Positions 1 to 64,000 of a stretch of DNA of 64,000 nucleotides are shown here, in pieces. Within the stretch, counting starts at the first letter, position 1. Each line of letters opens with the position of its first letter. This stretch comes from Glaciecola sp. MH2013. GTDB lineage: Bacteria; Pseudomonadota; Gammaproteobacteria; Enterobacterales; Alteromonadaceae. Under the pieces are notes generated by a model. The model made no database searches. It was not told the origin of the DNA and was given only the letters and a program-made list of their open reading frames with translations. The translations under genes were made by a program, and so were the position numbers. The DNA lies in assembly GCF_015595035.1 (NCBI RefSeq), contig NZ_JADNRN010000002.1, forward strand, positions 262,647-326,646, given 5' to 3'.

Positions 1-212
1 GCGCGCATTTCCATGCCGTTGTTTATCGTAACCGGGCGAATTGGTGCATGCGGGAATACAAATTTCACCCCTAAACTATCGTCTAGTTTAAGCTCTGGCG
101 CTATTGGTGCAAAGCCGTTGCCAGAATCACCAAGACCATGCAACCATATAATGGTGGCTTTGTGCTCTCCTTTGGCTTCAACGACAACACTATCAAGTAA
201 GGTATCGGTCAT
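1..212 (-). CDS. alpha/beta-hydrolase, phospholipase/carboxylesterase family (N-terminal part; gene runs off the window edge)
   Basis: Minus-strand ATG at 212-210, 3 nt past the cyaY stop. Translation MTDTLLDSVVVEAKGEHKATIIWLHGLGDSGNGF... carries the HGxGDSG-type carboxylesterase N-terminus. The overlapping plus-strand ORF 13..330 has no recognisable motif. Confidence 0.5.
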   Translation of the reverse strand, partial: MTDTLLDSVVVEAKGEHKATIIWLHGLGDSGNGFAPIAPELKLDDSLGVKFVFPHAPIRPVTINNGMEMR

Positions 213-215
213 GAC

Positions 216-539
216 TTATCCTTGTAAATTAAAAGTGAGCTCTTTTTCTGCTTGTTTGCTTACCGCAGCATCAAAGAAGCTAAAGAACTCGGCGCCGGTG
301 CGCTCATCGATCCATTTGCCTTCTTCATAGTTGAAGTGATGCCCGTTAAACTTAGTCGCAACCCATAACTGCTGTAACGGTGGCTGCTTATTTAATATGA
401 TTTTTGTTTGATTTGGCATCGTCATGGTTAAGATACCGCCAGCGCCTTCGTAATCAATGTCTACTTCACACTCATCTAAAGCTTCTTCTATTGCAATAAA
501 TAAGTCATCTATCATTTGGTGATAATCTGCATCTTTCAT
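216..539 (-). CDS. cyaY: iron-sulfur cluster assembly protein CyaY (frataxin homologue)
   Basis: 107 aa; MKDADYHQMIDDLFIAIEEALDE...WVATKFNGHHF matches the CyaY/frataxin family in length and acidic N-terminal helix. Confidence 0.85.
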   Translation of the reverse strand: MKDADYHQMIDDLFIAIEEALDECEVDIDYEGAGGILTMTMPNQTKIILNKQPPLQQLWVATKFNGHHFNYEEGKWIDERTGAEFFSFFDAAVSKQAEKELTFNLQG

Positions 540-652
540 AGTATGGTTTCCATTTAACGCACTTTATATGAGCTTATGTTAACATTGAGCTTTGCAACAA
601 GGCTAACAAAGTCTTGTGAGTATTTGAGATAAATTAAAAGAATAATGCCTTT

Positions 653-1351
653 ATGACATCCTTAACAAACACGCCTTCATCAAGCGTTCATGCAAATACA
701 ACTGCACAAGGCCAAAGCGCTTATGCACTGGGTAACCTGTTCATTGTTGCTGCCCCCTCTGGTGCGGGAAAATCAACGCTTATCAAGTCAATACTCGCCA
801 AATCAACGGCAGATCAACCCATGCAACTTTCCGTTTCGCATACCACACGTAAACCAAGGCCCGGCGAGGTTAATGGCGTGGATTATCATTTTGTCGATCA
901 TGCTCAATTTGAAAGCATGATCGCTGCCGATGCGTTTTATGAATATGCTGAAGTGTTCGGGAATTACTATGGTACCTCCAAAGAGGCCATTAGCGACAAG
1001 CTGGGTCAAGGGGTTGATATCTTTCTTGATATAGACTGGCAGGGTGCACGCCAAATTAAAAAGCAGAATGCCTCAGTTGTTGGCATATTCATTGTGCCGC
1101 CTTCAATTGAGTCACTTCGTGAGCGACTTACCGGTCGGGGTCAAGATTCTGAAGAAGTGATTGCCGGCAGAATGGCTGAAGCAAAATCAGAAATGTCGCA
1201 CTATGATGAGTTTGATTTTGTTGTCGTAAATGACGACCTAGAGAAAGCCAAAGATAACTTTGAATGTATAGTGAAAAGTTGTCGCAACCGCCTAGCGGTG
1301 CAAAAAATTCGACATAATGCACTTTTTGAGCAATTATTAAGCGAGAAGTAA
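653..1351 (+). CDS. gmk: guanylate kinase
   Basis: P-loop GAGKST and conserved Gmk core; sits immediately upstream of rpoZ-spoT. N-terminal roughly 25 aa may be a start-codon overcall. Confidence 0.9.
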   Translation: MTSLTNTPSSSVHANTTAQGQSAYALGNLFIVAAPSGAGKSTLIKSILAKSTADQPMQLSVSHTTRKPRPGEVNGVDYHFVDHAQFESMIAADAFYEYAEVFGNYYGTSKEAISDKLGQGVDIFLDIDWQGARQIKKQNASVVGIFIVPPSIESLRERLTGRGQDSEEVIAGRMAEAKSEMSHYDEFDFVVVNDDLEKAKDNFECIVKSCRNRLAVQKIRHNALFEQLLSEK

Positions 1352-1433
1352 GTGCTTTCACTATGCAATGAGCATAAATTGCAGTATACTTCGCGACCTT
1401 TTTGAAACCCATTAAGATTTTTCGGAGCAATAA

Positions 1434-1706
1434 ATGGCACGTGTAACAGTTGAAGACGCCGTAGACCAAATTGGCAACAGATTCGATTTAGTATTGGTTG
1501 CTGCGCGTCGCGCAAGACAAATTGCTACAGAAGGTAAAGACCCACTAGTAGAAATGGGTAACGATAAACCAACTGTTGTTGCACTTCGTGAAATTGAACA
1601 AGGCTTGGTCACTGCTGAAACAGTTGAGCAATCTGACCTTCACGATCAACGAGAGCAAGAAGCTGCCGAGTTCGCCTCTGTCGCTAGCATTCTTTCTGAA
1701 AGCTAA
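1434..1706 (+). CDS. rpoZ: DNA-directed RNA polymerase subunit omega
   Basis: 90 aa; [30 protein letters not shown] is the canonical RpoZ N-terminus. Confidence 0.95.
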
Positions 1707-1768
1707 GATTGAAGCGCTAAATTGGTGGTTTATTAAGCCAGTTTACAGCTTAGAATAAATTAATATCA

Positions 1769-1797
1769 AAACGCCGATGTAAATCGGCGTTTTTGCG
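1769..1797 (+). terminator. rho-independent terminator/attenuator between rpoZ and spoT
   Basis: Hairpin ACGCCGAT-GTAA-ATCGGCGT followed by TTTTGCGTTT. Confidence 0.5.
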
Positions 1798-1864
1798 TTT
1801 GCAAAGCAAGAAAATAACCGTATTCTAGCACTATGATTACCAGTGACTACGACCTCAGATATCC

Positions 1865-3976
1865 GTGTATCTTTTTGAAGGCTTAAAAGCCAAAGTAAGT
1901 AAATACTTACCCGTTGAGCAAGTTGAGTATATTCAAGCTGCTTATGTACTTGCGCGCGACGCTCATGATGGGCAAACGCGAAGTAGTGGCGATCCTTACA
2001 TTACTCACCCAGTTGCTGTGGCGGGTATCTTGGCCGATATGCATCTTGATCACGAAACGCTAATGGCAGCGTTGCTTCACGACGTAATCGAAGATACACA
2101 TTATAGTAAAGATGATTTGAGTTTAGCCTTCGGCGAGACCGTGGCTGAACTTGTTGAAGGTGTCAGTAAGCTCGATAAGTTACAATTCAGCAGTAAGCAG
2201 GAAGCTCAGGCCGAAAACTTTCGTAAAATGCTGATGGCGATGGTGCAGGATATACGCGTAATACTTATCAAGCTGGCTGATCGCACGCACAACATGCGAA
2301 CATTGGGCTCTCTGCGCCCCGACAAACGCAGACGCATCGCCCTGGAAACTATCGAGATCTATTCTCCGATGGCTCACCGCTTGGGTATTCACGATATTAA
2401 AAATGAGCTAGAAGATTTAGGCTTCCAAGCGATGTACCCTATGCGGCACAGAGCCCTTCGTTCTGCAGTGAATCAGGCACGCGGCAATCGAAAGAAAATT
2501 ATCGAAAAAACACAAAGTGAGTTAGAGCAACGTCTCAAGTCTTATAACATTGACGCTAAAGTTATTGGGCGCGAAAAGCATCTTTACTCAATTTATCGCA
2601 AGATGAAGAACAAAGAACTGTCGTTTACTGAAGTCATGGATATATACGGTTTTCGAATTATCGTAGATTCAGTTGATAATTGTTATCGCGTATTGGGGGC
2701 GATGCACGGCCTTTATAAGCCCATCGAAAATCGCTTCAAAGATTACATTGCTATTCCTCGTACGAATGGTTACCAATCCTTGCATACCTCGCTGAAAGGG
2801 CTGCATGGTATTCCGGTTGAAGTGCAAATACGTACCGAAGAAATGGACCACATGGCCGACAAAGGTGTCGCGGCACATTGGCTATACAAAGAGACAAATG
2901 ATAAAGGAACCACTGCTCAATTGCGCGCAAACCAGTGGATGCAATCATTGGTTGAACTTCAGCAACGTTCTAGTACATCGGTTGAATTTATTGAAAGCGT
3001 TAAGTCAGATTTATTCCCGGAAGAAATTTACGTATTCACACCAAAGGGCACTATTGTTGAGCTGCCGATGGGGTCAACAGCCGTCGATTTTGCTTATGCT
3101 GTGCATTCTGATGTGGGCAATACCTGTGTAGGAGCACGAGTAGAGCGTCGTAATTATTCTTTAAGTAGACCCCTCGAGAATGGTCAAAGCGTCGAGATTA
3201 TTACTTCCCCTCGTGCTAAACCGAATGCTAATTGGCTTAACTTTGTAGTGAGTGCTCGGGCACGTTCGAATATACGCCACTTTCTTAAGCAACAGCAGTC
3301 TGAAGATGCCATTAACATGGGTAATCGTCTTTTGCGCCACGCTCTTGGTACGACTAAGTTAGATGAAATAGAACAAGAAGAAATCGACAGAGTCGTAAAA
3401 GAAACAAAGCATGAAAGCTTCGACGACTTGTTAGCGAACATTGGTATGGGTAATGAATTAAGTGCTATTGTTGCACGTCGGCTTGTAGGCGAAAATGCCG
3501 AAATCACGCAGAAAAAGGCCAACGTTGCTATTCGTGGCACTGAAGGTTTATTAGTGCATTTCTCACGCTGTTGTCACCCAATTCCAGACGATGAAGTTGT
3601 TGCGATTTTGTCGCCAGGACGCGGTATCGTAATCCACCAAACAGGCTGCAACAACATACGCAAACTCAGCAAAGAAGAACCACAACGTGTATTACCGATG
3701 GAATGGGATGAAGATCCTCAAGGTGATTTTAAAGCCGCACTACGTTTAGAGTTGTTTAATCATCAAGGCACTTTGGCCGCGTTAACAAGTACCATTGCCG
3801 GCAGTGAGTCCAGTATAGTGAATTTGCAAACTGAAGAGCGTGAAAACAACATTTATGTGATAGACATCGAGCTTACCACTAAAAACCGTATCCATTTAGC
3901 GAAGGTAATGCGAAAAATTAGAGCGATGCCCGAGTTACAGCGAGTGTCTCGCCACAGTCAATATAAACCACAATAA
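1865..3976 (+). CDS. spoT: bifunctional (p)ppGpp synthetase/hydrolase SpoT
   Basis: 703 aa; MYLFEGL...YITHPVAVAGILADMHLDHETLMAALLHDVIEDT (HD domain). Colinear in order and motif with enterobacterial SpoT as recalled, including the TGS and ACT regions. Confidence 0.95.
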   Translation: MYLFEGLKAKVSKYLPVEQVEYIQAAYVLARDAHDGQTRSSGDPYITHPVAVAGILADMHLDHETLMAALLHDVIEDTHYSKDDLSLAFGETVAELVEGVSKLDKLQFSSKQEAQAENFRKMLMAMVQDIRVILIKLADRTHNMRTLGSLRPDKRRRIALETIEIYSPMAHRLGIHDIKNELEDLGFQAMYPMRHRALRSAVNQARGNRKKIIEKTQSELEQRLKSYNIDAKVIGREKHLYSIYRKMKNKELSFTEVMDIYGFRIIVDSVDNCYRVLGAMHGLYKPIENRFKDYIAIPRTNGYQSLHTSLKGLHGIPVEVQIRTEEMDHMADKGVAAHWLYKETNDKGTTAQLRANQWMQSLVELQQRSSTSVEFIESVKSDLFPEEIYVFTPKGTIVELPMGSTAVDFAYAVHSDVGNTCVGARVERRNYSLSRPLENGQSVEIITSPRAKPNANWLNFVVSARARSNIRHFLKQQQSEDAINMGNRLLRHALGTTKLDEIEQEEIDRVVKETKHESFDDLLANIGMGNELSAIVARRLVGENAEITQKKANVAIRGTEGLLVHFSRCCHPIPDDEVVAILSPGRGIVIHQTGCNNIRKLSKEEPQRVLPMEWDEDPQGDFKAALRLELFNHQGTLAALTSTIAGSESSIVNLQTEERENNIYVIDIELTTKNRIHLAKVMRKIRAMPELQRVSRHSQYKPQ

Positions 3977-4006
3977 AGCGCTTCAGTGCTTGAAAAAGGA
4001 AAATAA

Positions 4007-4393
4007 ATGTCAAAATCAATCATTCAAACTGATAATGCGCCGGCGGCGATTGGTACTTATAGCCAAGCTGTGAAAGCAGGCTCTACGGTGTATTTGTCGG
4101 GCCAAATTCCCTTGGTGCCAAGTACGATGCAAATGGTATCGGACGATTTTTCTGAGCAAGCTGTTCAAGTTTTTGAAAACCTTAAATCGGTTTGTGAAGC
4201 GGCTGGTGGCGATACCTCAAACTTGGTGAAAGTAAATATCTTTCTAACCGACCTCGGGCATTTCGCTAAAGTGAACGAGATCATGGCACAATATTTTAGC
4301 GAGCCTTATCCTGCTCGTGCAGCCATTGGTGTATCACAACTACCAAAAGACGCACAAATTGAAATTGATGGCGTGATGGTATTGCCTGAATAA
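4007..4393 (+). CDS. ridA: RidA/YjgF-family reactive-intermediate deaminase
   Basis: 128 aa; N-terminus [25 protein letters not shown] is typical of RidA; conserved position after spoT. Confidence 0.85.
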
Positions 4394-4477
4394 GCCTGCT
4401 TTGCTATTTGGAAGCACAAAGCTTACTTACTCGTTGTAGCTTCAGACATTAGATATCTACTTGCAAGAGAACAATCC

Positions 4478-5170
4478 ATGAATCAAAGCATGTCACCGGA
4501 GCGCTACAAGCGCATTCGTCAAATGCTAAAAACTCGCCAGCCAGACTTAAGCGTTTGTTTGGAAGAGGTAACCAAGCCACATAATGTATCTGCTGTTATT
4601 CGCACTTGTGACGCTGTAGGCGTACATAAAATTCACGCCGTGTGGGATGAATCTGAAAACTTACGCAAAGGCACCGCGATGGGTAGTCAAATTTGGGTAA
4701 AGACACAGCCGCACAATACTATTCAATCGGCGGTTGCTGAATTGAAAAAACAAAACATGCAAGTACTGGTAACTCATCTTGATGACACCGCTTGTGACTT
4801 TCGCGATATAGACTATACCAAACCAACGGCTGTCCTTTTGGGGCAAGAGAAAACAGGGGCTACCGACGAAGCGATTGCGCTTGCTGATCAATCGATCATA
4901 GTGCCGATGGTGGGTATGGTGCAATCGCTGAACGTCAGCGTCGCGGCGGCTGTAGTAATGTATGAAGCGCAGCGCCAGCGTGAGTTAGCTAGCATGTATG
5001 ACAAAAGTAGCTTATCAGAACAAGAGTGCCAAGATATATTATTCGAAGGCGGTTTTCCGATATTGTTTCAGCAGTGCAAGCGCCGAGGATTAGCTTTCCC
5101 GCACATCAATGGCAACGGCGAAATTGAGGCCGATGATGCATGGTGGAAAGCGTTGCAATATTCAAGTTAA
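4478..5170 (+). CDS. trmH: tRNA (guanosine18-2'-O)-methyltransferase, SpoU/TrmH family
   Basis: 230 aa SpoU-type methyltransferase in the conserved spoT-trmH-recG arrangement. Confidence 0.85.
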   Translation: MNQSMSPERYKRIRQMLKTRQPDLSVCLEEVTKPHNVSAVIRTCDAVGVHKIHAVWDESENLRKGTAMGSQIWVKTQPHNTIQSAVAELKKQNMQVLVTHLDDTACDFRDIDYTKPTAVLLGQEKTGATDEAIALADQSIIVPMVGMVQSLNVSVAAAVVMYEAQRQRELASMYDKSSLSEQECQDILFEGGFPILFQQCKRRGLAFPHINGNGEIEADDAWWKALQYSS

Positions 5171-5299
5171 GTTTCCCTAGGCTGAAATTTATTTCCCAAA
5201 GTAATGGTCTAGTGCTGTGAATGAATTCACTTCACTAGTTTTTCGGTCTTGCTTACAGAAAGTGGCAAGCGAAAAGTTAAACACACTTAAGGAACAAAC

Positions 5300-5941
5300 A
5301 TGAAAAAATGGTTATTAATCGCGGCGCTGGCTATTAGCACATCGATGGTGAGCACGGCATTTGCACTAGACCGTACTGTTATCGCAGACAAAGCAGAAGA
5401 TGTTACACCGATCCTCATTGGTAGTTCAGCGCCAAATGTAACGGTTAAAACAAGCGATGGCTCACCTGTAAGCCTAAAAGCCTTGTACATGCAGAAGCCG
5501 ACCGTCGTTATTTTCTATCGAGGTGGTTGGTGCCCCTATTGTAGCCGTCAACTTGCTGAATTAAAGTCGATTGAACAAAATCTAGTTGATGAAGGTTACC
5601 AAGTGCTAGCGATTTCACCTGAGTCTCCGTCGCGCTTGCAAGAGCAAAAGTTAGAAACCGAATTCGCAGTGACCTTAATTTCTGATGATTCACTTGCAGC
5701 GATCCGCGGTTTTGGCGTTGGTTTCTACGTGCCTAATGACACGCGCAAGCTTTACAAAGATCGCATGAATGTAGAGCTAACCGCCGACACAAGTGAAAGA
5801 GCGGTTCTGCCTGCACCAGCCATCTTTATCTTAGACCAGCAAGGCAAAGTGCAGTTTAGCTATGTTAACCCTGATTATAGCGTTCGCCCATCTGCCGATT
5901 TGGTATTAAGCGCTGCAAAATTAGTTAAAAAAGAATCGTAA
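5300..5941 (+). CDS. periplasmic peroxiredoxin-like (AhpC/TSA-redoxin fold) protein
   Basis: Signal peptide MKKWLLIAALAISTSMVSTAFA; thioredoxin-fold motif FYRGGWCPYCSRQLAEL. Confidence 0.7.
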   Translation: MKKWLLIAALAISTSMVSTAFALDRTVIADKAEDVTPILIGSSAPNVTVKTSDGSPVSLKALYMQKPTVVIFYRGGWCPYCSRQLAELKSIEQNLVDEGYQVLAISPESPSRLQEQKLETEFAVTLISDDSLAAIRGFGVGFYVPNDTRKLYKDRMNVELTADTSERAVLPAPAIFILDQQGKVQFSYVNPDYSVRPSADLVLSAAKLVKKES

Positions 5942-6412
5942 AATGAGTTGTTAGGCTCTTTTAATAAATTGGCATTGTCATCATGATTGGTGGCATTGTC
6001 TATTTATTGCTCAGTAGGGGCTGTAGCGCTAGATAGCTTGATTTTTTAATCATCGCTTTTTATATGCCTGTCTTTAAGATTTTACCTTCTAATTTTATTT
6101 TTGCTCTTTTGTGAAGGATAAAAAATCAATTAAAATCAATGCTATATGTGTTTTTTGTTCACTGCCAATCTCCTGCTAATTATATGGTTTTTTAGTTTTA
6201 ACTGATCATTTGTGTCAATGCACAAATTATTTCGATCGATCTAAAAAGCATCTACGTAAAACTCTACTAATATTAGACGGCGACTTGCTCGTTTCGGGAA
6301 AACTAGCATCCGTAGTCGTAGCGTAATTCAGCGGTCAGCGCTTGAGTTAGTCATTAGCGCTGTCGCAAAGCAGTTAACACACGATTTTAGTATCTATAAA
6401 GAGGAAAACTTA

Positions 6413-7270
6413 ATGAAAAAGATTGGCTTGGCTCGAAAGAGTCTTATTGCGGTAACCTTAGCTGGTGTTTTTGCTTTTGGCGCAGCAGCAAAAGATGTTG
6501 CTAACAGCGTTGTTGATGCTCAAAGAGCCGCGCTCGAGAAGAACACTGACGGCAAAGGCTTTGGCCCTCAATCTCCGCGCGACATCGATCAAAAATACGG
6601 TACTAATCTTCGTAAGTTTGGCTTTGCTCCAAATCGCAGCGAGATGAACCTTTGTAACATTCACTTCCATAAAAACGCTGAACATAAAGGCGGAAATTTC
6701 ACGACTTACGCTGGAAATGGTGATGGTAAAGGTAAAAACACGGGTTTTGTATATGACGGCAAACTCAGTTCAGCGCAAATGAAAAAAGTGGGTAATAATG
6801 TATGTGCCGCAAAGGGCGATCCACTTCAGTCTGGCGATACTATTGAAGTTCACTGGGTATTCTCAGCAGCTCAAGTAAGCCCCGGCCCTACACTTGGCGC
6901 ATGTTTAGCCGATAGCACAATGAACCCAGGTTTACGTGTAGAAGGTCAGGTATTTGTTTTGGCAAATGATAAAAACGCGCTTAATTTTGGCGAGTTGGCT
7001 GAGCTAGAGCGAGTGAACGGTTATCATCAGGCGCCAAATATCCCAAGTAACACAGGTGTGCCGGTTGAGTACTTAGGCTCTACCACTGGCCCTTCGTTCA
7101 ACGAAGCAGGTTCGCCACTACAAGTTAGCTGGAGCATGCGCCCTGAAGTAGCAGTACTGGATATCAATTCTGTTGCCACATGGTGTGAAGACAATGTATT
7201 CAACGAAGATCATGCACATGGCGTTCGTAACTTAGTAACAAACCCTAAGTTGTTATCACCAATCAACTAA
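6413..7270 (+). CDS. secreted hypothetical protein with His-rich putative metal site
   Basis: Signal peptide MKKIGLARKSLIAVTLAGVFAFGAAA; motifs QSPRDID, NIHFHKNAEH and EVHWVF. RBS AAGAGGAAAACTTAATG; 460-nt AT-rich upstream region. Confidence 0.6.
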   Translation: MKKIGLARKSLIAVTLAGVFAFGAAAKDVANSVVDAQRAALEKNTDGKGFGPQSPRDIDQKYGTNLRKFGFAPNRSEMNLCNIHFHKNAEHKGGNFTTYAGNGDGKGKNTGFVYDGKLSSAQMKKVGNNVCAAKGDPLQSGDTIEVHWVFSAAQVSPGPTLGACLADSTMNPGLRVEGQVFVLANDKNALNFGELAELERVNGYHQAPNIPSNTGVPVEYLGSTTGPSFNEAGSPLQVSWSMRPEVAVLDINSVATWCEDNVFNEDHAHGVRNLVTNPKLLSPIN

Positions 7271-7326
7271 GTTAGCATTTAAACACATTGATGAGTCTAT
7301 AACGAAGCTCGTTAAGACCGTAATAA

Positions 7327-7353
7327 GGCGATGATTATTCATCGCCTTTTTTT
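7327..7353 (+). terminator. rho-independent terminator
   Basis: GGCGATGA-TTAT-TCATCGCC followed by TTTTTTT. Confidence 0.55.
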
Positions 7354-7462
7354 GTGTTTGCGGTATAAGCCCTATCTTCAATAGTGTGGTGATTTTCAAG
7401 AGGGTGAATATAAGAGAACTAGTATTAGTAAAACAAACCATGTAGTCTTTTCTCACAGTTTA

Positions 7463-8524
7463 GTGTTATCACTATTTATTAAAAGGATTTTAATCTGCTA
7501 TGCAAAAGCCCATCATTTTTCTCATCGCCTTCGTTTCTTTTTTACACATGCTAACAACCAGCAAAGTGATTTCTTTCAAGCGGAAGCGGAAATCGAAAAT
7601 CAATATACTTGTTTTAGCCGGCCTTTTGATAACTACGACTCATGGTTAGCAATGATGGAAAGCAAGATGAAAAAGCGAGCGAAAGACGAGAAGGAATTTA
7701 AACGTCGTTCATTCAACTTCAAACAGATGTTTCCTCGCGCGAAGTACGAGGATTACAAAGAACGTATCGACTGCATCATTTTTACCTATAAGGTGAATGG
7801 TGAGGAAGTGAAAGGCTATGCATTGCGTCCGAAAGGAAGCGCCAAACTGCCGATCATTTTCTACAATCGCGGCGGAAATGGAAATTTTGGTGCGGTTGTA
7901 TTCGGTGCGAAAATGGCGCGCCTGATGCCATTAGCTGAGCAAGGATTCATTGTTGTAGGTAGTCAATATAGGGGCACAATGCAACAAGGTGGTTTATTTA
8001 AAGATGAGTTCGGCGGCGCGGATGTGGATGATGTGGTGTCGCTAGTACATAAATTAAAGTATTTAAAGAACGCTAATAATGATGCTATCGGTATGTATGG
8101 TTCTAGCCGGGGTGGTATGCAGACAATGTTGGCCTTGAAAGAGCTGCAATCTACGGTAAAAACTGCGGTACTTAGCGCGGGTAACTATGATTTACTTAAT
8201 CAAATCAAGTTTCGTCCTGAAATGGAAATGGTCTATGAAAAGCGTATTCCAAACTACGCTACGCAAAAAGAAGCACAATTGAAAGCCCGCTCGGCGCTGT
8301 GTTGGTCTGAAGAAATCGACAGAACAATTCCTATTTTACTGCAGCATGGCACCTTGGATAAAAGAGTTAACGTACAAAATTCTATTGCCTTAGCAAAGAA
8401 GTTTGAGGAAACCCAAAGGCCACATCAGTTAAGCCTTTATGAAAATGATGACCACGGCCTTAGAAAGAATAAAGAAGCTGCAGATAAAGAGGTGATTGAG
8501 TGGTTCAAAGAGCGATTACGATAA
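7463..8524 (+). CDS. alpha/beta-hydrolase, S9 (prolyl oligopeptidase/dienelactone hydrolase-like) family
   Basis: Nucleophile elbow GSSRGG (GxSxG); C-terminal acid/His region. True start is probably downstream (MMESKMKK...) of the listed ORF start. Confidence 0.6.
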   Translation: MLSLFIKRILICYAKAHHFSHRLRFFFTHANNQQSDFFQAEAEIENQYTCFSRPFDNYDSWLAMMESKMKKRAKDEKEFKRRSFNFKQMFPRAKYEDYKERIDCIIFTYKVNGEEVKGYALRPKGSAKLPIIFYNRGGNGNFGAVVFGAKMARLMPLAEQGFIVVGSQYRGTMQQGGLFKDEFGGADVDDVVSLVHKLKYLKNANNDAIGMYGSSRGGMQTMLALKELQSTVKTAVLSAGNYDLLNQIKFRPEMEMVYEKRIPNYATQKEAQLKARSALCWSEEIDRTIPILLQHGTLDKRVNVQNSIALAKKFEETQRPHQLSLYENDDHGLRKNKEAADKEVIEWFKERLR

Positions 8525-8583
8525 TGGCTTCAGTTGAACCAGCCCAGTCTTTTGAAGCAGTAACTTTTAGTGCATATTAGCGT

Positions 8584-9810
8584 CTAAAATTCACCAGCAG
8601 CAAGCACCTTCTTAAATTCGTCCGACGCCAAATAACTTTCGGCTGTGCCTGCATCTAACACATCTTGTGGCGTTAAGTTCTGATTGAAGCGAGTTTTTAC
8701 TTCGCGAAATGACGTTGTCAGATTTTCAAAATCACCCTCTAAATCTTGAAGTGCAATCAGTGTCCAGTAGAGGTCTTCGAAGTTAGGCTCTTTAGCAATG
8801 CCTAATTTTGCTTGCTCGATTGCGGCCTTATTGTCGCCTAACAAATATAGCATGTTAGCTTTAAGGTTAATAAGTGCCGCGTCTTCCCCCCAAAATTCAA
8901 TTGCTTTATCGACAGATTTTGCAGCACTTTCATTGTCTCCAACAGTTACGTGGTAATCAATAAGCATGAACGATGTTGACGGGTCGTCGCCGAAATAAGT
9001 ATTCAGTTTACCCAAGGCATTCATATATGACTCGTCACTTACGTTTTGACCTATTAATACTTCCAATTCAACAATCGCTCTATGTGACTGAATACTTTCA
9101 GGAAGCGTCTGAATTAATTCCAGTACTTCTGGGAACTTCCCTTGGTTTCGCAGTGTAAGCATTTTTACAAACTTTGCGGTAGTTTCTTTGCTGTTCTCTT
9201 CTTTCCCAAGCAGGCGAGCAATAAAACGATTTTGCGTGGGTAGTAAGAGTTGGGTTGTACCCGCCACTGAATCCGACACAATGCCGCCTTTAGATGCGTA
9301 AAACAAATCAATAATTTTATTGGCATCGTTAAAAAAAAGAAGCATAAATTCATGGCCACCATCACTATGATCAAGCCTCACCATGGGGCGGTTACCGAAG
9401 AGTTCCGTTTTTACAGGGCCTCTGTATTTGAAAGTAGCCGATGCTTGCTGCGGTAAAATAAATGATGACTGTATAAAAGTGCGCGCAAATTCGGTCGTTC
9501 GATATTGCTGAGCCAATGCACGCTTAATGTTTGCTTCAGTGTCTATTTTCGATATTACTAATCCACCAAAATCAATTAAATCAAAGAAATTAGCAATATC
9601 ATCAACATTTTGCTTGTTCAGAGCTTCCACGAAGGCAATGGCAGTTTTAGCTTGTTCTTCTGTCACTTCTGCACTTTTAAGACTCGCCTTTGCATCATCA
9701 GCTAAGCTTTTGAAGCTCAATAGACTGAGCGCTAACACTAGCATCGTGAACAGGCTCGTTACTGACAATTTATATGAGATTTTGGCGCGATTTTCGCAAT
9801 TTACAAACAT
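8584..9810 (-). CDS. secreted TPR-like repeat protein (hypothetical)
   Basis: Probable start MFVNCENRAKISYKLSVTSLFTMLVLALSLLSF (signal-like); helical repeat-rich body. The longer ORF to 9942 is likely an overcall. Confidence 0.5.
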   Translation of the reverse strand: MFVNCENRAKISYKLSVTSLFTMLVLALSLLSFKSLADDAKASLKSAEVTEEQAKTAIAFVEALNKQNVDDIANFFDLIDFGGLVISKIDTEANIKRALAQQYRTTEFARTFIQSSFILPQQASATFKYRGPVKTELFGNRPMVRLDHSDGGHEFMLLFFNDANKIIDLFYASKGGIVSDSVAGTTQLLLPTQNRFIARLLGKEENSKETTAKFVKMLTLRNQGKFPEVLELIQTLPESIQSHRAIVELEVLIGQNVSDESYMNALGKLNTYFGDDPSTSFMLIDYHVTVGDNESAAKSVDKAIEFWGEDAALINLKANMLYLLGDNKAAIEQAKLGIAKEPNFEDLYWTLIALQDLEGDFENLTTSFREVKTRFNQNLTPQDVLDAGTAESYLASDEFKKVLAAGEF

Positions 9811-9954
9811 TCTTAACACTCGATAGTTAGGTTTCCTGAACGAATAGTACGTTTTGAGGAATATTTTCACAACCTGTATCCCTGAACGGCTAGCTAAAAA
9901 TGTGATGTCTGGTAAAGTTCGTAGTATCAATAAAAAGAACAAGAATGAGATTGT

Positions 9955-12030
9955 ATGAAGTCACTGGCCGATACGCCGGTTACTAGCCTCAAAGGCGTGG
10001 GTGCAAAAGTTGCTGAGAAGCTTAAAAAGCTTCGTTTGGTGACCCTACAAGATATTATTTTTCATCTGCCTGCCCGCTATGAAGATAGAACGCGTATTTA
10101 TGCTATTGCCGACTTGCATGCATATCTTCACGTGTCCATTCAGGGCGAAATTATGGCTGCCGACATTCAGTACGGTCGTCGTAGAATGCTCTTAGTCAAA
10201 GTCAGTGACGGCACTGGAACAATAACCCTGCGCTTTTTCCATTTCTCGGCTGCGCAAACTAAGTCGCTCAGCATTGGCACTACGATTCGAGCTTTTGGTG
10301 AAATCAAAACGGGCAAAAGCAATCTTGAGATGATGCACCCTGAATACAAGCTAATTGATGAAGGGCAAGATAGTGCTTTAGAAGAATCATTGACTCCTGT
10401 TTACCCAACTACTGAGGGCGTGAAACAGCTAACCTTGCGGAATTTAACCGAGCAAGCCCTTAAGCAACTCGATAAGGGTGCATTATTGGAGTTGCTACCA
10501 GCCGGCTTGTATGAAAACCAAGTGTCACTGACCGATGCATTACATTTAGTACACCGCCCCCCGCCAAGTGTAATAATTGAAGATTTGGACGAAGGCCGAC
10601 ACCCTGCGCAAAAGCGCTTAGTGATAGAAGAGCTTTTGGCTCATCATTTGAGCATGCTAAAAGTACGCTCACAATCAAATGCCGACCCAGGTATTGCCAT
10701 TCCAATTGATACTAAATTAAAGCAAGACTTTTTAGCAACCTTGCCATTCAGTCCCACTGGCGCGCAATCACGAGTTGTGGAAGAAATTGAAGCGGACATC
10801 CAAAAACCCTTACCCATGATGCGTTTAGTGCAAGGTGATGTGGGGTCGGGTAAAACACTAGTGGCCGCGTTGGGCGCTATGTCGACCATTAGTGCAGGTT
10901 ATCAAGTAGCGCTCATGGCACCCACTGAATTGCTAGCTGAGCAACATGCTAATAATTTCAGTGCGTGGCTAACACCCTTAGGAATTCGTGTTGGTTGGCT
11001 TGCTGGTAAGCTCAAAGGCAAAGCGCGCGCAGAGACACTCGAGAACTTATCACAGGGAAATATTGATATTTTGGTGGGCACTCATGCTATTTTCCAAGAG
11101 CAAGTAGAATACAAAAACCTGGCATTGGTGATTGTTGATGAGCAGCATCGTTTTGGCGTGCATCAGCGCTTGGCGCTGCGAAAAAAAGGCGAGAAATTGG
11201 GAAAATTTCCACATCAACTTATTATGACGGCAACGCCTATACCGCGTACGCTCGCGATGACTGCCTATGCCGATCTTGATACCTCAATTATCGACGAATT
11301 ACCGCCGGGCAGAACCCCTGTCACCACCGTAGTGCTGCCTGACTCTCGCCGTGCCGATGTGATTGAAAGAGTTCGCCAAGCTGCGATAGACAATAATCGT
11401 CAAATATACTGGGTGTGTACGCTTATTGACGAATCCGAAGTATTGCAATGTCAGGCTGCTGAAGATGCCGCCATTGCCCTTCGCACAGCACTTCCAGAGC
11501 TTAAAGTTGGTTTAGTTCACGGTCGCTTAAAGTCGGCTGAAAAACAGCAAATAATGGACGAATTTAAACAGGGTGATCTCGATTTACTTGTTGCCACCAC
11601 CGTGATTGAGGTAGGCGTTGATGTACCCAACGCAAGTTTAATGATTATCGAAAATCCAGAGCGACTAGGGTTAGCGCAATTGCATCAATTAAGAGGCCGC
11701 GTGGGCCGAGGCTCCGTAGAGAGCCATTGTGTGCTGATGTATTCGGGCCCACTATCAAAAACGGCGAGCAAGCGTTTAGGCGTGTTGCGAGAGTCTAGTG
11801 ACGGTTTTTATATCGCCGAAAAAGACTTGGAGATACGTGGGCCCGGTGAAATGCTAGGCACTAAACAAACCGGTATTGCTGATTTGAAAATTGCTGATTT
11901 AATACGTGATGCAGAGCTCATTCCAGATGTGAAGAATATGGCTGAATATGTTTGGGCACAGTATCCATCTCAGTCACAAGCCCTTATAAACCGATGGCTT
12001 GCGTATAAAGAAGAGTATGGAAATGCGTAA
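9955..12030 (+). CDS. recG: ATP-dependent DNA helicase RecG
   Basis: 691 aa; wedge domain; Walker A GDVGSGKT; DEQHRFGV motif. Confidence 0.95.
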   Translation: MKSLADTPVTSLKGVGAKVAEKLKKLRLVTLQDIIFHLPARYEDRTRIYAIADLHAYLHVSIQGEIMAADIQYGRRRMLLVKVSDGTGTITLRFFHFSAAQTKSLSIGTTIRAFGEIKTGKSNLEMMHPEYKLIDEGQDSALEESLTPVYPTTEGVKQLTLRNLTEQALKQLDKGALLELLPAGLYENQVSLTDALHLVHRPPPSVIIEDLDEGRHPAQKRLVIEELLAHHLSMLKVRSQSNADPGIAIPIDTKLKQDFLATLPFSPTGAQSRVVEEIEADIQKPLPMMRLVQGDVGSGKTLVAALGAMSTISAGYQVALMAPTELLAEQHANNFSAWLTPLGIRVGWLAGKLKGKARAETLENLSQGNIDILVGTHAIFQEQVEYKNLALVIVDEQHRFGVHQRLALRKKGEKLGKFPHQLIMTATPIPRTLAMTAYADLDTSIIDELPPGRTPVTTVVLPDSRRADVIERVRQAAIDNNRQIYWVCTLIDESEVLQCQAAEDAAIALRTALPELKVGLVHGRLKSAEKQQIMDEFKQGDLDLLVATTVIEVGVDVPNASLMIIENPERLGLAQLHQLRGRVGRGSVESHCVLMYSGPLSKTASKRLGVLRESSDGFYIAEKDLEIRGPGEMLGTKQTGIADLKIADLIRDAELIPDVKNMAEYVWAQYPSQSQALINRWLAYKEEYGNA

Positions 12031-12937
12031 GGAAGATGGGCAAAACAGCCAAGAAAACCAAGGTAAAAAAGGTATAGGAATAGTCATTCTTGTAGAAGAT
12101 ACCGACCGAATTGAGCCAGAGCAAGCCGCAAAAGTGCTATCGGCTGAAACCGGTTTTCCTGTAGTCACGGCTGCCTATATACAGCGTACTACGGGAAGCG
12201 CTAAAAAGGCGAATACCAAGACCAAAGCTAAAGTGAAAGAAGCAGTCGCGCTTTGGCAACTCGTCTACGCTGCAGAAGGCTTAGTGTTGCGTTTGAGCAA
12301 TGAACCTACTTGGGGCGACATACGCGTTGACTTCGCTTCTAGCGCATTGCTTTATCGCAAGCAGCATGGCGGTGGCCGCAACGAGGCGATTGCTAAAGCT
12401 ATCGGAATAAAAGGCAAAGAAAGCTTGTCAGTGATTGATTGCACAGCAGGGATGGGTAGTGACAGCTTTGTCATGGCCTCAGTAGGGGCAAAGGTGACTA
12501 TGTTAGAGCGAAGCCCTGTGATTAGCGCCTTGCTTGAAGACGCCTTAAAGCGCTTAACCGTAGCCAGTAGTAGTGATGAAAGTGGCTTTTTAGAAGAGCT
12601 TTCGGCTAATCTTGAATTGGTAAAAGCGAACGCGACTGACTACATCAATCAACAATCAATAAAACCCTTGGCCGATGTGATTTATCTCGACCCAATGTTT
12701 CCTCATAAAAAAAAGTCGGCCTTGGTAAAAAAAGAGATGCGAGCCTTTCAACAACTACTTGGCGCGGATACCGATAGTAGCGAATTACTTGAAGCGGCGT
12801 TGAACTATGCAGGCAAACGAGTCGTAGTAAAACGGCCTAGTTATGCTGAAGCAATTGCGCTGCCGAGTGGCAGAATGCCTACTACGGCAATAGAATCTAA
12901 AAAGCATCGATTTGATGTGTACATTCAACACTGCTAG
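12017..12937 (+). CDS. rsmJ: 16S rRNA (guanine1516-N2)-methyltransferase RsmJ
   Basis: ...VIDCTAGMGSDSFVMASVGAKVTMLERSPV...VIYLDPMFPHKKKSALVKKEMRAFQ...VVVKRP is near-colinear with E. coli RsmJ (YhiQ) as recalled. Start uncertain: ATG at 12017/12023 overlaps the recG stop; the ORF also opens from TTG at 11999. Confidence 0.85.
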   Translation: MEMRKEDGQNSQENQGKKGIGIVILVEDTDRIEPEQAAKVLSAETGFPVVTAAYIQRTTGSAKKANTKTKAKVKEAVALWQLVYAAEGLVLRLSNEPTWGDIRVDFASSALLYRKQHGGGRNEAIAKAIGIKGKESLSVIDCTAGMGSDSFVMASVGAKVTMLERSPVISALLEDALKRLTVASSSDESGFLEELSANLELVKANATDYINQQSIKPLADVIYLDPMFPHKKKSALVKKEMRAFQQLLGADTDSSELLEAALNYAGKRVVVKRPSYAEAIALPSGRMPTTAIESKKHRFDVYIQHC

Positions 12938-13010
12938 GGTAGTGAAACGAACACAATGAAATGCAAGCTGCTCACTAAGAGTGGTGGCGTAAGCAAACAA
13001 CGGAGATATT

Positions 13011-13484
13011 ATGATTGAAGTAGGCGCAACCTTACCAGAAGCGGTATTTAGCGTATTAGAAAATGGCGAAATGAAAAACCCGAATACAGGCACTTTGTTT
13101 AATGGCAAAAAGGTGGTTTTGTTCGCTGTTCCGGGTGCGTTTACACCCACCTGTTCAGCCGCTCATTTGCCCGGTTACGTAGCATTAGCGGATAAGATAA
13201 AAGCCAAAGGGGTTGATGAAATCATTTGTATTTCAGTTAATGATGCTTTTGTGATGGATGCTTGGGGTAAATCGCAAAATGCGTCAGAAATGACTATGCT
13301 AGCAGACGGTAATGGTGCATTTACTAAATCGATTGGTCTCGATATGGACACTGATGCCTTTGGTGGTGTGCGTTCTATTCGCTACAGTATGATCGTTGAT
13401 GATGGTGTAGTGCGCGCCTTGAATGTAGAAGAACCAGGTCAATTCGAAGTTAGCGACGCAGATACTATTCTGAAGCAGCTATAA
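13011..13484 (+). CDS. peroxiredoxin, Prx5 (PrxV) subfamily
   Basis: 157 aa; FAVPGAFTPTCS peroxidatic-cysteine motif. Confidence 0.85.
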   Translation: MIEVGATLPEAVFSVLENGEMKNPNTGTLFNGKKVVLFAVPGAFTPTCSAAHLPGYVALADKIKAKGVDEIICISVNDAFVMDAWGKSQNASEMTMLADGNGAFTKSIGLDMDTDAFGGVRSIRYSMIVDDGVVRALNVEEPGQFEVSDADTILKQL

Positions 13485-13526
13485 ACGCGTTATACTAAGG
13501 CATATCTATTCGTAAACGGTTAGTGT

Positions 13527-13988
13527 ATGTCGTCACTTGAGCTCAAAATTCCACCCGTCGTAGTGTTTCTCATTGCGACGGTTTTTTTATATTTCACGCC
13601 TTCCATTGGCAATTATTCTGTGTTGCTGGGCGATAATACCAAAATTGTTTCGCATCTTATTTTTGCACTTGGAATAGTGATCGGCGCCTTGGGCGTAGTT
13701 ACTTTTAAAAAAGCCAATACGACAGTGAATCCCGTTGAAATAGAAAGAGCCTCTTCTTTGGTTACCACCGGCGTATTTCAAATGACTCGAAACCCAATGT
13801 ACCTTGCAATGGCCATCGCCATTTTCTCGATGAGTGTGCGTTTCGATAATGTTGCTGGTGCCTTTTGGGTGCTTCCTTTCTGTGTATTTATCACGCGTTT
13901 TCAAATTATGCCGGAAGAGCGAAACTTGCTTGCAATATTTGGTGATGACTTTATCCAATACAGTCAAAATGTGAGGCGTTGGCTATAA
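13527..13988 (+). CDS. isoprenylcysteine carboxyl methyltransferase (ICMT/PEMT)-family membrane methyltransferase
   Basis: Multi-TM protein with VTTGVFQMTRNPMYL and C-terminal EE..L motif. Confidence 0.7.
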   Translation: MSSLELKIPPVVVFLIATVFLYFTPSIGNYSVLLGDNTKIVSHLIFALGIVIGALGVVTFKKANTTVNPVEIERASSLVTTGVFQMTRNPMYLAMAIAIFSMSVRFDNVAGAFWVLPFCVFITRFQIMPEERNLLAIFGDDFIQYSQNVRRWL

Positions 13989-15199
13989 TGCAGGAAGTTT
14001 CAGCGAATCAACAAGCCGACGTGATTGTTATTGGAGCAGGTGCAGCAGGCTTGTTTTGTGCAATAGAGGCGGGTAAGCGCGGGCGAAAAGTAGTGGTTAT
14101 TGATCATGCCAAGCGCTTAGGTGGAAAAATACTAATGAGTGGTGGTGGGCGCTGTAATTTCACCAACATGTATGCCTCACATGAAAACTTCATTTGTGAA
14201 AATCCTCACTTTTGTAAATCAGCTTTGAGTCAATACACACAGTGGGATTTTATCGCATTAGTAAACGAACATGGCATTGCTTATCACGAAAAAACCTTAG
14301 GCCAATTATTCTGTGATCACAGTGCAAAAGACATCGTCGATATGCTACTCGCAGAGTGCAAAAAAGCCAATGTGGTCATTAAAAATAGAACGGAAGTGTC
14401 GACGGTGGCTGAAGTTACCGATACTGAAGGCTTTCGATATGCGGTAGAGACCAGTCAGGGAACTATGTTGTGTGAGTCTTTGGTAATCGCAACGGGTGGC
14501 TTAAGCATGCCAAAACTGGGTGCAACACCTTATGGTTATAAGGTAGCCGAGCAGTTTGGCCTACCAATCATTCCTACTAAGGCTGCGCTAGTACCTTTTA
14601 CCTTGCACGAGCAAGATAAAGCGGTTATTGGTGAACTAAGCGGTATTTCAGTAGATGCGAATGCTCAGTGTAATAAGGTAAACTTTAACGAAAATATCCT
14701 CTTTACTCACCGCGGATTGAGCGGCCCAGCTGTCTTGCAAATCTCGAGTTACTGGGAGCCGGGGCAGGCAGTCGAGTTTAATCTTTTCCCGAATGGTGAT
14801 TTGCTCAACGACCTGCAGCAACAGCAGCAAGACTCTCCCGATACTCAACTTTCAACCGCACTATCGAAACACTATCCAAAGCGTTTCGTAACTGCTGCAC
14901 TACCCTACTTTGATGTGGCAAATAAACCGCTTAAACAATACACGCCAAAAGAACTAGCGAGTGCTGCCGAGGCATTTACTCAATGGCAGCTCAAACCAAA
15001 TGGCACTGAGGGTTACAGAACCGCTGAAGTCACGCTAGGTGGGGTCAACACAGATTATATTTCATCAAAAACAATGGAAGTGAAACAGCAAAAAGGGCTA
15101 TTTTTTATTGGTGAGGTACTTGATGTCACTGGCTGGCTTGGCGGATATAACTTTCAATGGGCATGGTCGAGTGGCTATGTTGCTGGGCAAGTTGTTTAA
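13979..15199 (+). CDS. HI0933/BaiN-family NAD(FAD)-utilising flavoprotein
   Basis: VIVIGAGAAGLFCAIEAGKRGRKVVVIDHAKRLGGKILMSGGGRCNFTN is the family signature. Confidence 0.85.
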   Translation: MAIMQEVSANQQADVIVIGAGAAGLFCAIEAGKRGRKVVVIDHAKRLGGKILMSGGGRCNFTNMYASHENFICENPHFCKSALSQYTQWDFIALVNEHGIAYHEKTLGQLFCDHSAKDIVDMLLAECKKANVVIKNRTEVSTVAEVTDTEGFRYAVETSQGTMLCESLVIATGGLSMPKLGATPYGYKVAEQFGLPIIPTKAALVPFTLHEQDKAVIGELSGISVDANAQCNKVNFNENILFTHRGLSGPAVLQISSYWEPGQAVEFNLFPNGDLLNDLQQQQQDSPDTQLSTALSKHYPKRFVTAALPYFDVANKPLKQYTPKELASAAEAFTQWQLKPNGTEGYRTAEVTLGGVNTDYISSKTMEVKQQKGLFFIGEVLDVTGWLGGYNFQWAWSSGYVAGQVV

Positions 15200-15373
15200 T
15201 TTTGCGGAGTGACAATAAAGTTAGCTAAATTGATATCGTTTAATTGGAATTGTTAATGGTTTTTATACTTACCGAAAAAGAGAAATATTACATAGAACAT
15301 GCATGCAGCACAGAAAAGAAGAGCAATAATATTTTTGGCACAGCTGACTACCTAGTGAAAGCTTGGAGGCCTA

Positions 15374-16276
15374 TTACCTATTTATATCGGCAAGTTTGTC
15401 GACGAGAAAATCAATAAAAACCCGAACTTTGGGTGTAATCACATTTGATTTAGGGTAAACTAACCAAACAGCAGCATTGTCTTCAACAAAATAATCTGGT
15501 AGCACTCGCGCTAAGGTTCCCTCAGCAATTTCAGTATTTACATTCCATAGGGAACTCATACAAATGCCGACACCAGCCAATGCAGCTCTGCGAATGGTTG
15601 CTCCGTCGTCACATACAATACTATGCTTTGCCTTATTTGGAGGGAAGGTACAATCTCGCTGCGCAGTTTTGCACTTTAATTTTCGAGGTTTTGAATTAAT
15701 AAACAATATCAGCTGATGATTATCCAAGTCTTCGGGTGTCAATATTGAAGAGTGTTTGCTTAAATAGTCAGGAGATGCGCATAGAATTCGAGTATCTTGA
15801 AATAATCGCCGCCCTATTAGGCTGCTGTCTTCAACCGCAGAGTTTCTTAACGCTAGATCAAACCCGCCGTCGATTAGATTCACCTGTGTATCAGATAACT
15901 TTAATTCCAAATTGACATCAGGATACATATCTAAAAATTCGGGCAATATAGGTGCTATGTAGCGCTCAGCAAAGGTGCTAGAGGCTGCAAATCTTAATGT
16001 TCCACTTACTTTGGGATTTCTTCGCCCCAGAGCCGCCAATGAAGCTTCTTCTTGCGCAATCATTTCTTGCGCAAACGGCAAGAACTCTGCCCCCTCAATT
16101 GACAAGGTTACCTTGCGAGTTGAGCGGTGGAATAAGTCTGCCCCCAATTCGAGTTCCAATTTGGCTAAGCGAGCACTTGCAACTGCGGGGCTGAAACCTA
16201 GACGGCTTCCTGCCGCGCCAATGTTCAATAGTTCTGCGGCCAATACAAAAAGTTTAATACTTTTAGTATCCATCAA
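15374..16276 (-). CDS. LysR-family transcriptional regulator
   Basis: N-terminal HTH (MDTKSIKLFVLAAELLNIGAAGSRLGFSPAVASARLAKLE) plus LysR substrate-binding domain; divergent from kefG. Confidence 0.85.
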   Translation of the reverse strand: MMDTKSIKLFVLAAELLNIGAAGSRLGFSPAVASARLAKLELELGADLFHRSTRKVTLSIEGAEFLPFAQEMIAQEEASLAALGRRNPKVSGTLRFAASSTFAERYIAPILPEFLDMYPDVNLELKLSDTQVNLIDGGFDLALRNSAVEDSSLIGRRLFQDTRILCASPDYLSKHSSILTPEDLDNHQLILFINSKPRKLKCKTAQRDCTFPPNKAKHSIVCDDGATIRRAALAGVGICMSSLWNVNTEIAEGTLARVLPDYFVEDNAAVWLVYPKSNVITPKVRVFIDFLVDKLADINR

Positions 16277-16375
16277 TTATCTCTTAAAACTAAATACTGA
16301 TTATAAATATACCTCATTTATATAATTTATCAAAAATATTATGGTGAGGTATCAATATTTTATCGAGCCCATTAA

Positions 16376-16984
16376 ATGAAAAAAGTCTTAATTAATTTTG
16401 CACACCCAGTTAAATCACGTTCCAAGATCAATAAGGCACTATGTGATGCTGTTAAAGGCATAGAGGGAGTAACATTAAACGATCTGTATGCTAACTATCC
16501 CGACTTTATGATTGATACAGAACGAGAGCAACGCCTGTGTGAAGAGCACGACATTATCATTTTTCAGCATCCGCTTTATTGGTATTCCACGCCAGCAATA
16601 GTCAAAGAATGGTTTGACTTGGTATTAGAGCACGGTTGGGCATATGGCTCTATGGGAAAAGCACTTCACGGTAAATTATTTTTCCAATGCATATCAACCG
16701 GTGCAGATTCCTCATCGTATCAGCCAGCAGGTTATAACGAATATACCCTCAAACAGCTTCTTGCTCCTGTAAAAGCGACAGCCAAACTATGTGGCCTAGT
16801 TTGGCTTCCTCCTTTCGCTATCACAGGGGTACACCAAGGTCTTTCAGCTGACAAAATAGAAAACCATGTTAACAGATACAAACATACCATTATTACTCTG
16901 CGAGACTCCTTAGTCGATGTACATGAGCTCTCTCAACAAGATGAACTTAATGTTCTTCCAACTAAAAAAGAAGGAGCAAAATAA
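16376..16984 (+). CDS. kefG: glutathione-regulated K+-efflux ancillary protein, NAD(P)H quinone oxidoreductase-like (KefG/KefF)
   Basis: Flavodoxin-like fold; adjacent and co-directional with kefC (2-nt gap). Confidence 0.8.
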
Positions 16985-16985
16985 A

Positions 16986-18836
16986 ATGGAATCTTTTTTA
17001 CTGCAATTCTTCATTTTTCTCGCGGCAGCAGCGGTTTCGGTTCCTATTGCGAAAAAGCTAGGTTTGGGCTCAGTGCTTGGATATTTGGTTGCTGGTATTG
17101 TGATTGGCCCATTTGGAGGTTCACTAATTCATGATGTGGAAGATATAATGCATTTTACTGAATTTGGTGTCGTAATGATGTTGTTTTTAGTTGGCTTAGA
17201 ATTAAAACCATCGTTGTTATGGAAGCTAAAGACTCCTATTTTAGGTATTGGAGGCTCTCAAGTACTGCTAACTAGCGTATTTATCACCTTAGTCAGTATT
17301 ATATTTTTGCCGTGGCAACAGGCTATAGCCGTTGGTTTGATTTTGTCGCTATCATCAACCGCAATCGTCTTACAGACACTCCAAGAAAAAGGCAAAATGA
17401 AAACAGAGGCTGGCCAGTCAGTTTTTGCGGTCCTTCTCTTTCAAGATCTAGCTGTAATTCCGATGTTAGCAATTATTCCTTTGCTTGCGACTTTATCAAT
17501 TGCCGCAAGCGGTCAGCACGACTCCGTTTTATTTGATATCAGCCATTTACCCGCTTACTTGCAATTTGTTGTCACTATCGGCGCGATAGCAGCTGTGCTT
17601 TTGTTAGGAAAATTTGCTTCTCAACCGGTGTTTCGAATAATTGCAAGAACGGGTGTTAGAGAAGTGTTTGTTGCAGCCGCTTTGTCGCTTGTCATTGGCA
17701 CTTCATTATTAATGATGATGGTTGGATTATCCCCTGCTTTGGGTGCTTTTCTTGCAGGTGTCGTGCTGGCTGATAGCGAGTTTAGACATGAGCTTGAAAG
17801 TGATATTGAGCCTTTTAAAGGCCTTTTACTTGGAATTTTCTTCATTTCGATTGGTGCAAGTTTAAACTTTACACTTATCGGCGATAACATGGCCTTAGTT
17901 CTTGGCTTGGCAGCTGGGTTAATAGCAATTAAGTGGGTCATTTTAATAGCAATTAGCTTTGTTTTTCGTATCGGTAAAAAAGATCGAGGTTTGTTTGCAA
18001 TTGCTTTGGCTCAGGGGGGAGAGTTCGCATTCGTGCTGTTCCAAGTAACGAAGAGTTCGGGGGTACTGCCCGTATCAGTTATTGAGCCTCTGATATCTGC
18101 GGTTGCTATCTCGATGTTTATGGCGCCAGTCATGTTTGTCGTTCATGAAAAACTAAGTAAGAAGAATGTTGAGATAAACCATGATAGTAAAGATGATGAG
18201 ATTTCAAATCATGAACACAGAGTCATTTTAGCTGGTTTCGGCCGTTTAGGTACTGATATTGGGCGTTTTCTGCTGTCAGCAGGTATCAAACCGGTCATTC
18301 TGGATCATGACTCATACAATGTAGAAGTACTTCGAAAATTAGGTTTCGAAGTGTACTACGGAGACGCAACAAGGCTTGATTTGTTAGCAGCTGCTGGTGC
18401 GTCACAAGCTGATATGTTAATTGTGAGTTTTGCAGATACGGATGCTACCAAAAAATTGGTAGAGCTTGCCAACAAACACTACCCGCACTTGGAAATAGTG
18501 GTAAGTGCAAGGGACAGAGAAGCCACCTTTGAATTGATGGATCTTGGCGTTAGTAATATCTACAAAGAAACATTTGGTAGCGCTATTGCAATGGGCCAAA
18601 CAGTAATGACTAACCTAGGAGTTGATCCATATGAGGTGCATCGACTGAAGCATATTTTTAGTAAAAAAGAAGCACAAATGCTACCCGAGTTACATCAAGA
18701 ACGAGCGCAAGAAGAGAAATATGTTTCGGCTTACAAAAGGCATCACGAAGAGTTAGAAATTTTGATGAACGAAAAAAACAATAAAAATCTAATTGAACTA
18801 GATAAAGCTTGGACAGCAAAAAATCCGGAGCAATAG
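16986..18836 (+). CDS. kefC: glutathione-regulated potassium-efflux system protein KefC/KefB (CPA2 plus RCK/KTN)
   Basis: ATG at 16986 ([44 protein letters not shown]); C-terminal Rossmann KTN domain (ILAGFGRLG). Confidence 0.9.
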
Positions 18837-18847
18837 CAAAACAAGTC

Positions 18848-18875
18848 CGCAGAGAGCCGCCCTTGGCTCTCTGCG
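18848..18875 (+). terminator. putative terminator hairpin after kefC
   Basis: CGCAGAGAGCC-GCCCTT-GGCTCTCTGCG, an 11-bp stem; weak U tract. Confidence 0.4.
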
Positions 18876-19157
18876 CCTGCAATTCTGTCTCACATATACA
18901 CTACAGCTAGCTATCAACTTTTCAATAAATAGACTGAGCATTACGGTTTGTAAGACGATCATTTAGTTTCTTTCATAAATCCGATCACAAAATAGCAATA
19001 TGAGATAGGTTCAAACACCTTAGACATTATATAAAAAAACTAAATACTAATTATTCAAACTGCTTATTTATAAAAAATTTCATAAGTATTATTGTTTATG
19101 CATTCCAACGAGTGCAGCGATAGTGTACTTCGATATGAGTTTTTGAAAGAGGCATGT

Positions 19158-19937
19158 ATGAACCTAATTGCATCAGTAAATTATCACGTTAATAAAAACC
19201 AAATTCAGTCTTTTCAGTTCGATGTAGATGGTATTCAGGGCAAGCTTATTTCGCCAGAACTACAAGAAACTCAAGTGCAAGTACGAGATATTAGAAACAC
19301 TAAAGCTGAGTTCTCTATTGATGTAGACGGACTCGTATTTTTGAATGCCAAATCAGAAGTAAACGACTTCAACAAACCAGGTTGGAAGAAAACTTATGAT
19401 AGCGAAATAAGTCAGCTACTAGAGAAAAGCATCGGCGCACAAGACGTGCTTGTATTTGACCATACTGTAAGAATTGATGACTCAGAAGCGATTCGCAAGC
19501 CCGCTAGAAATGTGCACAACGATTATAGTGAAAAAGCTGCTTATGAACGTTTGAGTGATTTGGTCGGAGCGCATCAGGCTTTGAAATATAAAGATGGAGA
19601 ATTTGCTTTCGTCAACATTTGGCGTCCTATCGAAGAAACCATAAAAACCTCCCCACTTGGTTTTATAAAACCCTCCAGCGTTAATATAAATGATTGGGTG
19701 GATATCGAGCTAATCTATCCCGACCGAAAAGGGCAAATTTTAGGCCTCGTCAACAATCCGAAACACGAGTGGTTTTATTTATCAGACATGACTCCTGAAG
19801 AAGTCATTGTTTTTAATATATTTAACAGCAAAGGCAAGCCTCACCTCGCTCACAGCGCACTTGATGTAGTTGGTCAATCAAAGGCTAGTGCGCCAAGGAA
19901 AAGCATAGAAACAAGAACCCTAGTGCGCTATGCCTAG
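19158..19937 (+). CDS. hypothetical protein, possibly CmcJ/NvfI (AsaB-like) hydroxylase family
   Basis: Start chosen at ATG 19158 behind SD AGAGG. Motifs FDHTVRIDD...HNDYSE...FVNIWRPIE loosely resemble that family as recalled; unverified. Confidence 0.45.
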   Translation: MNLIASVNYHVNKNQIQSFQFDVDGIQGKLISPELQETQVQVRDIRNTKAEFSIDVDGLVFLNAKSEVNDFNKPGWKKTYDSEISQLLEKSIGAQDVLVFDHTVRIDDSEAIRKPARNVHNDYSEKAAYERLSDLVGAHQALKYKDGEFAFVNIWRPIEETIKTSPLGFIKPSSVNINDWVDIELIYPDRKGQILGLVNNPKHEWFYLSDMTPEEVIVFNIFNSKGKPHLAHSALDVVGQSKASAPRKSIETRTLVRYA

Positions 19938-19978
19938 CATCGATCAAGCATCACAAGATATTACTAAAAAAGGAAATA

Positions 19979-20827
19979 ATGATGAAATATGAAAACTTCT
20001 GTACCTTCACCACAAAGCAAGCTTCTGGGATATTGACTGTTACCTTCGACTTTGGCGAAACCAATGTTCAAGGGCAAGAAATGCTTGCTGATTTAAACAG
20101 TTTGGCAATGCGTCTTGAAAGGGATCGTGACACAAAAGTAGTGGTGTTCCAATCTGCCAATCCTGAAATATGGGTTTGTCACTATGATACTGAGCTATTG
20201 AAAGATATGTCTACAGAAGCCGTTTCGCGAGACGAAGCAACGTTGTTAGATTTACAGTCTGTTTGTGAACGTTTGAGCAAAGTTCCTCAAGCGACTATCG
20301 CTAAATTAGAAGGTTTTGCACGCGGTGGTGGTCATGAATTAGCCCTAGCGTTGGACATGCGTTTTGCTGCCAGAGGTAAATACAAGTTGATGCAAATGGA
20401 AGTTGCAATGGGCATTCTTCCTTGTGGTGGAGGGGCTTCTAGAATGGCTCGTCAAACGGGCCTTGGTAAAGCACTTGAAATAATCCTAAGTGCACGCGAT
20501 TTTGATGCTGATGAAGCAGAGAAATTCGGCACAATCAACAAAGCATTAGCACCAGACGAAATTGGTAAATATGTTGATAACCTCGCAAACAGAATTGCTA
20601 AATGGCCTGCCGAATCGATTAATGCTTGCAAGCAAATGGTTTATGAATCAATTGATAAACCAATAGGTGAAGCGTTAAAAGCCGAAGCTTATTGGCTTTA
20701 CCAAGCAACAAGCAAAACGCCAGCCGTAAAGCGCTTTGCAATCGCCGACGAGCAACGCCTCGAGCACGATATGGAAACGCAGCGCAACTGGAATGACGTT
20801 GTTATTAACGTTCAAGACATAAATTAA
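19979..20827 (+). CDS. enoyl-CoA hydratase/isomerase (crotonase) family protein
   Basis: LEGFARGGGHELALALDMRFAA oxyanion-hole region. Confidence 0.8.
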   Translation: MMKYENFCTFTTKQASGILTVTFDFGETNVQGQEMLADLNSLAMRLERDRDTKVVVFQSANPEIWVCHYDTELLKDMSTEAVSRDEATLLDLQSVCERLSKVPQATIAKLEGFARGGGHELALALDMRFAARGKYKLMQMEVAMGILPCGGGASRMARQTGLGKALEIILSARDFDADEAEKFGTINKALAPDEIGKYVDNLANRIAKWPAESINACKQMVYESIDKPIGEALKAEAYWLYQATSKTPAVKRFAIADEQRLEHDMETQRNWNDVVINVQDIN

Positions 20828-20841
20828 GTAAGGATGTTGTC

Positions 20842-21753
20842 ATGACAGTAAATTATCTGAAACAAGCACAAGAACTTGCGCTACCGTCACGAGAAGAGAT
20901 GCTGCTGCGTTCGTCATCAGTTGAACAGTTTTGGTCAAGTAATAGTAAATTGTTGGAGTTAGCTTGGGCAGAGTGGGACGAGCAACAAAGCATGGATTTA
21001 GTCGCTTTAGGTAACGAACTGCTAGACGAGCGTTTGATGGTTGCAGTGCAGAATGCTTGGAGAAATCCTAATACAGAACAGAGAGTTAGAGCTTTATGGG
21101 AAGAGGTTACTCCAAATGTATATACATGCCAGTTTTTTAACCCTGAAAAGCTAACATTATTACGTAATTTTTTGGAGAGTGCTTGGGATGCAAAGATACC
21201 AATGCGCCCTCCCTATGGAATTGTGTTGAATAGAGGGGGCGCTATGCTTGACCCTAGATCCTCGGGTTACCTTGCCGCTCCCTCTTTTCAGACATTCTAT
21301 AGAACATTAATAGACTTATACATGAGACCTATTGCCAGAATGTTGTTCCCCGAAATTATGGGCTATGACTCGCAAAGCTTTGGCTTTTCAATTAAGTACC
21401 AGCCTACCACTGATACATCGATTAGGCCTCATACTGATGCGTCGTCGGTGACTTTAAACATTAACCTGAATTTACCTGATGAAAGTTTCACAGGGTCATC
21501 AGTGGACTTTTTTGATACTAGTACAAAAGAGACAAAGTCACTTATGTTTGCTCCAGGCAGCGCAATGATACATCGTGGTTCAGTACCTCATACAGCGTTG
21601 CCAATTACCAGTGGTGAGCGCACAAACTTTGTGCTTTGGCTATTTGGTGAGCGAGGCAGTGTAGCAAGGGGTTTGAAATCTGATGCAAGGGTTGATGCTT
21701 CGGCACGCTGGATACTGGAAAGGCCAAAGCAAGATAACTTTGCACCATTCTAA
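20842..21753 (+). CDS. putative 2OG-Fe(II) oxygenase-superfamily protein
   Basis: H-x-D ...H arrangement (IRPHTDAS ... MIHRGSVPHTALPITSGERTNFVLW). Confidence 0.5.
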   Translation: MTVNYLKQAQELALPSREEMLLRSSSVEQFWSSNSKLLELAWAEWDEQQSMDLVALGNELLDERLMVAVQNAWRNPNTEQRVRALWEEVTPNVYTCQFFNPEKLTLLRNFLESAWDAKIPMRPPYGIVLNRGGAMLDPRSSGYLAAPSFQTFYRTLIDLYMRPIARMLFPEIMGYDSQSFGFSIKYQPTTDTSIRPHTDASSVTLNINLNLPDESFTGSSVDFFDTSTKETKSLMFAPGSAMIHRGSVPHTALPITSGERTNFVLWLFGERGSVARGLKSDARVDASARWILERPKQDNFAPF

Positions 21754-21787
21754 TTAACGTACAAACAACGAGATAAGGAAAATTGAA

Positions 21788-22030
21788 ATGTTAGGTGAAA
21801 ATCATTCATTAATTAACGAGTTTCCATCACTTTCTACCAAAATAGAAGCGTTAAACAAAAGTGATGAATTATTCAAAGCTAAAGCGGCTCAATATGATGC
21901 ATTAGATGCAGAGATCCGTAGTTTAGAGTTACAAAACTCACCAGCCGATGACGCTACTATGCATGAACTTAAGCAGCAACGAGCCAAACTCAAGGACGAT
22001 TTATATCAATGCTTGCTAAGGGTTGACTAG
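21788..22030 (+). CDS. DUF465 (YdcH-like) family protein
   Basis: 80-aa helical protein with the YdcH-like pattern ...ELFKAKAAQYDALDAEIRSLE...LKQQRAKLKDDLYQCL. Confidence 0.7.
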   Translation: MLGENHSLINEFPSLSTKIEALNKSDELFKAKAAQYDALDAEIRSLELQNSPADDATMHELKQQRAKLKDDLYQCLLRVD

Positions 22031-22068
22031 TAAGTAATGTTGCGCCGAAAAATACTAGGAGAAAAACG

Positions 22069-23484
22069 ATGAGCATTGTTCAAACTCAAGTGCTAGTTTT
22101 AGGTTCTGGGCCCGGTGGATATTCTGCCGCATTTAGAGCTGCAGATTTAGGATTAGAAGTTTTGTTGGTTGAAAAGTATCAAGACCTTGGTGGTGTTTGT
22201 TTGAATGTTGGTTGTATTCCTTCTAAAGCATTATTGCACACCGCTAAACTCATTGATGATGCAGGGAAATCGAGTGAGCATGGCTTAACATTTGCAAAAC
22301 CGGAAATTGACCTTACCAAGATAAATACCTGGAAACAGTCCGTCGTATCCAAGTTGACTAGCGGTGTAGCAGGGATGGCAAAAGGCAGAAAAGTCGAAGT
22401 CATCAACGGCGATGGGCAATTTGTATCGCCAACTTCATTGAAAGTGAGCAATGATGATAGTGTCACGCTTATCAATTTCGAATATGCCATTATTGCTGCA
22501 GGGTCATCGGTAGTCGAATTGCCATTCATGCCTTATGAAGATAACAGAGTCATGAATTCGACATCTGCATTGGAGTTAAATGATATTCCAGAAAGCTTGC
22601 TTGTACTTGGTGGTGGAATAATAGGCTTGGAAATGGCCACTGTATATAGTTCTCTTGGGTCGGAGGTGACCGTTGTTGAATTTGCCGATCAGTTAATACC
22701 GGCCGCTGACGCCGATTTGGTGACGATTTACAGCAAATACAATAGGCAAAAGTTTAAGCTGATGTTGTCTACCAAAGTAACTGGCGTTACGAGTAAAAAA
22801 AGTGGTTTAGAAGTTGTCTTTGAAGGAATGAGCGCGCCAACAAAGCCAATTACCTATAACAAAATATTAGTTGCAGTCGGTCGGAAGCCAAATGGTGCGT
22901 TGTTAAACGCAGAATCGGCAGGCTTTAAAGTTGATGACAAAGGCTTTATTGAAGTTGACCACCAAATGCGTACAAACCTTGAACATATTTTTGCCGTCGG
23001 TGATATTGTCGGCCAGCCTATGTTAGCGCATAAATCGGTCCATCAGGGGCATGTTGCTGCAGAAGTAATTGCGGGCAAAAATCACACATTCGATCCACGT
23101 TGTATCCCATCTGTTGCTTATACCGACCCTGAACTTGCCTGGGTTGGCGTGACTGAAAAGGAAGCCAAAGCGTCTGATATAAATTATCAAGTTGCTAACT
23201 TCCCTTGGATAGCTTCGGGTCGTGCTATCGCCTCAAGCAGGTCTGAGGGAAAAACTAAATTAATCACCGACAGCACAACTGGGCGGGTAATTGGCGGCGG
23301 CATTGTCGGACTAAACGCTGGTGAGTTATTGGGAGAAATATCTCTTGCTATAGAAATGGGCGCGACTGCAGAAGACATTGCCCTAACTATACATGCGCAC
23401 CCAACCCTGAATGAATCAGTGGGCATGAGTGCAGAGATTATAGAGGGTACGATCACTGACTTACCTCCTCAAATGAACCGTTAA
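22069..23484 (+). CDS. lpdA: dihydrolipoyl dehydrogenase (E3); stand-alone, no E1/E2 genes adjacent
   Basis: 471 aa; FAD site GSGPGGYSAA; redox-active GGVCLNVGCIPSKALL; NAD site and C-terminal dimerisation His. Confidence 0.9.
   Translation: MSIVQTQVLVLGSGPGGYSAAFRAADLGLEVLLVEKYQDLGGVCLNVGCIPSKALLHTAKLIDDAGKSSEHGLTFAKPEIDLTKINTWKQSVVSKLTSGVAGMAKGRKVEVINGDGQFVSPTSLKVSNDDSVTLINFEYAIIAAGSSVVELPFMPYEDNRVMNSTSALELNDIPESLLVLGGGIIGLEMATVYSSLGSEVTVVEFADQLIPAADADLVTIYSKYNRQKFKLMLSTKVTGVTSKKSGLEVVFEGMSAPTKPITYNKILVAVGRKPNGALLNAESAGFKVDDKGFIEVDHQMRTNLEHIFAVGDIVGQPMLAHKSVHQGHVAAEVIAGKNHTFDPRCIPSVAYTDPELAWVGVTEKEAKASDINYQVANFPWIASGRAIASSRSEGKTKLITDSTTGRVIGGGIVGLNAGELLGEISLAIEMGATAEDIALTIHAHPTLNESVGMSAEIIEGTITDLPPQMNR
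23425..23484 (+). repeat. copy 1 of a 60-bp imperfect direct repeat (native lpdA 3' end)
   Basis: ATGAGTGCAGAGATTATAGAGGGTACGATCACTGACTTACCTCCTCAAATGAACCGTTAA, about 52/60 identical to 24420-24479. Confidence 0.8.
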
Positions 23485-23518
23485 ACTTATTGAATTAAAT
23501 TTGAAAAAGGAACCTACT

Positions 23519-24331
23519 ATGAGGAATTTAGTTTATACGTACACTTTGATCACGATATTATTCTCAGCCTCGACCTTGGCGGATAACAAAACGGTAAAAG
23601 TCATTGAGTCGAATGAAGTAGAGTGGGGTCACTTAAATCCGCTAAGAGGAGAGTTAAGTCCCGGCGCCGCAAACCTGTGGGGAAATAGAGCTGAGGATTC
23701 TGCAACAGGAATGCTAGTTCGGTTCAATAATGGGTTTCAATCTCCTCCTCACATTCACAATATTTCATACCGCGGCATTGTGATTGAAGGTCAATTGCAT
23801 AACGATGATCCAAAAGCTGAAAAAATGTGGTTGCCCACAGGGTCTTTTTGGACGCAGCCTGCGGGGCAAAACCATATTACAGCGGCAAATAGTGAGACTA
23901 ACCTGATCTACCTAGAAATTGACTCTGGTCCTTATTTAGTTAAGCCATCAAGCGAGAAATTTGATAACGGGGAACATCCCATAAACCTCCACATTGACAA
24001 TCTCGTTTGGATGGAACACAAACAATTAGGTTTCATTGATGCTGAAGGTGTAAGGACTGCTTTTGTTTGGGGGGAACCTTCTAAATTGTCTGGATCAATG
24101 CTCAAAATTCCTAGCGGCTTTAAAGGAGCTATAAAAACAGAAGCAAGCGAATTTAGATCAGTGATTATTACTGGAGTAGTCAATTACAGCGACGGCGAGC
24201 AAAACAAAACGACACTAAATGCAGGTAGCTATATCGAGTCTTCTGGACTAAACACTCACGTTATCGAAAATAAAAGTAATAAAGAAGCTATTATCTATTT
24301 ACGAACTGACGGCCCCTATCGAGTATATTAG
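23519..24331 (+). CDS. secreted hypothetical protein (possibly cupin-like beta-sandwich)
   Basis: ATG 23519 behind SD AAGGA; signal peptide MRNLVYTYTLITILFSASTLA; bracketed by the lpdA-tail repeat. Confidence 0.6.
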   Translation: MRNLVYTYTLITILFSASTLADNKTVKVIESNEVEWGHLNPLRGELSPGAANLWGNRAEDSATGMLVRFNNGFQSPPHIHNISYRGIVIEGQLHNDDPKAEKMWLPTGSFWTQPAGQNHITAANSETNLIYLEIDSGPYLVKPSSEKFDNGEHPINLHIDNLVWMEHKQLGFIDAEGVRTAFVWGEPSKLSGSMLKIPSGFKGAIKTEASEFRSVIITGVVNYSDGEQNKTTLNAGSYIESSGLNTHVIENKSNKEAIIYLRTDGPYRVY

Positions 24332-24419
24332 CTGGAAGTAACTTCCCGTCCCAATGTATATAAAAACTAAAGCTAACTTTGGCACTAACCGTAAGTTAAA
24401 AGATAATCATTGAGCGGAA

Positions 24420-24479
24420 ATGAGTGCAGAGATGATAGAGGGCACAATCATTGATTTACCTCCTCAAATGAAACAGTAA
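24420..24479 (+). repeat. copy 2 of the lpdA 3'-end repeat (degenerate orphan tail, MSAEMIEGTIIDLPPQMKQ*)
   Basis: ATGAGTGCAGAGATGATAGAGGGCACAATCATTGATTTACCTCCTCAAATGAAACAGTAA; reading frame and stop preserved. Confidence 0.8.
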
Positions 24480-24598
24480 GCTCAAGCTCTATTATCAAAT
24501 AAATCTAAAAAGTAATTCAATTATTTGGTTGGTTATCAAACGTAAAGATAAGAGATAACATACATCCAATCAAAAAAGCAGGTTTACGGGAGCATTTC

Positions 24599-25585
24599 AT
24601 GAAAGCGATGATAGTAAAGAATTTTGGCTCAGCAGATGTATTTGAAGTTGCTGAGCTTGCAAAGCCGAGCGTTAAAGAAGGCCATATATTGGTCAAAATT
24701 ATGGCCTCTAGTGTAAACACCGTCGATACAATGATTCGGCAAATGGGCCCTGACTTACCTCTTTCGCCAGCAGCACCTGCAATTTTGGGAATGGATTTCG
24801 CTGGTATCGTTGAAGAAGTCGGTGACAATGTTGATGTATTCCAAGTTGGTGACGAAGTCTATGGTTGTGCTGGAGGTTTAACTGATTTGCCCGGTACACT
24901 AGCGGAGTATATTGTTGCTGATGCAAATCTAGTTGCAAAGAAGCCTAAGAATTTGACCATGAGAGCAAGCGCTGCATTACCATTAGTGGCGATCACTGCT
25001 TATGAAGGTCTCAAAAGAGCTGCGGTTAGCAAAGGTCAGAAAGTACTTGTGCATGGCGGTTCTGGAGGTGTTGGGCACATTGCTGTGCAGTTGGCAAAGC
25101 ATTTTGGTGCGGATGTTTATTCAACCGGGGGAGGTGAAAAACAACTTTCGCTTATTGAAAAACTGGGCGCAACTCCTATCAATTATGTTAATGAATCAGT
25201 CGCGGATTATGTCACTAAATACACCAATAATATTGGCTTTGATGTCGTTTTTGATTCAGTAGGCGGTCAAAATATGTTGAATTCATTTGATGCTGCAAAA
25301 TTAAATGGTCAAGTGGCTTCAACGGTATCCCTCGTAGAAATTGATTTGTCTACAGCGCACTTTAAAGGTTTGTCTTTACATGTTGTCTTTATGCTTATTC
25401 CAATGCTTCACAATGTAAATCGGGAGATTCATGGAGCAATTCTAGAAGAAATTGCGAAGATAGTTGAAGCGGGTGAACTTATGCCAGTACTAGATGAAAG
25501 CGATTTTACACTTGAAGACGTGGCTAAGGCACATCAAAGACTAGAGAGTGGAAAAGCTATGGGTAAAGTGGTTATTAGTCATTAG
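24599..25585 (+). CDS. zinc-type alcohol dehydrogenase/quinone oxidoreductase (MDR superfamily)
   Basis: 328 aa; GroES-like N-terminal domain; Rossmann VLVHGGSGGVGHIAVQLAK. Confidence 0.85.
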   Translation: MKAMIVKNFGSADVFEVAELAKPSVKEGHILVKIMASSVNTVDTMIRQMGPDLPLSPAAPAILGMDFAGIVEEVGDNVDVFQVGDEVYGCAGGLTDLPGTLAEYIVADANLVAKKPKNLTMRASAALPLVAITAYEGLKRAAVSKGQKVLVHGGSGGVGHIAVQLAKHFGADVYSTGGGEKQLSLIEKLGATPINYVNESVADYVTKYTNNIGFDVVFDSVGGQNMLNSFDAAKLNGQVASTVSLVEIDLSTAHFKGLSLHVVFMLIPMLHNVNREIHGAILEEIAKIVEAGELMPVLDESDFTLEDVAKAHQRLESGKAMGKVVISH

Positions 25586-25622
25586 TATTCTATTTGAAAA
25601 CATCAACACCGAAGGACAACAC

Positions 25623-26438
25623 ATGAAAACGATCTTAATTACGGGCGCAACAGATGGAATCGGATTTGAAACCGCCAAGCTATTTGCTGCCCATGATCAT
25701 CAGTTGATATTGCATGGTCGTAGCCAAGAGAAGATGAACGCAACGCTACAAAAAATACATAATGCATTCCCAGATGTAAAAATTGAGGGCGTTTTGGCTG
25801 ATTTGTCTAAGTTTGGTGATGTTGCTTCATTGCTAAACATCGTTAATGCAAAATACAGTAGCATTGACGTAATTGTTAATAATGCTGGGGTTTTGAAGTT
25901 ACCGAACCCAATTACTGAGAATGGCTTAGATGCCCGTTTTGTTGTCAACACGATAGCGCCAATTATTATTACAAGAGGCTTGTTACCGATTTTGTCAGAA
26001 CAAGGCCGAATTGTTAACTTATCCTCTGCGGCACAATCACCTGTGCAAAATGATGCAATTACTGGAAAGCTACCACTGGGCGACGATATGCAAGCTTACG
26101 CACAGAGCAAACTAGCATTGACGATGTGGGTTAGAGCTACAACAAACGCTTTCGGTTCATCACAGGTGAATGTAGCCGTGAACCCAGGTTCATTGTTGGC
26201 TTCTAAAATGGTCAAAGAAGGTTTTGGCGTTGCTGGCAATGATCTGAGTATTGGCGCACAAGTGCTATTTGATGCTGCACTATCGAATAAATTTAGAGAT
26301 GCCTCAGGAAAGTACTTTGACAATGACATTGGAGCTTTTTCAGAACCTCATCCGTTTGCATTAATACAAAGGAACTGTGATGAACTAATGGTTGCCATAG
26401 AGAAGGTTATAAACGAATATTTCACAACTCCTGCTTAA
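25623..26438 (+). CDS. short-chain dehydrogenase/reductase (SDR)
   Basis: ATG 25623 behind SD AAGGA; TGATDGIGFETAK cofactor motif; catalytic YAQSK. Confidence 0.85.
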   Translation: MKTILITGATDGIGFETAKLFAAHDHQLILHGRSQEKMNATLQKIHNAFPDVKIEGVLADLSKFGDVASLLNIVNAKYSSIDVIVNNAGVLKLPNPITENGLDARFVVNTIAPIIITRGLLPILSEQGRIVNLSSAAQSPVQNDAITGKLPLGDDMQAYAQSKLALTMWVRATTNAFGSSQVNVAVNPGSLLASKMVKEGFGVAGNDLSIGAQVLFDAALSNKFRDASGKYFDNDIGAFSEPHPFALIQRNCDELMVAIEKVINEYFTTPA

Positions 26439-26887
26439 AACAAATTGTGAAACAATGATACAAATTCGATAATGAGAAATGCAATAGTTTCGAGTCAATT
26501 GTTTATATAATTCGAACCAAGAATAAGGACACTGTTCGAGGCTATTGCAATCACAAAAGAGTAATCGAGTTCTTATTTATCTGTGATTAATAAATATGAT
26601 TTGAATCGCAAGGCAATTATACAGAATGTGTTACAGGCTCCATTAGTTCTAATTTATGAAACTAACACCATACTTCTTTTAACACTACTCAAATAACTAG
26701 TAAACCATATCGTTCTACTCATTTTTTTGTTAGTAAAGAGTGTATGCTAGAATTTTTGCAATTACTTTATTGTTACAAATCTAAGTTTTACACCAACTTT
26801 ATTGTCACTTCCCAAAGCGTAAAGCTATGCGCCCATGATGGTCGTGGCGACTCAGTTGTCGCTGAAAACTAACAAATGAGCTGAAAA

Positions 26888-28222
26888 ATGAATATTGAAT
26901 CTTTACAAACTGACTTTGATGAACTCATACAAACCGCGATGGTGTCTCTTAGTAGCGGATTAACCTACTTACAACTCGCTGTGATCTTCGTTATTTATGC
27001 ATCCGCTTATGGGCTTTCATTTAAACTAAGACATAGTATTGGCGTTACGCACAATGCGCCGGTTGAAGCAGCTCATGCAACAACGAAGTTGCTGTATCGC
27101 TTGGGAGATATGATTTTCCCGGTGTTAGCAATATCGCTGCTAAAAATATCGACTCTGGTCGGCGAAAGTCTGCAATTCTCCCCTTGGCTTATTCAAACGG
27201 CGTTCACCATTGCAATTTTGATATTCGTCAATTCGCTCATAACGGCATTTGTAACTAAGAAAAACCTTGCGCGAGCTTTCCGATGGGTTTTGTTACCCAT
27301 ATTATTTTTACACTTAATTGATGTGCTACCATTTATTGTCGCCGTACTTGAGAGTATGTCGATAGAGCTTGGTAATTTAAGTATTTCGGCATACGGAGTG
27401 GCTAGGGTTGTTATTTTTGGCGGCTTTTTATTCTGGTTGGGGCGAGAGTCCAATGCCTTCGGTAAAGCCGTGATAAAGAACCAAAAGAGCTTGGATGTAC
27501 CAACAAAAGAGGTATTTACCAAGTTATTTGAAGTAGGTTTGTTTTGCATCGTTGTGCTGCTGCTAATGAACATTATGGGCATCAACCTGACTACCTTTGC
27601 CGTATTTGGTGGCGCCTTAGGCGTAGGTATCGGTCTAGGCCTTCAAACCATCGCTTCAAACTTCATCTCGGGTATTATTATTTTACTCGATAAGTCACTC
27701 ACAGTCGGCGATTTTGTTGAGCTTGACGACGGCCAAAAGGGCTTCGTTCGAGAATTTAGAATGCGTTATGCCGTGCTTGAAACTTATGACGGCAAAGACA
27801 TCCTGGTTCCGAATGAAAAATTCATCTCATCTTTGCTGACTAACTGGACTCATAAAGATCCCAAGCAACGTTATCGTGTGGATTTTTCAGTTCCCTACGC
27901 GACCGATATTCGCCAAATGGTTGAGTTCATCAAAGTGGCTGTCGCAGAGCATCCACAAGTGATCAGCGGTGAAGATGTACCCTTTGAAGAACGCCCCGAC
28001 TGCGAGATTGACAGTTTTGGTGATTCTGGGGTGAATATGTTTGTGGAATTTTGGATGTTAGGTATTGATGATGGTAAAAATCGCGTGGGCGGCGACTTAA
28101 TGCTCATCATTTTTGAAACACTGAGAGCCAACGGCATAGAGATCCCATTCCCGCAAAGAGAAGTTAGAATTTTAAACGAAGATACAAATGCGACTTCGAT
28201 GAGTAGAGAAGCGGATAAGTGA
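26888..28222 (+). CDS. mechanosensitive ion channel, MscS family
   Basis: N-terminal TM helices; MscS beta-domain VGDFVELDDGQKGFVREFRMRYAVLETYDGKDILVPN. Confidence 0.85.
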   Translation: MNIESLQTDFDELIQTAMVSLSSGLTYLQLAVIFVIYASAYGLSFKLRHSIGVTHNAPVEAAHATTKLLYRLGDMIFPVLAISLLKISTLVGESLQFSPWLIQTAFTIAILIFVNSLITAFVTKKNLARAFRWVLLPILFLHLIDVLPFIVAVLESMSIELGNLSISAYGVARVVIFGGFLFWLGRESNAFGKAVIKNQKSLDVPTKEVFTKLFEVGLFCIVVLLLMNIMGINLTTFAVFGGALGVGIGLGLQTIASNFISGIIILLDKSLTVGDFVELDDGQKGFVREFRMRYAVLETYDGKDILVPNEKFISSLLTNWTHKDPKQRYRVDFSVPYATDIRQMVEFIKVAVAEHPQVISGEDVPFEERPDCEIDSFGDSGVNMFVEFWMLGIDDGKNRVGGDLMLIIFETLRANGIEIPFPQREVRILNEDTNATSMSREADK

Positions 28223-28376
28223 CTTCTCTTAATTACACAATTTCCCTAGGCAGCTATTTATTGCTCTCAATATGGTGCTTATTCTTGAAAAGGTGGGATT
28301 ATTCACCCTTATTCAACTAGAATTCTTAGCATGACTTAACAAGAATAGCGTCGTGTATTTAGCTTTGGAGAGCAGT

Positions 28377-29090
28377 ATGAAATTTGGTGATTACCTTCGC
28401 ACTTGTCGAGAAGAAAAAAATTGGACTCAACCAGAGGCCGCCGCAAAAATTGAAATAGAGCAGTCTTACTTGTCGAAACTGGAAACGGGGAAGTCGTTTC
28501 CATCAGAAGATATTTTTGAGCGGCTTGTCGATATTTATAAAATAGATTTAGATAGCTTCTACGCCAAGATTCATAATGATGAGTTGGAAAAACTCAAGAG
28601 TTTGAAGCAGGTGAGAAGTGCCATATTAAGGCAAAATAACCAACAGAAAAAAGATGAGCGTATTTGGTTGATTTGTGGCTTGGTTATGTTAATTGTTGGC
28701 GGTGCCTCCCTTGGTCATGCACTTATTCCTCCACAAGCTACAACAGAAAATCTTTATCGTTCGCAGGGTGAATTAAATCCCGACGAAGCGCTTGATACTT
28801 TTAGTGTTCTGAAAATGCGCCCTCCTGCAGAAGTGCAAGGCATAGACAATTCAGAACAAAGAGCACGACAAAAAGAGCTACTAAAGCGTATCCATCAATT
28901 AGAAGAAAGAACTTATGATGACCGAGGGGACGCTTACGTGAAAAAAACACTGGCTGGGCGCCGCTATTACGAGAGAGTAAGTAGTCGTACGGTAATGCGC
29001 TATTCTGGCCACAAGTGGTTCTTGATCCCTGCATGTGCGTTTTTGCTGGGCGCGCTTGGCAGTTTTTACATCAGTCGCCGATGGAAGTAG
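28377..29090 (+). CDS. membrane-anchored XRE-family HTH transcriptional regulator
   Basis: ATG 28377 behind SD GGAGAG; HTH GDYLRTCREEKNWTQPEAAAKIEIEQSYLSKLETG; two predicted TM helices (WLICGLVMLIVGGASLG and WFLIPACAFLLGALGSFYI); convergent with rtcA. Confidence 0.65.
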   Translation: MKFGDYLRTCREEKNWTQPEAAAKIEIEQSYLSKLETGKSFPSEDIFERLVDIYKIDLDSFYAKIHNDELEKLKSLKQVRSAILRQNNQQKKDERIWLICGLVMLIVGGASLGHALIPPQATTENLYRSQGELNPDEALDTFSVLKMRPPAEVQGIDNSEQRARQKELLKRIHQLEERTYDDRGDAYVKKTLAGRRYYERVSSRTVMRYSGHKWFLIPACAFLLGALGSFYISRRWK

Positions 29091-29122
29091 CATAAAACTA
29101 GTTTAGGGTTGTTTTTGTTCCT

Positions 29123-30154
29123 CTATAAGTTAACTTTCCACAGCATATCGTTAACTTGGGTAATTTCTATATTACAGCCCAATATTTGCTTAATAACGGC
29201 AATATTCGTTGTTGTGTGTAAGCTTGGTTTTGTTGTTGTAAAACTGCCGCTCCCAGCGATAGCAATTAAGATAAGCAACTGGTCGGCGAGATACTCTTCT
29301 ACGGCGGCTTTGGCATGTATGAACTTATTTACTCGTCCCACAGCACGTTTGGCAACTTTCTCTGATGATAAGCCATGCTCGCCAACAACCTCAAATATAC
29401 TACGATGAGTTTGGCTTTGAATGCTAAGCTGGAAGCTGTTACCAGGGCCAGGAGAATCTATCTGGTGAACTTGATTTAAGGCGTTCTGCCAACCAAGAAG
29501 CTTCTGAGCCGTGGCAATTTCTCTTTGGCCTATGCTGACTGGCAATAAACTCACCAAGGCATCAAGAGAACAGTTGTCTATATCGTTAGCGAAGTCGCCA
29601 CCCGAATCACTTAAGAAAAAAGGCTTGAGTGTTACAGATGGCTTCACATTAAGTTGCCATTTACCGCCGCCAGCAGGATAGAATCCCAGTTTTGAAGTAC
29701 TGACGCGACAATTTACCCCCATACCTTTTATTAAGGGCAAATATGATTGCTCGAAAAAGCTTAATGAAGGAGACATACCATTGTGTGTGCCGCCCTCAAA
29801 TACGACTGTTGAACTTTCTTTTGCCAAGGATAACACTGGTAAAATGGTCTGGCAGACCAATGTGGTACTTCCGGCGCTGCCAATAGCAAATCGATAATTC
29901 CCTGGTTTAACAGTGCGTGGTGAGAACCGAATTCGAGTAGCTCCCAGTTCCACACCTTCTGTTATAGCATCAGAAACCTCTTGTGCTGCCAAAACAGAAG
30001 TAAGGTGCTGACGTAATAGTCCAGGCTTTTTCCGACCAGCACGAATATTTACTAATTCAATATTCTGCTGGGTAAACATCGATAAAGTCAGGGCTGTTCT
30101 TAGCACCTGACCACCACCTTCTCCTTGAGCACCATCAATTATCATATAGTCCAT
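29123..30154 (-). CDS. rtcA: RNA 3'-terminal phosphate cyclase
   Basis: MDYMIIDGAQGEGGGQVLRTALTLSMFTQQNIELVNIRAGRKKPGLLRQHLTSV matches the RtcA N-terminus; 343 aa. Confidence 0.9.
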   Translation of the reverse strand: MDYMIIDGAQGEGGGQVLRTALTLSMFTQQNIELVNIRAGRKKPGLLRQHLTSVLAAQEVSDAITEGVELGATRIRFSPRTVKPGNYRFAIGSAGSTTLVCQTILPVLSLAKESSTVVFEGGTHNGMSPSLSFFEQSYLPLIKGMGVNCRVSTSKLGFYPAGGGKWQLNVKPSVTLKPFFLSDSGGDFANDIDNCSLDALVSLLPVSIGQREIATAQKLLGWQNALNQVHQIDSPGPGNSFQLSIQSQTHRSIFEVVGEHGLSSEKVAKRAVGRVNKFIHAKAAVEEYLADQLLILIAIAGSGSFTTTKPSLHTTTNIAVIKQILGCNIEITQVNDMLWKVNL

Positions 30155-30172
30155 TTTAACTCCTTATAACTA

Positions 30173-31396
30173 TTAACCTTTTACACAAACAATTTGCTTC
30201 AAGGTATAAACGACTTCAACAAGATCCTTCTGTGCTTCCATAACCTTTTCGATGTCTTTGTATGCGTGTGGTATCTCGTCTATGACTGATTCGTCCTTCC
30301 TACATTCAACACCTTCGGTCGCAGCAATTTGATCTTTCACATTGTAAATCTTCTTGGCTTTAGTTCTCGACATCACACGACCAGCACCGTGGCTGCAGCT
30401 ATTAAAGCTTTCTGGATTTCCCAAGCCTCTTACGATGAAAGAGCGAGCGCCCATACTTCCTGGAATGATCCCCATTTCGCCTTTTTCAGCCCTTACAGCC
30501 CCTTTTCTGGTAACGTAGCATTCTTTGCCAAAGTGACGTTCGCGCGAAATATAATTATGGTGACAATTTACAGCAAGCTCAGCAGTCGAAAATGGCACTG
30601 GCAACTGTTTTCGTAACGCAGCTATTGCATTGAACATCATAACTTCACGATTTTTCGCTGCGAAGTCTTGAGCCCACTCTACGGCTTCAACATAGTCGTT
30701 GAAATAGTCGCTTCCCTCCTCAAGGTAAGCCAAGTCCATATCCGGCAGGTTTATTTGATGGCGCTGCATTTCTTTCTTCGCTAATTCAATAAAATAGCTA
30801 CCAATGCGGTTTCCAACACCGCGACTACCTGAGTGAAGCATTATCCACACAGCATCATTTTCATCTAAACAAAGCTCCAAAAAGTGATTCCCTGTTCCCA
30901 TCGTGCCAAGGTGTTTAACGTTGTTACTTTTCTCGATCGCCGGGTGCTTGGCGCAGATCCGTTCAAAGCGAGCTTGCAACTTCAACCACTCTCCGGCAAC
31001 AAGGTCTGGAATGTTATGCCAAGCACCTCTATCTGCTCGCCCTCGACCACTTGTTCTACCATGGGGAACGGCTGCCTCAAAAGCGTGCCTAATTGCAGAT
31101 AAGTTATCAGGCAACTGGCTAGCCTTTAGGGTTGTTTTAGTTGCTACCATGCCGCAACCAATATCAACACCAACAGCAGCTGGTATAACAGCATCAACAG
31201 ATGGAATAACACTCCCAATCGTTGCGCCCTTGCCTAGATGTACGTCTGGCATCACTGCAATGTGCGAATGTACCAGTGGCATTGATGCTATATTTTTTAA
31301 TTGCTGCTGAGCTTTTTCTTCAAAAGGGACTCCCTTAGTCCACGCTTTGATTGGTGCGCTTCCTTCATTCTCTATCACGTTGTAGTTCTTACACAT
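30173..31396 (-). CDS. rtcB: RNA-splicing ligase RtcB
   Basis: 407 aa; ...KAWTKGVPFEE...HIAVMPDVHLGKGATIGSVIPS...GTMGTGNHF...HSGSRGVG...HGAGR metal- and GMP-binding motifs. Confidence 0.95.
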   Translation of the reverse strand: MCKNYNVIENEGSAPIKAWTKGVPFEEKAQQQLKNIASMPLVHSHIAVMPDVHLGKGATIGSVIPSVDAVIPAAVGVDIGCGMVATKTTLKASQLPDNLSAIRHAFEAAVPHGRTSGRGRADRGAWHNIPDLVAGEWLKLQARFERICAKHPAIEKSNNVKHLGTMGTGNHFLELCLDENDAVWIMLHSGSRGVGNRIGSYFIELAKKEMQRHQINLPDMDLAYLEEGSDYFNDYVEAVEWAQDFAAKNREVMMFNAIAALRKQLPVPFSTAELAVNCHHNYISRERHFGKECYVTRKGAVRAEKGEMGIIPGSMGARSFIVRGLGNPESFNSCSHGAGRVMSRTKAKKIYNVKDQIAATEGVECRKDESVIDEIPHAYKDIEKVMEAQKDLVEVVYTLKQIVCVKG

Positions 31397-31423
31397 TATA
31401 ATTTCCTTAAATATTCTTTTTTA

Positions 31424-32578
31424 TCAAGCTATGTTGACGGTGCCATTCATTAGGCCTTCCAAGCCACCGTAAACAGTCAAGCTATCAATTCTTTCAGCCA
31501 CCTTTTCAAGGGCTTCGAGCTCCTTTAGCCGCATCAATGTTGGGTTGTTTTCCATGACTTTTGCGGTGTTATGCAAGCTTCTTGTTGCAGAGGTTTCTTC
31601 ACGTCTTTTTATTACGTTTGCCTCTGCCGCTTTTTGCGCTTCGACTACCTGATTCAATATTGCTTTCATCTCACCGGGCAAGATGATGTCTTTCACTCCA
31701 ACACTTACAAGTGATACACCAACATCTGCTAGCCGCTCGAATGCCAGTTCTTTAACTGTCTCATTCACGTACAATTTATCTAACAAAATATCATCCAAAG
31801 ACTTAGTGCCGACGGCTTCCCTCAATGCTAACTGCAGTGCCTTATAAATAAAGTCATCTACTTTATCGACACTACGTGCTGCTAACTCGGCATCATCTAC
31901 TTTGATACTTGCGCTTAAATTAATTCGCAAACTCACTCTGTCTTTGCTCAAAATTTCTTGCCCAGAAATCTCAAGCAATTGAGTTCTACAATCAAAAGAC
32001 TTCAATTCAATGTCGTGATTAAACTGCCAAAACCCATGTTGACCAGGAGATAGCTTTCGCAGCAATTGACCATTTACATAAAGTAAGCCGATATGATTTT
32101 TGTCTACATTCAAATCAGCAATTGGTTTAACTGCTACGGTGCGCTCGCTTCTAATGAGACGTGACGCTGCATTGGCACCAGCTCTGTTGACTAGAAAAAG
32201 CGTTTTATCATCAACATCGATACTTTCATCAATAGAAATTTTTTCTACCCTTATATCGCCAGCATCTTTCCAAAGATATAGATGCTCACTTGGCGCCACG
32301 ATACCTCTGAGTAAATCGTCAACGTAAAGCAAACCCACTTCTGTACTTTTTAGCTTCCAATGAGATATATGCTCTGCGAATACTGTTTGATTACGATATA
32401 AGCGTTCAGCGTTTTTTTCGGAAAAGAACAGGGTATTGATGTCAAAATAGATAAACTCAAATTCATTCTTGATGTCCCAGATTCTGTGTCTTCCTGGTTT
32501 TATTACGCTGTTAAACTGTTGATTTTTGTATGCCAAAACTCTTTGGTTTTCTGCTACTACTAGTGTTTTTATGAACAT
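31424..32578 (-). CDS. cytoplasmic SPFH/band-7 (slipin-like) domain protein, first gene of the rtc operon
   Basis: C-terminal half has the SPFH core and coiled coil (...GVKDIILPGEMKAILNQVVEAQKAAEANVIKRREETSATRSL...). N-terminal roughly 200 aa holds an internal duplication (VGLLYVDDLLRGIVAPSEHLYLWKD / IGLLYVNGQLLRKLSPGQHGFWQFN) and no TM helix. 27 nt upstream of rtcB on the same strand. Confidence 0.7.
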   Translation of the reverse strand: MFIKTLVVAENQRVLAYKNQQFNSVIKPGRHRIWDIKNEFEFIYFDINTLFFSEKNAERLYRNQTVFAEHISHWKLKSTEVGLLYVDDLLRGIVAPSEHLYLWKDAGDIRVEKISIDESIDVDDKTLFLVNRAGANAASRLIRSERTVAVKPIADLNVDKNHIGLLYVNGQLLRKLSPGQHGFWQFNHDIELKSFDCRTQLLEISGQEILSKDRVSLRINLSASIKVDDAELAARSVDKVDDFIYKALQLALREAVGTKSLDDILLDKLYVNETVKELAFERLADVGVSLVSVGVKDIILPGEMKAILNQVVEAQKAAEANVIKRREETSATRSLHNTAKVMENNPTLMRLKELEALEKVAERIDSLTVYGGLEGLMNGTVNIA

Positions 32579-32759
32579 TAAAAAATTCCTTATTTAGTCC
32601 TCTTTGAAGAGGGGGTTAGTAAGTGTTAAGTACTTGTTCGATAAGGGCCTGAAACATAACAACCACGGGGAGCGTCCTGCTTGCCATAGCGCATTTGTTC
32701 TTGGCGTTTACCCAACATTGGTAATCACAACTTACTAACGCTTAGTTACTTATCATTGT

Positions 32760-32831
32760 ATAAAGGATGGGAATTGAACCCATAACCCTCGAATTAAAAA
32801 TTCGATGCTCTACCAATTGAGCTACCTGTAT
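32760..32831 (-). ncRNA. tRNA-like element A (72 nt; Lys-UUU-like anticodon loop; AU-rich acceptor stem; no CCA)
   Basis: Minus-strand read ATACAGG-TA-GCTC-AATTGGTA-GAGC-A-TCGAA-TTTTTAA-TTCGA-GGGTT-ATGGG-TTCAATT-CCCAT-CCTTTAT gives a full cloverleaf with G18G19 and a TTCRANY T-loop; one acceptor mismatch; A1:U72. Confidence 0.75.
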
Positions 32832-32898
32832 TTAAGGAAGGATTCGAACCTTCGCCAATAGCCCTATGCTATTGCTCTATCCTCTGAGCTACTTAAAT
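32830..32898 (-). ncRNA. tRNA-like element B (69 nt; non-canonical anticodon loop CATAGGG with A33; 3-nt variable loop)
   Basis: ATTTAAG-TA-GCTC-AGAGGATA-GAGC-AATAG-CATAGGG-CTATT-GGC-GAAGG-TTCGAAT-CCTTC-CTTAAAT; perfect 7-bp AT-rich acceptor; overlaps element A by 2 nt. Confidence 0.7.
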
Positions 32899-32901
32899 GT
32901 T

Positions 32902-32970
32902 TATTAAGATGGGACTCGAACCCATGACCTTCGAAAAAATTCGATGCTCTTCCTCCTGAGCTACTTAATA
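32902..32970 (-). ncRNA. tRNA-like element C (69 nt; anticodon arm collapsed to TCGAA-TTTT-TTCGA, 4-nt loop)
   Basis: TATTAAG-TA-GCTC-AGGAGGAA-GAGC-A-TCGAATTTTTTCGA-AGGTC-ATGGG-TTCGAGT-CCCAT-CTTAATA; same T-stem as element A; cannot decode. Confidence 0.7.
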
Positions 32971-33060
32971 TCTGTTTGATCAGGTATACGCATTCGCAGA
33001 GCTCAGCGCACCGGGGTGATGTTTTGAATCACACCCACTTAATCAGACGAATAGGTATTT

Positions 33061-33076
33061 ACAAGTCACGTGCCAG
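33061..33076 (-). promoter_or_regulatory. putative sigma-54 (-24/-12) promoter for the tRNA-like, SPFH, rtcB, rtcA transcript
   Basis: Minus strand reads cTGGCACgtgacTTGTa: a perfect -24 TGGCAC with a -12 TTGT (consensus TTGC) at correct spacing. It lies between divergent rtcR and the operon, as in the RtcR-dependent enterobacterial rtc promoters. No other GG-N10-GC candidate in the intergenic region. Confidence 0.35.
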
Positions 33077-33211
33077 CTTTTACTTTTATTTTAAATTTGT
33101 AGTTAAGTTATTGTTTTAATTTACTTAAGTATGTTTTTTTGTGACTTTCGTAGGTTTTTAATTGAAATTCAAAGAATAAAAAAGTACTGTTTTGGATATT
33201 AAAGTATCTAT

Positions 33212-34825
33212 ATGGATAGTGTTGTGAAAGATGTAGTTGTTGTTAGTTTGATTGGCACACAATTAGATTATGTAGGTAAGAGAGTTGACCGATGGGCCAA
33301 GTGGCGACCTAACGTCAGCCTCTGCAGCCAAGATGATTTGGTGATAAATCAGCTTCACCTTTTGCATGATAACCATAGTAATCGTCTCGCTAACGATGTC
33401 ACCGTCGACATTGAATCAGTCTCTCCAGAAACCGAAGTTAGTCTGCATAGTGTTAATTTTCAGAATCCATGGGATTTTGAAGAAGTTTACGCGAAACTGT
33501 TTGATTGGTGCCTTCAGCAAGATTTTGATACCGACAAAAATGACTATTTATTCCATATAACAACAGGGACACATGTTGTTCAGATATGCAGTTATTTACT
33601 TACCGAAAGTCGCCACTTCCCAGGTCGTCTCATTCAGACATCACCTGATCATAACAATAAGAACAAATCGATTGGTCGGATACAAATTATCGATTTAGAT
33701 CTATCTAGGTATGATCAACTCGCGACGAGATTTGATGTTGAACACCAAGAAGGTAAAGAGTTCTTAAAAGGGGGCATTGAAACCAAAAATAAAGATTTTA
33801 ATAATCTCATTGGGCAAATTGAGAAAGTGGCGATTCGCTCAAAAGATCCGATGTTACTCACCGGACCTACAGGTGCAGGAAAGAGTCAGTTAGCTACGCG
33901 AATATTTCAGCTAAAAAAGAAACGTTCAATGCTGAAAGGCACGCTAGTGTCGGTGAACTGCGCGACCTTGAAGGGTGAAAATGCTATGGCCGCATTGTTT
34001 GGCCACACAAAGGGCGCTTTTACTGGCGCTTTAAAAGCGAGGGATGGGTTTTTACTTACTGCGAATGAGGGGGTTCTTTTTCTAGATGAAATAGGTGAGC
34101 TTGGTTTGGAAGAGCAAGCCATGCTGTTACATGCGATTGAAAACAAGAGCTTTCATCCTGTTGGAAGTGATGCAGTAGTTAACAGTGGTTTTCAACTCAT
34201 TGCAGGCACGAATAAAAATCTGAAGGAGGAAATTAAAAAAGGTGCTTTTCGAGAAGATTTGCTTGCGAGAATAAACCTTTGGACATACGAACTACCAGCT
34301 CTTAAAGATAGGAAGGAAGACATTCCTGCAAATGTTGATTATGAGATTGAGTTGTATTCCCAAAAGTCGGGGCATCGAGTGCAGTTCAATAAGGAAGCTA
34401 AAAGTCGTTTTATTGGCTTTGCAGTATCTAATAAAGCCACATGGTCTGGAAACTTCAGAGATTTAAGCTCGGCAATAACACGGCTTTGCACCTTGGCAGA
34501 TTCATCAAGAATTACTATTGCAGATGTTGAAGACGAGATTGAGAAATTAACGCGCGCTTGGAGTTCATCGGGTGAACAAACTCACACTGATATTTTAAAT
34601 AGCTATTTATCAACAGAGCAGATTCAGCAACTTGATAAGTTTGATGCACAACAACTGAGTTATGTTTTGGCGGTTTGCCAGCGACACACTAGCATGGCAT
34701 CTGCCGGCAGAGAGTTGTTTGATGTTAGCCGAACATTTAAATCTCAACCGAATGATTCAAGTCGTTTACAAAAGTATTTGAATAAATTTGGTTTAAAGTG
34801 GAGAGATATCCGAAGTATCGATTGA
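33212..34825 (+). CDS. rtcR: sigma-54-dependent transcriptional activator RtcR (CARF, AAA+, HTH)
   Basis: 537 aa. N-terminal CARF-like VVVSLIGTQLDYVGKRVDRWAKWRPNVSLC; Walker A GPTGAGKSQLA; GAFTGA sigma-54 contact motif; near-colinear with E. coli RtcR as recalled. Confidence 0.9.
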   Translation: MDSVVKDVVVVSLIGTQLDYVGKRVDRWAKWRPNVSLCSQDDLVINQLHLLHDNHSNRLANDVTVDIESVSPETEVSLHSVNFQNPWDFEEVYAKLFDWCLQQDFDTDKNDYLFHITTGTHVVQICSYLLTESRHFPGRLIQTSPDHNNKNKSIGRIQIIDLDLSRYDQLATRFDVEHQEGKEFLKGGIETKNKDFNNLIGQIEKVAIRSKDPMLLTGPTGAGKSQLATRIFQLKKKRSMLKGTLVSVNCATLKGENAMAALFGHTKGAFTGALKARDGFLLTANEGVLFLDEIGELGLEEQAMLLHAIENKSFHPVGSDAVVNSGFQLIAGTNKNLKEEIKKGAFREDLLARINLWTYELPALKDRKEDIPANVDYEIELYSQKSGHRVQFNKEAKSRFIGFAVSNKATWSGNFRDLSSAITRLCTLADSSRITIADVEDEIEKLTRAWSSSGEQTHTDILNSYLSTEQIQQLDKFDAQQLSYVLAVCQRHTSMASAGRELFDVSRTFKSQPNDSSRLQKYLNKFGLKWRDIRSID

Positions 34826-34848
34826 TAAATAGCTTTGCAACATAACGC

Positions 34849-37398
34849 CTATTTCACTAGTCCATCTACAAAGTTTTTGATATCTGTATTACTGAATGGT
34901 TTAGATAGCAGTTCTACATTTTCAAAACCTTCCTTTTTGATGCCCTGAAGTTCACTATATCCTGTAACGAAAATGAATGGGATGCACAGTTCTTTAAGGT
35001 GCTTGGCGATTGAAATGCTGTTTTCGCCTCCTAAGTTAACATCAAGTATGGCAAACGAGATGCTTTCCTTATTGATGATTTTAATAGCGTCAGCAGAGCT
35101 AGCGGAGACGAATACCTTTTTAACACCCAGAGCATAGAGTGTGTCTTCAAGGTCTAAGGCAATAATCATATTGTCTTCGACAATCAACGCACTAGATAGA
35201 GCATTTCTTGCAGTAGGTGAGCTAAGTGTGTGTTCTGATGAATTTTCGTAAGGTTTTGGTTGCGCATCTGTTGTTACTACAAATTTACTGGGGACACTCA
35301 GTGTTACATCTATTCCATTGCCATGCGCTATTACATCTGCGGTTCCATTTAAGTCGAAGGGAATGGAGCGACTTATAATAATCGAACCGAAACCTTTTTT
35401 AGTAGCCAGTTCATTTTCATAACCAGATTCCTGCCAATCAATCGTTAAATCCTTGTTGTGCGATAAACTCCATTCAATTTTTATTTGTCCACGATCGTTT
35501 CGCAAAGCGCCATGTTTAACAGCGTTTGTTACTAACTCGTGAACAACCAATGTAAGGGTAGTGTACGCCTTAGGTAACAGATTTACCGATGGGCCTTCAA
35601 TAATCACATTGTTTTCTATGTTTTCAGTAAAAGGGTTTAACTCTGTTTCAATAAGCTCTTGAAGTGGTGCATGGCTCCAATTGCGTTTAGTAAGGTGGTT
35701 TTGTGCAACCGCAATAGCTTCAATTCTCCCTCCAAGCACTTGCTTAAACTCAGAGATATCTACTGCATTACTGGCCGTTTTTGATATCACCGAGCTAATC
35801 AGACCCAATATGTTTCTTACTCTATGATTCAGCTCGTGAATCAGCATATCTTGCTGTTGTTGTGATTCTCTTATCAAGCGCTCACGTTCATCAATGTTAC
35901 GAATAACAATTTCCATAAGCATTTGTCGGAAAAGCTTTGCTAAGCCAATTTCTTTTTCTAACCAAGGCGCACTGAAGCCTTTCCTTAGCTCTTGCCAAGC
36001 GGCAAAACTTTTTCGTGGTGTTAATCTTGATCCATTTGGGCCCAGACTAACTGGTTTTTCTGGGTTGCCAGCCCATGATATTGCTTGAGTCTCTTCTTTG
36101 CGAAGAAAAATCATGAAGTCTTTGGGATGTCTCGAAATTGGTATTGCGAGCATACCTGCGTAGCGTTCAGAAACGGTCAGTTCTGAGTCTAGAAATGAAG
36201 CTAAATTATCAGAGTAAACTACCTCATTAGTAGGGTAATTATTTAATTCCTTTAGAATAAGCTGAATATCCTCATCACTGATTTCAGCTCCAGTTTGAGC
36301 CATTTTTTTATCGACCCACAAAACAGTGCTATCAGACTGAATGAGCTCATGAAAGCTATCGATATGCGGTACTAAATTGTTATACACAGTCTCTTCATTA
36401 TTCATTGCAGACATAATACTGACTTGAAGGCTTCGAGCTCTGTCAGTATCGACCATACTTGCATTGCGAAGTCGGCCCGCAAGTTCCAATGAAAATACTT
36501 CTCCGTATACCTCTATTATCGACCGCAATTCTAAACTCATATATTTCGCACTATTGTGATGGCAAGCAAACAGCCCCCACAATTCCCCATCAACCACAAT
36601 ACTTAATGAGAAACTAGCTCCTACACCCATATTCTTCAAATACTCAATATGTATCGGCGATACTGCTCTGAGTGAACTAAGAGAAAGGTCGATTGCTTCT
36701 TCGTTACTGTCGTTCGAACCTATTATGTCGATCGTTTCGGCGTCTACATCTTCAATTTGGCGCGTTAGGTTCTTTACGTATAAGCGCCGGGCTTGTTTGG
36801 GGATGTCAGAGGCTGGGTAGCGTAAACCGAAGAAGCTTTCCATTTCGTGAGTTTTATTTTCTGCAATAACTTCGCCTGTACCATCGTTGTGAAAGCGATA
36901 AAGCATGATCCTATCGTAGCCTGTTAGTTGACTAATTTGTTCGGTCGCATGCACAAACAAACTCTGCATTGAATCGGTTTGAGAAAGAGATCTCAGGGTA
37001 TCTCTAAAACTGGGAAGTGACCTTCGTTGTTGTACAGGTTGGTGATATTCAAATTCAACTATTACTAATTCGCCGCTTTTGTGAATACTGATATCGTAGG
37101 ATGTTTTTCGGTCAAAAATAAACTCAGCAAATACGCGTTGTGTTTGCTCTGGTGCAAGCTCTTGAGCGAAGTGTTTAATTTCAGTGAATATTGAAGGGGA
37201 AATTAATTGCTCACTTGGTATTTTGAAGCACTCCTCGATACTCAAATTAGTAAATTTCTCGATATTTTTTGAGCAATAAGCCAAACGCCAATCTTGCGTA
37301 AAGGCAATAAATCCGCCATACGCCTGTATCTTTCCGACTAAGTGAATCGCTTCTTTATCGCAGCTAGATAAGTCGACATTTTTATATGAGTTACTCAT
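34849..37398 (-). CDS. bphP: bacteriophytochrome with HWE/HisKA_2-type kinase and C-terminal receiver
   Basis: N-terminal SSCDKEAIHLVGKIQAYGGFIAF (biliverdin Cys plus IH..G.IQ motif); GAF/PHY; H-box HELNHRVRNILGLISSV; C-terminal REC (ALIVEDNMIIALDLEDTL...FAILDVNL). Start taken at ATG 37398 (MSNSYKN...), which overlaps the upstream kinase stop as ATGAGTAA; the ORF also opens at 37458. Confidence 0.8.
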   Translation of the reverse strand: MSNSYKNVDLSSCDKEAIHLVGKIQAYGGFIAFTQDWRLAYCSKNIEKFTNLSIEECFKIPSEQLISPSIFTEIKHFAQELAPEQTQRVFAEFIFDRKTSYDISIHKSGELVIVEFEYHQPVQQRRSLPSFRDTLRSLSQTDSMQSLFVHATEQISQLTGYDRIMLYRFHNDGTGEVIAENKTHEMESFFGLRYPASDIPKQARRLYVKNLTRQIEDVDAETIDIIGSNDSNEEAIDLSLSSLRAVSPIHIEYLKNMGVGASFSLSIVVDGELWGLFACHHNSAKYMSLELRSIIEVYGEVFSLELAGRLRNASMVDTDRARSLQVSIMSAMNNEETVYNNLVPHIDSFHELIQSDSTVLWVDKKMAQTGAEISDEDIQLILKELNNYPTNEVVYSDNLASFLDSELTVSERYAGMLAIPISRHPKDFMIFLRKEETQAISWAGNPEKPVSLGPNGSRLTPRKSFAAWQELRKGFSAPWLEKEIGLAKLFRQMLMEIVIRNIDERERLIRESQQQQDMLIHELNHRVRNILGLISSVISKTASNAVDISEFKQVLGGRIEAIAVAQNHLTKRNWSHAPLQELIETELNPFTENIENNVIIEGPSVNLLPKAYTTLTLVVHELVTNAVKHGALRNDRGQIKIEWSLSHNKDLTIDWQESGYENELATKKGFGSIIISRSIPFDLNGTADVIAHGNGIDVTLSVPSKFVVTTDAQPKPYENSSEHTLSSPTARNALSSALIVEDNMIIALDLEDTLYALGVKKVFVSASSADAIKIINKESISFAILDVNLGGENSISIAKHLKELCIPFIFVTGYSELQGIKKEGFENVELLSKPFSNTDIKNFVDGLVK

Positions 37399-39634
37399 AG
37401 TGATTGCTCTTTTGGGTTGGAGTATTTGCTCGCATTTGCTTGGCTGAATGAATGTCATTTACGAACGTGGCTTCAAGTAATTCACATACCTGGTTTGATG
37501 AAGGTAGGAGCGGAATAGTTCGACAGGTACGCTGCCAAACAGTTGGTTGCTTGAAAACGGTATCAGTTAACACACAAATCGGAATAACAATACGTTTCGC
37601 CGTAAACTCATTAAACAACAGGGGTATGCTTAATCTTGGAAGTTCATAATCAATTAGAAGAAGTTGAAATGACTCTACCGTAAGTATTTCAGGTATGTCG
37701 GCAGCCTTATCGACAAACATCATCTTGAATGCTTGGGTTGTATTGAAAATTTGCAGTAAGGATGAAATGAGTTTTTCATTTTCTGATGCGACTAATATAT
37801 TAATCGGGTTTGCAAAAGAGCATTGTGTAGCAATGTCTTCCAATTTCTGAGCAAGTTTTTGCTTCTCTGCTTGGTCAATCGATTTGCTTACAAACATTTG
37901 ATACAGATTTTCGGCTATTTCACTTGGGCTTAAAGGTTTGGAAAGTACTAGATCCGTAACCTTTCTGCATTCTGATATAAGCTCGTCATCTACTGAGGCA
38001 GTGATGGCGACAATAACAGCTGTTGATTTGCTATCCTTTATTATCTTCGAAGCTTCCACGCCCGACATAATGGGCATGTGAATATCCATCCAAATAACAT
38101 CAAAATGTCGCTCGGCCGCCTTGTGAATTGCTTCTTTTCCGTTAGAGGCAAAGTCGAAGTCAGAGAAGCCTAGTTGTTTTAATGACTCGTGAAGCACCAC
38201 TTTATTTATTTCATTGTCATCAACAATTAAATGAGAAATCGGATTTGTTGTTGCATATGTTAACATTAATGTAGAGTAGTCGATGGGGTATTCACTTAGC
38301 GTATAAGACGCTCGTAAAACGTCGCTACGGACTGCAATTTGGATTAGCTCGCTCGGTAGAATTGGTTTATACAGTACATGCCAATCAGCGAATTCTTTAT
38401 ATTGATTATTGTCGAGTAAAACACAATTCGCTTTCGCTCGAAGGGCGTCTTTTAATTCATTGCTTTCCTGAAGTGTACCTAGCTCAGCAAAGTCGATGAT
38501 AAGTAAATCGGTTTGTTCGGAATGATTTTCTGAAAGCAGACTTTGCGTTGAATCATACTGTTGAACGTTAATATTCCAATTTGAAAACAGTGAGCGAATT
38601 GATTCGGTTGCTGTTCCCTTTGAGGAAACTAGCTTGATTATTGTTTTATGTTTATGCTCAGCGGTAAATCGAGGTATCCCTTTTAGTCGCACCTTTTTGA
38701 AAGTGAGGTCAAAAAAGAGTTGTGTTCCAAAGTTCTCTTTGCTCTTAGCTTGAATCTTTCCTCCCATCATTTCGACTATTTCTTTGCTAATGTTGAGGCC
38801 AAGACCAGAACCTCTTGCACGAGAATTTTGGCTTGAATTCACTTGATAAAAGGGTTCAAAAACGGCTGCAAGATCTTTCTCAGGAATCCCCACGCCCGTG
38901 TCGGATACTAAGAATCTTACTGAGAGCTCTTCTGCATTTTCCTGTCTGAATATGACCCACACAGAAACGTTACCGTGGTCAGTGAATTTGAAGGCGTTAC
39001 CTATCAAGTTACTGAGCACCTGATACAAGCGTTGAGAATCTGATTTTACGCCAAGCTCAATCAGCCTAGAATCGAAATGGAGTTGAAGTTCGATGTTTTT
39101 CGATTGTGCCGACTGGGTAAATATTCTGACTACGTTTTCGCAAACTTCTAAGAGTCTGAATGGCTCTAAACGCAAAGACATTCCATTTGGAGAGTTATTC
39201 GAGAGATCTATTGCATCAGAAATAACCGTCATCAAAGCACGCGAAGAGACTCTAATTTGGTCCAAGTATCGTTGTATTTTTGGTGATACTGTTTCTTTTT
39301 CAATAACTTCAATTAAACCATTGATGCCATGTAATGGTGTTCGAAGGTCATGACTCACTTTTGCCAAATGCTTCGCTTTATCTTGCGATATTTCTTTCTC
39401 TTGCTCAATTAAACTGCTGTACTTGTCATCATTGCTTTTGATGCTCTGAACATGTAGGTACTGGATGATTATCAAAACCAAAGTTACAAGGATTATCAAG
39501 ATGGACGCTATCACAGGTAACCAATCTGGCTGTTGTGTTTGTATGAATGTATTGAAGCTTGCGAAGGTGAATAAAAGCCACAGTGTTATTCTCACGACAC
39601 TAACTCCTCTTGGGTAACCACCTTCTTGTTGCAT
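37391..39634 (-). CDS. hybrid sensor histidine kinase/response regulator (two TM helices, HisKA, HATPase, two REC)
   Basis: SHDLRTPLHGI H-box; G-box GSGLGLNISKEIVEMMGG; REC LIVDDNEINKVVL...DVIWMDIHMP. Start uncertain (ATG 39634 chosen; ORF extends to 39706 and overlaps bphO). Confidence 0.8.
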   Translation of the reverse strand: MQQEGGYPRGVSVVRITLWLLFTFASFNTFIQTQQPDWLPVIASILIILVTLVLIIIQYLHVQSIKSNDDKYSSLIEQEKEISQDKAKHLAKVSHDLRTPLHGINGLIEVIEKETVSPKIQRYLDQIRVSSRALMTVISDAIDLSNNSPNGMSLRLEPFRLLEVCENVVRIFTQSAQSKNIELQLHFDSRLIELGVKSDSQRLYQVLSNLIGNAFKFTDHGNVSVWVIFRQENAEELSVRFLVSDTGVGIPEKDLAAVFEPFYQVNSSQNSRARGSGLGLNISKEIVEMMGGKIQAKSKENFGTQLFFDLTFKKVRLKGIPRFTAEHKHKTIIKLVSSKGTATESIRSLFSNWNINVQQYDSTQSLLSENHSEQTDLLIIDFAELGTLQESNELKDALRAKANCVLLDNNQYKEFADWHVLYKPILPSELIQIAVRSDVLRASYTLSEYPIDYSTLMLTYATTNPISHLIVDDNEINKVVLHESLKQLGFSDFDFASNGKEAIHKAAERHFDVIWMDIHMPIMSGVEASKIIKDSKSTAVIVAITASVDDELISECRKVTDLVLSKPLSPSEIAENLYQMFVSKSIDQAEKQKLAQKLEDIATQCSFANPINILVASENEKLISSLLQIFNTTQAFKMMFVDKAADIPEILTVESFQLLLIDYELPRLSIPLLFNEFTAKRIVIPICVLTDTVFKQPTVWQRTCRTIPLLPSSNQVCELLEATFVNDIHSAKQMRANTPTQKSNHYE

Positions 39635-40188
39635 AAGGCTCTGAGAGCGGAAAAAGAGTCCAATGCACCAGCAAGTACTTGTTGATAGTGCTCTTCTGTG
39701 GCGCACAGGGAATGAATATAGTTAATTGTGGTGCGGAAGCTATCTATTTTTTGGTGGCCATAGCAATCGTAAAAACGAGTAGCCTTTTGTAATCCGAGTG
39801 TTTTTTTAACTTTTTTACCGATAATCATACCACCAAGAGAAGAGCCCTCAGCGACGTACAGCACTCCTAGGGAAAAGTGTCTAGATGCCGTCTTCTTAGC
39901 GAGTGCTAATTTTGGCAGTGTTGTTCCGCCTAATTCCTGTAAATCTGCCTCCAGCAATCCAGTTTTTACTTTTATTAACGGTAAAGACGAGTGATTGAAA
40001 TATTCGTGTAAATGCGTGGACTCCGCGGCGGCAAACCATTTATGCATAATTTGCATAACCGCTATATAGCTTTCAATAGTTAACGTTGTTTCCATCAAAC
40101 TTCTTAACAAAGGACTGCTATCCAATGCTGTGTGGGCAGAGTGCGTATCTGTTTTTAGCCTTTGATGTGTTGTATTAAAATAATTCAA
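39592..40188 (-). CDS. bphO: heme oxygenase (biliverdin-producing, BphO/HemO-like)
   Basis: 198 aa; N-terminal LKTDTHSAHTALD fits the heme-oxygenase proximal-His helix; heads the phytochrome operon. Confidence 0.65.
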   Translation of the reverse strand: MNYFNTTHQRLKTDTHSAHTALDSSPLLRSLMETTLTIESYIAVMQIMHKWFAAAESTHLHEYFNHSSLPLIKVKTGLLEADLQELGGTTLPKLALAKKTASRHFSLGVLYVAEGSSLGGMIIGKKVKKTLGLQKATRFYDCYGHQKIDSFRTTINYIHSLCATEEHYQQVLAGALDSFSALRALCNKKVVTQEELVS

Positions 40189-40382
40189 ATCTACAAGCTA
40201 CTCTTTAACGGATTGATGTACAAATATAATACATTATTTGCTCTAAAGTTAGTCTAGCACAATACCGTGGAAATATTTGAAGCTCACGCATTTACTTGCG
40301 TCTAGAGCAGCTTGCTTTTGTAAAAGTGACCTTGTATCGCTCTACTCTTTGCCTTACCTTGTATCTGTAGTTTCAGTTTAAA

Positions 40383-40445
40383 AAAAGGACAAAATACATG
40401 GAGCAAGATTGGCACTTGAACGTGATGTGTAAAGAAATCATCGGC
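40383..40445 (+). pseudogene. decayed partial paralog of the downstream DUF1399 gene
   Basis: AAAAGGACAAAATACATGGA is 20/20 identical to the RBS and start of the 41205 gene. The next GCAAGATTGGCACTTGAACGTGA and TGTGATGTGTAAAGAAATCATCGGC match 41392-41432 and 41447-41470 at about 83%, with the intervening segments deleted. Confidence 0.55.
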
Positions 40446-40626
40446 TGGGAAGAAGAAAGAGTGAACCTATGTGTTTTTAGGTTCACGCTACTCTAGGACG
40501 ACTAACAGTGAAATTTATTGCACTCATTTTGACAACACTTCCCACTAATTGCGATTCTTCGGCAGGAGAACATTCTTTGCATACTTGAACCGAATTAGAA
40601 ATGTCGTCTTTTGATATGTCCAGTGG

Positions 40627-40971
40627 TTAAGAGGCAGGAACCAAAAGATAAATTGAGATGGATATAGATACTACGGACACAACAAGAATCATAAAAGCCG
40701 TGATTTTTTTATGAGTATTCAATGCGGTCTTTAATGAAGGCATAGCAACTTTCCTAACCAAGTGGTACACAAAGAAAACTGAAGTGAATAATAAAAATAT
40801 ATAACTAACTTCAGTTACTTGCTTAGTGAGCGGGACATTTTTAAAAGTGAAAAAGTATCCTACAGTAAACAACACAAGCGACACTGGGACGCTCATAGTT
40901 AGCGATGACCATAGCGCGTTAAGAGCGTATCTTGATGCTGCTGTTACTTTAATAATAGAATGACTCTTCAT
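40627..40971 (-). CDS. small membrane protein (hypothetical)
   Basis: ATG 40971 behind SD AGGGGGA; three predicted TM helices. Confidence 0.45.
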   Translation of the reverse strand: MKSHSIIKVTAASRYALNALWSSLTMSVPVSLVLFTVGYFFTFKNVPLTKQVTEVSYIFLLFTSVFFVYHLVRKVAMPSLKTALNTHKKITAFMILVVSVVSISISIYLLVPAS

Positions 40972-41204
40972 ACTTTTTCCCCCTTTTTCGTAGTTTAAGC
41001 AAGTTGTCATTCATTTCCAAGTTATTTATCTATTTACAGGTCTTTATGCTGCGATCGAAATCGTGCTTTAGCCTACCTCGGGTGTATTGAGCAAACTCAG
41101 GGAGGGTGATTTCAGCACTGACTGTTGAAAGGTCGAAAGCATAGACTGATAAAGCTTTTTTCTTTATTGTGAACACTTCATAGTTGCTCAAAAGGACAAA
41201 ATAC

Positions 41205-42014
41205 ATGGATCAGTCTCTTTACAAAGCCATCATGGCGTTGAACATCAGTGATAAGAATGCCGCTTTTACATTCGAAATGCGTTTGGCACGAGAAAATGCA
41301 TGGAGCTTGGATTATGCCAAGCAGGTGGTGCATGAATATAAACGTTTTATTTATCTAATTGCTAGCACTAATCGGTCGCAAACTCCGTCAGATCAAGTGG
41401 ATCAGGCTTGGCACTTGCACATGACTTATACCGATTCGTATTGGAATGTGATGTGTAAGGAGATCATCGGCAAGAACATACATCATGGTCCGACTCGCGG
41501 TGGTGCAGAGCAACGTCAAACATATCGAGAGCAGTACATAAATACCTTACATACTTACCGCGACGTGTTTGGCGACGAGCCTGCATCCATTTGGCCAAGT
41601 GCCGACAAACGCTTTGCCAATGCATCTGAGTTTGTACGGTTGAATAAAGCGGATTACTGGCTTCTTCCAAAATTGGGTTTTCCTAAATTTCTCGTTGCAC
41701 CTTTGAGCGTTGCAGGTTTTTTAAGCTTGGCTTTCGTTAGCTATGCTGCAGGTGACTCGCATGTTGAGTTTAGCAGGCTGTTGACTATTGGCGGCTTGGT
41801 TGTATTCATTGTGTTGATGATTTGGCTTGTTGTTCGTTTGAGCTCATCTTCAAAAAAAGACTCAGGTGCTGACGGCACTGGCGGCTATATTGGCAGTGGT
41901 TCATCATCCAATGCGAATAAGCACGATGCAGCAAATAAAAAAAATGACATCGACGTTGATATCGACAGCGGAGGTAGTGGTTGTGGGTCGGGCTGTGGCG
42001 GCTGTGGTTCTTAA
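41205..42014 (+). CDS. DUF1399 (glycine-rich-domain-protein-like) protein with TM helices and a Cys/Gly-rich C-terminal tail
   Basis: ATG 41205 behind SD AAAAGGA; conserved D..DQAWHLHMTYTDSYW region; two C-terminal TM helices; tail ...DSGGSGCGSGCGGCGS. Confidence 0.6.
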   Translation: MDQSLYKAIMALNISDKNAAFTFEMRLARENAWSLDYAKQVVHEYKRFIYLIASTNRSQTPSDQVDQAWHLHMTYTDSYWNVMCKEIIGKNIHHGPTRGGAEQRQTYREQYINTLHTYRDVFGDEPASIWPSADKRFANASEFVRLNKADYWLLPKLGFPKFLVAPLSVAGFLSLAFVSYAAGDSHVEFSRLLTIGGLVVFIVLMIWLVVRLSSSSKKDSGADGTGGYIGSGSSSNANKHDAANKKNDIDVDIDSGGSGCGSGCGGCGS

Positions 42015-42154
42015 GTGCACTAGTTAAATGTATCTTTAGTCGACAAAATAGTCTTAAAACCAACTTTGGTATATTTACAAACACCCATCAGAAGAACTTC
42101 TGCTGTATCTTATACCAATCTATGTGTGTTGATATTATCTGAAGGATACTTCCT

Positions 42155-45079
42155 ATGAAAAGGCGTTTCACCAAATCGCTTATAAGTTCTATTGTCTTGA
42201 TGTCGTTGTCTATGGCGGCTGCTCACTCGGCAACGCGTAACCCGGCTTCTACAGCGAGCATTAATAAGCAGATTTGGCAGCAAAGTGAGGAGAATCATTG
42301 GTCTTTGCAAAACAATGAGCTGCTTACTAAGGCAAGAGAAACTCAACGAATTGCGCTACCTATATATATAGCAAACACAGCTGAATACACTATGAGTAAG
42401 TCGCGCGTAATGTCGCCGGCACTTTCAGCTAAATATCCGAATATTCAGAGTTACAACATCCAGCATGGTGATGATTTAGGCTACCTTGTTATTAGCAGCG
42501 ACAGCATGAGCGGTGCGTATCAGATTAACGGGCAATGGCACGATATTGCTACCGACTACAGCGCTCAGGCTTCGGGTTACAATGGCGTTAGTTCCCAGCC
42601 AAATGTGCGGATATCGCCCAGTTTCGACAACCAACTAGAGGCGAAGAAAGCGCTGCAGTCACTAGAAGCTTTGCATCAAGAGTTATTAAACGCCAGTATC
42701 CGGCAAGCAAAGGGAGTTAACTCTAGCGACAACTCGTTAGCAGACACTGGTGACACGCTTACTACCTATCGCTTAGCCGTTAGCGCTAGTGGTGAATACA
42801 CAAGTTCAACAGGTGGCACAGTTGAGAGCGCATTGGCCGGTATTGTGACCTTGTTTACGCGCGTGAACCAAGTGGTTGAAAAAGACTTGGCTATCAGCTT
42901 TGAATTAATTGGCAATAATGATCAACTCATTTTCTTAGACGCCGATACCGACCCATTTACGAATGATGACGGAAGTGCCGATATTGACGAAAATCAGGTT
43001 CAAATCGACGCTATCATCGGGTCTGAAAATTATGATATTGGGCATTTACTCAACACTAATGGTGGCGGTTTAGCGGGTTTAGGTGCTTTGTGTGTTAACA
43101 GCTTTAAAGCAAAGGGTTATACAGGATCTCGTCAGCCATCGGGCGAGCGTTTTATTGTTGACTTATTACTTCACGAAGTGGGTCATCAGTTGGGCGGAGA
43201 GCACTCATTTAACGCGAGCGAGAGTAATTGCAATGGAAATCGTTCACGAAGTGGGCGAGCCTCAGTGGAAATTGGCAGTGGCACAACAATCATGTCCTAC
43301 GCCGGCATTTGCAGTTCGCAGAATATTTCGAGAATAAGTACACCTCACTTCCATGCGTTTTCGATAGATCAGATGCGACAAACGATTGATAGAAGAAATT
43401 GTGGTGTTAATACGTCTTTGGCAAATACTGCTCCTTCAATTTCACTTAGTGCTAATAACTACCTTATTCCAGCGCTAACACCATTTTTACTTGATGCAAC
43501 AGTGACCGATGAGGAGCAATCCGAACTTGAACATATATGGGAACAGGTTGACCCTGGCGGTATCAATGGTGCAACTGCAAACATCACAGAAGCCAGCACC
43601 GACAACGGAGAAAACCCTTTGTTTCGTTCCTTCGAGCCGGTAGCCGAGACTTATCGTTATTTCCCCTCTCTTGCTAGTGTTATATCAGGTGAGTTGGCTC
43701 TGGGCGAAGTCTATCCAAATACTAATAGGGAACTTAGCTTTCGCTTAGTTTCACGTGACCAAGCTGCAGGTGTCGCTACTGCAAACGTCACTGTGGAAGT
43801 GGTAAAGACCTCTTCTGCCTTCTCGCTAAGTTCTCAAGCTTTTGATGAAACATGGGAAAGTAGCACCACCCAAGAATTAAGGTGGAATACCGGAGACTCT
43901 GAGCTTGCACCGATCAACTGTGCCGCAGTTGATGTGCTGGTGGATGCCGATCAAGACAATCTATTTGAGTTAGCAATTGCGTCAGATATACCTAATACAG
44001 GTAGTGCCAGTATTTCTGCTCCTAATATTAACTTGGATTCATCTCGCCTAATGCTGAAGTGTTCGACGAGTGTTTTCTTCAGTTTGAGTAGTGGTGAAAT
44101 TAACTTTGTCTCGGTAGACGATATGATGCCAATGATAACTGGGCAGACATCTGCAGTGTCGGCGCCCGAGGATACCAACTATACAGTTACCCTCGCTGAC
44201 TTAGTCGTGAGTGACGGTGACAGCTCTTACCCTGATGATTTTACCTTAGAGGTTCTCGATGGTGACAATTACTCAGTGAATGCAAATCAGGTAACTTTCC
44301 TACCTGATTTCAACGGTGACTTAAGTGTGCAGGTTCAGGTTAATGATGGCATGCTCGATAGTAATGTGTTTGACTTTGTAATTTCTGTCAGCCCTGTGAA
44401 TGATGCGCCTATCATCAATGGGCAAAATCAACTCAGTGTGGATGAAGATCAGACTGTTATCCTGAGCGTCAATAATTTAAGCGTAAGCGATATCGATAAT
44501 AGCTTAAGTGAATTGAGCTTGGTGTTGAGTTCAGGTGAAAATTATAGTTTTAGTGGCAGCACTGTTATTCCCGACAGCGACTTTTTTGGTAGCCTGACAA
44601 TTGATTTGCGTGTTAGCGACGGAACTGATGTAAGTGATAGTTTTGCGCTTGAACTCAATGTAGAAAATGTCAACGATGCGCCTGTCGCGGAATCGGATTC
44701 GGTTGTTTTACTACAAGGCTCCGGTTCAACGAATATCAGTGTATTGCAGAACGATATTGATGCCGACAGCGCTGCTGGTGATACTCTCACGGTTGTAGCC
44801 ATCAGCTACTCAGGGCAGGGCGCTGCTAGCTTTGACGCAAGCTCAGTCAACTACCAAGCCAGTGCCAGCTTCATCGGAAGTGAAACGATCACCTATACCA
44901 TAGAGGATGCAGCTGGCGAGCAAGCAAGTGCAACTATAAATATACGCGTAAATGAAATACCCGCTAGTACTCCGGAAGAAAGCCCCGCGAGTGATAGTTC
45001 GGGTGGTTCGATACCAATGACCTTGATTGCCCTGCTAAGTGTGTTTGCATGGCTTAGGAGGTCGTCAAATGCTAAATAA
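42155..45079 (+). CDS. secreted metzincin zinc metalloprotease with cadherin-like/VCBS repeats and a GlyGly-CTERM sorting signal
   Basis: Signal peptide; HEVGHQLGGEH (HExxHxxGxxH); several roughly 100-aa repeats ending VNDAPI/VNDAPV; C-terminus SSGGSIPMTLIALLSVFAWLRRSSNAK (GG, hydrophobic helix, RR). Confidence 0.8.
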   Translation: MKRRFTKSLISSIVLMSLSMAAAHSATRNPASTASINKQIWQQSEENHWSLQNNELLTKARETQRIALPIYIANTAEYTMSKSRVMSPALSAKYPNIQSYNIQHGDDLGYLVISSDSMSGAYQINGQWHDIATDYSAQASGYNGVSSQPNVRISPSFDNQLEAKKALQSLEALHQELLNASIRQAKGVNSSDNSLADTGDTLTTYRLAVSASGEYTSSTGGTVESALAGIVTLFTRVNQVVEKDLAISFELIGNNDQLIFLDADTDPFTNDDGSADIDENQVQIDAIIGSENYDIGHLLNTNGGGLAGLGALCVNSFKAKGYTGSRQPSGERFIVDLLLHEVGHQLGGEHSFNASESNCNGNRSRSGRASVEIGSGTTIMSYAGICSSQNISRISTPHFHAFSIDQMRQTIDRRNCGVNTSLANTAPSISLSANNYLIPALTPFLLDATVTDEEQSELEHIWEQVDPGGINGATANITEASTDNGENPLFRSFEPVAETYRYFPSLASVISGELALGEVYPNTNRELSFRLVSRDQAAGVATANVTVEVVKTSSAFSLSSQAFDETWESSTTQELRWNTGDSELAPINCAAVDVLVDADQDNLFELAIASDIPNTGSASISAPNINLDSSRLMLKCSTSVFFSLSSGEINFVSVDDMMPMITGQTSAVSAPEDTNYTVTLADLVVSDGDSSYPDDFTLEVLDGDNYSVNANQVTFLPDFNGDLSVQVQVNDGMLDSNVFDFVISVSPVNDAPIINGQNQLSVDEDQTVILSVNNLSVSDIDNSLSELSLVLSSGENYSFSGSTVIPDSDFFGSLTIDLRVSDGTDVSDSFALELNVENVNDAPVAESDSVVLLQGSGSTNISVLQNDIDADSAAGDTLTVVAISYSGQGAASFDASSVNYQASASFIGSETITYTIEDAAGEQASATINIRVNEIPASTPEESPASDSSGGSIPMTLIALLSVFAWLRRSSNAK

Positions 45080-45482
45080 AACGATCATAGTTGGTATATT
45101 AACACTTAGTCTCAGCTCGCTAAGTGGCTGCTCTGAAACTGAAAGTGCTGACCCAGAGGATGTTGCACTTGAGGGTAGTGCTCTCGAGGGTGGCGAACTC
45201 GCGTTGAGTGAAGCGCAAGAGTCTGCTATACAAGCCCTTTCAGAAAGCGATCTGAGCCTCTTTGTTATCTTGGGAAGACAAACCAATATTCCAGGTGCTA
45301 GCGCTTATCAACACAGCAATGACGAGCTGGAAAAACACTGTGGTTTTAAAGCTATCGCTCATGCCGATGTATTCGAGGGTAAGGAGGAGTTTGCATCCTT
45401 AAAAGCCAAAAGTGCCTACGCAGTCGCGTATAATAAAGTGGTTTTGCCTGTTTGTATCGAGAAGATTGAAAATGGCCGATAG
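45069..45482 (+). CDS. lipoprotein (hypothetical)
   Basis: MLNKTIIVGILTLSLSSLSGC lipobox; start overlaps the protease stop by 11 nt. Confidence 0.55.
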   Translation: MLNKTIIVGILTLSLSSLSGCSETESADPEDVALEGSALEGGELALSEAQESAIQALSESDLSLFVILGRQTNIPGASAYQHSNDELEKHCGFKAIAHADVFEGKEEFASLKAKSAYAVAYNKVVLPVCIEKIENGR

Positions 45483-45576
45483 TGCATAACTTTCGAAGAT
45501 GGTATTATTGAACACGGATGTGAGCAACTAGCTTAGGCGCTGCTGTATAGCGATTTTAGGAACAGCAATAAGCGGA

Positions 45577-46587
45577 ATGGAAACGATGGAGTCTAACAGA
45601 ATTGCATGGATCGATATGGCTAAAGGCCTTACGATCTTTTTGGTTGTTTTCCACCATGCTTTTATGGGTGCCAAAAATCTTGGCTTGGTTAGCTCCTCCG
45701 TTTTCGAACTCTATGAGTTGTCCCGTCCTTTTCGTATGCCGCTATTCTTTTTAGTTGCCGGTTTATTTACCAAGAGTGCGCTACAAAAGCCTTTCACCGT
45801 ATTTGCTAGGCAAAAGTTACTGTATTTTCTGTATTTCTATGTACTGTGGAATACCATCTCAGTCGTTATAAGAGCGTCATTATCTTCATATACGAATAAC
45901 CAAGTTGAATATAGTGATGTGTTTTATCTACTTTGGGAGCCGACTTTTAATCTATGGTTCTTATACGGATTGCTTCTCGCCTTTTTCAGTCTGTATGTCT
46001 TAATGCGATTTGGAGGCGTAGTAATACTCACAAGTTTTTGCTTGCTATGCATCTCTTATGAAGTGAGTGGCTTGGCGAGTCTTCCATTCATTTTTAAGGC
46101 AACGATTATGCTGTTTCCCTTCTTCGCAATTGGAACAATCTTTTCTGCTGCATTAATAGAATATATCGACCAAAAAGCCAATTTAGTCGTTTTTATTTTA
46201 CTCAGCATTCTTTGTATAAGTGCTGATTTCTATATCAAAAACGAGTATTGGGATAGCGTTTTTTATTATCTATCCGCGTTGGTCTACGCCATCACGATGT
46301 TAACGCTGATGAAGCGCCTACAGAAAACTGTTTTGAGAGGCGTTTTATTATACATCGGGCAACATTCACTGAGTATTTATCTCATGCACTTTCTACCCGT
46401 TGCAGCCGCTAATTTTATGCTTATTCGCCAACTTGATATGTCGCAACCGCTGCTTACATCAACGATATCCAGCGTAGTCACTGTTGCACTTTGTATTTGG
46501 GGTTTCAAAGTGCTTAATAGCAATAAATACTTGCGATACTTAGTGAAAAGCCCGCTGTTAAGGGAGCGTCAGCAAGCGGATTTGTAG
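45577..46587 (+). CDS. acyltransferase-3 (OpgC/OafA-like) family membrane protein
   Basis: About 10 TM helices; N-terminal IAWIDMAKGLTIFLVVFHHA typical of acyltransferase_3. Confidence 0.7.
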   Translation: METMESNRIAWIDMAKGLTIFLVVFHHAFMGAKNLGLVSSSVFELYELSRPFRMPLFFLVAGLFTKSALQKPFTVFARQKLLYFLYFYVLWNTISVVIRASLSSYTNNQVEYSDVFYLLWEPTFNLWFLYGLLLAFFSLYVLMRFGGVVILTSFCLLCISYEVSGLASLPFIFKATIMLFPFFAIGTIFSAALIEYIDQKANLVVFILLSILCISADFYIKNEYWDSVFYYLSALVYAITMLTLMKRLQKTVLRGVLLYIGQHSLSIYLMHFLPVAAANFMLIRQLDMSQPLLTSTISSVVTVALCIWGFKVLNSNKYLRYLVKSPLLRERQQADL

Positions 46588-46684
46588 TATGCCAGCAAGC
46601 AGTGGCGAGTGGAAAATAACTTGCCAATACGAATTTGTTCATTTAACATCCGCGCATTAATCAATGCGAACGCCAAAGCATTTT

Positions 46685-46720
46685 TGCGCTCAGCTAAGTA
46701 AAGTGCTCAGCTAAGTCAAG
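46685..46720 (+). repeat. tandem direct repeat (2 x about 17 bp, GCTCAGCTAAGTmAAG) upstream of rtcB2
   Basis: TGCGCTCAGCTAAGTAAAG TGCTCAGCTAAGTCAAG TGCGCAG; adjacent near-palindrome CGCATTAATCAATGCG at 46651-46666. Confidence 0.5.
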
Positions 46721-46963
46721 TGCGCAGTTGATGAGCTCGTATAAAACACCCATCTCTACACTAAACTGGAAAGGAGTACATAAAATGCAAAACACATCAT
46801 TATCCTTTTCAGGTCTTGATCAGTAGACGCACCAAGCTCTCGGTAAACGAGGTACTGTGTTCTAACACTATAATTAGCTTCATTTAACGACTGAAGTTTC
46901 GTGCGAAATTAAAAGACCTTTCAAACATATTTCAAATATTATCCTCTTGAAAGGAAAAACATT

Positions 46964-48124
46964 ATGGGCAATTCCGTCCAAAAATTATCAAATAATGTCA
47001 GCCTTGTTGCGTCTACGAATACGTGGATAGAGAGTCTGGCGATACAACAGATGTTAAAAACATCCGAACTTAGAGGTATGCGAGCGGTTGCTGGCATGCC
47101 CGATTTACATCCAGGAAGAGGCTACCCGATTGGTGCTGCTTTCTTCAGTACGAGGCGTATTTATCCAGCTTTAGTTGGTAACGACATTGGTTGCGGTATG
47201 GCGCTTTGGCAAACAAGTGCGAAGGTAAGCAAGGTTAACCTTGATAAGTTAGCAAAGAAATTTGAGCATGTAGAACAAGCGCTGGATGCATCATGGAAAG
47301 ATTTAATCGCTAGTCGAAAGAAGACCAAGGACATTGAAAGCAGCCAATTCGATCATGCCCTAGGCACAATTGGTGGCGGCAATCATTTTGCAGAGTTTCA
47401 AGCGATTGATGAGATTTATGATGCTAAAGCAATTGAAGAGCTTGGGTTGAGCAAGAAACACTTACAACTGTTAGTTCACTCCGGTTCTCGAGGTCTTGGT
47501 CAGTCTATACTTGTCGAGCATATTACTGAGTACAATCACGATGGTTTGTGCGAGTCGCAAGTCGACTTTACCGACTATATGCATAAGCATGATGAGGCTG
47601 TGCGCTGGGCAGAACTCAATCGCGAATGTATTGCGCTTCGCTTTTTGAAGGCAATTAGAGCTAAGGGGCAATGTTCACTGGATGTAAACCATAACTTGGT
47701 GTCGGCCAAAATCATTGATGGTCACCATGGTTGGTTGCATCGTAAAGGGGCTACGCCAAGCGATCAGGGTTATGTTGTTATACCGGGTTCTCGAGGTGAC
47801 TACAGCTATTTAGTTAAGCCAACGCCCTCTGAAAATAGTGAGTTGAGTCTATATTCTCTTGCTCATGGGGCGGGTAGAAAGTGGAAGCGTGGAGAGTGCC
47901 AAGGTCGCTTAAGTCATAAGTACAAACGTGATGACCTCTATCGTACTGAACTAGGCAGCAGGGTGGTATGTGGTAACAAGGAGCTTTTATACGATGAAGC
48001 GCCTCAAGCATATAAAAAGTGTGAAACAGTTATTGCCGACATGCTTGATGCGGGCTTAATCGAATTGGTTGCGCGCCTGCGACCTGTACTCACCTTCAAA
48101 ACTAATGGGAGCTGCTCCTCATGA
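46964..48124 (+). CDS. rtcB2: RtcB-family RNA ligase paralog (RtcB2)
   Basis: 386 aa; [17 protein letters not shown]...[10 protein letters not shown]...HSGSRGLGQ...AHGAGRK RtcB motifs. 4-nt ATGA overlap with prfH. Confidence 0.85.
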
Positions 48125-48735
48125 TGCTATTGCAATTATCAGCAGGACAAGGGCCAATCGAGTGTTGTAAAGCACTGGGTTTGGCTCTGGCCAAAATAGA
48201 AAAAGACGTAGCGCAACAGCAAATGAAAATGGAGCTGATTAACAGAGTACCTGCAGCTGAAAAGGACTGTTACAAATCCATTTTACTGCAGTTTGAGGGC
48301 GCTTCGGAACAGGTTATTAGTTATCTTCAAAGTTGGCAAGGAGCGCTCCTTTGGGTTTGCCAAAGTCCATATCGGCCAAAGTATAAACGTAAAAATTGGT
48401 TTTTCAGTGGTGAGGTATTTGAACTCAATAGTAGCGAGTTCGATCCATGTATTGAATACAAGGCATGCCGAGCATCTGGGGCTGGTGGTCAACATGTTAA
48501 TACCACTGACTCGGCTGTTCGTGCTACTCACTTGCAAACGGGATTAAGTGTTCGAAGCGAGAGCGAACGAAGTCAACATGCTAATAAGAAAATGGCACGT
48601 ATACTCTTATATCAAAAACTTGAAGAACAAAAACAAATCAACCAAACTCAGGATGAGAAACAGCGTTGGATGCAACACTGGGAGCTGCAACGTGGCAATC
48701 CCGTGAGAAGGTTCAAAGGGAGTAAATTTACTTAG
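48121..48735 (+). CDS. prfH: peptide chain release factor H (RF-H)
   Basis: 204 aa; GGQ motif in [29 protein letters not shown]; short RF2-like without the full codon-recognition domain; coupled to rtcB2. Confidence 0.85.
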
Positions 48736-48833
48736 ATAAGAATAAGAAGGCAGTTAAGGAGCCCCGTAAGTAGGGCTCCGAACTGTGTTTTGACACTAAT
48801 GCTGAGATGAATTAGGTCTGATTTAAGCCCGAC

Positions 48834-49514
48834 TTAGGCCAGTTTTGCAACCAACTTTTCGGCTAAGGCTTTAGATGATGCCGGATTCTGGCCTGTTAAT
48901 AATAGTCCATCTTCAACAGTATATTCAGCCCAATCATCTGCTTTACTGTATATAGCGCCAAGTGCTTTTAGGCCATCTTCAATGAGCACAGGAACAATAT
49001 CGCTTAGCTCAACCGCAGCTTCTTCGCCGTTAGTGAAGCCGGTTACTTTTTTTCCTGCAACAAGTGGCGTGCCGTCTTTGGCTTTGGCGTTTAAAAGCAC
49101 CGCGGGTGCATGACAAACTGCTGCGACAGGTTTTGAGTTTGCATAAAAGTTCTCAATGAGAGCAATCGAGTTCTTATCTACACGCAAGTCCCACAGTGGA
49201 CCGTGGCCGCCCGGGTAAAAAATTGCATCAAAATCATCAGCCTTTACTTCACTTAGTTTAACCGTGTTAGCAAGTGCTTGCTCTGCTTCTTTGTCACTTT
49301 CAAAGCGGCGAGTATCATCCGTGAGGAAATCATCTAAGCTGCTTTTTGGATCAAGAGGTGGTTGCCCGCCAGCAGGTGAGGCAAGTGTTAGTTCAAAGCC
49401 TTTGTCTTTCATTACATAGTATGGCGCGGCTAATTCTTCTAGCCAAAAACCTGTTTTCTCTCCGGTATCGCCAAGTTCGTCATGTGACGTTAGTACAACA
49501 AGAATCTTTTTCAC
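48834..49514 (-). CDS. DJ-1/PfpI-family (type 1 glutamine amidotransferase-like) protein
   Basis: 226 aa; nucleophile elbow AAVCHAP. Confidence 0.85.
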   Translation of the reverse strand: MKKILVVLTSHDELGDTGEKTGFWLEELAAPYYVMKDKGFELTLASPAGGQPPLDPKSSLDDFLTDDTRRFESDKEAEQALANTVKLSEVKADDFDAIFYPGGHGPLWDLRVDKNSIALIENFYANSKPVAAVCHAPAVLLNAKAKDGTPLVAGKKVTGFTNGEEAAVELSDIVPVLIEDGLKALGAIYSKADDWAEYTVEDGLLLTGQNPASSKALAEKLVAKLA

Positions 49515-49672
49515 GTGTGCTTCCTCTAATTAAAATAAGTTATGTATTGATAAGTACTTTACGAAGCGTATTTTAGAACATTATCTGGAGTTTATAATTA
49601 GGCTTGTTGTTAAATCATTATTGCATATGTGCAATAATGACACATTTGCAAAGCTCTTATGAGGCGTATTTT

Positions 49673-50542
49673 ATGTTTATGGGTGTTGAAGAATTCGTAG
49701 CCCTTGGGCAAACCCACAACTTCTCTTCCGCGGCAAAGCGTTTGGGGGTATCGACTTCCTTGGTCAGCAGACGAGTTGCGGCGTTGGAAGAAAAAATGGG
49801 AGTGCGCTTGGTAAATCGCACTACAAGAGTGGTAAAACTGACTGATGCTGGCTATGAATACTTCAATCGTTGTAGTGTAATATTGCAAGAGATGGAAGAG
49901 GCAAACAGTGCAGTAGTATCTGAGTCGCAGGAATTTGAAGGGAGAATTCGAGTCTCTGCTGCTGGCGATTACGCAGAACGTTTTGTCGGCCCTAGTTTGG
50001 CTCGCTTTGCTATGCAGCACCCGAAGTTACAGATTGAAATGGACTTTAACTCACGTAATGTTAATTTGATCGATGATGGTTTTGACTTCGCTATTCGTTA
50101 CGGAGAGCTCAGTGATTCTAGTTTAGTCGCACGCCCTCTGACCACGCGGAACTTGGTGGCGGCAGCGTCGCCCACTTATATTAAAAAGTATGGTGTGCCG
50201 AAGCATCCAAATGATCTAGCGCAGCATCGTTGTATTATTTCTGTTCGCGACACTTGGCATTTCAATGAGAATGGCAATGCCTTGAGTGTGAAAGTACCCG
50301 TTGCTTTTCAGTCGAACAGCGGCGCAAACCTTGTTGCCACCGCACTTACGGGCTTGGGTATTGTATACCTTCCTCAGACTACCTTGCAGGAAAGCTTAAA
50401 TAACCAAGGCTTAGTATCAATAATGGAGAGCTACTGCGCGACCAATATTCCAACTTGGTTGGTATACCCGTCGAAGCGCTTTTTGCCACGTAGGGTGCGA
50501 GCAGCCTTAGACTTTCTGCAAGCGGATTTAAAAAGTCTTTAG
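49673..50542 (+). CDS. LysR-family transcriptional regulator
   Basis: HTH MGVEEFVALGQTHNFSSAAKRLGVSTSLVSRRVAALEEKMGVRL; divergent from the DJ-1/PfpI gene. Confidence 0.85.
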   Translation: MFMGVEEFVALGQTHNFSSAAKRLGVSTSLVSRRVAALEEKMGVRLVNRTTRVVKLTDAGYEYFNRCSVILQEMEEANSAVVSESQEFEGRIRVSAAGDYAERFVGPSLARFAMQHPKLQIEMDFNSRNVNLIDDGFDFAIRYGELSDSSLVARPLTTRNLVAAASPTYIKKYGVPKHPNDLAQHRCIISVRDTWHFNENGNALSVKVPVAFQSNSGANLVATALTGLGIVYLPQTTLQESLNNQGLVSIMESYCATNIPTWLVYPSKRFLPRRVRAALDFLQADLKSL

Positions 50543-51034
50543 GCTATCTAAGCTGAATGTTTCTATATCAAGCTTTATATGATGCTTTTCCGCCAAAGTG
50601 TTCAATGCGGCTTGATCTAAGGCTAGTTGGTCCATAATGATTGTGTTGTCATCAAGCTCCCAGAGTAATCTTGAACCTGCATAGCTGTATTGAATCGCTG
50701 TCATAGCAACAACATCACCTGAGTCGGCAGCACTTTTTAGCTTCATCATCTTTCGATGGATTTTATTCAACACCTGTTTGAGCCGCCAAACGTAATATAC
50801 TTCGGTCATGAAATCGTGATGTTTTATTTTATTCAGTGCAAACCCAACTATAGCACTCGTGATCACTACTCCGGTTAAATTCCAATGAAAATGACTCCCG
50901 CTTTCATCGGGATAAAGTGCGATAAGTGTTTGTGATATACCTAGGCTCCCAATAAGCAATGCCGCTATGCAAGCAATTATGAGATAGTTTAGGTGTTTTC
51001 TATAGCGGCGTTTGTCAACTTTAATGAGTTTCAT
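50528..51034 (-). CDS. membrane protein (hypothetical)
   Basis: 168 aa; three N-terminal predicted TM helices followed by a soluble C-terminal domain. Confidence 0.4.
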   Translation of the reverse strand: MKLIKVDKRRYRKHLNYLIIACIAALLIGSLGISQTLIALYPDESGSHFHWNLTGVVITSAIVGFALNKIKHHDFMTEVYYVWRLKQVLNKIHRKMMKLKSAADSGDVVAMTAIQYSYAGSRLLWELDDNTIIMDQLALDQAALNTLAEKHHIKLDIETFSLDSLKTF

Positions 51035-51194
51035 TTAGGATTTTTTCAGCATTGCATTAAGATAATGACCCGAGTATAAATCATGTTGATAAGAAGCGGA
51101 AAAATATTGATTCACCTATGTCATTCTTTGCGCCGTCATAAATATGATAGTGCTAGGATTATTCAGGTGTATCGTTAAAGTTAACTAACAAGGA

Positions 51195-51761
51195 GTGCTC
51201 TTGCAGATTGTACTAATTCGCCACGGAAAGCCACAGAGCGCGAGTAATGACAGGATGTGTGCTGCTGGTTTTGTGGCATGGGTTAAGCGCTACGCTTTTT
51301 CTAAAGTTGCAAGCACAAGTCGACCACAGGAAGACCTTTCCTCGCGTTTCTCTGAACACTTTTGCATCTCAAGTGACTTAATTAGAGCAATAGATTCGGC
51401 AAAGATTGCCTTTGATCACGAGCCCGCCGTGACTGAAAAACTGTTACGGGAAATGGATATTCCTCGCTATAAAATAGCTGGAAAATTGCGTGCATTTACA
51501 TGGGTATACTTAAATCGAGCTTTGTGGATGCTTGGCAAAAAAGGCCCATTCGAGTCTTATAGTGAAGCTAGGGAGCGCTCGAGAAACGCGGCGGTTTTGC
51601 TGCAGCAATATGCCACGGAGAAACAGAGCATTGTCGTGTTCGGACATGGTTACATGAACTTGCATTTACGGGGCGTTTTAAAAAAGCGGGGCTGGAAAGT
51701 TGAAGAAAAAAGTAATGATTATTGGGGCGTATCGGTCTTAAATAAGGCGACCGAAAATTAG
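51195..51761 (+). CDS. histidine phosphatase superfamily (PGAM/SixA-like) protein
   Basis: IVLIRHGK RHG catalytic motif near the N-terminus; non-ATG start. Confidence 0.6.
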   Translation: MLLQIVLIRHGKPQSASNDRMCAAGFVAWVKRYAFSKVASTSRPQEDLSSRFSEHFCISSDLIRAIDSAKIAFDHEPAVTEKLLREMDIPRYKIAGKLRAFTWVYLNRALWMLGKKGPFESYSEARERSRNAAVLLQQYATEKQSIVVFGHGYMNLHLRGVLKKRGWKVEEKSNDYWGVSVLNKATEN

Positions 51762-51791
51762 ATTTTTGCCAACCAACCGAAGGATGAGGAA

Positions 51792-52943
51792 ATGCCAGAG
51801 CCTTTTAAAAATATGATAAATCTTGATCTAATTGCGCACATGGCTGATGCTTTTGATAAGGCCTCAGCGGCGCTAAAGTATCACGATTTTTCAGCAGCAA
51901 AATTTGTGAGCTTAGCTGGGCATGAATTGGAAACACTTGAACTGAAACAGCGTGCAGATCAAATATGCACATCAATGAAGCAAACTCTCCCTAGCGACTT
52001 TCTTCTAGCCGCTGCCATTATTCATTCGAGCTTAGCGCCGGTGCAATTGAATCAGAATACTGACGACATTGGTGACGAAGGTATATCGGGTTGGGGGATT
52101 TGGCCTATCACGACTTATGCTGGCTTGTATGGCATTGAGTATTTTGATGAAGGTTTGCGGCTGTTAAAAGAAGCCACCAAGAGACTTTCATCAGAATTTG
52201 GTATTCGTTACTTCATTCTAGCCGATCCTGATCGCTGTATGGCAACCATAAAAAAATGGGCAGCCGACGAGAACTACCATGTACGAAGACTTGCGTCAGA
52301 AGGCAGTAGACCAAGGCTACCATGGGGGATGCAGCTACCGATGTATGTTAACGACCCGTCACCCTTGTTGCCGCTACTCGATAGTTTAAAGGATGATAGT
52401 GAAGAATACGTCAGGCGTTCGGTTGCCAACAACCTTAATGATATTGCTAAAGATCATCCAGATGTAGTAGCGGAAATAGCCACAAAATGGTTGAAAGATG
52501 CTAATAAGAACAGAATAAGAATGGTAAAGCATGCGTGTAGAACGCTCTTAAAACAAGGCCACCCGGTAGTGTTAGATGCTTTTGGCTTTTCACCAATCGA
52601 TACGTCGACAGCCAAGTTAAGCCTCGATAAGAGTGAAATTAAAATGGGTGAGAGCATTACTTTTACATTTGAACTGCCTGCTTTTTCAGTTACTAAAAGC
52701 AAAACTAAGCAACAAAACCTGATGATCGATTACGTTATTCATCATCAAAAGGCGAACGGTAAAACTACGCCCAAGGTATTTAAGTGGAAGAATCTTAGCG
52801 ATACTGACGGAAGCGCTATATCGGCCTCAAAAACGCATGTGTTCAAGCCGATCACCACCCGCGTTTATCACTCTGGAGAGCATTTCGTAGAGATACTTGT
52901 AAATGGTGTTTCTGCCGGGAAGTCAGGCTTTATGTTAAGCTAA
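51792..52943 (+). CDS. DNA alkylation repair enzyme-like (HEAT-repeat) protein with C-terminal extension
   Basis: YHVRRLASEGSRPRLPWG and surrounding helical repeats resemble the AlkC/AlkD family as recalled; about 130 extra C-terminal residues. Confidence 0.5.
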   Translation: MPEPFKNMINLDLIAHMADAFDKASAALKYHDFSAAKFVSLAGHELETLELKQRADQICTSMKQTLPSDFLLAAAIIHSSLAPVQLNQNTDDIGDEGISGWGIWPITTYAGLYGIEYFDEGLRLLKEATKRLSSEFGIRYFILADPDRCMATIKKWAADENYHVRRLASEGSRPRLPWGMQLPMYVNDPSPLLPLLDSLKDDSEEYVRRSVANNLNDIAKDHPDVVAEIATKWLKDANKNRIRMVKHACRTLLKQGHPVVLDAFGFSPIDTSTAKLSLDKSEIKMGESITFTFELPAFSVTKSKTKQQNLMIDYVIHHQKANGKTTPKVFKWKNLSDTDGSAISASKTHVFKPITTRVYHSGEHFVEILVNGVSAGKSGFMLS

Positions 52944-52960
52944 TCGCGCTGCGCTGATGC

Positions 52961-53000
52961 AAAAAAAAGCTCGATTATAGGGGTCTATAGTCGAGCTTTT
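52961..53000. terminator. bidirectional rho-independent terminator between convergent genes
   Basis: A8-GCTCGATTATAG-GGGT-CTATAGTCGAGC-T4. Confidence 0.5.
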
Positions 53001-53026
53001 ATCGTGTTCTCTAGCGTACGAGAAGC

Positions 53027-53632
53027 TTAGCTTTTATATTTGATTGAGCAGCCATAGGGAGGGGTGAGTTTCTTTTCGGGTGAGCCTCCGGCTTGTAAAG
53101 CATCCATTCCTGCAACTACATAGTTTGTCGCTTTAGGAATATCAGCAGGATTGGCCGACTTGATACTATCGATAGCACCTGCGTAACGTAAGTCACCTTC
53201 AGGGTCGATAATATACATATGTGGCGTGGTCTTCGCAGCGTACATCTTACCTACTGTACCATCTGGATCGAATAAAACGTGCGAAGGCTTAGCATTCCTG
53301 CTTTTAGTTAATTCGTTTGCTTCAGAGGCCTCAACATAGCCCTGTTTTCCTGGTGCCGACGAGATGATAGAAAGCCATACAACATCGTCTTCGGTGTACT
53401 TTTCTTGTAGACCTTGCATATTGTCACTTCCGTAATGCTTCACTACGTAAGGGCATTGATGGTTAGTCCATTCAAGTACAACATATTTTCCGGCATAGTC
53501 AGATAAGCTCACTTGCTCACCTAGGCTGTTTTGCAGTGTGAAATCAGGTGCTGCTTTATCTACCTTCGCAGCAAAAACCTGAGTACTTAGAAGTGCTGCA
53601 CATGCGAGAGTTATTAAACCTTTAGTTTTCAT
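53027..53632 (-). CDS. periplasmic thioredoxin-fold protein (DsbD-partner-like thiol:disulfide oxidoreductase)
   Basis: Signal peptide MKTKGLITLACAALLSTQVFA; motif HQCPYVVKHY. ATG 53632 behind SD AAAGGAG; overlaps the dsbD stop. Confidence 0.7.
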   Translation of the reverse strand: MKTKGLITLACAALLSTQVFAAKVDKAAPDFTLQNSLGEQVSLSDYAGKYVVLEWTNHQCPYVVKHYGSDNMQGLQEKYTEDDVVWLSIISSAPGKQGYVEASEANELTKSRNAKPSHVLFDPDGTVGKMYAAKTTPHMYIIDPEGDLRYAGAIDSIKSANPADIPKATNYVVAGMDALQAGGSPEKKLTPPYGCSIKYKS

Positions 53633-55763
53633 TAGAAAGCTCCTTTTGGGCTTGATTAAGGGCATCTACTACTATCCCTGGGGTTAACATTTGGGGTAAA
53701 ACTTTGGTTGAGCTGCGACCTGCATAAACGACATATAGCGGCACGCCAGCCCGTTCATATTTTTTAAGATAAGCTAATATTTCATTATTCTTGTTTGTCC
53801 AATCTCCTACCATATATTGAGTATTTGCTTGTGACAGAGCTTGTTTAACAGCATCTGTATTTAATGCCACTTGTTCATTTACTTTGCAGGTAATGCACCA
53901 GTCAGCAGTCATATTAACGAGTACGACTTGTTGTGAATCCTTTAATTCGTCAAGAGTCGCCTCTGAAAACACAAGCGAGTTGGTCTGCGACGCTTTTTCA
54001 CGCTGATCCCCTTGATTGAGCGCTGTAAGTCCAGCGTTCGGAAGAAAGGGGAAGAGAATCAGTAGCACTATGATTATGCTAAAGACAATGTTTACAATTC
54101 CTTTTGTTCGTGAGCTTAACCAAGTAAAGAGGCTGAAACTCACAAGGGCACACAAGAGAATAAACTGCGCAATTATTCCTTGCTGCGCTGCGTAAACCCA
54201 ACATAGCCATGCAACAGTAAAGAGCATCGGGAAGGCTAGAAAGTGTTTAAAAGTAAGCATCCATTGTCCGGGTTTTGGTATGCATTTTCTTATATTCGGT
54301 AGCACAAATAGCAGTGTAAGAGGCAGTGCAAAACCAATGGCCAAAGCATTAAAGATAAGCAAGGTTATTAGTGGGCTGCTCACAAAGGCCACACCTAGCG
54401 CGGCGGCCATAAAAGGTGCTGTGCAGGGCGAGGCAACAACAACGGCCAAGAAACCCGTAAAAAAATGACTGCGGGTATTATCGCCAGTGATCAGCTTACT
54501 ACCAAAACCTGCCATGCTTGAACCGAGCGAAAACACATCAAGTAGTAACAAGGCTATGAAGGTAAACAAAAATGCTAATAGCCATATAATTGCTGGGGAT
54601 TGCATATGGAAGCCCCAGCCAAGTTGCTCACCGCTTTGCTGCAAAATAATGATCAGCGCCGCAAAACCATTGAAACAAACAAGTACTCCTAAAGCGTAAG
54701 CGAGCTTTTGTGACCAACTTAACATTTCATGCTGCAGTGAAATTGCCTTCATTGATAATATGGGGAGCACGCAGGGCATTATGTTTAGGATTAAGCCCCC
54801 TAGAAAAGCAAAAAACAATACACCAATGAATACGCCTGCAGTCATTGCTTGAGAAGTCATCGCACTTTCTATTGCGCTCGAAGCTGGCATGGCCCTTACA
54901 TAAAAGGCTTCATCTTGATTACGAACTAAAAATTGCAGTGTACTGGCATCTTGTGAAAGGCTAGTGTCATCGAAGTACGCCCCTCTTGGTAAAATGACGC
55001 TGGTTTGGCCGTCTATGCTTGCATGTTGCTGTGCAGCTGCGTGGTTGATGAGGTCGTTTCGAAAAGGAAATACACTAAGATCACTAGTATCAAAGCCTGA
55101 TGGGGCTGCAAATTCAATTGCGATAGTGTCTTCATTGATTTCAAAGAATCCAGTGGTAGCTTCTTGTTTCGGAAGCTGTTGCCGTGTTTGTTCAAACAGC
55201 CAAGCCATCGACGTATTTTCTGCGCTATTACTGATTGGCAAGTTCATACTGAGTGTCGCCCAGCCAGGAATGCAGTCTTCCTTACACACTAACCATGAAA
55301 GTTCAGCACTGATGGTTATGTTTTCTCGGTCGCCTGCCAGCATTGGGTCTACTGTGATCGGCACCATCAATAAATGCCTGCCGCTGTAGCCATAATTAAC
55401 CAAATGGGCAACAGGTATTGCGTAGGGAGTCGGCCACAAAATTTCACCGAAATTAACACCCTCAGTGGCTTGCCACTCTATTTTGGGTGCTTCCCCGCTA
55501 TCACCAGGATTCAGCCAGTAAGTATGCCACTCTTCTTCAGGCGACATTTCAATGGCAATGTATTGTTGGCCTCCTGGAATAATGGCTGATTTTTCACTGA
55601 TCAGAGCAACTTCTATGTGCGGGCCTGTGGCTTTGCTGGATTCAGCAGATGAAGCTGTTTCAGCTTGTAGTGAAAGGCTCAACAAGCCGCTTATCAGGAG
55701 CAAAGTAAATAAGCAGCGCTTGGTAACACGATCAGCTTGCCTAAGTAGTTGTAGCAAATTCAT
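53622..55763 (-). CDS. dsbD: thiol:disulfide interchange protein DsbD
   Basis: 713 aa; N-terminal periplasmic alpha domain; TM core with CVLPILSMK; C-terminal thioredoxin domain ADWCITCK. Confidence 0.9.
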   Translation of the reverse strand: MNLLQLLRQADRVTKRCLFTLLLISGLLSLSLQAETASSAESSKATGPHIEVALISEKSAIIPGGQQYIAIEMSPEEEWHTYWLNPGDSGEAPKIEWQATEGVNFGEILWPTPYAIPVAHLVNYGYSGRHLLMVPITVDPMLAGDRENITISAELSWLVCKEDCIPGWATLSMNLPISNSAENTSMAWLFEQTRQQLPKQEATTGFFEINEDTIAIEFAAPSGFDTSDLSVFPFRNDLINHAAAQQHASIDGQTSVILPRGAYFDDTSLSQDASTLQFLVRNQDEAFYVRAMPASSAIESAMTSQAMTAGVFIGVLFFAFLGGLILNIMPCVLPILSMKAISLQHEMLSWSQKLAYALGVLVCFNGFAALIIILQQSGEQLGWGFHMQSPAIIWLLAFLFTFIALLLLDVFSLGSSMAGFGSKLITGDNTRSHFFTGFLAVVVASPCTAPFMAAALGVAFVSSPLITLLIFNALAIGFALPLTLLFVLPNIRKCIPKPGQWMLTFKHFLAFPMLFTVAWLCWVYAAQQGIIAQFILLCALVSFSLFTWLSSRTKGIVNIVFSIIIVLLILFPFLPNAGLTALNQGDQREKASQTNSLVFSEATLDELKDSQQVVLVNMTADWCITCKVNEQVALNTDAVKQALSQANTQYMVGDWTNKNNEILAYLKKYERAGVPLYVVYAGRSSTKVLPQMLTPGIVVDALNQAQKELSNEN

Positions 55764-55905
55764 GCAGAGTTTCTTCTCAACTAAGTATCATTAATGTATA
55801 TAAAATAGTGTAAAAATCCACCAAGAATAAAATGATACGCATAGAGTGGGTATTCGTATCTACTTTTTCACGATCTTTACATTCGAATAATGGAACGGTG
55901 AGAGT

Positions 55906-56382
55906 ATGAAAAATGGTTTGCGGTTTACCTGCTTCGTAATTTGTGCGCTTTTGTGCCCTGTAGTTGCTGCTATATATACTGTTGAAACTAAGGAAATAGA
56001 GATGCGTCAACTTTCCGATTTTCAATGGAAGCACAGGGTAGTGGCTTCGGAATGGCCAGCGGACAAGCAAGCACAAAGAGAGCTACTGCAATTATTAACT
56101 CGTTTATCGGAAGATCTTAAGGAAAGAAAATTATACTTCTTCTTTTTCAGTGGCGAACTTGGCTATGAGCTTAGTCTCTATCTCAAGGAAAATCAGCCGC
56201 CGTCGTTTGAGCCTATATTGAATAAGAAGCTTGAGGAGGCCTTACACAACCAACGAAAGCAACATCACACTGTGTTGATCGGGCTCGATGGTGGCCGGAA
56301 ACAGGTTTACGATAGCTTTAACTTGGAGGCTATCGTTGCTGATATCGAGCGAATGCCCATGCGTAGAGCAGAGCTCAAATAG
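55906..56382 (+). CDS. secreted hypothetical protein (DUF4174-like)
   Basis: Signal peptide MKNGLRFTCFVICALLCPVVAA; 158 aa. Confidence 0.45.
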   Translation: MKNGLRFTCFVICALLCPVVAAIYTVETKEIEMRQLSDFQWKHRVVASEWPADKQAQRELLQLLTRLSEDLKERKLYFFFFSGELGYELSLYLKENQPPSFEPILNKKLEEALHNQRKQHHTVLIGLDGGRKQVYDSFNLEAIVADIERMPMRRAELK

Positions 56383-56400
56383 TATTGACTATATTTTTAT

Positions 56401-57069
56401 TCACTTCTTCCCAAATGCCTTAGCAAGGTACTCGCTAAACGCCGGCTGCGCAGCTTTGCGTTCTGCTGCAACTTTTTGTACTTCAGGCATGGCGTTGAGT
56501 TTGTTCATTAAGTCTTTTGCGCCCGGAGCCTCATCTAAAAGATCGACATCGAATAGTTTTTTCGCTACCGACGACGCTAGATCTGCCGAGTATAAAAAGA
56601 AAATATCAGCGGCCGTAAGCTTATCGCCAGCGATGTAGGGACCAAAACTTGCTGCGCGGCTTAAGGCCTGCATACCGATATACAGCGCACGCTTCACTTC
56701 TTTCTTAGTTACTTCATGCACGGGAACACCCCAGAAGGCTTCGGTATGGCAACGCCGTGCAGGCAACTCAATATATAGCTCAATCATTTTGACGAGTTCT
56801 TTGATGCGGGCTTGTTCATAAGAAGAACCTGGATATAAGGGATGCTGTTGGTTGAGGCTATCAAGGTATTCCATGATGACATTTGTTTCTATTAGTATGC
56901 CGTCACTTGTTTGTAGAGCTGGCACCTTGCCAGTAGGACAAACGGCTAAATACTCAGGGCTTTGATTTGGGTAAGTGAGTACTGCTTCGTAATCAATCCC
57001 TTTTAAATCCATCGCTAGTTTTAGCATGTTGTAGTAGTTACTAACATCAAACCCGTATAGTTTCAGCAT
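56401..57069 (-). CDS. glutathione S-transferase
   Basis: ATG 57069 behind SD GGAGA (MLKLYGFDVSNYYNMLKLAMDLKGIDYEAV); thioredoxin-like N-terminal domain and helical C-terminal domain. Confidence 0.8.
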   Translation of the reverse strand: MLKLYGFDVSNYYNMLKLAMDLKGIDYEAVLTYPNQSPEYLAVCPTGKVPALQTSDGILIETNVIMEYLDSLNQQHPLYPGSSYEQARIKELVKMIELYIELPARRCHTEAFWGVPVHEVTKKEVKRALYIGMQALSRAASFGPYIAGDKLTAADIFFLYSADLASSVAKKLFDVDLLDEAPGAKDLMNKLNAMPEVQKVAAERKAAQPAFSEYLAKAFGKK

Positions 57070-57351
57070 TACTTTCTCCAAATCATTAATGTATTCATAA
57101 ATTTGGCGTGAAAGGGCAACATTTGCAAGTTTGAAAGAATGATGGAGAACTATCATTGCAGTGAAGTTTGTTTAAGCGCGCTCTTGCAAATAGAGTACTG
57201 TTGTGTGAAGTTTTTAGAGGGGATTTTCGTTATATTTACATCTTATACCGAGTGACGAAACTCAAACAAATGCCTATAATCAACCCGGATCTGAAATAGA
57301 AAAGTTATTAACAGGTCTTATAGTCTTTCCACTACTTTCAAGGTTTAAAAA

Positions 57352-57786
57352 ATGCACATTGTTTGTGAACACTGCGGTGCTACCAACCGAGTTCCCGAAG
57401 ATAAATCATACACCGATGCCAAATGCGGAAAGTGCGGTGAAGTTGTATACGCTGGCTCACCCGTAAGTTTGGATGATAGTAGCTTTTATCCTTACATTGA
57501 AAAGAACCATGCCCCAGTTATTGTTGATTTTTGGGCTAGCTGGTGTGGTCCTTGTAAAGCCATGGCGCCGGTTTTCGAGAAAGTCGCGACCGAATCAAAC
57601 AGTATTTTGTTTGCAAAAGTGAACACTGAAGATGCTCATGCAGTGTCAGCAGATGCAGGTATCCGTTCGATACCAACCTTGATCTTCTTTCATAAAGGAA
57701 AGGAAATTGATCGCATTTCTGGAGGCTTGGGCGAAATGCAGCTAAAGCAATGGATAATGCAAGCGGTAAACAAATTAACATCCTAG
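57352..57786 (+). CDS. trxC: thioredoxin 2
   Basis: N-terminal zinc finger CEHCGATNRV...CGKCGE plus WCGPCK active site. Confidence 0.9.
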   Translation: MHIVCEHCGATNRVPEDKSYTDAKCGKCGEVVYAGSPVSLDDSSFYPYIEKNHAPVIVDFWASWCGPCKAMAPVFEKVATESNSILFAKVNTEDAHAVSADAGIRSIPTLIFFHKGKEIDRISGGLGEMQLKQWIMQAVNKLTS

Positions 57787-57846
57787 ACTGACAAAGATAA
57801 GTACGTTATAACTGGTTGAATAATTTCACAATAATGAGCGTTAGCA

Positions 57847-59628
57847 TTGGATAATCTAATTATACCTTTAGTCGTTGTTGGCTTGATTTCGATAGCTTGT
57901 CAGTTTTTAGCTTTCAAAATAAAGGTACCAGCGATTCTGCCGCTGCTGGTTGCTGGTATAGTTGCAGGGCCGGTCACTGGGCTTATTGATGCAGACGCTT
58001 TGTTTGGCGATCTCCTCTTTCCAATTGTATCTCTTTCAGTAGCGATCATACTCTTTGAAGGCGCACTTACCCTAAAAACGGGTGACATTAGTGGGCATGG
58101 CTCAATGGTACGAAATCTATGTACTATTGGCACCGTAGTTACCATGCTAGTAGTTGCACCTGCAGCCCATTTTGCCCTTGATTTGTCATGGGAAATGTCT
58201 TTTCTGTTAGGCGCTATCGTTACTGTGACTGGTCCTACGGTTATCGTACCGATGTTACGGACGGTAAGGCCAAGCACTAAAATAGGGAACATATTGCGTT
58301 GGGAAGGGATTGTCATCGACCCAATCGGCGCACTGCTGGCGGTGCTCGTTTTCGAATATATTGTGGCAACGCAAAATGCGGTTTCGCACACACTCTTTGC
58401 TTTTGGTATCACCGTATCTATTGGCTTTGGTATTGGCATTGCCGCAGGCTATTTTATGGGCCTAGCGCTAAGAAAACATTGGATCCCGCATTATCTTCGC
58501 AACACGGCTGTATTAACAATTATGCTTGGAGCCTTCGCTATCTCGAACGTGATGGCACATGAATCTGGTTTATTAACCGTTACCATTATGGGTATGTTGC
58601 TAGCTAACATGAAAGATGTGGAAGTGGACGACATACTTGAATTTAAAGAGACTTTAAGCGTGTTACTCATTTCGGGTCTATTTATTTTATTGGCCTCGCG
58701 CATTGAATTAAGTGCCATTTTGAATGTGGGCTGGGGCGCAATTATTGTGCTTTTGGCGGTCATGTTCATAGCGCGTCCCGTGGGTGTGTTTTTGTCATCA
58801 TTTGGCACTGGCTTGACTGTAAAAGAGCTCAGTTTACTCGCGTGGATTGCGCCGCGCGGTATTGTTGCAGCAGCAGTGTCGGCCTTATTTTCTTTGAAGT
58901 TGGAAGCCTTAGACTATGCGCAAGTAGACGTGTTAGTACCTATGGTGTTTTTAATAATCATTGCCACTGTTGTGGTACAGAGTCTAACAAGCGCAAAGGT
59001 AGCTCAATGGCTAGGTATGCGTGCCCCTGCACCAAATGGTTACTTAATTTTTGGAGGGGCGCAGTTTAGTCGCATGTTTGCGAAAGAACTGATGAATCAT
59101 AATATTCCGGTATGTCTGGCCGACACTAACTGGGAAACTATAAAATTAGCTCGAATGGACGGCGTGCCCACTTATTTTGGCAATCCAATGTCGGAACATG
59201 CCTCACGAAACCTAGATTTAACCGCTTTTGGCTCGGTACTGGTGATGTCTCCTTATCGCCAACTCAACCCGCTGGTGACGTATCATTTCGAGCACGAAAT
59301 GGGCAAGGGCTCTGTGTTGGGCTTGAGTAATAACGAAGCGCAACAAAGGCCAAGTCATCAAGTGTCTGAATCGTATAATAAAAAATTAGGTTTGTTCGCA
59401 AACGATGTTACCTATGGTCGTTTGGCTGGGCAAACCTCTAAAGGGGCGGTTATCAAAACTACGGGTATCACCGACACCTTCAGTTATGATGCTTATAAAG
59501 AAGAATATAAGGATCGTTGTCTACCACTGTGCGCTATTGATGCTGACGGAAAGTTACAAATATTCACTACGTCAAATAACCTGCTACCAAAAGCGGGCTG
59601 GCAAGTCATCAGTCTTATTAGTAATTGA
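57847..59628 (+). CDS. Na+/H+ antiporter, CPA1 (NhaP-type) family, with C-terminal soluble domain
   Basis: 593 aa; 12-13 TM helices; CPA1 core. Confidence 0.85.
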   Translation: MDNLIIPLVVVGLISIACQFLAFKIKVPAILPLLVAGIVAGPVTGLIDADALFGDLLFPIVSLSVAIILFEGALTLKTGDISGHGSMVRNLCTIGTVVTMLVVAPAAHFALDLSWEMSFLLGAIVTVTGPTVIVPMLRTVRPSTKIGNILRWEGIVIDPIGALLAVLVFEYIVATQNAVSHTLFAFGITVSIGFGIGIAAGYFMGLALRKHWIPHYLRNTAVLTIMLGAFAISNVMAHESGLLTVTIMGMLLANMKDVEVDDILEFKETLSVLLISGLFILLASRIELSAILNVGWGAIIVLLAVMFIARPVGVFLSSFGTGLTVKELSLLAWIAPRGIVAAAVSALFSLKLEALDYAQVDVLVPMVFLIIIATVVVQSLTSAKVAQWLGMRAPAPNGYLIFGGAQFSRMFAKELMNHNIPVCLADTNWETIKLARMDGVPTYFGNPMSEHASRNLDLTAFGSVLVMSPYRQLNPLVTYHFEHEMGKGSVLGLSNNEAQQRPSHQVSESYNKKLGLFANDVTYGRLAGQTSKGAVIKTTGITDTFSYDAYKEEYKDRCLPLCAIDADGKLQIFTTSNNLLPKAGWQVISLISN

Positions 59629-59684
59629 ACATTTGAAAATGCAACTTGTGATTGTGAGCACAAGCTGCATTGGCTTACAGATCG

Positions 59685-60221
59685 TTAAATGGCTTCATCA
59701 TCGACTTTACTTCTTAGCGCAAGCACTGCGCTTCGAGCAAACTCAAATAATGCGTAAATCGTTATGCAAGCTACCATTAGTATGAATGCACCTTCAAAAA
59801 CAGTATTTGGCCAGTCATCAGCCGCTATCGAGTACAATAGGATGGCGAAATACAGAGCCCACGTAATTGAGGTAGTGCTTTTGGCCATTTTTATCTCTTT
59901 TGTCCACTTTCTTTCGATCTCATTAAAATGGGTACCCTCTCCTGAACCAGACTGATCATAGGCCCAACTTTTAGCCTCTACTACCGACTCGCCTGCAAGC
60001 AGAGAGATTCGCATTTCTCCTTGCATCATCGAGAGAACTTCGACTCTTACGGTGATCTGCTCCAACGACGGATCAAGCTCAATGATATGATCGTTTTTAA
60101 ATTTCCAATTGAAGGACTCAGAAACAAGCTTGTTGTTTATGAATACTTTTTCCGATCCGACATATCCAAGTTCCACTTTTATATCATAGCCCTTATAGCT
60201 AAAACTGAGCGCTGTCATCAT
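59685..60221 (-). CDS. membrane protein (DUF2975-like), downstream of the small HTH regulator
   Basis: 178 aa with 2-3 TM helices; 3-nt gap to the HTH gene (YozG-type pairing). Confidence 0.5.
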   Translation of the reverse strand: MMTALSFSYKGYDIKVELGYVGSEKVFINNKLVSESFNWKFKNDHIIELDPSLEQITVRVEVLSMMQGEMRISLLAGESVVEAKSWAYDQSGSGEGTHFNEIERKWTKEIKMAKSTTSITWALYFAILLYSIAADDWPNTVFEGAFILMVACITIYALFEFARSAVLALRSKVDDEAI

Positions 60222-60224
60222 AGT

Positions 60225-60446
60225 TTAGTTTCCTTGTTCTTCATTGGTCTGGTACTCAAGAATGTCGCCAGGTTGACACTCAAGTACTTCACATATTAAT
60301 TCTAGTGTACTGAAACGTATCGCCTTGGCCCTGCCAGCTTTCAATACGCTTAGATTTTGAGGTGTAATTCCAATTTTCTCAGCCAATGTATTCAGTTTCA
60401 TTTTGCGCTGAGCAAGCACTACATCAAGATTCACGATAACTGGCAT
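60225..60446 (-). CDS. small XRE/Cro-type HTH transcriptional regulator (YozG-like)
   Basis: 73 aa; LNTLAEKIGITPQNLSVLKAGRAKAIRFSTLELICEVLECQPGDILEY. Confidence 0.8.
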   Translation of the reverse strand: MPVIVNLDVVLAQRKMKLNTLAEKIGITPQNLSVLKAGRAKAIRFSTLELICEVLECQPGDILEYQTNEEQGN

Positions 60447-60501
60447 AAGCCCCCCTTAGCCACATATCCAGTTCCAACTGTAAAAATGCAGCTGATAGTT
60501 T

Positions 60502-61011
60502 TCATATTATAAACTTGCTCTCATCTTCCATATCTCGCGCCACTTTGAATACCGCGGCTACCATGTGCAGAGCGTATCCAGCAGCAAAGCCAACAAGATT
60601 TACATGTTGAAGATAAGTGACAATATCAAGTTCAGCGTCTGGATCTCCCGAGCTTGCTACGAAGCTAACTGAAAAGTGAACTGCAGGCTCGATGACCAAA
60701 GAAAACAGCATAATTAACCGAGCTAAGGTGGTCACTAAGAACAGATTTTCTTTGGTAAACAAATGCATCTGCATGTAGCTTTGGATAATTTTTTTGATAA
60801 ATAGGAAAAACACAATACCTGCGGAGGCGTGAAGAACTATATTGAGAAATACAGGGCTTTCGACGAGTTTATGGGCTTTATTATCAATAATTATCGCTAT
60901 AAGAGCCACCCAGCCTACAAAGGCTAAAAACCCGAGATAAAAAAGGTATTTGTTCACCACTTTACTGTGTTGTTGTCCATACTTTTGAAATGCAATCATT
61001 GTATTCTCCAT
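60502..61011 (-). CDS. membrane protein (hypothetical, 4 TM)
   Basis: 169 aa, hydrophobic. Confidence 0.5.
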   Translation of the reverse strand: MENTMIAFQKYGQQHSKVVNKYLFYLGFLAFVGWVALIAIIIDNKAHKLVESPVFLNIVLHASAGIVFFLFIKKIIQSYMQMHLFTKENLFLVTTLARLIMLFSLVIEPAVHFSVSFVASSGDPDAELDIVTYLQHVNLVGFAAGYALHMVAAVFKVARDMEDESKFII

Positions 61012-61278
61012 CAGTTTGATGAGACTACTCTAATTATTTTAATTTTATATTGCAATAAAAAATTAATGATAAACGATAAATAATTATCTTTTTTTGGGGT
61101 TTTTGTGTTCTCGCGCGATAGTTGTAAGGAATTCAGCAAGTACAAACTATTACTCGAAATTCCATAGCTAATCCTCTATCATATCGCTACTCTCAAGTAC
61201 GCTTGGAGCATAAATATTTTGTTTGAGGCAAGGTGCCTTAATGTATTTTAAACAACTACCCCACAAGGACGTTTTACT

Positions 61279-61908
61279 ATGCGTAAATCTCTAATATCAT
61301 TTGCTGCTCTCGCTCTTTTTAGCGCAAACCTTATGGCGCAAGAAGATAGCGACTATACTCAATATTATAATCCTAATGGTTGGAGCTATAACATCGCTTT
61401 GTCTCATGTTGGATTGGATTCTGATACCGCAGGCTCTCAAGGCATCGAGGATACAGCTATAGCTATTGGCTTTGGTTTTAATTACCGTGAGTCAAGCTGG
61501 GTAACCAGCATTGATGCTGACTTTATCTTATACGATGACAACAATGAGTTTTCTGAAGTTGTGGTTGGCGATGGCCTTTTCAATAACGGTGACATTTCTA
61601 CAGAGTCGTCAGAAGCCTCTGCGCTGGCATTATCTGTCGCGACTGGTTATGAGTGGCGTTTTGGTCAAGACGACCGAGCTTCTGCTATTTTGCAAGGCGG
61701 TTTTAGTGGCGTTTTTGCATCAGAGCGTTCAATTGCTAATTGTTCAAATTGTGGCTCGCAAGATATCGACATTGATGGTGGTGCCTTCATCGGTGGCAAA
61801 CTCGCCTTCAATCAAGAGAGTTTTTCTGTTGGCTTAAATGTGCGCCAGTATGTTTCAGGTGACGGCCTATCAAGCATGGTTGGTATCGTGTTTGACACTC
61901 AATTCTAA
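61279..61908 (+). CDS. outer-membrane beta-barrel protein (OmpW/OmpA-like small barrel)
   Basis: Signal peptide MRKSLISFAALALFSANLMA; alternating amphipathic strands; C-terminal ...VFDTQF. Confidence 0.6.
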   Translation: MRKSLISFAALALFSANLMAQEDSDYTQYYNPNGWSYNIALSHVGLDSDTAGSQGIEDTAIAIGFGFNYRESSWVTSIDADFILYDDNNEFSEVVVGDGLFNNGDISTESSEASALALSVATGYEWRFGQDDRASAILQGGFSGVFASERSIANCSNCGSQDIDIDGGAFIGGKLAFNQESFSVGLNVRQYVSGDGLSSMVGIVFDTQF

Positions 61909-62049
61909 TTAGCGGTTGTTTTTACCTGTCGTGAAATAAAGAGGCGAATAGGCCGAAAGTCACATTTATACAAAAGTACATCTGGCACATTCGCGCGTAC
62001 TATGAGTTGAGTATTCTAATCCTGTCAACTAAACAACAGGAAACGACAA

Positions 62050-62496
62050 ATGAAAACACTTAACACACTAGTTCGCACTACTTTATTGGCTTCAACACTT
62101 ACTCTTGCTGCTTTTGCCTCACAGGCTAGCGAGTTGGAAGTGAACTTTATCAATATCGACCGTCCAGTAGGTCAACTATTAGTGGCGATATATGATTCCG
62201 AACAGGCCTACACTGAAAAAGCAACTCCGTTAAGGTGGGCAAAAGCTGAAGCTGTCGGCGATACCGTAACCATGTCTTTTGATGATCTTGAAGACGGTAC
62301 CTATGCACTCATGCTTATTCACGATATTAATAGCAACGGAAAAATGGACATCAACGCTATGGGCTTGCCACAAGATGGTTATGGTTTCAGCAATAACGTG
62401 GGTATGTATGGATTACCGCCATTTGAAGCCGCTTCTTTTGAGGTAAAAGAGTATGCGAGCATTGATGTTGTAGTAAGAAAGCCTGTTAATTTGTAA
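62050..62496 (+). CDS. DUF2141 family secreted protein
   Basis: Signal peptide; motifs DGTYALMLIHDINSNGKMDINAMGLPQDGYGFSNN typical of DUF2141. Confidence 0.7.
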   Translation: MKTLNTLVRTTLLASTLTLAAFASQASELEVNFINIDRPVGQLLVAIYDSEQAYTEKATPLRWAKAEAVGDTVTMSFDDLEDGTYALMLIHDINSNGKMDINAMGLPQDGYGFSNNVGMYGLPPFEAASFEVKEYASIDVVVRKPVNL

Positions 62497-62565
62497 ACTT
62501 TGCTTAAAGCTTCTACAGAACACTACCGATTATCTGGGTTCGAGTAATATCGAACCCAGGTTTCT

Positions 62566-63339
62566 TTGTTTGATGGTAAATACACGGTTATCATCACACT
62601 ACTTATGCTCGATAGGGTAACTCAAAACTCATGCAGGTTGTTAATGTGGTTAAATAAATCAAAAGTGAGCAAAGAAGCAATGAGCGCTTACAGAAAAGCG
62701 CTATCAACATCTGTTCCCCGACATGTGATTATTGATAATTTGTTTGCAACCGCCATGCTTGATCAGGTTGTAGAAGCTTTATCTGAGCCACACCACTGGC
62801 AAACTCAACAGCACACTTATTCAGCGTTATATGTTGATGACGAGCAATGGCAAGGAGCGATTGAGAGTGAGCGCTTTGTAAAACGGGATCGCTGGATAGC
62901 TAATAAAGCGAGTGCAAATAGTGGTGCAGATAAACTTGCAACTGAGTTTTTAGCGTTCTTGCGAAGTAACGAGTTTATGTCTTTTCTGTCAACGGTATTC
63001 AAAGTGCATATTAGCGACTTGAATCTTGCAGACCCTAAGCTTAATAGCAATTACTTTCGTTTGAAGCCCGGTGATTTCGTAAATGAGCATGCAGATGACT
63101 CACCCGGTAGAGAAATTTGTATGCTCTTGTATCTCAACAAAGCTTGGTGCAAGGGTGATGGTGGTGAACTGGTTTTTTCAGGAAAGGATAATGAATTAGT
63201 CAATATTCCTCCCGTGTATAATCGTTGCGTTTTGTTTGACCCGTCCTCAGAGGGTTCAGAACACTGGGTGAACGCAATGGCCTCATCTGGTAACGCTAGT
63301 TATCGATACAATGTGACTAGTTGGTACTGGACGGAGTAG
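62566..63339 (+). CDS. 2OG-Fe(II) oxygenase, prolyl 4-hydroxylase-like
   Basis: HADDSPGREICMLLYLNKAWCKGDGGELVF (H-x-D ... GGEL). Start probably at an internal Met (62644 or 62680). Confidence 0.6.
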   Translation: MFDGKYTVIITLLMLDRVTQNSCRLLMWLNKSKVSKEAMSAYRKALSTSVPRHVIIDNLFATAMLDQVVEALSEPHHWQTQQHTYSALYVDDEQWQGAIESERFVKRDRWIANKASANSGADKLATEFLAFLRSNEFMSFLSTVFKVHISDLNLADPKLNSNYFRLKPGDFVNEHADDSPGREICMLLYLNKAWCKGDGGELVFSGKDNELVNIPPVYNRCVLFDPSSEGSEHWVNAMASSGNASYRYNVTSWYWTE

Positions 63340-63793
63340 GGTATTTGGAGACATATTTTGAACTAGCCAGCCTCGGGTAAGATGAGTTAGTTATGATTTA
63401 GTCTGATACTAAAATCAGTAGCTAAACGTAAACATTGCTGTATCAATTAGTTGAGCGTCACTATCCAGACTTTCAAGCGCAGTTCTCTCATCAAGGAAAG
63501 TCGTTGCCACATCATCCAAAAAACTTTAACTTTGGCGCTTAACACATGGGGAGCATAAGGGGCTTGAACATTCCATATTCTGAGGAAAGACGCTTTATAT
63601 CTCTTTATAGAGATTTCATTACTAACAGTCAGCTTGCTCATTCACCTTAACGACAAAGATCTCGCAAATCTCACTGATACCAACAAATAGCAAACACAAA
63701 ACTACCCGCAAATGCAGCTGTCATGCACGCTAGTCTATAATGTTAATTTGCCATATACTCAGCAGCAAATTAGACAAGGAGGGTTCTTACACT

Positions 63794-63871
63794 ATGTTTA
63801 TGCTTTCAACACTCGCCTTTCTTTTATTTATCCTTAGCATTGGGGCACTACTCGGGATATTTGTTCTTTGA
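63794..63871 (+). CDS. small hydrophobic ORF (25 aa, single TM: MFMLSTLAFLLFILSIGALLGIFVL)
   Basis: Strong SD AAGGAGGG 10 nt upstream of the ATG; TATAAT box at about 63735. Below the cutoff of the supplied ORF track. Confidence 0.3.
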   Translation: MFMLSTLAFLLFILSIGALLGIFVL

Positions 63872-64000
63872 AATTCTACTAGAAAGCATTATGGCTGTAT
63901 TCGAGTTTATCGGTTCGATATTCAATTTTTAGTGCTGCTTGGCTAAAGCAATTTATAACAAGGCAAACCAGTTCGCAGGTATCGCTGCCGGACTCACTAG

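Follow-up and report, generated by a model that had tools for sequence, protein, structure and literature searches.

The window analysed here is a 64-kb stretch of DNA from Glaciecola sp. MH2013, and all of the features described below lie on its forward strand. The first of them, lpdA (22069-23484), is an intact gene for a dihydrolipoyl dehydrogenase of 471 amino acids, which scores 491.6 bits against TIGR01350 (equivalog cut-off, 408.8). The translation contains both the redox-active CxxxxC motif (CLNVGC) and the C-terminal HxxxxE dyad (HAHPTLNE), and it aligns end to end with E. coli LpdA (4JDR, residues 4-467). Pfam scans detected no E1 or E2 gene among the open reading frames of at least 150 amino acids in the 64-kb window; lpdA is an orphan here, as an earlier note on this DNA had said, and its ECH-2OG oxygenase-DUF465-lpdA context is kept in both of the relatives (L081 and L082) introduced below. 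The same note saw in this orphan state a fit to a duplicated, accessory lpd history, a link that is unsupported because the orphan status of lpdA bears no relation to the repeat at its 3' end.

This repeat consists of the last 60 nt of lpdA (23425-23484), which recur at 24420-24479 with 52 of 60 positions identical and with frame and stop codon kept (translations MSAEIIEGTITDLPPQMNR and MSAEMIEGTIIDLPPQMKQ, respectively). The earlier note had reported this recurrence, and its coordinates and counts proved exact; the comparison of the window with itself that it had proposed likewise recovers the pair, with E = 7.7e-15 in a self-BLAST of lpdA against the 64-kb window, where the next matches have E values of at least 0.08. 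In a repeat search, a 78-nt direct repeat that includes the pair (23410-23487 and 24405-24482, 81% identity) was the strongest local one in the window. Measured on the ortholog with an empty site, L081, the duplicated unit is 65 nt long. Its upstream copy, R1 (23425-23489), comprises the last 19 codons and the stop codon of the working lpdA together with 5 nt beyond them, and the left block of native homology ends with it; the downstream copy, R2 (24420-24484), is a relic of the lpdA tail at the ancestral position. The duplicated codons align with the conserved ending of E. coli LpdA (...AAEVFEGSITDLP), and a 17-nt block, TTACCTCCTCAAATGAA, is identical in R1 and R2. The open frame in R2 is 19 codons long, and its ATG is preceded, two codons upstream, by a stop in the same frame. 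A weak -35/-10 match (24468-24495) spans the old stop codon in R2. Both copies abut the inserted DNA directly, as direct repeats, which is the arrangement of an insertion scar. No second repeat of this kind was found elsewhere in the 64-kb window, and no such 3'-end duplication was found around DUF4437 genes in the other genomes examined.

Between R1 and R2 lie about 930 bp (23490-24419) that are absent from both L081 and L082: 29 nt that include a ribosome-binding region (AAAGGAA, 23506-23512), one gene (23519-24331), and an 88-nt tail (24332-24419). In agreement with the earlier note, the repeats bracket exactly this one gene, and the length of 270 amino acids that it gave for the product is exact. 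The product is a DUF4437 (double cupin) protein with a full-length match to PF14499 (E = 2.3e-81; score, 273.1 bits, with a gathering cut-off of 24), which spans positions 2-249 of the 250-position profile. As to the signal peptide also claimed in that note, the N-terminus (MRNLVYTYTLITILFSASTLA/DNK), judged by eye, probably resembles a Sec signal peptide. No obvious promoter of its own was seen for the gene. No solved structure matches the protein by sequence, and a literature search found no papers on DUF4437. The 88-nt tail gave no significant match to lpdA, to the window, or to any of the relative and homolog loci compared, and its predicted folding is unremarkable (z = -0.28); it holds a promoter-like site, TTGGCA-17-GATAAT (24379-24407), but in this region such matches are about as frequent as expected by chance.

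The closest homolog of the DUF4437 protein is 74% identical and stands in a different context in Pseudoalteromonas, while other homologs are about 57-64% identical; dN/dS between the gene and this closest homolog is 0.15/1.15. In Pseudoalteromonas sp. MMG013, the DNA of the DUF4437 locus (L083, 4971-5812) shares 76.7% identity with 23489-24330; this homology sets in 30 nt before the ATG, precisely at the junction with R1, and stops at the stop codon. Homologs in four other genomes are never found 3' of an lpd gene. By sequence comparison, the gene thus has a demonstrable foreign affinity. The base composition and codon usage of the insert are the same as those of the host and are therefore uninformative on the donor; for the same reason, it is phylogenetic distribution only that argues for a separate origin of the insert.

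Downstream of R2, the native spacer between lpdA and the next gene (24485-24598) is 112/120 identical to L081. It is followed by a native gene for a zinc-ADH-family, quinone-oxidoreductase-like protein (24599-25585; PF08240, PF00107, and PF13602), whose product is 91% identical to its L081 ortholog and 73% identical to a Catenovulum ADH that adjoins a DUF4437 gene. Next comes a native SDR oxidoreductase gene (25620-26438; PF00106), syntenic in L081 and L082, whose start is uncertain, the reading frame opening at 25548. DUF4437 genes elsewhere adjoin LysR-controlled zinc-ADH and SDR oxidoreductases, and the gene in the window lies directly 5' of such a pair.

An exact look-up of the LpdA translation gave no match; a homolog search yielded the MH2013 protein itself (P0001, 100% identical) and two ortholog loci: L081, which is a metagenome contig of a close relative and is syntenic throughout (lpdA 93% identical at the amino acid level), and L082, a more distant one. 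The comparison set therefore consists of one close and one distant relative with an empty site, and of no second genome with a filled site; in the LpdA search of genome contigs, the matches listed were distant lpd genes (63% identity or less), with no close relatives among them. The earlier note had suggested a comparison with syntenic relatives. In L081, lpdA is followed directly by the quinone-oxidoreductase gene, the 65-nt segment occurs once, and there is neither a DUF4437 gene nor a repeat of the R1/R2 type; L082 likewise lacks the DUF4437 gene. Apart from the insert, L081 is colinear with 15375-26552 of the window, and the flanks are 85-91% identical. By BLAST, the left block (15375-23489) matches L081 308-8421 at 91.2% identity and the right block (24420-26552) matches L081 8357-10488. 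The two blocks overlap on L081 8357-8421, and therefore R1 and R2 both derive from one 65-nt segment. Moreover, the distance from the stop codon in R2 to the start of the oxidoreductase gene is 119 nt (24480-24598), as is the distance from the lpdA stop codon in L081.

The two 60-nt cores are equally close to L081, with 55/60 positions identical in each case. At each of the eight sites where R1 and R2 differ, L081 matches one of the copies, so that each copy carries four private changes; these are interleaved, as would be expected if the copies had diverged independently from one ancestral sequence. Three of the four private changes are synonymous in R1 and three of the four are non-synonymous in R2, a contrast (3:1 versus 1:3) that is not statistically significant. 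Set against a dS of 0.24 between lpdA of the window and that of L081, the divergence of R1 from R2 (8/60) fits an event that would be somewhat younger than the split from L081. Because few relatives were found, the age of the duplication and its original extent rest on 60-65 nt. Import of the right flank was considered and rejected: although dS to L081 is higher in the two downstream genes, no step in divergence from L081 occurs at the junction, the first 300 nt to its right being 92-93% identical.

The comparison with the empty site establishes an insertion, its polarity, its extent, and a duplication of 65 bp. On this basis, we consider it very probable that about 930 bp of foreign DNA entered at the end of lpdA after the split from L081, duplicating a 65-bp target. 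The MH2013 lineage would have separated from its closest sampled relative, and an incoming piece, with a single DUF4437 gene that lacked a promoter but had a ribosome-binding region of its own, would then have entered at the extreme 3' end of lpdA; in the process, 65 bp (the final 60 nt of the gene and 5 nt more) would have been duplicated. The upstream copy, R1, completes lpdA, and the enzyme therefore keeps its conserved C-terminus; it is because its last 65 bases were duplicated that lpdA survived the insertion. The downstream copy, R2, would be a non-coding relic ahead of the old spacer and the oxidoreductase gene. The insertion site lies within a cluster of oxidoreductase genes on the same strand, which would supply transcription, and beside the usual partner families of DUF4437. 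Selection probably acted as a filter on insertions here, since loss of the last 19 residues would inactivate LpdA. In A. vinelandii E3, deletion of the C-terminal 14 residues leaves the enzyme inactive (Benen et al. 1992, as cited in PMC4293902).

As for the joining itself, we infer either (i) one illegitimate event at microhomologies or (ii) a Campbell-type single crossover of a circular intermediate. In the first case, patchy microhomologies would have served the joining, and a staggered break that was then filled in, or template switching during replication, would have duplicated the target. In the second, the circular intermediate would have carried a short copy of the lpdA end. The junctions show a TTA-rich overlap (23482-23489) and 9/14 in-register matches (24406-24419).

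Among the other explanations, the one that fares best, improbable as we consider it, is that the locus is the relic of a larger island: an integrase would have targeted the 3' end of lpdA, the attP site would have carried a replacement tail, R1 and R2 would be attL and attR, and everything except the DUF4437 cargo would later have been deleted. Such an architecture is that of many genomic islands in tRNA and protein genes, and the locus suits it, as the 3' end of the gene is restored on one side and the old end is displaced to the other; the 17-nt identical block could be a crossover core, and the patchy similarity to the left of R2 might represent an attP arm in decay. However, the 64-kb window contains no integrase, transposase, or phage gene, and a Pfam search of its open reading frames of at least 150 amino acids, together with the 80-amino-acid DUF465 frame, found no integrase, recombinase, or transposase domain. 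The insert comprises only the gene with 29 nt before and 88 nt after it, and the gene's own upstream region directly abuts R1. Furthermore, neither copy looks element-borne, because both are equally near to the native sequence (55/60 each). An attP-like counterpart was not found in the viral-contig, phage, and plasmid collections searched, which are limited. The 16 viral-contig matches to the 17-nt block all end at 17-21 nt and are attributable to chance; when the insert and R2 together were compared by BLAST, phages yielded no match and plasmids a single one, which is an unrelated DUF4437 locus and no attP counterpart. Three metagenome matches to the invariant core of the repeat (20-24 nt) are likewise due to chance, because they come without lpd or DUF4437 homology.

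A slightly smaller likelihood still attaches to an insertion older than the split from L081, with L081 later losing the insert precisely by recombination between R1 and R2 and so restoring a perfect empty site. Direct repeats of 65 nt can mediate such a precise deletion, and R1 and R2 are slightly further apart (8/60) than either is from L081 (5/60), so that they have diverged by 13%, no less than the 8% that separates the window from L081 over these 60 nt. L081, however, is not a simple chimera of R1 and R2, since at least five switches across the eight informative sites would be needed. The outgroup L082 also lacks the gene, and two events would be required instead of one.

Of the two alternatives raised in the earlier note, insertion with duplication of the lpdA tail is borne out by the empty site in L081, its single 65-nt segment, and the 119-nt spacing, and the other, deletion of a second lpd copy, is not. 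The latter, which we regard as very unlikely, would start from an lpdA-DUF4437-lpdA' arrangement (e.g., after a large duplication), with lpdA' then deleted except for its last 60-65 nt. R2 has indeed kept its frame and stop codon and starts sharply, like a deletion endpoint, but preservation of the frame is expected even without selection, because R2 carries only four substitutions and no indel in 60 nt. No lpdA-derived sequence was detected in the 88 nt to the left of R2, where gapped local alignment did no better than with shuffled sequences, and tblastn found no lpd fragment in the window besides the one of 19 codons. Neither L081 nor L082 has more than one lpdA or shows a repeat, and the scenario would need two or more additional events (a duplication of 1.4 kb around the insertion, followed by a deletion), as opposed to one event.

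We give just as little weight to the idea that the repeats are the two ends of a mobile single-gene cassette that lacks an integrase, is mobilised in trans, and brings a replacement tail to its target at the lpdA 3' end, or the product of an unrecognised mechanism that duplicates about 65 bp, or, as a lesser variant, that R2 is kept as part of the oxidoreductase promoter or as a 19-residue peptide. Three familiar types of element were rejected: (i) an IS or transposon, since the sole flanking inverted repeat (23484-23502 and 24508-24526, 79%) has its right arm in native intergenic DNA that occurs in L081 too; (ii) an integron cassette, since no attC cores (RYYYAAC...GTTRRRY) were seen by inspection of 24332-24419, that segment has no significant fold, and the window contains no intI; and (iii) a dif-like site in the tail, by inspection and folding.

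Target-site insertion with a 65-bp duplication, the reading that we prefer, can be set beside several known systems. Transposons and IS elements also leave a direct target duplication on both sides, but typically one of 2-14 bp, together with a transposase and terminal inverted repeats; the duplication here is of 65 bp, and neither feature is present. A target duplication of 65 bp far exceeds what transposases make. Islands and prophages that occupy gene 3' ends with a replacement end in attP likewise leave one copy that keeps the gene intact and another displaced beyond the insert, but here a recombinase is lacking, the insert amounts to one gene within 0.9 kb, and the viral, phage, and plasmid collections yielded no attP-like partner. 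RecA-dependent recombination has a lower limit of homology, and 65 nt is near it. In E. coli, a circular molecule with partial homology to its target, integrating by a single crossover, gives insertions flanked by duplications of 109-950 bp (PMC3240628). The duplicated lacZ ends that follow such Campbell-type integration after conjugation (PMC3240628) have the same shape as the arrangement here, with the end of the target gene present twice around foreign DNA; at the present locus, however, no more than 65 nt are duplicated, and no plasmid backbone remains. Homology-facilitated events likewise introduce about 1 kb of foreign DNA without mobility genes and with patchy microhomology at both junctions. 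They generally delete recipient DNA of similar size (PMC3240628), whereas here there is a 65-bp duplication instead of a deletion, and no homologous donor anchor is evident.

The event belongs to an already known kind; it has left a clean footprint of horizontal gene acquisition, though an ordinary one. It offers two points, neither of which alters current understanding, as such footprints are expected from known recombination routes. The first is an unusually clean natural case of a single promoter-less gene joining a bacterial operon without mobile-element machinery, which is legible because the empty site is at hand and both junctions can be read. The second is a functional lead for the uncharacterised DUF4437 family, in the form of its recurrent zinc-ADH and SDR partners.

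The lpdA gene of Glaciecola sp. MH2013, encoding a dihydrolipoyl dehydrogenase (22069-23484; TIGR01350, 491.6 bits against a cut-off of 408.8), ends in a 60-nt segment that, as the earlier note had reported, recurs downstream: positions 23425-23484 and 24420-24479 are identical at 52 of 60 sites and translate to MSAEIIEGTITDLPPQMNR and MSAEMIEGTIIDLPPQMKQ, respectively, each followed by a stop codon. When lpdA was compared with the whole window by BLAST, this pair had an E value of 7.7e-15 and all remaining matches had E values of at least 0.08; a repeat search recovered the same pair as a 78-nt direct repeat (81% identical), and no other local direct repeat in the 64 kb was stronger. The copies do bracket one gene only, a full-length DUF4437 double-cupin gene (23519-24331; PF14499, E = 2e-81), and of the signal peptide claimed for its product, what stands is an N-terminus that looks like a Sec signal peptide when judged by eye. 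Downstream of the repeats, a zinc-ADH-family quinone-oxidoreductase-like gene (24599-25585) is followed by an SDR gene.

Comparison with relatives bears out one of the two origins proposed earlier, insertion beside lpdA with duplication of its tail, and shows that a single gene was inserted specifically in this lineage, with 65 bp of the target duplicated. Apart from the MH2013 protein itself (P0001, 100% identical), only two close LpdA orthologs were present in the protein collection: P0002, encoded on a metagenome contig from JGI (93% identical), and P0003, from a Glaciecola MAG (75%). Beyond these, identity drops to 66-70% (canonical Alteromonadales LpdA). Their neighbourhoods were taken from exact-protein look-ups. 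The locus of P0002 (L081) is syntenic with the window gene for gene (LysR, flavodoxin-like, KefB-like, YDMC, enoyl-CoA hydratase, 2OG oxygenase, DUF465, lpdA, zinc-ADH, SDR), and the DUF4437 gene is absent from it, leaving an empty site. BLASTN aligned the two in two blocks, window 15375-23489 with L081 308-8421 (91.2% identical) and window 24420-26552 with L081 8357-10488 (85%). Because these blocks overlap on L081 8357-8421, the upstream copy (R1, 23425-23489) and the downstream copy (R2, 24420-24484) derive from one single-copy stretch of 65 nt. The lpdA stop and the next start codon are 119 nt apart in L081, the R2 stop lies 119 nt from the same start codon in the window, and the spacers match at 112 of 120 positions; therefore, R2 is the copy of the lpdA tail that has kept the ancestral position. 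Relative to L081, the window has 995 extra bases, made up of about 930 bp of new DNA plus the duplicated 65 nt of target. Neither L081 nor the more distant P0003 locus (L082) contains local repeats, and nothing comparable follows lpdA in L082. The event is of a known kind, and this new instance is notable mainly for its clarity and its long 65-bp duplication.

The closest DUF4437 protein is that of Pseudoalteromonas sp. MMG013 (74% identical), with the remaining listed homologs (Vibrio, Paraglaciecola, Alteromonas, Shewanella, and others) at around 57-64%. DNA similarity to the Pseudoalteromonas locus (76.7%, window 23489-24330) sets in 30 nt ahead of the start codon, at the very point where the native homology gives out, and extends to the stop codon. 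The 88-nt tail that follows (24332-24419) had no match to lpdA, the window, or any fetched locus and no notable structure on folding. Measured against the nearest homolog, the gene shows purifying selection (dN 0.15, dS 1.15), and its composition does not differ from that of neighbouring genes. Patchy microhomology is present at both junctions: a TTA-rich overlap at 23482-23489 common to native and donor-type sequence on the left and 9 of 14 in-register matches directly left of R2 on the right.

The 60-nt cores of R1 and R2 each match L081 at 55 of 60 positions, and at all eight sites where the copies differ, L081 agrees with one or the other. Four changes are private to R1 (repeat positions 24, 27, 54, and 57) and four to R2 (15, 32, 36, and 56), interleaved along the repeat, which is predicted by independent divergence from one ancestral sequence and not by one crossover joining a native copy to a diverged foreign one. 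The changes in R1 (three synonymous, one K-to-N) and R2 (one synonymous, three non-synonymous) fit selection on R1 and drift of R2, at counts too small for significance. Between the window and L081, dS is 0.24 for lpdA and 0.12-0.44 for upstream genes; given the lpdA value, eight differences in 60 nt would place the insertion somewhat after the window/L081 split, with wide uncertainty. For 300 nt to the right of the junction, identity to L081 is 92-93%, so there is no divergence step at the junction itself. Further downstream, low-identity patches at 24870-25020 (75%) and 25770-25920 (70%), in surroundings of about 90%, and elevated dS values for the oxidoreductase (0.55) and SDR (0.72) genes may reflect mosaic recombination.

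As to how the joins formed, we infer two routes that yield this footprint: (i) a single illegitimate event at microhomologies may have duplicated the target, either through the filling in of breaks staggered by about 65 nt or by a replicative template switch that would have departed from the chromosome immediately past the end of lpdA, used the foreign piece as template, and returned to the chromosome 65 nt upstream; or (ii) a circular molecule with a short copy of the lpdA end may have integrated by a Campbell-type single crossover. Homology-facilitated illegitimate recombination generally yields deletions, with junction microhomologies of 3-10 bp (PMC3240628), which would make the first route an atypical outcome. 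The second has experimental precedent in E. coli, where a plasmid partly homologous to lacZ gave integrants most of which carried 109-950 bp of the homologous segment in duplicate (PMC3240628), and calls for a chimeric circle, itself unexplained.

The data give no sign of a mobility mechanism that acts repeatedly. Window ORFs of at least 150 aa include no integrase, transposase, phage, or integron gene, and the 88-nt tail has no attC-like cores or hairpin. The sole flanking inverted repeat was rejected as element ends, one arm lying in native DNA. A 17-nt identical block of the repeat gave only chance matches to viral contigs, and the insert matched no phage and, among plasmids, only an unrelated DUF4437 gene on a Catenovulum replicon. 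DUF4437 genes in four other genomes are never behind an lpd gene and never bracketed by repeats; thus, the lpdA tail did not travel with the gene. The other proposed origin, a deleted second lpd leaving its last codons, has no support: nothing derived from lpd lies left of R2, and neither of the two relatives has a second lpd. The lpdA gene is indeed an orphan, with no E1 or E2 component found among ORFs of at least 150 aa in the 64 kb, and this status, offered as background to the repeat, has no bearing on it. Its context (ECH-2OG oxygenase-DUF465-lpdA) is kept in both relatives, and its product is about equidistant (66-70%) from canonical Alteromonadales LpdA, which would fit a diverged accessory paralog.

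Other features were observed elsewhere in the window. A 70-nt AT-rich direct repeat (73% identical; 16276-16345 and 19026-19095), has one copy in the divergent LysR/flavodoxin-like promoter region and the other ahead of the YDMC-family gene, and may represent an operator or promoter common to a single regulon. Three abutting tRNA-like units (32758-32970, minus strand) are located in the rtc operon leader, between rtcR (33212-34825) and the SPFH/Band7-rtcB-rtcA operon; ARAGORN called a Lys-UUU, a 71-nt 'Leu-UAG' that shares 4 nt with it, and a third unit whose anticodon loop is aberrant, and Rfam supported tRNA for the first and third only. A second RtcB paralog and the RF-1-domain protein that overlaps it downstream make up a PrfH-like pair (46964-48735, plus strand), distinct from the rtcBA operon under rtcR control (29123-32578). 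The cluster at 34849-40188 (minus strand), which encodes a bacteriophytochrome (PAS-GAF-PHY-HWE kinase-receiver) together with a hybrid histidine kinase and a heme oxygenase, is a light-sensing module in a marine heterotroph. A 39-nt direct repeat (82% identical; 40407-40445 and 41433-41471, spacing 1026 nt) lies near an ORF without a Pfam match (41184-42014).

When aligned to E. coli LpdA (4JDR), the duplicated codons fall in its conserved AAEVFEGSITDLP segment, and A. vinelandii E3 is described as inactive after deletion of its C-terminal 14 residues (Benen et al. 1992, as cited in PMC4293902); insertion at the lpdA end was presumably tolerated only with the tail restored. The insert carries a ribosome-binding region and no evident promoter, and its gene follows lpdA by 34 nt, within a cluster of closely spaced genes on the same strand, which would supply its transcription; no terminator-like site was found between the two genes. 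The insert landed directly upstream of the zinc-ADH/SDR pair, and DUF4437 genes adjoin LysR-controlled zinc-ADH, SDR, ABM, or LLM oxidoreductases at four loci in other genomes (L083, L085, L086, and L106). The window oxidoreductase is 73% identical to a Catenovulum ADH directly preceding a DUF4437 gene, and the insertion appears to have re-created a recurrent gene trio. Such DUF4437/LysR-regulated oxidoreductase neighbourhoods are seen in Pseudoalteromonas, Glaciecola, and Catenovulum (window 23519-26438, L083 3416-5813, and L106 1973-4729). A literature search returned no papers on DUF4437, and no solved structure was found; its position beside oxidoreductases provides a guilt-by-association lead for this uncharacterised family.

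Follow-up and report, generated by a model that had tools for sequence, protein, structure and literature searches.

The window analysed in this study, a stretch of 64,000 nt from Glaciecola sp. MH2013, carries an RNA-repair operon that we read, with about an even chance of being right, as an RtcR/sigma54-controlled unit of the "Band-7 plus band-7-associated tRNA" type, in which a slipin and an RNA may together serve as scaffold or cofactor. Behind a sigma54-type promoter, a structured leader of ~470 nt is followed by the SPFH (slipin) gene, rtcB and rtcA, with rtcR divergent and no Rsr gene in the operon (Table 1). The first-pass annotation had proposed this gene arrangement, and the open reading frames, the coordinates and the Pfam and NCBIfam assignments all agree with it.

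Table 1. Features of the rtc locus (positions within the window)
Feature	Position	Strand	Description
rtcA	29123-30154	-	RNA 3'-terminal phosphate cyclase
rtcB	30173-31396	-	RNA 3'-phosphate/2',3'-cyclic-phosphate ligase
SPFH/slipin gene	31424-32578	-	384 aa, first cistron
3' leader hairpin	32615-32739	-	~125 nt, outer stem GUUAGUAAGU/ACUUACUAAC, MFE fold
tRNA-like module 3	32758-32831	-	Lys(UUU)-like 7-nt anticodon loop, no CCA
tRNA-like module 2	32828-32898	-	cloverleaf, 5-nt anticodon-arm loop (MFE), no CCA
tRNA-like module 1	32901-32970	-	cloverleaf, shortened anticodon loop, no 3' CCA
5' leader domain	32973-33049	-	outer stem around two hairpins, conserved
sigma54-type -24/-12 element	33060-33075	-	TGGCACgtgacTTGTA, one mismatch to TGGCAC-N5-TTGCW
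rtcR	33212-34825	+	sigma54-dependent activator: N-terminal RtcR/CARF-type sensor domain, AAA+ domain, lid

The rtc genes were identified by several models. RtcR matched RtcR (PF06956, E = 3e-80), Sigma54_activat (PF00158) and AAA_lid (PF25601) in Pfam and NF038308 in NCBIfam (762 bits, cut-off 650), and it was labelled RtcR--CARF_AAA_HTH by PADLOC. The Pfam model RtcB (PF01139) covered residues 32-407 of the ligase (427.6 bits, E = 8e-128), which was 76-90% identical to the RtcB of the related loci L001-L009, and RtcA matched RTC and RTC_insert in Pfam and NF003246 in NCBIfam (380.6 bits, cut-off 352). When 17 long open reading frames of the window were scanned, TROVE was not among the families listed (25 of 57). 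Moreover, YrlA matched only below threshold, at 31-32 bits where the gathering score is 69, and RlaP was not present at the locus.

The distance from the TGGCACgtgacTTGTA element to the rtcR ATG is 137 nt, and the element is ~90 nt 5' of tRNA-like module 1. Over the whole window the sigma54 pattern gave 2 matches against 3.3 expected and is not significant alone; at the equivalent position, TGG[CT]A[CT]-N5-TTG was found in all of the ten closest loci (L001-L010), and the element aligns across genera. The SPFH stop codon precedes the rtcB ATG by 27 nt, the distance given in the first-pass annotation, with an AAGGA Shine-Dalgarno sequence in the gap, and rtcB and rtcA are separated by 18 nt. From the promoter to where rtcA ends, the minus strand showed no terminator-like site, nor was a separate promoter or terminator found for the SPFH gene. 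Because of the common sigma54 promoter, the lack of terminators and the short gaps with Shine-Dalgarno sequences, the membership of the SPFH gene in the rtc transcription unit is supported. The leader, slipin gene, rtcB and rtcA would be co-transcribed.

The slipin had been described as a soluble protein with a C-terminal SPFH/band-7 half and a duplicated N-terminal half, and both points were borne out. Band_7 (PF01145, E = 1.2e-28) covered residues 158-328 only, and no transmembrane segment or hydrophobic hairpin was detected by hydropathy, the maximum 19-residue Kyte-Doolittle mean being 1.49, at a position within an SPFH-core beta strand. Residues 3-72 matched residues 153-222 of the same protein (E = 4e-7), residues 81-112 matched 163-193, and with a unit HMM the number of units was three and no more (residues 2-48, 70-117 and 157-199). 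The protein is laid out as three SPFH1-like beta units, an alpha/beta core (200-299), two long helices (302-344 and 346-363) and a C-terminus with a conserved LTVYGG motif; the helices and the motif are near-invariant across the family. The N-terminal half, for which the first-pass annotation had found no family, repeats the N-terminal beta subdomain of the SPFH domain itself in two additional copies. Across the family, 3, 5, 7, 9 or 11 beta units precede the SPFH core and coiled coil. With a net charge of -5 the window protein is close to neutrality, and none of its domains is obviously basic. Pseudomonas members (L040, L041, L059) are ~41% identical to it; in databases, family members are named as HflC-like protease regulators, and one homolog carries a name derived from PA4582.

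The tRNA mimics that had been placed in the operon proved to be three tandem tRNA-like elements (32970-32758, minus strand). Module 1 was reported by ARAGORN as "tRNA-???" with a 2-nt anticodon, scored 58.8 bits with the Rfam tRNA model and had a cloverleaf with a 4-nt loop as its MFE structure. Module 2, Leu(tag) by ARAGORN, stayed below the Rfam gathering score and folded by MFE into a cloverleaf, and module 3, Lys(ttt), scored 70.1 bits; modules 2 and 3 share 4 nt. The count of three is the highest observed, the surveyed loci having 0 to 2. The modules are flanked by a pair of leader structures, both conserved and covarying, that are limited to the window's clade. The 5' domain is strongly conserved in the window and L001-L004, and RNAalifold, from these five sequences only, gave 24 pairs, three of them with compensatory changes. 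In the 3' hairpin, compensatory changes occur in the outer stem and in six of the nine pairs of the apical hairpin, whose invariant core is GCARGC-NGGAN-GCYNCC (32684-32668). A covariance model of this 3' element (R1) matched only in the window and L001-L009.

The survey comprised 80 loci from Gamma-, Beta- and Alphaproteobacteria and one bin labelled Chloroflexota, 55 of which had at least 5 kb on each side (full-flank loci). A tRNA-like element was located just 5' of the SPFH gene, on the same strand, in at least 74 of the 80 (65 by ARAGORN and at least 9 more by Rfam). RtcB was linked to the slipin in 46 loci (35 of the 55 full-flank loci), RtcR in 30, RtcA in 17 and the RNA-repair nucleotidyltransferase RlaP (PF10127) in 17; the linkage of this SPFH variant to rtcB is thereby recurrent. 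The recurrent neighbours, namely RtcB, RtcR, RtcA, RlaP, HNH and tRNA arrays, are all RNA-linked, and neither NfeD nor FtsH was a recurrent partner in the 80 neighbourhoods. In 18 full-flank loci, the tRNA-like element and slipin occurred without RtcB within 5-6 kb, and in Citrobacter and Mangrovibacter rtcR is divergent from slipin-RlaP with rtcBA absent; the slipin/RNA unit therefore has no strict need for a cis-encoded ligase. Some operons are ordered rtcB-rtcA-tRNA-like-slipin, with the element after rtcBA and before the slipin gene only. Long tRNA arrays adjoin the slipin unit in many loci. The slipin-proximal elements form a class distinct from the true tRNAs of the same loci, with an encoded CCA in 28/80 against 132/139, aberrant anticodon loops in 17/80 against 1/139 and an acceptor-stem GC of 0.44 against 0.68. 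Their anticodon is not conserved between loci.

This operon type is not new. In Wang et al. 2018 (bioRxiv 10.1101/312249), the occurrence of RtcB beside a Band-7 protein is attributed to Burroughs & Aravind 2016, as is the view of the Band-7 protein and the "band-7-associated tRNA", or b7a-tRNA, as an alternative to Rsr and Y RNA; as a prediction the type dates from 2016, and it occurs widely among Proteobacteria. In addition, the P. aeruginosa ortholog PA14_60630/PA4582 (PaFlo8) was noted in an rtc locus in 2026 (PMC13086221), and the novelty implied by the first-pass annotation was overstated. What is added here is the nature of the N-terminal half and the unit repeats in the family, together with the three-module count and the clade-specific covarying leader structures.

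Damage to tRNA may yield fragments with 2',3'-cyclic phosphate ends, upon which, by analogy with Salmonella, RtcR would fire the divergent sigma54 promoter; tRNA fragments with a cyclic phosphate end have been reported to activate RtcR (PMC7790460). A single transcript would then carry the leader with its three modules, the slipin gene, rtcB and rtcA. The anchor-less slipin would most likely assemble into a soluble ring or dome in the manner of other SPFH proteins, using the coiled-coil helices and the conserved C-terminus for contact, the wall of which may be lengthened by the two extra beta units. By binding the tRNA-like RNA and contacting RtcB, this assembly might act as the scaffold or cofactor that unites damaged tRNA-shaped substrates with RtcB/RtcA, the role proposed for Rsr and YrlA in the Salmonella-type operon. 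We infer such scaffolding of RtcB/RtcA or of the RNAs, or a replacement of Rsr, from the gene context and from the tendency of SPFH proteins to form rings and cages. Counted against this explanation were the RtcB-less loci, the near-neutral slipin, the unconserved anticodon and the PaFlo8 deletion, for which assays of growth, virulence factors, motility, biofilm and oxidative stress, none of them under RNA-damaging conditions, revealed no phenotype (PMC13086221).

Other explanations were weighed against this scaffold role. It is rather unlikely, although several observations fit, that the modules bait anticodon nucleases, either soaking them up or yielding cyclic-phosphate fragments that sustain RtcR activity, with the slipin assembly sequestering or protecting RNAs instead of scaffolding the ligase. 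The modules are produced only from the RtcR promoter and stand foremost in the transcript, module 3 shows a perfect anticodon loop of the Lys(UUU) type, and the wide anticodon variation between loci fits an arms race. Moreover, competitive nuclease inhibition by the YrlA tRNA-like domain was suggested by Hughes et al., stress-induced array tRNAs were suggested to be sponges for toxin RNases by Santamaria-Gomez et al., and many slipin units have long tRNA arrays beside them. However, the shortened or lengthened anticodon loops (two of the three window modules, 17/80 elsewhere) are expected to make poor nuclease substrates, YrlA was left uncleaved in Salmonella, and the conserved SPFH partner is left without a reason. 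We consider it improbable that the 5' domain, modules and GGA-loop hairpin are a cis-regulatory leader instead of a trans-acting RNA partner of the slipin, governing how the slipin-rtcBA mRNA is translated or how stable it is, for example by way of a CsrA-type protein or the sensing of tRNA-binding factors. The covarying structures do lie directly 5' of the slipin Shine-Dalgarno sequence, which contains a second GGA besides the invariant one in the 5-nt apical loop, and the elements are always 5' of the slipin gene on the same strand; yet the flanking structures belong to one clade, whereas the tRNA-like/slipin pairing is near-universal, and in the rtcB-rtcA-tRNA-like-slipin operons the element precedes the slipin gene alone.

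The protein might also be an unrelated stress protein that acts, like classical SPFH proteins, in membrane or protease quality control and simply belongs to the RtcR regulon, without any part in RNA handling. All solved relatives are membrane-associated scaffolds, the database family name points to protease regulation, and the work on PaFlo8 treated it as flotillin-like; the absence of a membrane segment, the RNA-linked neighbours in place of NfeD or FtsH, and the almost constant company of a tRNA-like RNA make this quite improbable. That the three elements are spare tRNAs serving translation, like the tRNAs of long stress-induced arrays, is hardly credible: two Rfam scores (70 and 59 bits) are far over the gathering score and all three elements fold as cloverleaves, but a CCA is encoded in none of them, the anticodon loops of two are only 4 and 5 nt long, and the slipin-proximal class is sharply unlike the array tRNAs. 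Furthermore, the 4-nt overlap of modules 2 and 3 makes excision of both intact impossible.

Compared with the Burroughs & Aravind 2016 module as outlined in bioRxiv 10.1101/312249, the locus is alike in its Band-7 protein, the tRNA-like ncRNA directly 5' and the adjacent RtcB in the place of Rsr/YrlA, and related loci often have RlaP close by; the locus differs in the three tandem modules, the two leader structures and the lack of RlaP. The PaFlo8 locus likewise holds the slipin gene with rtcR, rtcB and rtcA (PMC13086221), but it belongs to another clade and has no such leader structures. Salmonella rsr-yrlBA-rtcBA, under RtcR, shares the divergent rtcR and the sigma54 promoter, and there too a protein and a tRNA-mimicking ncRNA are encoded before rtcBA; the locus in the window, however, lacks a TROVE/Ro60 protein, and neither YrlA nor YrlB reaches the gathering score. 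Its protein partner has an SPFH fold, and its RNAs are whole cloverleaves, where the Salmonella type has a Ro-binding stem that bears a permuted tRNA-like domain. Unlike the cages of stomatin, prohibitin, HflK/C, QmcA, erlin and flotillin, the window protein has no membrane anchor, bears two additional N-terminal SPFH1-like units and is partnered by RNA-repair genes, not NfeD or FtsH. The unit-repeat layout of the slipin family recalls the major vault protein, a likeness confined to architecture.

The rtc locus of the window comprises an operon of slipin, rtcB and rtcA and, encoded divergently from it, the RtcR activator with its CARF-type sensor and sigma54 AAA+ domain. The gene map and coordinates proposed in the first-pass annotation were borne out by the ORF list and by family scans, and slipin was 100% identical to the "slipin family protein" of Glaciecola sp. 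MH2013. The gap from the slipin stop codon to the rtcB ATG was measured as 27 nt, the same as the earlier figure, the gap between rtcB and rtcA was 18 nt, and each contained a good Shine-Dalgarno sequence. The earlier annotation had also considered that slipin might possess a terminator of its own; no terminator-like site was found on the minus strand within the unit. The pattern of the sigma54-type element is not in itself significant across 64 kb; an equivalent lies at the matching position in the ten closest loci of the survey described below (L001-L010), and the element can be aligned over five genera. As judged from the sequence, slipin, rtcB and rtcA appear to constitute one transcription unit and are presumably co-transcribed.

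Features of the rtc locus, with positions in the window and supporting evidence
Feature	Position	Strand	Evidence or description
rtcA	29123-30154	-	Pfam RTC and RTC_insert; NCBIfam NF003246, 380.6 bits (cut-off 352)
rtcB	30173-31396	-	Pfam RtcB, 427.6 bits
slipin, 384 aa	31424-32578	-	sole Pfam domain Band_7 (PF01145), residues 158-328, E = 1.2e-28
3' leader hairpin, about 125 nt	32739-32615	-	apical stem-loop with invariant core GCARGC-NGGAN-GCYNCC
tRNA-like module 3	32831-32758	-	cloverleaf; Lys(UUU)-type 7-nt loop
tRNA-like module 2	32898-32828	-	cloverleaf; 5-nt anticodon-arm loop
tRNA-like module 1	32970-32901	-	cloverleaf; 4-nt anticodon-arm loop
5' leader domain	33049-32973	-	outer stem around two hairpins; three compensatory pairs (five sequences)
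sigma54-type -24/-12 element TGGCACgtgacTTGTA	33075-33060	-	one mismatch
rtcR	33212-34825	+	Pfam RtcR and Sigma54_activat; NCBIfam NF038308, 762 bits (cut-off 650)

This arrangement has precedents. In 2016, Burroughs and Aravind reportedly described TROVE and SPFH/Band-7 modules as "potential scaffolding cofactors" with cognate ncRNAs. A passage in Wang et al. (2018; bioRxiv 10.1101/312249), following Burroughs and Aravind (2016), states that RtcB in certain bacteria adjoins a Band-7 protein and a predicted tRNA associated with band 7 (b7a-tRNA), which was without experimental validation and which sometimes exchanges protein partners with YrlA, the Y RNA of the Salmonella-type operon. The earlier proposal of an SPFH scaffold for RNA repair therefore restates a published hypothesis. 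The Band-7 protein, the adjacent tRNA-like RNA and the adjacent RtcB of the module, as outlined in that passage, are all found in the window, and the locus is an ordinary member of an operon type already known; its three modules and conserved leader contribute detail but no new principle. The features that are new here are the SPFH1-unit nature of the slipin N-terminus together with the odd-numbered expansion of its family, the occurrence of three tRNA-like modules at one locus, which is the highest count seen, the clade-specific structured leader around them, and numbers for the linkage of slipin to tRNA-like RNA, RtcB, RtcR and RlaP.

The slipin protein has an SPFH domain followed by coiled-coil helices, as is typical of SPFH/slipin scaffolds, and its charge is near-neutral. 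The first-pass annotation had described a C-terminal SPFH/band-7 half and an internally duplicated N-terminal half without a transmembrane helix, and the Band_7 match agreed with the former. Self-alignment confirmed the duplication (residues 3-72 against 153-222, E = 4e-7; 81-112 against 163-193), and an HMM of the repeated unit found exactly three copies, at residues 2-48, 70-117 and 157-199. No transmembrane segment was detected, since the highest Kyte-Doolittle 19-residue mean was 1.49 and fell in a beta strand of the SPFH core, and the N-terminus consists of beta units with neither a transmembrane helix nor a hydrophobic hairpin as membrane anchor. The AlphaFold2 model (61-sequence alignment, mean pLDDT 81) contained three beta units of five strands, with short helices after each of them, an SPFH alpha/beta core at 200-299, long helices at 302-344 and 346-363, and a tail of low confidence that holds a nearly invariant LTVYGG motif. 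The first-pass annotation could not match the N-terminal half to a family, and residues 1-157 likewise had no Pfam or NCBIfam family when 26 members were scanned at E = 1. The repeat in this half is, however, akin to the opening part of the SPFH domain itself, so that the half could be identified as two extra SPFH1-like subdomains.

The slipin N-terminal region alone retrieved 228 clusters at 50% identity. The number of units in the family was 3, 5, 7, 9 or 11, rising with length from about 380 to 894 aa (for example, the family proteins P0069, P0271, P0168 and P0150, among others), so that expansion is by two-unit blocks; three-unit members of about 380 aa were by far the commonest. At one locus, L082, a seven-unit member is divergent from rtcR, and no tRNA-like element was detected there by ARAGORN or Rfam. 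Proteins 77-85% identical to slipin occur in Paraglaciecola, Colwellia, Vibrio, Shewanella, Pseudoalteromonas, Endozoicomonas and an Acidiferrobacterales bin, with hardly any variation in the SPFH core and helices between these genera and orders. This conservation points to very strong constraint, to recent lateral spread, or to both.

The tRNA mimics mentioned in the first-pass annotation proved to be three cloverleaf elements in tandem, situated in the stretch that separates the slipin ATG from the promoter, upstream on the strand of slipin. An encoded 3' CCA is usual for tRNAs in Gammaproteobacteria, and it is absent from all three modules. Moreover, modules 2 and 3 share 4 nt (32828-32831), and as a set the modules depart from canonical elongator tRNAs, which have a 7-nt loop, a 3' CCA and separable genes. 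The slipin-nearest elements of the 80 related loci departed sharply, as a class, from the ordinary tRNAs there: CCA was encoded in 28 of 80 such elements compared with 132 of 139 ordinary tRNAs of the same loci, odd anticodon loops occurred in 17/80 compared with 1/139, and the acceptor-stem GC was 0.44 compared with 0.68. The anticodon varies from locus to locus. Neighbouring modules were also observed to abut or to overlap by 1-4 nt in the window and in L001, L005, L006, L037, L040, L041, L059 and L078; hence, not all of them can be excised as complete cloverleaves, and adjacent modules may function jointly as a single rigid multi-module RNA.

In the window and in L001-L009 only, the modules are flanked on both sides by conserved, covarying structures. 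The apical stem-loop of the 3' hairpin showed compensatory changes at 6 of its 9 pairs, and its invariant GGA, displayed in an apical loop of 5 nt, is a candidate CsrA-type site. A covariance model of the 3' hairpin, run against all 80 loci, recovered only its ten training sequences (the window and L001-L009), indicating that this hairpin is specific to the marine clade and not core to the system.

The absence of Rsr, the Ro60-like protein, was upheld, as the operon contains only slipin, rtcB and rtcA and no TROVE-domain gene; likewise, TROVE was not matched among the families listed (25 of 57) for 17 long ORFs of the window. Neither YrlA nor YrlB was found at gathering score; the window's matches to YrlA scored 31-32 bits, where the gathering score is 69. 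These sub-threshold matches, at 32874-32929 and 32800-32861 on the minus strand, straddle the junctions between modules and probably arise from them, where the T-arm of one module precedes the D-arm of the next. Because this succession mimics the permuted order of YrlA, the matches were rejected as evidence of a Y RNA.

The neighbourhood survey suggested by the first-pass annotation covered one genome per species and yielded 80 loci with relatives 38-76% identical to slipin, from Gamma-, Beta- and Alphaproteobacteria and one bin labelled Chloroflexota. In 65 of the 80 loci, ARAGORN placed a tRNA-like element on the strand of the slipin gene and no more than 700 nt upstream of it, and at least nine others had elements found by the Rfam tRNA model only, so that the pairing with slipin holds in at least 74/80; two of the loci without an element have no upstream sequence. 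RtcB was linked in 46/80 loci (35/55 where the flanks were at least 5 kb on each side), which contradicts the possibility, raised beforehand, that slipin orthologs are never linked to rtcB elsewhere. RtcR was present in 30, RtcA and the RlaP nucleotidyltransferase (PF10127) in 17 each, and an HNH endonuclease in 10 of the 80. The commonest RtcR-linked order was that of the window, namely rtcR, then the tRNA-like element, slipin, rtcB and rtcA; in a variant, rtcR is followed by rtcB-rtcA-tRNA-like-slipin, and in 18/55 full-flank loci the tRNA-like-slipin pair stands by itself. L081 (Citrobacter freundii NZ_CP151862.1) and L079 (Mangrovibacter) have slipin-RlaP divergent from rtcR and carry neither rtcB nor rtcA, which indicated that RtcR can control slipin even where both ligase and cyclase are absent. 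Taken together, these variants revealed that the tRNA-like/slipin pair is the constant core and that RtcB is a frequent but optional partner. This Band-7/tRNA-like branch of bacterial RNA repair is widespread, with representatives among Alteromonadales, Vibrio, Shewanella, Pseudomonas aeruginosa, Burkholderia and some Enterobacteriaceae.

Several further observations concern the surroundings of these loci. In the close relatives L001, L002 and L007-L009, an RlaP gene lies immediately downstream of rtcA, unlike in the window, where a convergent HTH-domain gene (28353-29090, plus strand) lies beyond rtcA and no RlaP was found in 28353-29122. In loci without RtcR, the tRNA-like/slipin unit adjoins long arrays of up to 28 tRNAs (L018, L020, L022, L031, L038, L049, L060, L064, L066, L075, L077 and L080), often with an HNH endonuclease between array and unit (10 loci) and sometimes with RtcB nearby. 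These loci resemble the stress-induced cyanobacterial "L-arrays" with HNH and rtcB, in the description of which an SPFH partner is not mentioned (PMC8421152). A link of slipin to defence systems was unsupported: PADLOC gave no match for slipin, RtcB or RtcA, the phage collection gave a single weak partial match to slipin, and full-length matches in the plasmid collection were on records of 0.4-4.8 Mb, that is, chromids, megaplasmids or chromosome-sized molecules.

With regard to function, the signal that activates RtcR consists of tRNA fragments bearing a cyclic phosphate terminus (PMC7790460). In the best-supported reading, RtcR would sense damaged tRNA and fire the sigma54 promoter, and the resulting transcript would provide the tRNA-like RNAs, slipin, RtcB and RtcA. 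Slipin would then assemble as a soluble ring or dome, which, with the tRNA-like RNA, could serve as a scaffold or cofactor for tRNA-shaped substrates; the oligomerisation, RNA binding and enzyme contact of slipin are predictions of this model. However, the loci without RtcB, the near-neutral charge of slipin and the variable anticodons weaken the idea of a strict scaffold for RtcB and leave room for three other explanations, in which the tRNA-like RNAs act as a decoy or signal amplifier, the leader is cis-regulatory, or slipin is an unrelated stress protein. In P. aeruginosa, the ortholog PA14_60630 (PaFlo8) is embedded in the rtc locus, and deleting it produced no phenotype in assays of a general kind (PMC13086221).

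A bolder extension of the ring or dome model, which we consider improbable, is that members of the slipin family build a soluble capsule resembling a vault, in which two half-shells joined at their N-termini surround the tRNA-like RNA and perhaps also RtcB, RlaP or damaged tRNAs. As no membrane closes the open end of the SPFH dome, half-shells could pair at their N-termini as the major vault protein (MVP) does, and their walls would be built of 3 to 11 stacked SPFH1-like units. Any parallel with MVP would be one of overall repeat-shoulder-helix architecture and is not taken as homology; the slipin N-terminus did not match the Pfam Vault (MVP repeat) domains, and literature searches turned up nothing relevant on a connection of the vault with Band-7 and Y RNA or on bacterial SPFH proteins that resemble vaults. 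If true, such a capsule would give bacteria an RNP compartment dedicated to RNA repair, functionally analogous to the vault of eukaryotes. Being an SPFH protein that lacks a membrane anchor, has a tunable number of wall units and is nearly always paired with a tRNA-like RNA, slipin makes a concrete target for purification and offers a direct route to how bacteria organise tRNA repair or protection under toxin or phage attack.

In addition to the rtcB of the operon, the window encodes a second RtcB paralog of the release-factor-associated type (46964-48124, plus strand; TIGR03073, 536 bits; NF007153, 559 bits). Its last 4 nt are shared with an ORF of 204 aa that resembles class-I release factors and has a GGQ motif (48121-48735, plus strand), and the two genes, about 12 kb from the rtc locus, look like an rtcB2-prfH ribosome-rescue pair.

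Follow-up and report, generated by a model that had tools for sequence, protein, structure and literature searches.

In Glaciecola sp. MH2013, three tRNA-like elements arranged head to tail make up the central part of a conserved structured RNA of roughly 440 nt that leads into an RNA-repair operon. We consider it moderately probable that these elements, which have the shape of tRNAs but do not decode, belong to an RNA that partners a vault/stomatin-like Band-7 protein without a membrane anchor in RtcB repair. The leader runs from a putative sigma-54/RtcR promoter through a three-way junction, the three cloverleaves and a 129-nt rod to the Band-7 ribosome-binding site. All coordinates refer to the window, the whole 64-kb stretch of DNA that was analyzed.

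Organization of the operon and its promoter

The operon lies on the minus strand. Its first gene (31424..32578; Pfam Band_7, E 1e-28) encodes a Band-7/SPFH ("slipin") protein of 384 residues, 100% identical to a protein of Glaciecola sp. MH2013, and is preceded by the Shine-Dalgarno sequence AAGGAA (32591-32586). It is followed by the RNA ligase gene rtcB (30173..31396; Pfam RtcB, E 8e-128) and the RNA 3'-phosphate cyclase gene rtcA (29123..30154; Pfam RTC; NCBIfam equivalog, 380 bits). The divergent gene rtcR (33212..34825, plus strand) encodes a CARF/sigma-54 activator (Pfam RtcR and Sigma54_activat), and its product is an NCBIfam RNA_repair_RtcR equivalog, with 762 bits against a cut-off of 650. 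The tRNA-like array ends 182 nt upstream of the Band-7 gene. Gene annotation confirms the arrangement described in an earlier note on this DNA, with the array on the same strand as Band-7-rtcB-rtcA and divergent from rtcR.

The note had also placed the array downstream of a sigma-54-type promoter, and this holds. The promoter, TGGCACGTGACTTGT (33061..33075, minus strand), carries -24 GG and -12 TG elements and is the sole match in the window; as 0.6 matches are expected there by chance, this single match is not significant alone. In 25 of 25 related loci, TGGCAC-N5-TTG is found at a fixed distance, 106-126 nt (mostly 112), upstream of the first D arm. By sequence, the locus is an RtcR/sigma-54-type operon, with a putative -24/-12 promoter between the divergent rtcR and the operon that is kept in relatives.

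Three overlapping or abutting cloverleaves

Read from the sequence, 32970-32760 of the minus strand consists of three head-to-tail cloverleaves of 69, 69 and 72 nt. In the direction of transcription these are unit 1 (32902..32970, hereafter unit C), unit 2 (32830..32898, unit B) and unit 3 (32760..32831, unit A). Each was detected by both the Rfam tRNA model and ARAGORN, which called three minus-strand genes at 32901-32970, 32828-32898 and 32758-32831 and labelled unit C "tRNA-???" and unit A Lys(ttt). All three units score above the gathering score of 29 of the Rfam tRNA model RF00005, with 70.1 bits for unit A, 58.8 bits for unit C and 47.4 bits for unit B when searched alone. Unit B is not listed in whole-window Rfam scans, probably because it overlaps with the higher-scoring unit A. 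The minimum-energy fold of unit C is the cloverleaf, and the same is true of unit B; thermodynamic folding of the whole array gives mixed alternative pairings.

Unit C has the acceptor stem TATTAAG/CTTAATA, a discriminator A at 32901 followed by ACA where CCA would stand, and an anticodon stem, TCGAA/TTCGA, that closes a 4-nt UUUU loop. Unit B, with the acceptor ATTTAAG/CTTAAAT, has an anticodon arm made of a 6-bp stem and the 5-nt loop AUAGG (or, read differently, CATAGGG with A33). The acceptor of unit A, ATACAGG/CCTTTAT, is AU-rich and weak, with one C-U mismatch; its anticodon loop, UUUUUAA, is canonical-looking at 7 nt ("Lys-UUU"), and its discriminator A is at 32759. Between units C and B lie 3 nt (AAC, discriminator counted), and units B and A have 32831-32830 in common, so that the last two acceptor nucleotides of B are the first two of A. 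None of the three encodes CCA.

ARAGORN, Rfam tRNA and the sequence itself therefore agree with the earlier note on the three minus-strand cloverleaves, the 2-nt overlap and the missing CCA. The D arms are GCTC...GAGC and the T loops read TTCGAGT, TTCGAAT and TTCAATT, also as claimed there. Of its description of the acceptors, one detail has to be corrected: a 1:72 A-U pair was assigned to every unit, and unit C has U1:A72. No further tRNA match was found in the 64-kb window with ARAGORN or Rfam tRNA, and the same array is kept in many genomes, which together place it far beyond chance.

Selection on the elbow and acceptor, not on the anticodon loop

Across the family, selection acts on the acceptor stem, D arm and T arm of the cloverleaves (the tRNA "elbow" plus minihelix), and not on the anticodon loop. 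When 91 units were aligned with MAFFT, blind to structure, pairing was seen in 93% of cells, compared with 65% after shuffling and 34-44% with slid partners. Both-side changes occur in 19 of 21 pairs, with covariation in each of the four stems. Almost no variation is seen in the D arm, (G/A)TAGCTCA..GGTAGAGC, or in the T arm, GGTTCGAnTCC.

The anticodon arm and the 3' end behave differently from those of other tRNAs at the same loci. A 7-nt loop with U33 and R37 is present in 36 of the 91 units versus 57 of 66 other tRNAs, and CCA is encoded in 19/91 versus 54/66. Many of the units' anticodon loops deviate in length (4-6 or 8 nt) or contain insertions. In 14 other triple arrays, unit 1 keeps its acceptor, D and T arms and has a changed anticodon loop, with a 14-nt insertion in two of these orthologs. 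The loop of unit 3 is mostly CUUUAAC ("UUA") in orthologs and elsewhere GUGUUAA or CAUUUAA. As its anticodon, this unit has UUU in Glaciecola, UUA in most relatives and GUU or AUU in others, and the anticodons of units 1 and 2 are likewise variable. ARAGORN calls vary between orthologous units and include the "stop" anticodon UUA. The period of the units is 67-74 nt across the surveyed loci, and neighboring units share nucleotides.

It is very unlikely that we are dealing with ordinary tRNA genes, or with tRNA pseudogenes in decay, that lie beside the operon by chance, for example as integration-site remnants. Although all three pass the Rfam tRNA threshold, only unit A combines a 7-nt loop with U33 and a purine at position 37; units B and C are unable to present an anticodon. 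Perfect Met-type CUCAUAA loops do occur in 17/91 units, often in single-unit lineages, and some units encode CCA, yet anticodon identity is not kept among orthologs. With two nucleotides shared between B and A and no CCA, the Glaciecola units are also not separately excisable genes with complete acceptor ends. Moreover, the position of the units in the operon, in a promoter-gene or gene-gene gap, is kept across Gamma- and Betaproteobacteria. Selection rather than decay is indicated by the combination of covarying stems, unchanged D and T arms and anticodon calls that shift from one ortholog to the next. On the grounds of loop, anticodon conservation and acceptor end, we rejected real tRNA genes as an explanation. 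The proposal that these are tRNA mimics and not decoders, made in the note from the loops of units B and C, stands: the first has 5 nt (or A33), the second 4 nt, and the anticodons are unconserved.

The units are linked to the Band-7 gene

To place the array in a family context, we surveyed 83 genomic and 43 metagenomic relatives of the downstream Band-7/SPFH gene. One to three units lie within 1 kb upstream of the Band-7 gene, on the same strand, in 79 of the 83 genomic loci, and at least one unit is found in this position in 39 of the 43 metagenomic loci. The distance from the RNA to the Band-7 start is 180-500 nt, always upstream and on the same strand. Triple arrays also occur in Colwellia, Shewanella and 12 metagenomic relatives, so the triplication pointed out in the note belongs to the whole clade and not to this genome in particular.

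Gene order was counted in 63 full loci, for which the stored flanks extend about 4 kb. The order seen in Glaciecola, with divergent rtcR followed by units, Band-7 and rtcB, is found in 25 of them. In a further 17, the units lie mid-operon, between rtcB/rtcA and Band-7. An rtcB gene is present within about 4 kb in 44/63 and absent from the flank in 19/63; 16 of these 19 carry units, and 15 of the 16 also lack rtcR. Loci L029 and L044 are stand-alone pairs of the RNA and Band-7. The units are thus tied to the Band-7 gene, whatever the place or presence of rtcB and rtcR. This changes the picture of the array as a fixture of an RtcR-controlled leader, since its fixed partner is Band-7 in the 17/63 mid-operon loci and the 16/63 loci without rtcB in the flank as well. 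Two Aliiglaciecola loci keep Band-7, one of them together with rtcB, and at the one of the two that was inspected closely (L015) a T-arm hairpin alone is left of the units, indicating that full cloverleaves are not indispensable.

The variable loops and the loci without rtcR also bear on the functions that the note had put forward. The units could be decoys for anticodon nucleases, with unit A resembling the tRNA-Lys target of PrrC-type enzymes, or a source of 2',3'-cyclic-phosphate fragments for feedback through the CARF domain of RtcR; we consider both rather improbable. In Salmonella, tRNA fragments that end in a cyclic phosphate activate RtcR, and YrlA has been proposed to inhibit the nuclease by competition, but YrlA fragments were not seen there (PMC7790460). 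Unit A does have a Lys-UUU-type loop, and arrays of ordinary tRNA genes beside the module in some related loci fit a tRNA-damage theme. However, the anticodon loop is the least conserved part of the units, and orthologous units differ in "anticodon"; the loop is what anticodon nucleases read, so no decoy specificity is stably kept. The PrrC-type proposal depended on the Lys-UUU loop of unit A, and orthologs have the CUUUAAC, GUGUUAA and CAUUUAA loops described above in its place. In addition, 15 of the 63 full loci have units with neither RtcR nor RtcB in the flank.

Structured domains flank the array

Upstream of the units, a 5' leader domain (32971..33048, minus strand) is predicted by RNAalifold covariation to form a three-way junction. 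Its closing helix pairs the 5' end of the transcript with the stretch just before unit 1, and within this helix lie two hairpins, GGnUGUGAUUC..UCACnCC and GGUGCGC..GCGUAUnCC. The prediction, from 19 sequences, contains 25 pairs, 11 of which show compensatory changes. The sequence of the domain is highly conserved, and its nhmmer matches are confined to an Alteromonadales-type clade and Vibrionaceae. A search with the 3' domain likewise gave no nhmmer match beyond these groups.

Downstream of the units, covariation and a covariance model define a long irregular hairpin, the 129-nt rod (32613..32741, minus strand). It is closed by GUUAGUAAG (32739-32731), which pairs with CUUACUAAC (32623-32615), and its apex, AGC-AGGAC-GCU at 32681-32671, is followed by CCCC. 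Of its 41 pairs, 29 show both-side changes, and pairing holds in 93% of cells, versus 33-41% with slid partners and 80% after shuffling. The covariance model R2, built without sequences from Enterovibrio, Grimontia, Aliikangiella and Pseudoalteromonas luteoviolacea, recovered full-length copies in the same place in all four. It gave no match in Pseudomonas or Methylococcales, and separate alignments show analogous covarying rods in both groups. Neither flanking domain matches an Rfam family, and other Rfam families searched against 32300-33400 at E up to 10 gave chance-level matches only (such as plastid leaders and miRNA). Directly 3' of the rod are a small variable hairpin and the Shine-Dalgarno sequence.

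This layout raises the question of whether the RNA acts in cis, with the tRNA-shaped modules and the rod forming a regulatory 5' untranslated region of the Band-7 mRNA. In one version, a tRNA-binding Band-7 or RtcB complex would autoregulate its own message, as threonyl-tRNA synthetase does on thrS; in another, RNase P/RNase E processing and stability signals would part the leader from the message. The constant upstream, same-strand position at 180-500 nt fits such a role equally well, no terminator is predicted between the array and the Band-7 gene, the ribosome-binding region follows the rod at once, and the RNA stays attached to Band-7 even mid-operon. Precedents exist for tRNA-shaped elements on one transcript with protein-coding genes. 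In the E. coli tufB operon, decoding tRNA genes are co-transcribed with protein genes and processed by tRNA enzymes, and the thrS operator is an anticodon-arm mimic on an mRNA that is bound by a tRNA-binding protein for feedback. The tufB tRNAs, however, decode, and thrS-type operators mimic the anticodon arm, whereas the Glaciecola-type units leave the anticodon arm unconstrained and conserve the elbow and acceptor. A whole conserved elbow and acceptor in one to three copies, together with a 129-nt rod, exceeds the needs of known tRNA-mimic operators, and YrlA, which is related, acts in trans as a stable RNA (PMC4201824). We regard a cis-acting leader as possible but unlikely. The roles as cis leader and as RNA partner are mutually compatible.

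The Band-7 protein is predicted to be soluble and cage-like

The AlphaFold model of the Band-7 protein (pLDDT 87) comprises three N-terminal beta modules, an SPFH domain and a long helix, without a membrane helix. Beta strands begin at residue 3, and the first helix does not appear before residue 57. The protein is thus predicted to lack a membrane anchor and, in the model, does not conform to membrane-anchored SPFH proteins of the stomatin or HflK/C type. Foldseek matched the model to stomatin, HflK/C, prohibitin and the major vault protein. The vault protein matches span the whole model length at E about 1e-11, but with a TM-score of 0.33-0.39 and high rmsd. Taken together, the comparisons predict a resemblance to cage-forming SPFH proteins and the major vault protein.

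NCBIfam contains no specific family for the Band-7 protein, no homologue was found in phage records, and the PADLOC defence models include none for Band-7, RtcB or RtcA. In P. luteoviolacea, the Band-7 protein is longer (about 540 aa), and only one or two units are present. The same module is found in Pseudomonas aeruginosa (PA4582 / PA14_60630). There, deletion of the homologue PaFlo8 caused no phenotype in standard assays, among which RNA damage was not included (PMC13086221).

Relation to known RNAs

An RNA of this kind has been predicted before. The b7a-tRNA (band 7-associated tRNA), predicted by Burroughs and Aravind in 2016 and unvalidated, is summarized as a strongly tRNA-resembling non-coding RNA beside Band-7/SPFH and RtcB genes, and was proposed as an RNA partner of Band-7, as Y RNA is for Ro60 (bioRxiv 10.1101/312249). 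The Glaciecola units share the features given in that summary, namely the tRNA cloverleaf, the adjacent Band-7 gene and the association with rtcB, and on this basis they are members of the already predicted class and not a new class. Beyond b7a-tRNA as summarized there, Glaciecola has the unit in three copies that abut or overlap, and in two of them the anticodon loop is collapsed; the copies are set between a 5' three-way junction and a 129-nt rod. We found no mention of the flanking domains in the literature covered, which for b7a-tRNA is this summary. A search of the literature also returned no experimental study of a b7a-tRNA-type RNA (Band-7/SPFH/stomatin with RtcB) and no report of a test of the Band-7 and tRNA-like RNA pair.

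The parallel to Salmonella YrlA drawn in the note is apt. In the rsr-yrlBA-rtcBA locus, YrlA (RF02553) is an RNA inside an RtcR/sigma-54-controlled RNA-repair operon with a non-decoding tRNA shape. Its conserved arms, D arm GUAGCUCA..GGUAGAGC and T arm GGUUCGA.CC, resemble those of the units, and its tRNA-like domain is recognized by tRNA enzymes (PMC4201824). YrlA differs in being circularly permuted, with the T arm before the D arm, a loop-closed acceptor and a long stem that binds Rsr; the Glaciecola units have the normal tRNA order and Band-7 as proposed protein partner. A TROVE/Rsr domain is absent from the eight neighboring proteins (26.9-39.7 kb), so neither the operon nor its neighbors supply an Rsr gene.

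We also considered that the units might themselves be YrlA-type Y RNAs, with permuted tRNA-like domains spanning the unit junctions and binding Ro60/Rsr, and judge this extremely improbable. Besides the similar D and T arms, the Infernal check proposed in the note does give two RF02553 matches, across the C/B and B/A junctions, at 31.9 and 31.0 bits; these scores are far under the gathering score of 69, and tandem tRNAs are an acknowledged false-positive mode of YrlA searches (PMC4201824). The junction hairpin would also require neighboring acceptor strands to be complementary, and those of B/A and of Pseudomonas-type pairs are not. The permuted fold was rejected on these two grounds, the sub-threshold junction matches and the non-complementary junction strands across the family.

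A more distant comparison concerns the protein. Vault particles combine the cage-forming major vault protein with small structured non-coding vault RNAs. The Band-7 model resembles this arrangement in its predicted N-terminal beta repeats, SPFH-like shoulder, long helix and putative structured RNA partner, with which it may form a cage of some RNA stoichiometry. Vault RNAs, in contrast, are not cloverleaves.

Discussion

The reading that we favor treats the modules as part of an RNA partner of the Band-7 protein. Judging from gene order, RtcR activated by RNA damage would drive co-transcription of the RNA with Band-7-rtcB-rtcA. A partner that binds the elbow or the acceptor would then recognize the modules as tRNA shapes, a contact that gene order again suggests; this partner could be the Band-7 oligomer itself, RtcB, RNase P or the CCA-adding enzyme. 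The RNA may serve as a cofactor or scaffold of a Band-7 ribonucleoprotein that helps RtcB/RtcA with broken tRNA-like substrates. Such a ribonucleoprotein would be the counterpart of Y RNA and Ro60/Rsr in the Salmonella rsr-yrlBA-rtcBA operon.

A wider and more speculative extension, to which we assign a low probability, is that the composite ~440-nt RNA and a soluble vault/stomatin-like Band-7 cage form a bacterial ribonucleoprotein particle that presents or captures damaged tRNAs for RtcB/RtcA. In such a particle, prokaryotes would have an equivalent of vault or Ro-Y RNA particles, and the one to three zero-spacer, head-to-tail cloverleaves may be spaced so that they contact adjacent subunits of the oligomer.

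For the widespread RtcB/RtcA repair system, substrates and helpers in bacteria have so far been poorly defined. Where the Salmonella operon has a Ro60-Y RNA pair, many other Proteobacteria have a Band-7 protein and a tRNA-like RNA instead. In this RNA, the elbow, acceptor, rod and 5' junction are constrained and the anticodon loop is free; it travels with Band-7 rather than with RtcR, and the protein looks, in its model, like a soluble cage former. These features provide a concrete and testable picture of the RNA, and P. aeruginosa, in which genetics is easy, carries the same module.

Three abutting tRNA-like units in an rtc operon

The minus strand from 32970 to 32760 forms three successive cloverleaves by sequence reading, ARAGORN and the Rfam tRNA model, whose gathering score is 29 bits. 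Unit 1 (32901-32970, minus strand) scores 58.8 bits and is reported by ARAGORN as '???' with a 2-nt anticodon. Unit 2 (32828-32898, minus strand), called Leu-tag, scores 47.4 bits when searched alone, and unit 3 (32758-32831, minus strand), called Lys-ttt, scores 70.1 bits. Whole-window Rfam scans did not list unit 2, which was probably masked by its higher-scoring neighbour, unit 3, with which it overlaps. ARAGORN found no further tRNA genes across the 64 kb.

The units are 69, 69 and 72 nt long, with acceptor stems TATTAAG, ATTTAAG and ATACAGG, D arms of the form GCTC..GAGC and T loops matching TTCRANN. Sequence reading found no encoded CCA in any of them, and units 2 and 3 share 2 nt (32831-32830). 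The anticodon loop has 4 nt in unit 1 and 5 nt on a 6-bp stem in unit 2. Folded alone, units 1 and 2 adopt the cloverleaf, while the minimum-energy fold of unit 3 omits its acceptor stem, which is AU-rich and mismatched. Sequence reading confirms the details given in the earlier note, with abnormal anticodon arms in two units. The observation of that note is confirmed, and its interpretation is partly supported.

Downstream on the same strand lie the genes for a 384-aa Band_7/SPFH protein (32578-31424), rtcB (31396-30173) and rtcA (30154-29123), and rtcR (33212-34825, plus strand), an NCBIfam RtcR equivalog by score, is divergent. These calls agree with the gene order first proposed, as does the sole sigma-54-like promoter upstream of the array. 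The TGGCAC-N5-TTG match (33075-33062, minus strand) is the only one in the window, which by itself is not significant; it is kept in 25/25 loci of the clade, 106-126 nt (mostly 112) 5' of the first D arm. The stretch from the array to the Band-7 gene contains no predicted terminator. Near rtcR, a bacteriophytochrome with an HWE histidine kinase and a receiver domain (34849-37458, minus strand) and a hybrid histidine kinase (37391-39706, minus strand) are encoded, without evident connection to the array.

Such an RNA has been predicted. Wang et al. (bioRxiv 10.1101/312249) recount a prediction by Burroughs and Aravind (Nucleic Acids Res 2016) of a Band-7-associated RNA (b7a-tRNA) strongly resembling a real tRNA, at that time without experimental validation. 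The window array is an instance of this class.

Triple arrays are a trait of the clade

We collected 80 genomic loci with Band-7 relatives (41-76% identity) from Gamma- and Betaproteobacteria, added two close relatives, Colwellia psychrerythraea and Shewanella algae, and gathered 65 metagenomic loci, 43 of them usable for unit counts. We searched for units with ARAGORN, with a D-arm/T-arm pattern and with a covariance model derived from the units themselves. In 79/83 genomic and 39/43 usable metagenomic loci, at least one same-strand unit is present in the 1 kb upstream of Band-7. By the D-arm/T-arm pattern (n=83), 42 genomic loci carry one unit, 32 carry two and five carry three. The unit period is 67-74 nt throughout, so neighbouring units always abut or overlap.

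Only three of the five three-unit loci are true head-to-tail triples: the window, Colwellia and Shewanella algae. The same array occurs in 12 metagenomic relatives whose Band-7 proteins are the most similar (77-86% identity). The triple array is therefore a clade trait rather than a peculiarity of this genome.

There are exceptions and possible remnants. An Aliiglaciecola locus (L015) retains rtcR and Band-7; in its 630-nt spacer a T-arm hairpin (3730-3748, UUGUGGGUUCGAAUCCCAC) is the sole remnant of the units, providing a natural test of which unit parts are dispensable. A second Aliiglaciecola locus gave no unit hits in either the pattern or the model scans. In Enterovibrio and Grimontia loci (L008, ~3600-3648; L018, ~3640-3690), a T-arm-like hairpin (GGGTTCGATTCC) precedes the first full unit; no matching D arm is present, and it may be a decayed additional unit.

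Conservation of shape with a free anticodon loop

We aligned 91 units with MAFFT, blind to structure, and then counted pairs on the cloverleaf. Paired cells amounted to 93%, versus 65% with shuffled and 34-44% with slid partners, and in 19 of 21 pairs both partners varied. Sequence hardly varies in the D arm ((G/A)TAGCTCA..GGTAGAGC) and in the T arm (GGTTCGAnTCC); the acceptor and anticodon stems covary, and the anticodon loop is unconserved.

The units were compared with 66 other tRNA genes from the same loci. A 7-nt loop with U33 and R37 is present in 36/91 units versus 57/66 other tRNAs, an encoded CCA in 19/91 versus 54/66, and the D-arm signature in 90/91 versus 25/66. Within the triple-array clade, acceptor, D and T arm sequences are nearly fixed at each unit position, whereas the unit 3 loop is UUUUUAA in the window, CUUUAAC in most relatives and GUGUUAA or CAUUUAA in others. 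Two loci (L087 and L093) carry a 14-nt anticodon-loop insertion in unit 1 (start ~2075), the remainder of the unit being unaltered. Nearly fixed acceptor, D and T arms combined with variable loops point to selection for tRNA shape (elbow plus minihelix), not decoding, and this variability weakens models that need one particular loop.

A perfect Met-type loop, CUCAUAA, occurs in 17/91 units, often in single-unit lineages, which suggests that the ancestral unit was, or remains, a working tRNA(CAU). Single-unit loci with this canonical Met/Ile2-type CAU loop include L020, L028, L029, L036, L055 and L082, and in such lineages the unit may still be a functional tRNA.

The units lie within a larger predicted structured RNA

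An alignment of the rtcR-Band-7 intergenic region from seven genera showed conservation throughout, from promoter to start codon. Between promoter and unit 1, a 5' domain of ~78 nt (33048-32971, minus strand) is predicted to fold as a three-way junction; compensatory changes occur in 11 of its 25 pairs. It lies at the extreme 5' end of the predicted transcript, and its predicted closing helix pairs this end with the stretch directly preceding unit 1.

A 129-nt rod (32741-32613, minus strand) separates unit 3 from the Band-7 ribosome-binding site. In 18 sequences, 29 of its 41 pairs show changes on both sides, and 93% of cells are paired versus 33-41% with slid partners. A covariance model built without Enterovibrio, Grimontia, Aliikangiella and Pseudoalteromonas luteoviolacea located the complete rod at the corresponding site in all four. 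The Pseudomonas and Methylococcales/Thiothrix groups have their own distinct long hairpins there, also covarying. The rod apex hairpin has an AGGAY loop followed by CUCCCC, and the Pseudomonas rods carry a similar motif, C-AGGAN-G ... CUCCCC. Neither of the two domains flanking the units matched an Rfam family.

The constant partner is Band-7

Arrangements were surveyed in 63 loci with full flanks. The window-like order, with rtcR divergent from units, Band-7 and rtcB, occurs in 25, and units are present in 24 of these. In 17, rtcB, often with rtcA, lies upstream, and the units are intra-operonic, immediately 5' of Band-7. A further 19 loci have no rtcB within ~4 kb; 16 have units, and 15 of these 16 also lack rtcR. 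In two loci (L044 and L029) the RNA and Band-7 stand as a pair amid unrelated genes. Because rtcB and rtcR are variable or absent and stand-alone pairs exist, the constant pair is RNA plus Band-7. The RtcR-controlled leader position, in which the earlier note placed the array, is one arrangement among several.

Two roles proposed for the array, an anticodon-nuclease decoy and a ligand source for the CARF domain of RtcR, are made less likely by the variation of anticodon loops among relatives and by loci that have units but no RtcR. Salmonella YrlA is uncleaved by the relevant nuclease (PMC7790460).

Several relatives carry ordinary-looking tRNA arrays of 3-17 genes with diverse anticodons just upstream of unit and Band-7 (L020, 2052-2781; L029, 670-2827; L031, 1829-2669; L036, 70-2295; L053, 32-784; L066, 386-721; L072, 153-2031). 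Most of these tRNAs encode CCA, an HNH endonuclease gene adjoins the L029 array, and rtcR was not found at these seven loci. The arrays may be a mobile stock of spare tRNAs. In Colwellia psychrerythraea, the region 3' of rtcA (L001, 7574-9155) encodes a CCA-adding/poly(A) polymerase-type nucleotidyltransferase that has an HD domain, and an RlaP-family protein; neither is in the window.

The window Band-7 protein matches a 'slipin family protein' of Glaciecola sp. MH2013 at 100% identity. Its AlphaFold model (pLDDT 87) combines three small beta modules (residues 3-46, 71-115 and 153-196) with an SPFH domain and a long helix, and lacks an N-terminal membrane helix. Foldseek searches of the PDB matched cage- or ring-forming SPFH proteins (stomatin, HflK/C, prohibitin, erlin and flotillin) and, along the entire model, major vault protein (E ~1e-11, with low TM-scores). 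This structural resemblance fits a soluble oligomeric scaffold. The tandem beta modules (residues 1-196), N-terminal to the SPFH core, share the motif xExGLLYxDGxLxxxLxPGxHxFW; relatives in Pseudoalteromonas luteoviolacea have ~540 aa, so they probably contain additional modules.

Proposed mechanism and implications

Our model builds on the conserved cloverleaves with free anticodon loops, the fixed Band-7 linkage, the conserved promoter and flanking domains, and the lack of a predicted terminator before Band-7. Damaged RNA would activate RtcR, and the RNA would be made together with Band-7, RtcB and RtcA. The Band-7 oligomer, or tRNA enzymes, could bind the tRNA-shaped modules through elbow or acceptor, and the complex might help RtcB and RtcA, by analogy with the proposal for Salmonella Ro60-Y RNA. 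The chief alternative, a cis-acting role for this RNA on the Band-7 message, is compatible with a role as RNA partner.

Two P. aeruginosa papers describe the Band-7 protein PA4582/PA14_60630 ('PaFlo8') of the rtc operon, whose deletion gave no phenotype in standard assays (PMC13086221); neither mentions an RNA. Full-text literature searches returned no subsequent experimental study of this RNA class. The array is a further example of this predicted class. In the literature searched, as far as its accessible text goes, we found no description of the clade-wide triple array, the nucleotides shared between units or the two flanking domains, and these features make the system easier to test.

Follow-up and report, generated by a model that had tools for sequence, protein, structure and literature searches.

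A bacteriophytochrome operon of Glaciecola sp. MH2013 with an intercalated sensorless hybrid histidine kinase

Background

Histidine kinases that lack a sensor of their own can be controlled by a separate sensor encoded in the same operon, as in the H-NOX/HnoK and NosP/NahK pairs, in which the sensors are small heme proteins devoid of kinase activity. Two kinase types in one phytochrome pathway are also precedented. In the BphP1-AgR-ExsF-ExsG cluster of Rhizobium NT-26 and A. tumefaciens, the phytochrome is of the HisKA type and its partner ExsG, a REC-HWE protein with the receiver in front as input, is a second kinase that relays the signal within a branched pathway (PMC3899027). The hmuO-RtBphP1-cheY-RtBHK operon of Ramlibacter tataouinensis brings together a heme oxygenase, a phytochrome with a classical kinase and no fused receiver, a CheY-like regulator and, downstream of bphP, the 'atypical hybrid histidine kinase' RtBHK, whose kinase mutant phenocopies the phytochrome mutants (PMC6848086).

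Phytochromes that carry an HWE kinase and a receiver are exemplified by the 'type 2' bathy phytochrome Agp2 (AtBphP2) of Agrobacterium fabrum, for which reviews name no known receiver target and describe the purpose of kinase control by light as unknown (PMC8117939). The hybrid kinase ShkA of Caulobacter crescentus has no N-terminal input domain and is activated by c-di-GMP at a pseudo-receiver, its site of input (PMC6969517, PMC7010744), which lacks helix 4 (PMC6969517); a DDR motif in the linker between pseudo-receiver and receiver served its authors as the criterion for ShkA orthologues (PMC7010744).

The locus described here is a mirror image of the BphP1/ExsG arrangement, with a phytochrome of the HWE type and a HisKA partner that has its receivers behind, and it has no separate single-domain regulators. 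The Ramlibacter operon differs from it in that the Glaciecola phytochrome has an HWE kinase with a fused receiver and the additional kinase gene lies between bphO and bphP. The sensor here, unlike H-NOX and NosP, comes with a complete kinase and a receiver of its own.

Results and discussion

Gene layout of the locus

The three genes lie on the minus strand of Glaciecola sp. MH2013 (40188-34849) in the order bphO (198 aa), hybrid HisKA kinase (734 aa) and bphP (849 aa), within a window of 64 kb, by which we mean the whole stretch of DNA analysed. The features referred to below are as follows.

40189..40460, minus strand: putative promoter and leader of the operon, between the upstream hairpin and the bphO start
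39592..40188, minus strand: bphO, heme oxygenase, 198 aa, TTG start (Pfam Heme_oxygenase; HemO 1J77 alignment)
37391..39595, minus strand: sensorless hybrid histidine kinase, 734 aa, GTG start over the bphO stop (Pfam, AlphaFold2, Foldseek)
39455..39589, minus strand: membrane anchor of the kinase, residues 3-47, with a 7-residue loop and no extracytoplasmic domain (AlphaFold2, hydropathy)
38702..39379, minus strand: kinase core, DHp (H82) and catalytic ATP-binding domain (Pfam; invariant residues)
38327..38641, minus strand: pseudo-receiver, residues 319-423, between catalytic domain and receiver (AlphaFold2, hhalign)
37907..38230, minus strand: canonical receiver of the kinase, residues 456-563, D504 (Pfam REC, 2e-26)
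37424..37804, minus strand: third, degenerate receiver-fold domain of the kinase, residues 598-724 (hhalign, AlphaFold2)
34849..37398, minus strand: bphP, bacteriophytochrome with HWE kinase and receiver, 849 aa, ATG overlapping the kinase stop
35896..37362, minus strand: photosensory core, PAS_2 (13-117), GAF (145-292) and PHY (322-501) (Pfam; Agp2 6G1Y)
35284..35835, minus strand: HWE histidine kinase module, residues 522-705, with H525, W655 and E657 (Pfam, NCBIfam)
34870..35187, minus strand: C-terminal receiver of BphP, residues 738-843, with E741, D742, D786, T812 and K833 (Pfam REC)

The open reading frames span 39592-40188, 37391-39706 and 34849-37458, the latter two being longest ORFs that exceed the true genes; starts at GTG 39595 (kinase) and ATG 37398 (bphP) give lengths of 734 and 849 aa, matching the NCBI proteins P0121 and P0001 of this organism with 100% identity and equal length. 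The kinase stop and the bphP start overlap as ATGAGTAA, from which coupled expression had been proposed in the initial annotation, and the same holds for the bphO stop and the kinase start, which overlap as GTGA with GAGGAG just before. Both junctions are translationally coupled. With a stop codon four codons upstream, bphO can start only at TTG if its His ligand is to be retained. A terminator-like hairpin (40486..40461) follows an upstream ORF of 127 aa, and as no strict sigma-70 consensus occurs within 40189..40460, the promoter placed there is a putative one. Pfam and NCBIfam gave no match for this ORF or for another of 276 aa upstream of the operon. Home-made HMMs found no HPt protein or further receiver across the 64-kb window and no output domain in the operon or elsewhere in the window.

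The heme oxygenase and the bacteriophytochrome

Every Pfam domain expected from the initial annotation was found in the three proteins, with matches far stronger than chance would produce, and other organisms keep the gene order. BphO matches Pfam Heme_oxygenase with an E-value of 2e-11 (44.4 bits, cut-off 23), with no NCBIfam match, and its alignment to Neisseria HemO (PDB identifier 1J77) places the proximal His within RLKTDTHSAHTALD and the distal-helix motif at YVAEGSSLGG. It thus has the fold, proximal His and Gly-rich distal helix of the BphO-type heme oxygenase that it had been taken for. It shares one operon with bphP here, and heme oxygenase-like ORFs adjoin bphP in most related loci.

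BphP matches PAS_2 (2e-9, 38 bits), GAF (3e-11, 44 bits) and PHY (7e-40, 137 bits), all over their cut-offs, followed by HWE_HK (2.4e-21, 76.7 bits) and Response_reg (9e-9, 35.9 bits), and an NCBIfam LOV-HWE kinase model spans residues 506-703. The N-terminal Cys (C13), the chromophore-pocket signature IHxxGxIQ (as EAIHLVGKIQ) and the HWE H-box (HELNHRVRNILG, residues 521-532) are all present as first described. The pocket residues C13, D198 (of DIP), H250 and H280 align with those of Agp2 and, together with W442 and R462, are invariant among 120 homologues; their loss had been named as the outcome that would speak against a phytochrome. In the same set, H525, W655, E657, E741, D742 and K833 are invariant, residue 812 is Thr or Ser, and D786 is found in 119 sequences, the exception being a truncated sequence of 795 aa (P0067) with a gap at this position. 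A degenerate receiver in those clade members for which there is no precomputed Pfam REC match was considered and rejected, as D786 and the other key residues are conserved. The BphP equivalog of NCBIfam (NF041576), which models classical BphPs, was likewise rejected as its family on score, with 248 bits versus a cut-off of 1040 and a match confined to profile positions 1-535 of 622, the photosensory part.

The nearest solved structure is that of the bathy phytochrome Agp2 (PDB identifier 6G1Y, E-value 1e-90 over residues 5-501), in keeping with the Agp2-type architecture suggested at the outset. Agp2 and BphP have in common the order PAS-GAF-PHY, HWE kinase and receiver, the position of Cys13, DIP, SPIH, ACHH and the identical tongue motifs WAGNPEK and PRKSF, which lie in BphP within SWAGNPEKP and LTPRKSF. 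The N-terminal motif reads EAIHLVGKIQAYG in Glaciecola, EPIH-x-LG-x-[IV]Q in the wider clade and EPIHIPGYIQPHG in Agp2. The dark state of BphP is probably bathy, given that its two closest solved relatives, Agp2 and PaBphP (PMC11021371), both are. Whereas Agp2 has no known signalling partner (PMC8117939), the Glaciecola bphP is coupled to a hybrid kinase and bphO.

The middle kinase has no sensor and three receiver folds

Pfam identifies HisKA (residues 73-133, 3e-12), HATPase_c (186-298, 2e-26) and Response_reg (456-563, 2e-26) in the middle protein, which agrees with its first description as a classical HisKA hybrid kinase. H82, N196, D232-T-G and G262/G264-L-G-L (G262, G264-L267) of the kinase core and D459, D460, D504, K553 and P554 of the receiver are invariant among 13 orthologues, and T532 is nearly so (at least 90% in a 27-sequence alignment). 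The protein therefore has what is expected of a HisKA-type hybrid kinase, namely the H-box, the N, G1 and G2 boxes and, in its fused receiver, an acidic pair, a phospho-Asp, a Thr and a Lys. HisKA directly follows a short membrane anchor, with no sensor domain ahead of it. The AlphaFold2 model (pLDDT 82.7) has helices at residues 2-18 and 26-99; of the two transmembrane segments originally assigned, the second (26-47) is strongly hydrophobic but the first (3-18) is marginal. Orthologues have between zero and two such helices, and in those of loci L092 and L096 HisKA begins at about residue 16 with nothing ahead.

The two receivers initially assigned to this kinase turn out to be one canonical domain flanked by two degenerate ones: Pfam sees a single receiver, while AlphaFold2 and hhalign reveal three receiver folds, with a canonical domain in the middle only. 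The pseudo-receiver has a beta-alpha fold without helix 4, like Rec1 of ShkA; its phospho-site column is D/E/Q across orthologues and the acidic pair is absent. As its hhalign match to the canonical receiver is in register but weak (E-value 0.0075, probability 5%), its receiver nature rests on the AlphaFold2 fold, the match to ShkA and the alignment of generic hybrid kinases, which place a true receiver at this position. The third domain, a (beta-alpha)5 fold in the AlphaFold2 model, aligns with the canonical receiver over its full length (probability 94%, E-value 1e-7). It retains D649 but in the Glaciecola protein has S/E in place of the acidic pair and Leu in place of the conserved Lys, and it is missing from shorter orthologues.

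The best Foldseek match of the kinase is full-length ShkA (PDB identifier 6QRJ, E-value 6e-28, 511 aligned columns), and both proteins have a pseudo-receiver between catalytic domain and receiver and no input domain. The Glaciecola kinase differs from ShkA in its membrane anchor, its third degenerate receiver and its link to a photoreceptor, and sequence similarity is limited to the kinase core. The DDR motif occurs nowhere in the protein, the linker being SDVLRASYTLSEYPIDYSTLMLTYATTNPISH. ShkA orthology is accordingly rejected, and the likeness is one of architecture only. Membership of the NahK/ErcS family was also rejected, as the score against NF041832 (160 bits) is below the cut-off (400).

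The kinase is linked to bphP throughout one clade

The 10 other independent loci of the clade all have a kinase of the same family 0-23 bp away from bphP (HMM scores 516-963), and they show three gene arrangements (collinear, convergent and without bphO) and unrelated flanks; stop/start overlaps recur in five of these (L001, L003, L092, L093 and L096). In a neighbour-joining tree of 86 sequences, the kinase-linked BphPs form an exclusive clade (11/11, no intruders). No such kinase is found at about 76 HWE-REC BphP loci outside the clade, in most of which a small heme oxygenase-like ORF directly abuts bphP; since this is the ancestral order, the kinase arrived by insertion. Within the clade, linkage persists while identity falls to 43% for BphP and about 28% for the kinase. 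The BphP-adjacent kinases resemble one another more closely than they do about 110 generic hybrid kinases, and their pairwise identities correlate with those of the BphPs (r = 0.85, Mantel p ~2e-4), in statistics that rest on 11 independent loci and describe a co-descent that would equally arise from plain linkage without direct interaction. A scan of contigs with patterns derived automatically from the kinase alignment, which were generic kinase motifs, returned at least 80 loci (L007-L086), all of them unrelated hybrid kinases of 24-38% identity. At one variant locus (L095), a sensorless HisKA-REC-HPt kinase and two response regulators adjoin a related BphP; the C-terminal part of the L095 regulator has no match in Pfam or NCBIfam.

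Because a whole clade of related bacteria shares the trio, the extra kinase is likely a signalling partner of BphP. The view that two kinase types in one light-input pathway are unusual was overstated, as their pairing is the rule in the whole clade and similar or mirror-image cases have been published (PMC3899027, PMC6848086). Our literature search, within the limited collection covered, found no paper on a module of bphO, hybrid kinase and bphP of the HWE-REC type.

A proposed signalling route and its alternatives

We propose, with a probability of roughly 55%, that BphP provides the light input to a dedicated sensorless hybrid kinase, which relays to an unlinked HPt protein or response regulator. 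In this self-contained unit for sensing red and far-red light, BphO would cleave heme to biliverdin, which BphP, as the sole sensor, would bind at Cys13; light would then control how active its HWE kinase (H525) is and whether its receiver (D786) becomes phosphorylated. The middle kinase would be its dedicated, co-translated partner, with BphP either transferring a phosphoryl group to D504 or docking its receiver on the kinase core or pseudo-receiver; from D504, phosphoryl groups would go on to the unlinked HPt protein or response regulator. The direction and chemistry of this link, and a phosphorelay between the two kinases as such, are put forward as predictions. The proposal as a whole draws on the observed gene content and intact catalytic residues of the locus, on its translational coupling and on linkage and co-descent across the clade, and a partnership is further suggested by the analogy of ShkA, in which a pseudo-receiver is the input site (PMC6969517, PMC7010744), and by the second kinases found downstream of or beside a BphP, viz., ExsG (PMC3899027), RtBHK (PMC6848086) and KinB (PMC11021371). 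Against the proposal, the tethered receiver of each kinase normally captures its own phosphoryl group, we found no precedent for an HWE kinase that passes its phosphoryl group across families to a BarA/TorS-like receiver, and the home-made HMMs turned up neither an HPt nor an output domain for the relay in the window.

A less probable arrangement is one in which BphP and the kinase do not signal to each other but share a single unlinked downstream target, an HPt protein or response regulator, on which one acts mainly as a kinase while the other resets the pathway as a phosphatase or phosphate sink, much as PaBphP and KinB act on AlgB (PMC11021371) or as several hybrid kinases feed one HPt. Complete kinase and receiver residues in both proteins, neither of which has an HPt or output domain, would suit it, as would the regulators beside the HPt-containing kinase of the variant locus. 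An input-less kinase could, however, contribute a second signal only through sensing by its pseudo-receiver, a shared target is not encoded near any of the 11 loci, and the strict 0-23 bp linkage with stop/start overlap suggests stoichiometric co-production, beyond mere co-regulation. The pseudo-receiver could indeed bind a small molecule, as in ShkA, and this leads to a reading that we consider somewhat less probable still, in which c-di-GMP or a similar molecule gates the kinase there and the operon integrates light with a second messenger, or is merely co-expressed. The structural match to ShkA, with the same DHp-CA-pseudo-receiver-receiver order and missing helix 4, would fit, and c-di-GMP genes occur near the module in several loci. 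Immediately upstream of it stand GGDEF-EAL (L001) or BLUF plus EAL (L092 and L096), and in L093 REC-GGDEF lies 3.3 kb downstream. This neighbourhood signal is weak, though, because GGDEF/EAL genes abound in these bacteria and two of the loci, L092 and L096, are closely related; the Glaciecola window has no such neighbour. The DDR tether motif is also absent from the family consensus, and phmmer aligns the kinase core only, so that the alignment does not extend to the c-di-GMP contacts of ShkA (R324, Y338, R344, S347 and Q351). That an unrelated two-component gene landed by chance between bphO and bphP, with no role in light signalling, is very improbable: the abutting genes outside the clade do point to an insertion, but the kinase has stayed with bphP despite strong divergence of both proteins, its linkage has outlasted rearrangements and changes of flanks, its catalytic residues are invariant, and it has no sensor of its own.

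More tentatively than the proposed light input to a dedicated kinase, we speculate that Agp2-type (HWE-plus-receiver) phytochromes may signal from kinase to kinase, with the pseudo-receiver or receiver of a dedicated, sensorless ShkA-like hybrid kinase reading the light-controlled receiver or HWE core of BphP.

Conclusions

Current views of phytochrome signalling stay standing, and the worth of the locus is that of a lead and not of a surprise. A clade in which an Agp2-type phytochrome is always joined to one sensorless hybrid kinase offers a concrete, testable partner for this class, and the kinase would be a second natural case for studying the roles of pseudo-receivers in hybrid kinases (PMC7010744). 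The loci also document that heterotrophic marine Gammaproteobacteria carry red/far-red sensing modules, in some cases beside BLUF blue-light genes. Should the kinase-to-kinase route prove true, pseudo-receivers would be protein-docking inputs in addition to small-molecule sites, and this marine gammaproteobacterial clade would become the first genetically linked model for the Agp2-type class.

Organization of the bphO-kinase-bphP operon

The region initially annotated as a light-sensing operon corresponds exactly to three successive ORFs on the minus strand of the window:

40188-39592, minus strand: bphO, heme oxygenase, with a TTG start read from the junctions
GTG start at 39595, minus strand: middle hybrid HisKA kinase, 734 aa
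ATG start at 37398, minus strand: bphP, HWE-REC bacteriophytochrome, 849 aa

The TTG was taken as the bphO start because a stop lies four codons upstream and no alternative start retains the heme-ligand His. The bphO stop and the kinase start overlap as GTGA, with GAGGAG just 5' of the latter, and the kinase stop overlaps the bphP start as ATGAGTAA, exactly as first described; the three genes are thus translationally coupled. With the GTG 39595 and ATG 37398 starts, the kinase and BphP are 100% identical over their full lengths to the NCBI proteins P0121 and P0001 of Glaciecola sp. MH2013, respectively. A terminator-like hairpin (40486-40461) ends an upstream 127-aa ORF (40627-41010, minus strand) and rtcR is convergent with bphP, with 23 bp between the stops; therefore, bphO, the kinase and bphP form a unit of their own.

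Neither the hydrophobic 127-aa ORF nor the 276-aa ORF that also lies upstream (41184-42014, plus strand) has a match in Pfam or NCBIfam. Beyond these, a gene at 42155-45079 (plus strand) encodes a 974-aa reprolysin-like (M12B) metalloprotease with C-terminal cadherin-like/Big_9 repeats, which appears unrelated to the operon. Directly downstream is an RNA-repair cluster (29123-34825), in which rtcR (plus strand, 33212-34825) points away from an operon that comprises an SPFH/Band-7 gene (31424-32578), rtcB (30173-31396) and rtcA (29123-30154); an SPFH gene heading rtcBA is not the textbook arrangement.

Heme oxygenase and phytochrome

The first protein has a Pfam Heme_oxygenase domain and aligns to Neisseria HemO, in agreement with its initial assignment, with the proximal His within RLKTDTHSAHTALD and YVAEGSSLGG as the distal-helix motif. 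BphO is intact and is an ordinary, if divergent, member of its kind, and the biliverdin for BphP would come from it.

BphP comprises PAS_2, GAF, PHY, HWE_HK (with HisKA_2) and Response_reg domains in Pfam, and among solved structures it is closest to the photosensory core of Agp2, a bathy phytochrome (PDB identifier 6G1Y, E-value 1e-90), followed by PaBphP, likewise bathy. BphP thereby adds a member to the Agp2-like class; the initial annotation had compared its architecture to Agp2- or RpBphP-type phytochromes. In an alignment of 120 homologues, C13, D198 of the DIP motif, H250 and H280 are invariant, as are W442 and R462 in the tongue, H525 (the phospho-His), and W655 and E657 of the HWE kinase. 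Since the chromophore residues are conserved throughout, their loss, considered earlier as evidence against the photoreceptor assignment, does not apply here. In the receiver, D742 is invariant and position 741 is E in 118 homologues and D in two; only P0067, a truncated sequence, lacks D786, T/S812 and K833, which the other 119 homologues retain. Judged by these residues, the phytochrome is intact and its HWE kinase and receiver look active. The NCBIfam BphP equivalog scores 248 against a cut-off of 1040 and matches the photosensory part alone, so BphP is not assigned to it; such a low score is expected because the output module is non-classical. Since both of its nearest solved relatives are bathy, it is reasonable to guess that the dark state of BphP is Pfr (PMC11021371).

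The motif following the chromophore Cys (residues 13-33, window positions 37300-37362) reads CDKEAIHLVGKIQAYG. All sampled members of the HWE-REC clade have EPIH-x-LG-x-[IV]Q, whereas Agp2 and other BphPs have the classical EPIHIPGxIQPHG. The Pro-to-Ala change within this motif of the window BphP is rare, being found otherwise only in the homologue P0013.

A sensorless hybrid kinase with a pseudo-receiver

Pfam identifies HisKA, HATPase_c and one Response_reg domain in the middle protein, which is therefore a classical HisKA hybrid kinase as proposed, and it has no sensor domain. Of the two membrane helices initially described, the one at residues 26-47 is strongly hydrophobic and that at residues 3-18 just marginally so, with an intervening loop of seven residues. 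In the AlphaFold2 model (27-sequence alignment, pLDDT 82.7), a long helix runs from the membrane into the DHp domain (H82) and is followed by the catalytic domain, a β-α domain devoid of helix 4 (319-423), a canonical receiver (454-569; D459, D460, D504, T532, K553), a linker helix and a third β-α domain (598-724). Residues 319-423 constitute a pseudo-receiver, whose phospho-site column is D, E or Q across orthologues; in generic hybrid kinases a true receiver is aligned at this position. Profile comparison identifies the third domain as a divergent receiver (hhalign probability 94%, E-value 1e-7, full length), and in the window protein it lacks the acidic pair and the conserved Lys. In place of the two receiver domains counted earlier, there are three receiver-fold domains, and only the central one is canonical. 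The catalytic residues and those of the canonical receiver are invariant in 13 orthologues, and the sensorless kinase is intact. It has no HPt domain, and home-made HMMs found neither an HPt nor a further receiver in the whole 64-kb window.

The top structural match in the PDB is full-length Caulobacter ShkA (PDB identifier 6QRJ, E-value 6e-28, 511 aligned columns). ShkA is likewise a hybrid kinase with no sensor and takes its c-di-GMP input at its pseudo-receiver (PMC6969517, PMC7010744). The two proteins share the sensorless state, the pseudo-receiver and the domain order, but the window kinase has no DDR motif, the marker of ShkA orthologues. We therefore reject orthology, and the resemblance is one of architecture and not of membership.

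Distribution and evolution of the kinase-bphP pairing

In all contigs with BphPs 43-61% identical to that of the window, bphP has a hybrid kinase gene of this family at a distance of 0-23 bp, so the intercalated kinase is not peculiar to the Glaciecola sp. MH2013 genome. The flanks of the module vary between loci, which show the following arrangements:

Collinear bphO-kinase-bphP whose codons overlap: L001, L003 (Opacimonas viscosa), L092, L093, L098
bphO-kinase convergent with bphP: L005, L087
kinase-bphP where bphO is absent or disrupted by an insertion element: L088 (Marinobacterium), L089 (Thiohalocapsa marina), L096

In L089 (1107-3000), the bphO upstream of the kinase persists as fragments beside an rve_3 transposase gene, which suggests disruption by an insertion element.

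A metagenome scan with a BphP alignment recovered 80 further full-length HWE-REC phytochrome loci; a contig search with the kinase alignment returned generic kinases alone. An HMM census that covered every locus found the family kinase (score 516-963) next to BphPs of the clade only; about 76 loci whose BphPs are at most 40% identical, including those of Roseibium and Erythrobacter, lack it. In most of these 76, a small heme oxygenase-like ORF abuts or overlaps the bphP start (for example, L090 6167-6712, L091 6498-7004 and most of L099-L174). These ORFs have no Pfam annotation in precomputed tables and score weakly (20-56 bits) against an HMM of the clade BphO proteins, on which basis they are probably a very divergent, under-annotated heme oxygenase family.

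In an NJ tree of 86 full-length BphPs, rooted at the midpoint, the 11 kinase-linked sequences form an exclusive clade, and the linkage is clade-wide. The adjacent kinases are closer to one another than to about 110 generic hybrid kinases, and the pairwise identities of the kinases correlate with those of the BphPs (r = 0.85, Mantel p about 2e-4), with the kinase evolving faster (mean identity 31% versus 48% for BphP). The orthologues have zero to two membrane helices, with HisKA beginning at residue ~16 in L092 and L096, and the third receiver is present or absent; every one retains DHp-CA-pseudo-receiver-receiver, and none has gained a sensor domain. Most simply, the kinase inserted once between bphO and bphP, ancestrally a pair, and the three were stably inherited together from then on; that the linkage is fortuitous seems to us highly improbable.

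A variant locus, L095 (60-3940), encodes a BphP 44% identical to that of the window and outside the kinase-linked clade. Three genes precede its bphP, encoding a 579-aa sensorless HisKA-HATPase-REC-HPt kinase, a 129-aa single-domain receiver and a 383-aa receiver with a 260-aa C-terminal domain that has no Pfam or NCBIfam assignment; this looks like a complete phosphorelay beside a phytochrome.

Possible signaling mechanism and significance

We hypothesize, with a probability of roughly 0.55, that BphP is the dedicated light-input partner of the sensorless hybrid kinase. BphP would be the sole input device of the operon, and the kinase would receive its input from BphP in one of three ways: H525 may donate a phosphoryl group to D504, the BphP receiver may dock allosterically on the kinase or on its pseudo-receiver, or the link may consist of phosphatase or sink activity. 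The next acceptor after D504 would be an HPt or a regulator whose gene lies elsewhere. Convergence of BphP and the kinase on a shared unlinked target, with neither feeding the other, we regard as unlikely. It is more doubtful still that the kinase is gated by a small molecule or c-di-GMP and merely co-expressed with BphP: GGDEF/EAL genes adjoin the module in L001, L092, L096 and L093, which lends this weak support, but the absence of the DDR motif weakens it. In the related loci L092 (2611-3758) and L096 (3964-5105), a gene for a BLUF blue-light sensor and an overlapping EAL phosphodiesterase gene lie directly upstream of the phytochrome module, making up a 'light island' for blue and red/far-red light that is linked to c-di-GMP.

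The pairing of two kinase types had been called unusual, which is overstated since phytochrome clusters with a second kinase are already published. These include the BphP1(HisKA)-AgR-ExsF-ExsG(REC-HWE) pathway (PMC3899027), a mirror image in which a HisKA phytochrome has a REC-HWE partner whereas here an HWE phytochrome has a HisKA partner, the hmuO-bphP1-cheY-hybrid kinase operon of Ramlibacter (PMC6848086), and PaBphP and KinB, which both act on AlgB (PMC11021371). In the literature searched, we found no account of bphO and an HWE-REC phytochrome with a sensorless, ShkA-like HisKA hybrid kinase set between them as the mark of a clade. Overall, the initial observation is confirmed and its interpretation is supported with the corrections described here. 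Specialists are not likely to be surprised by the operon, and it offers a good experimental lead on the output of Agp2-type phytochromes and on pseudo-receiver function.
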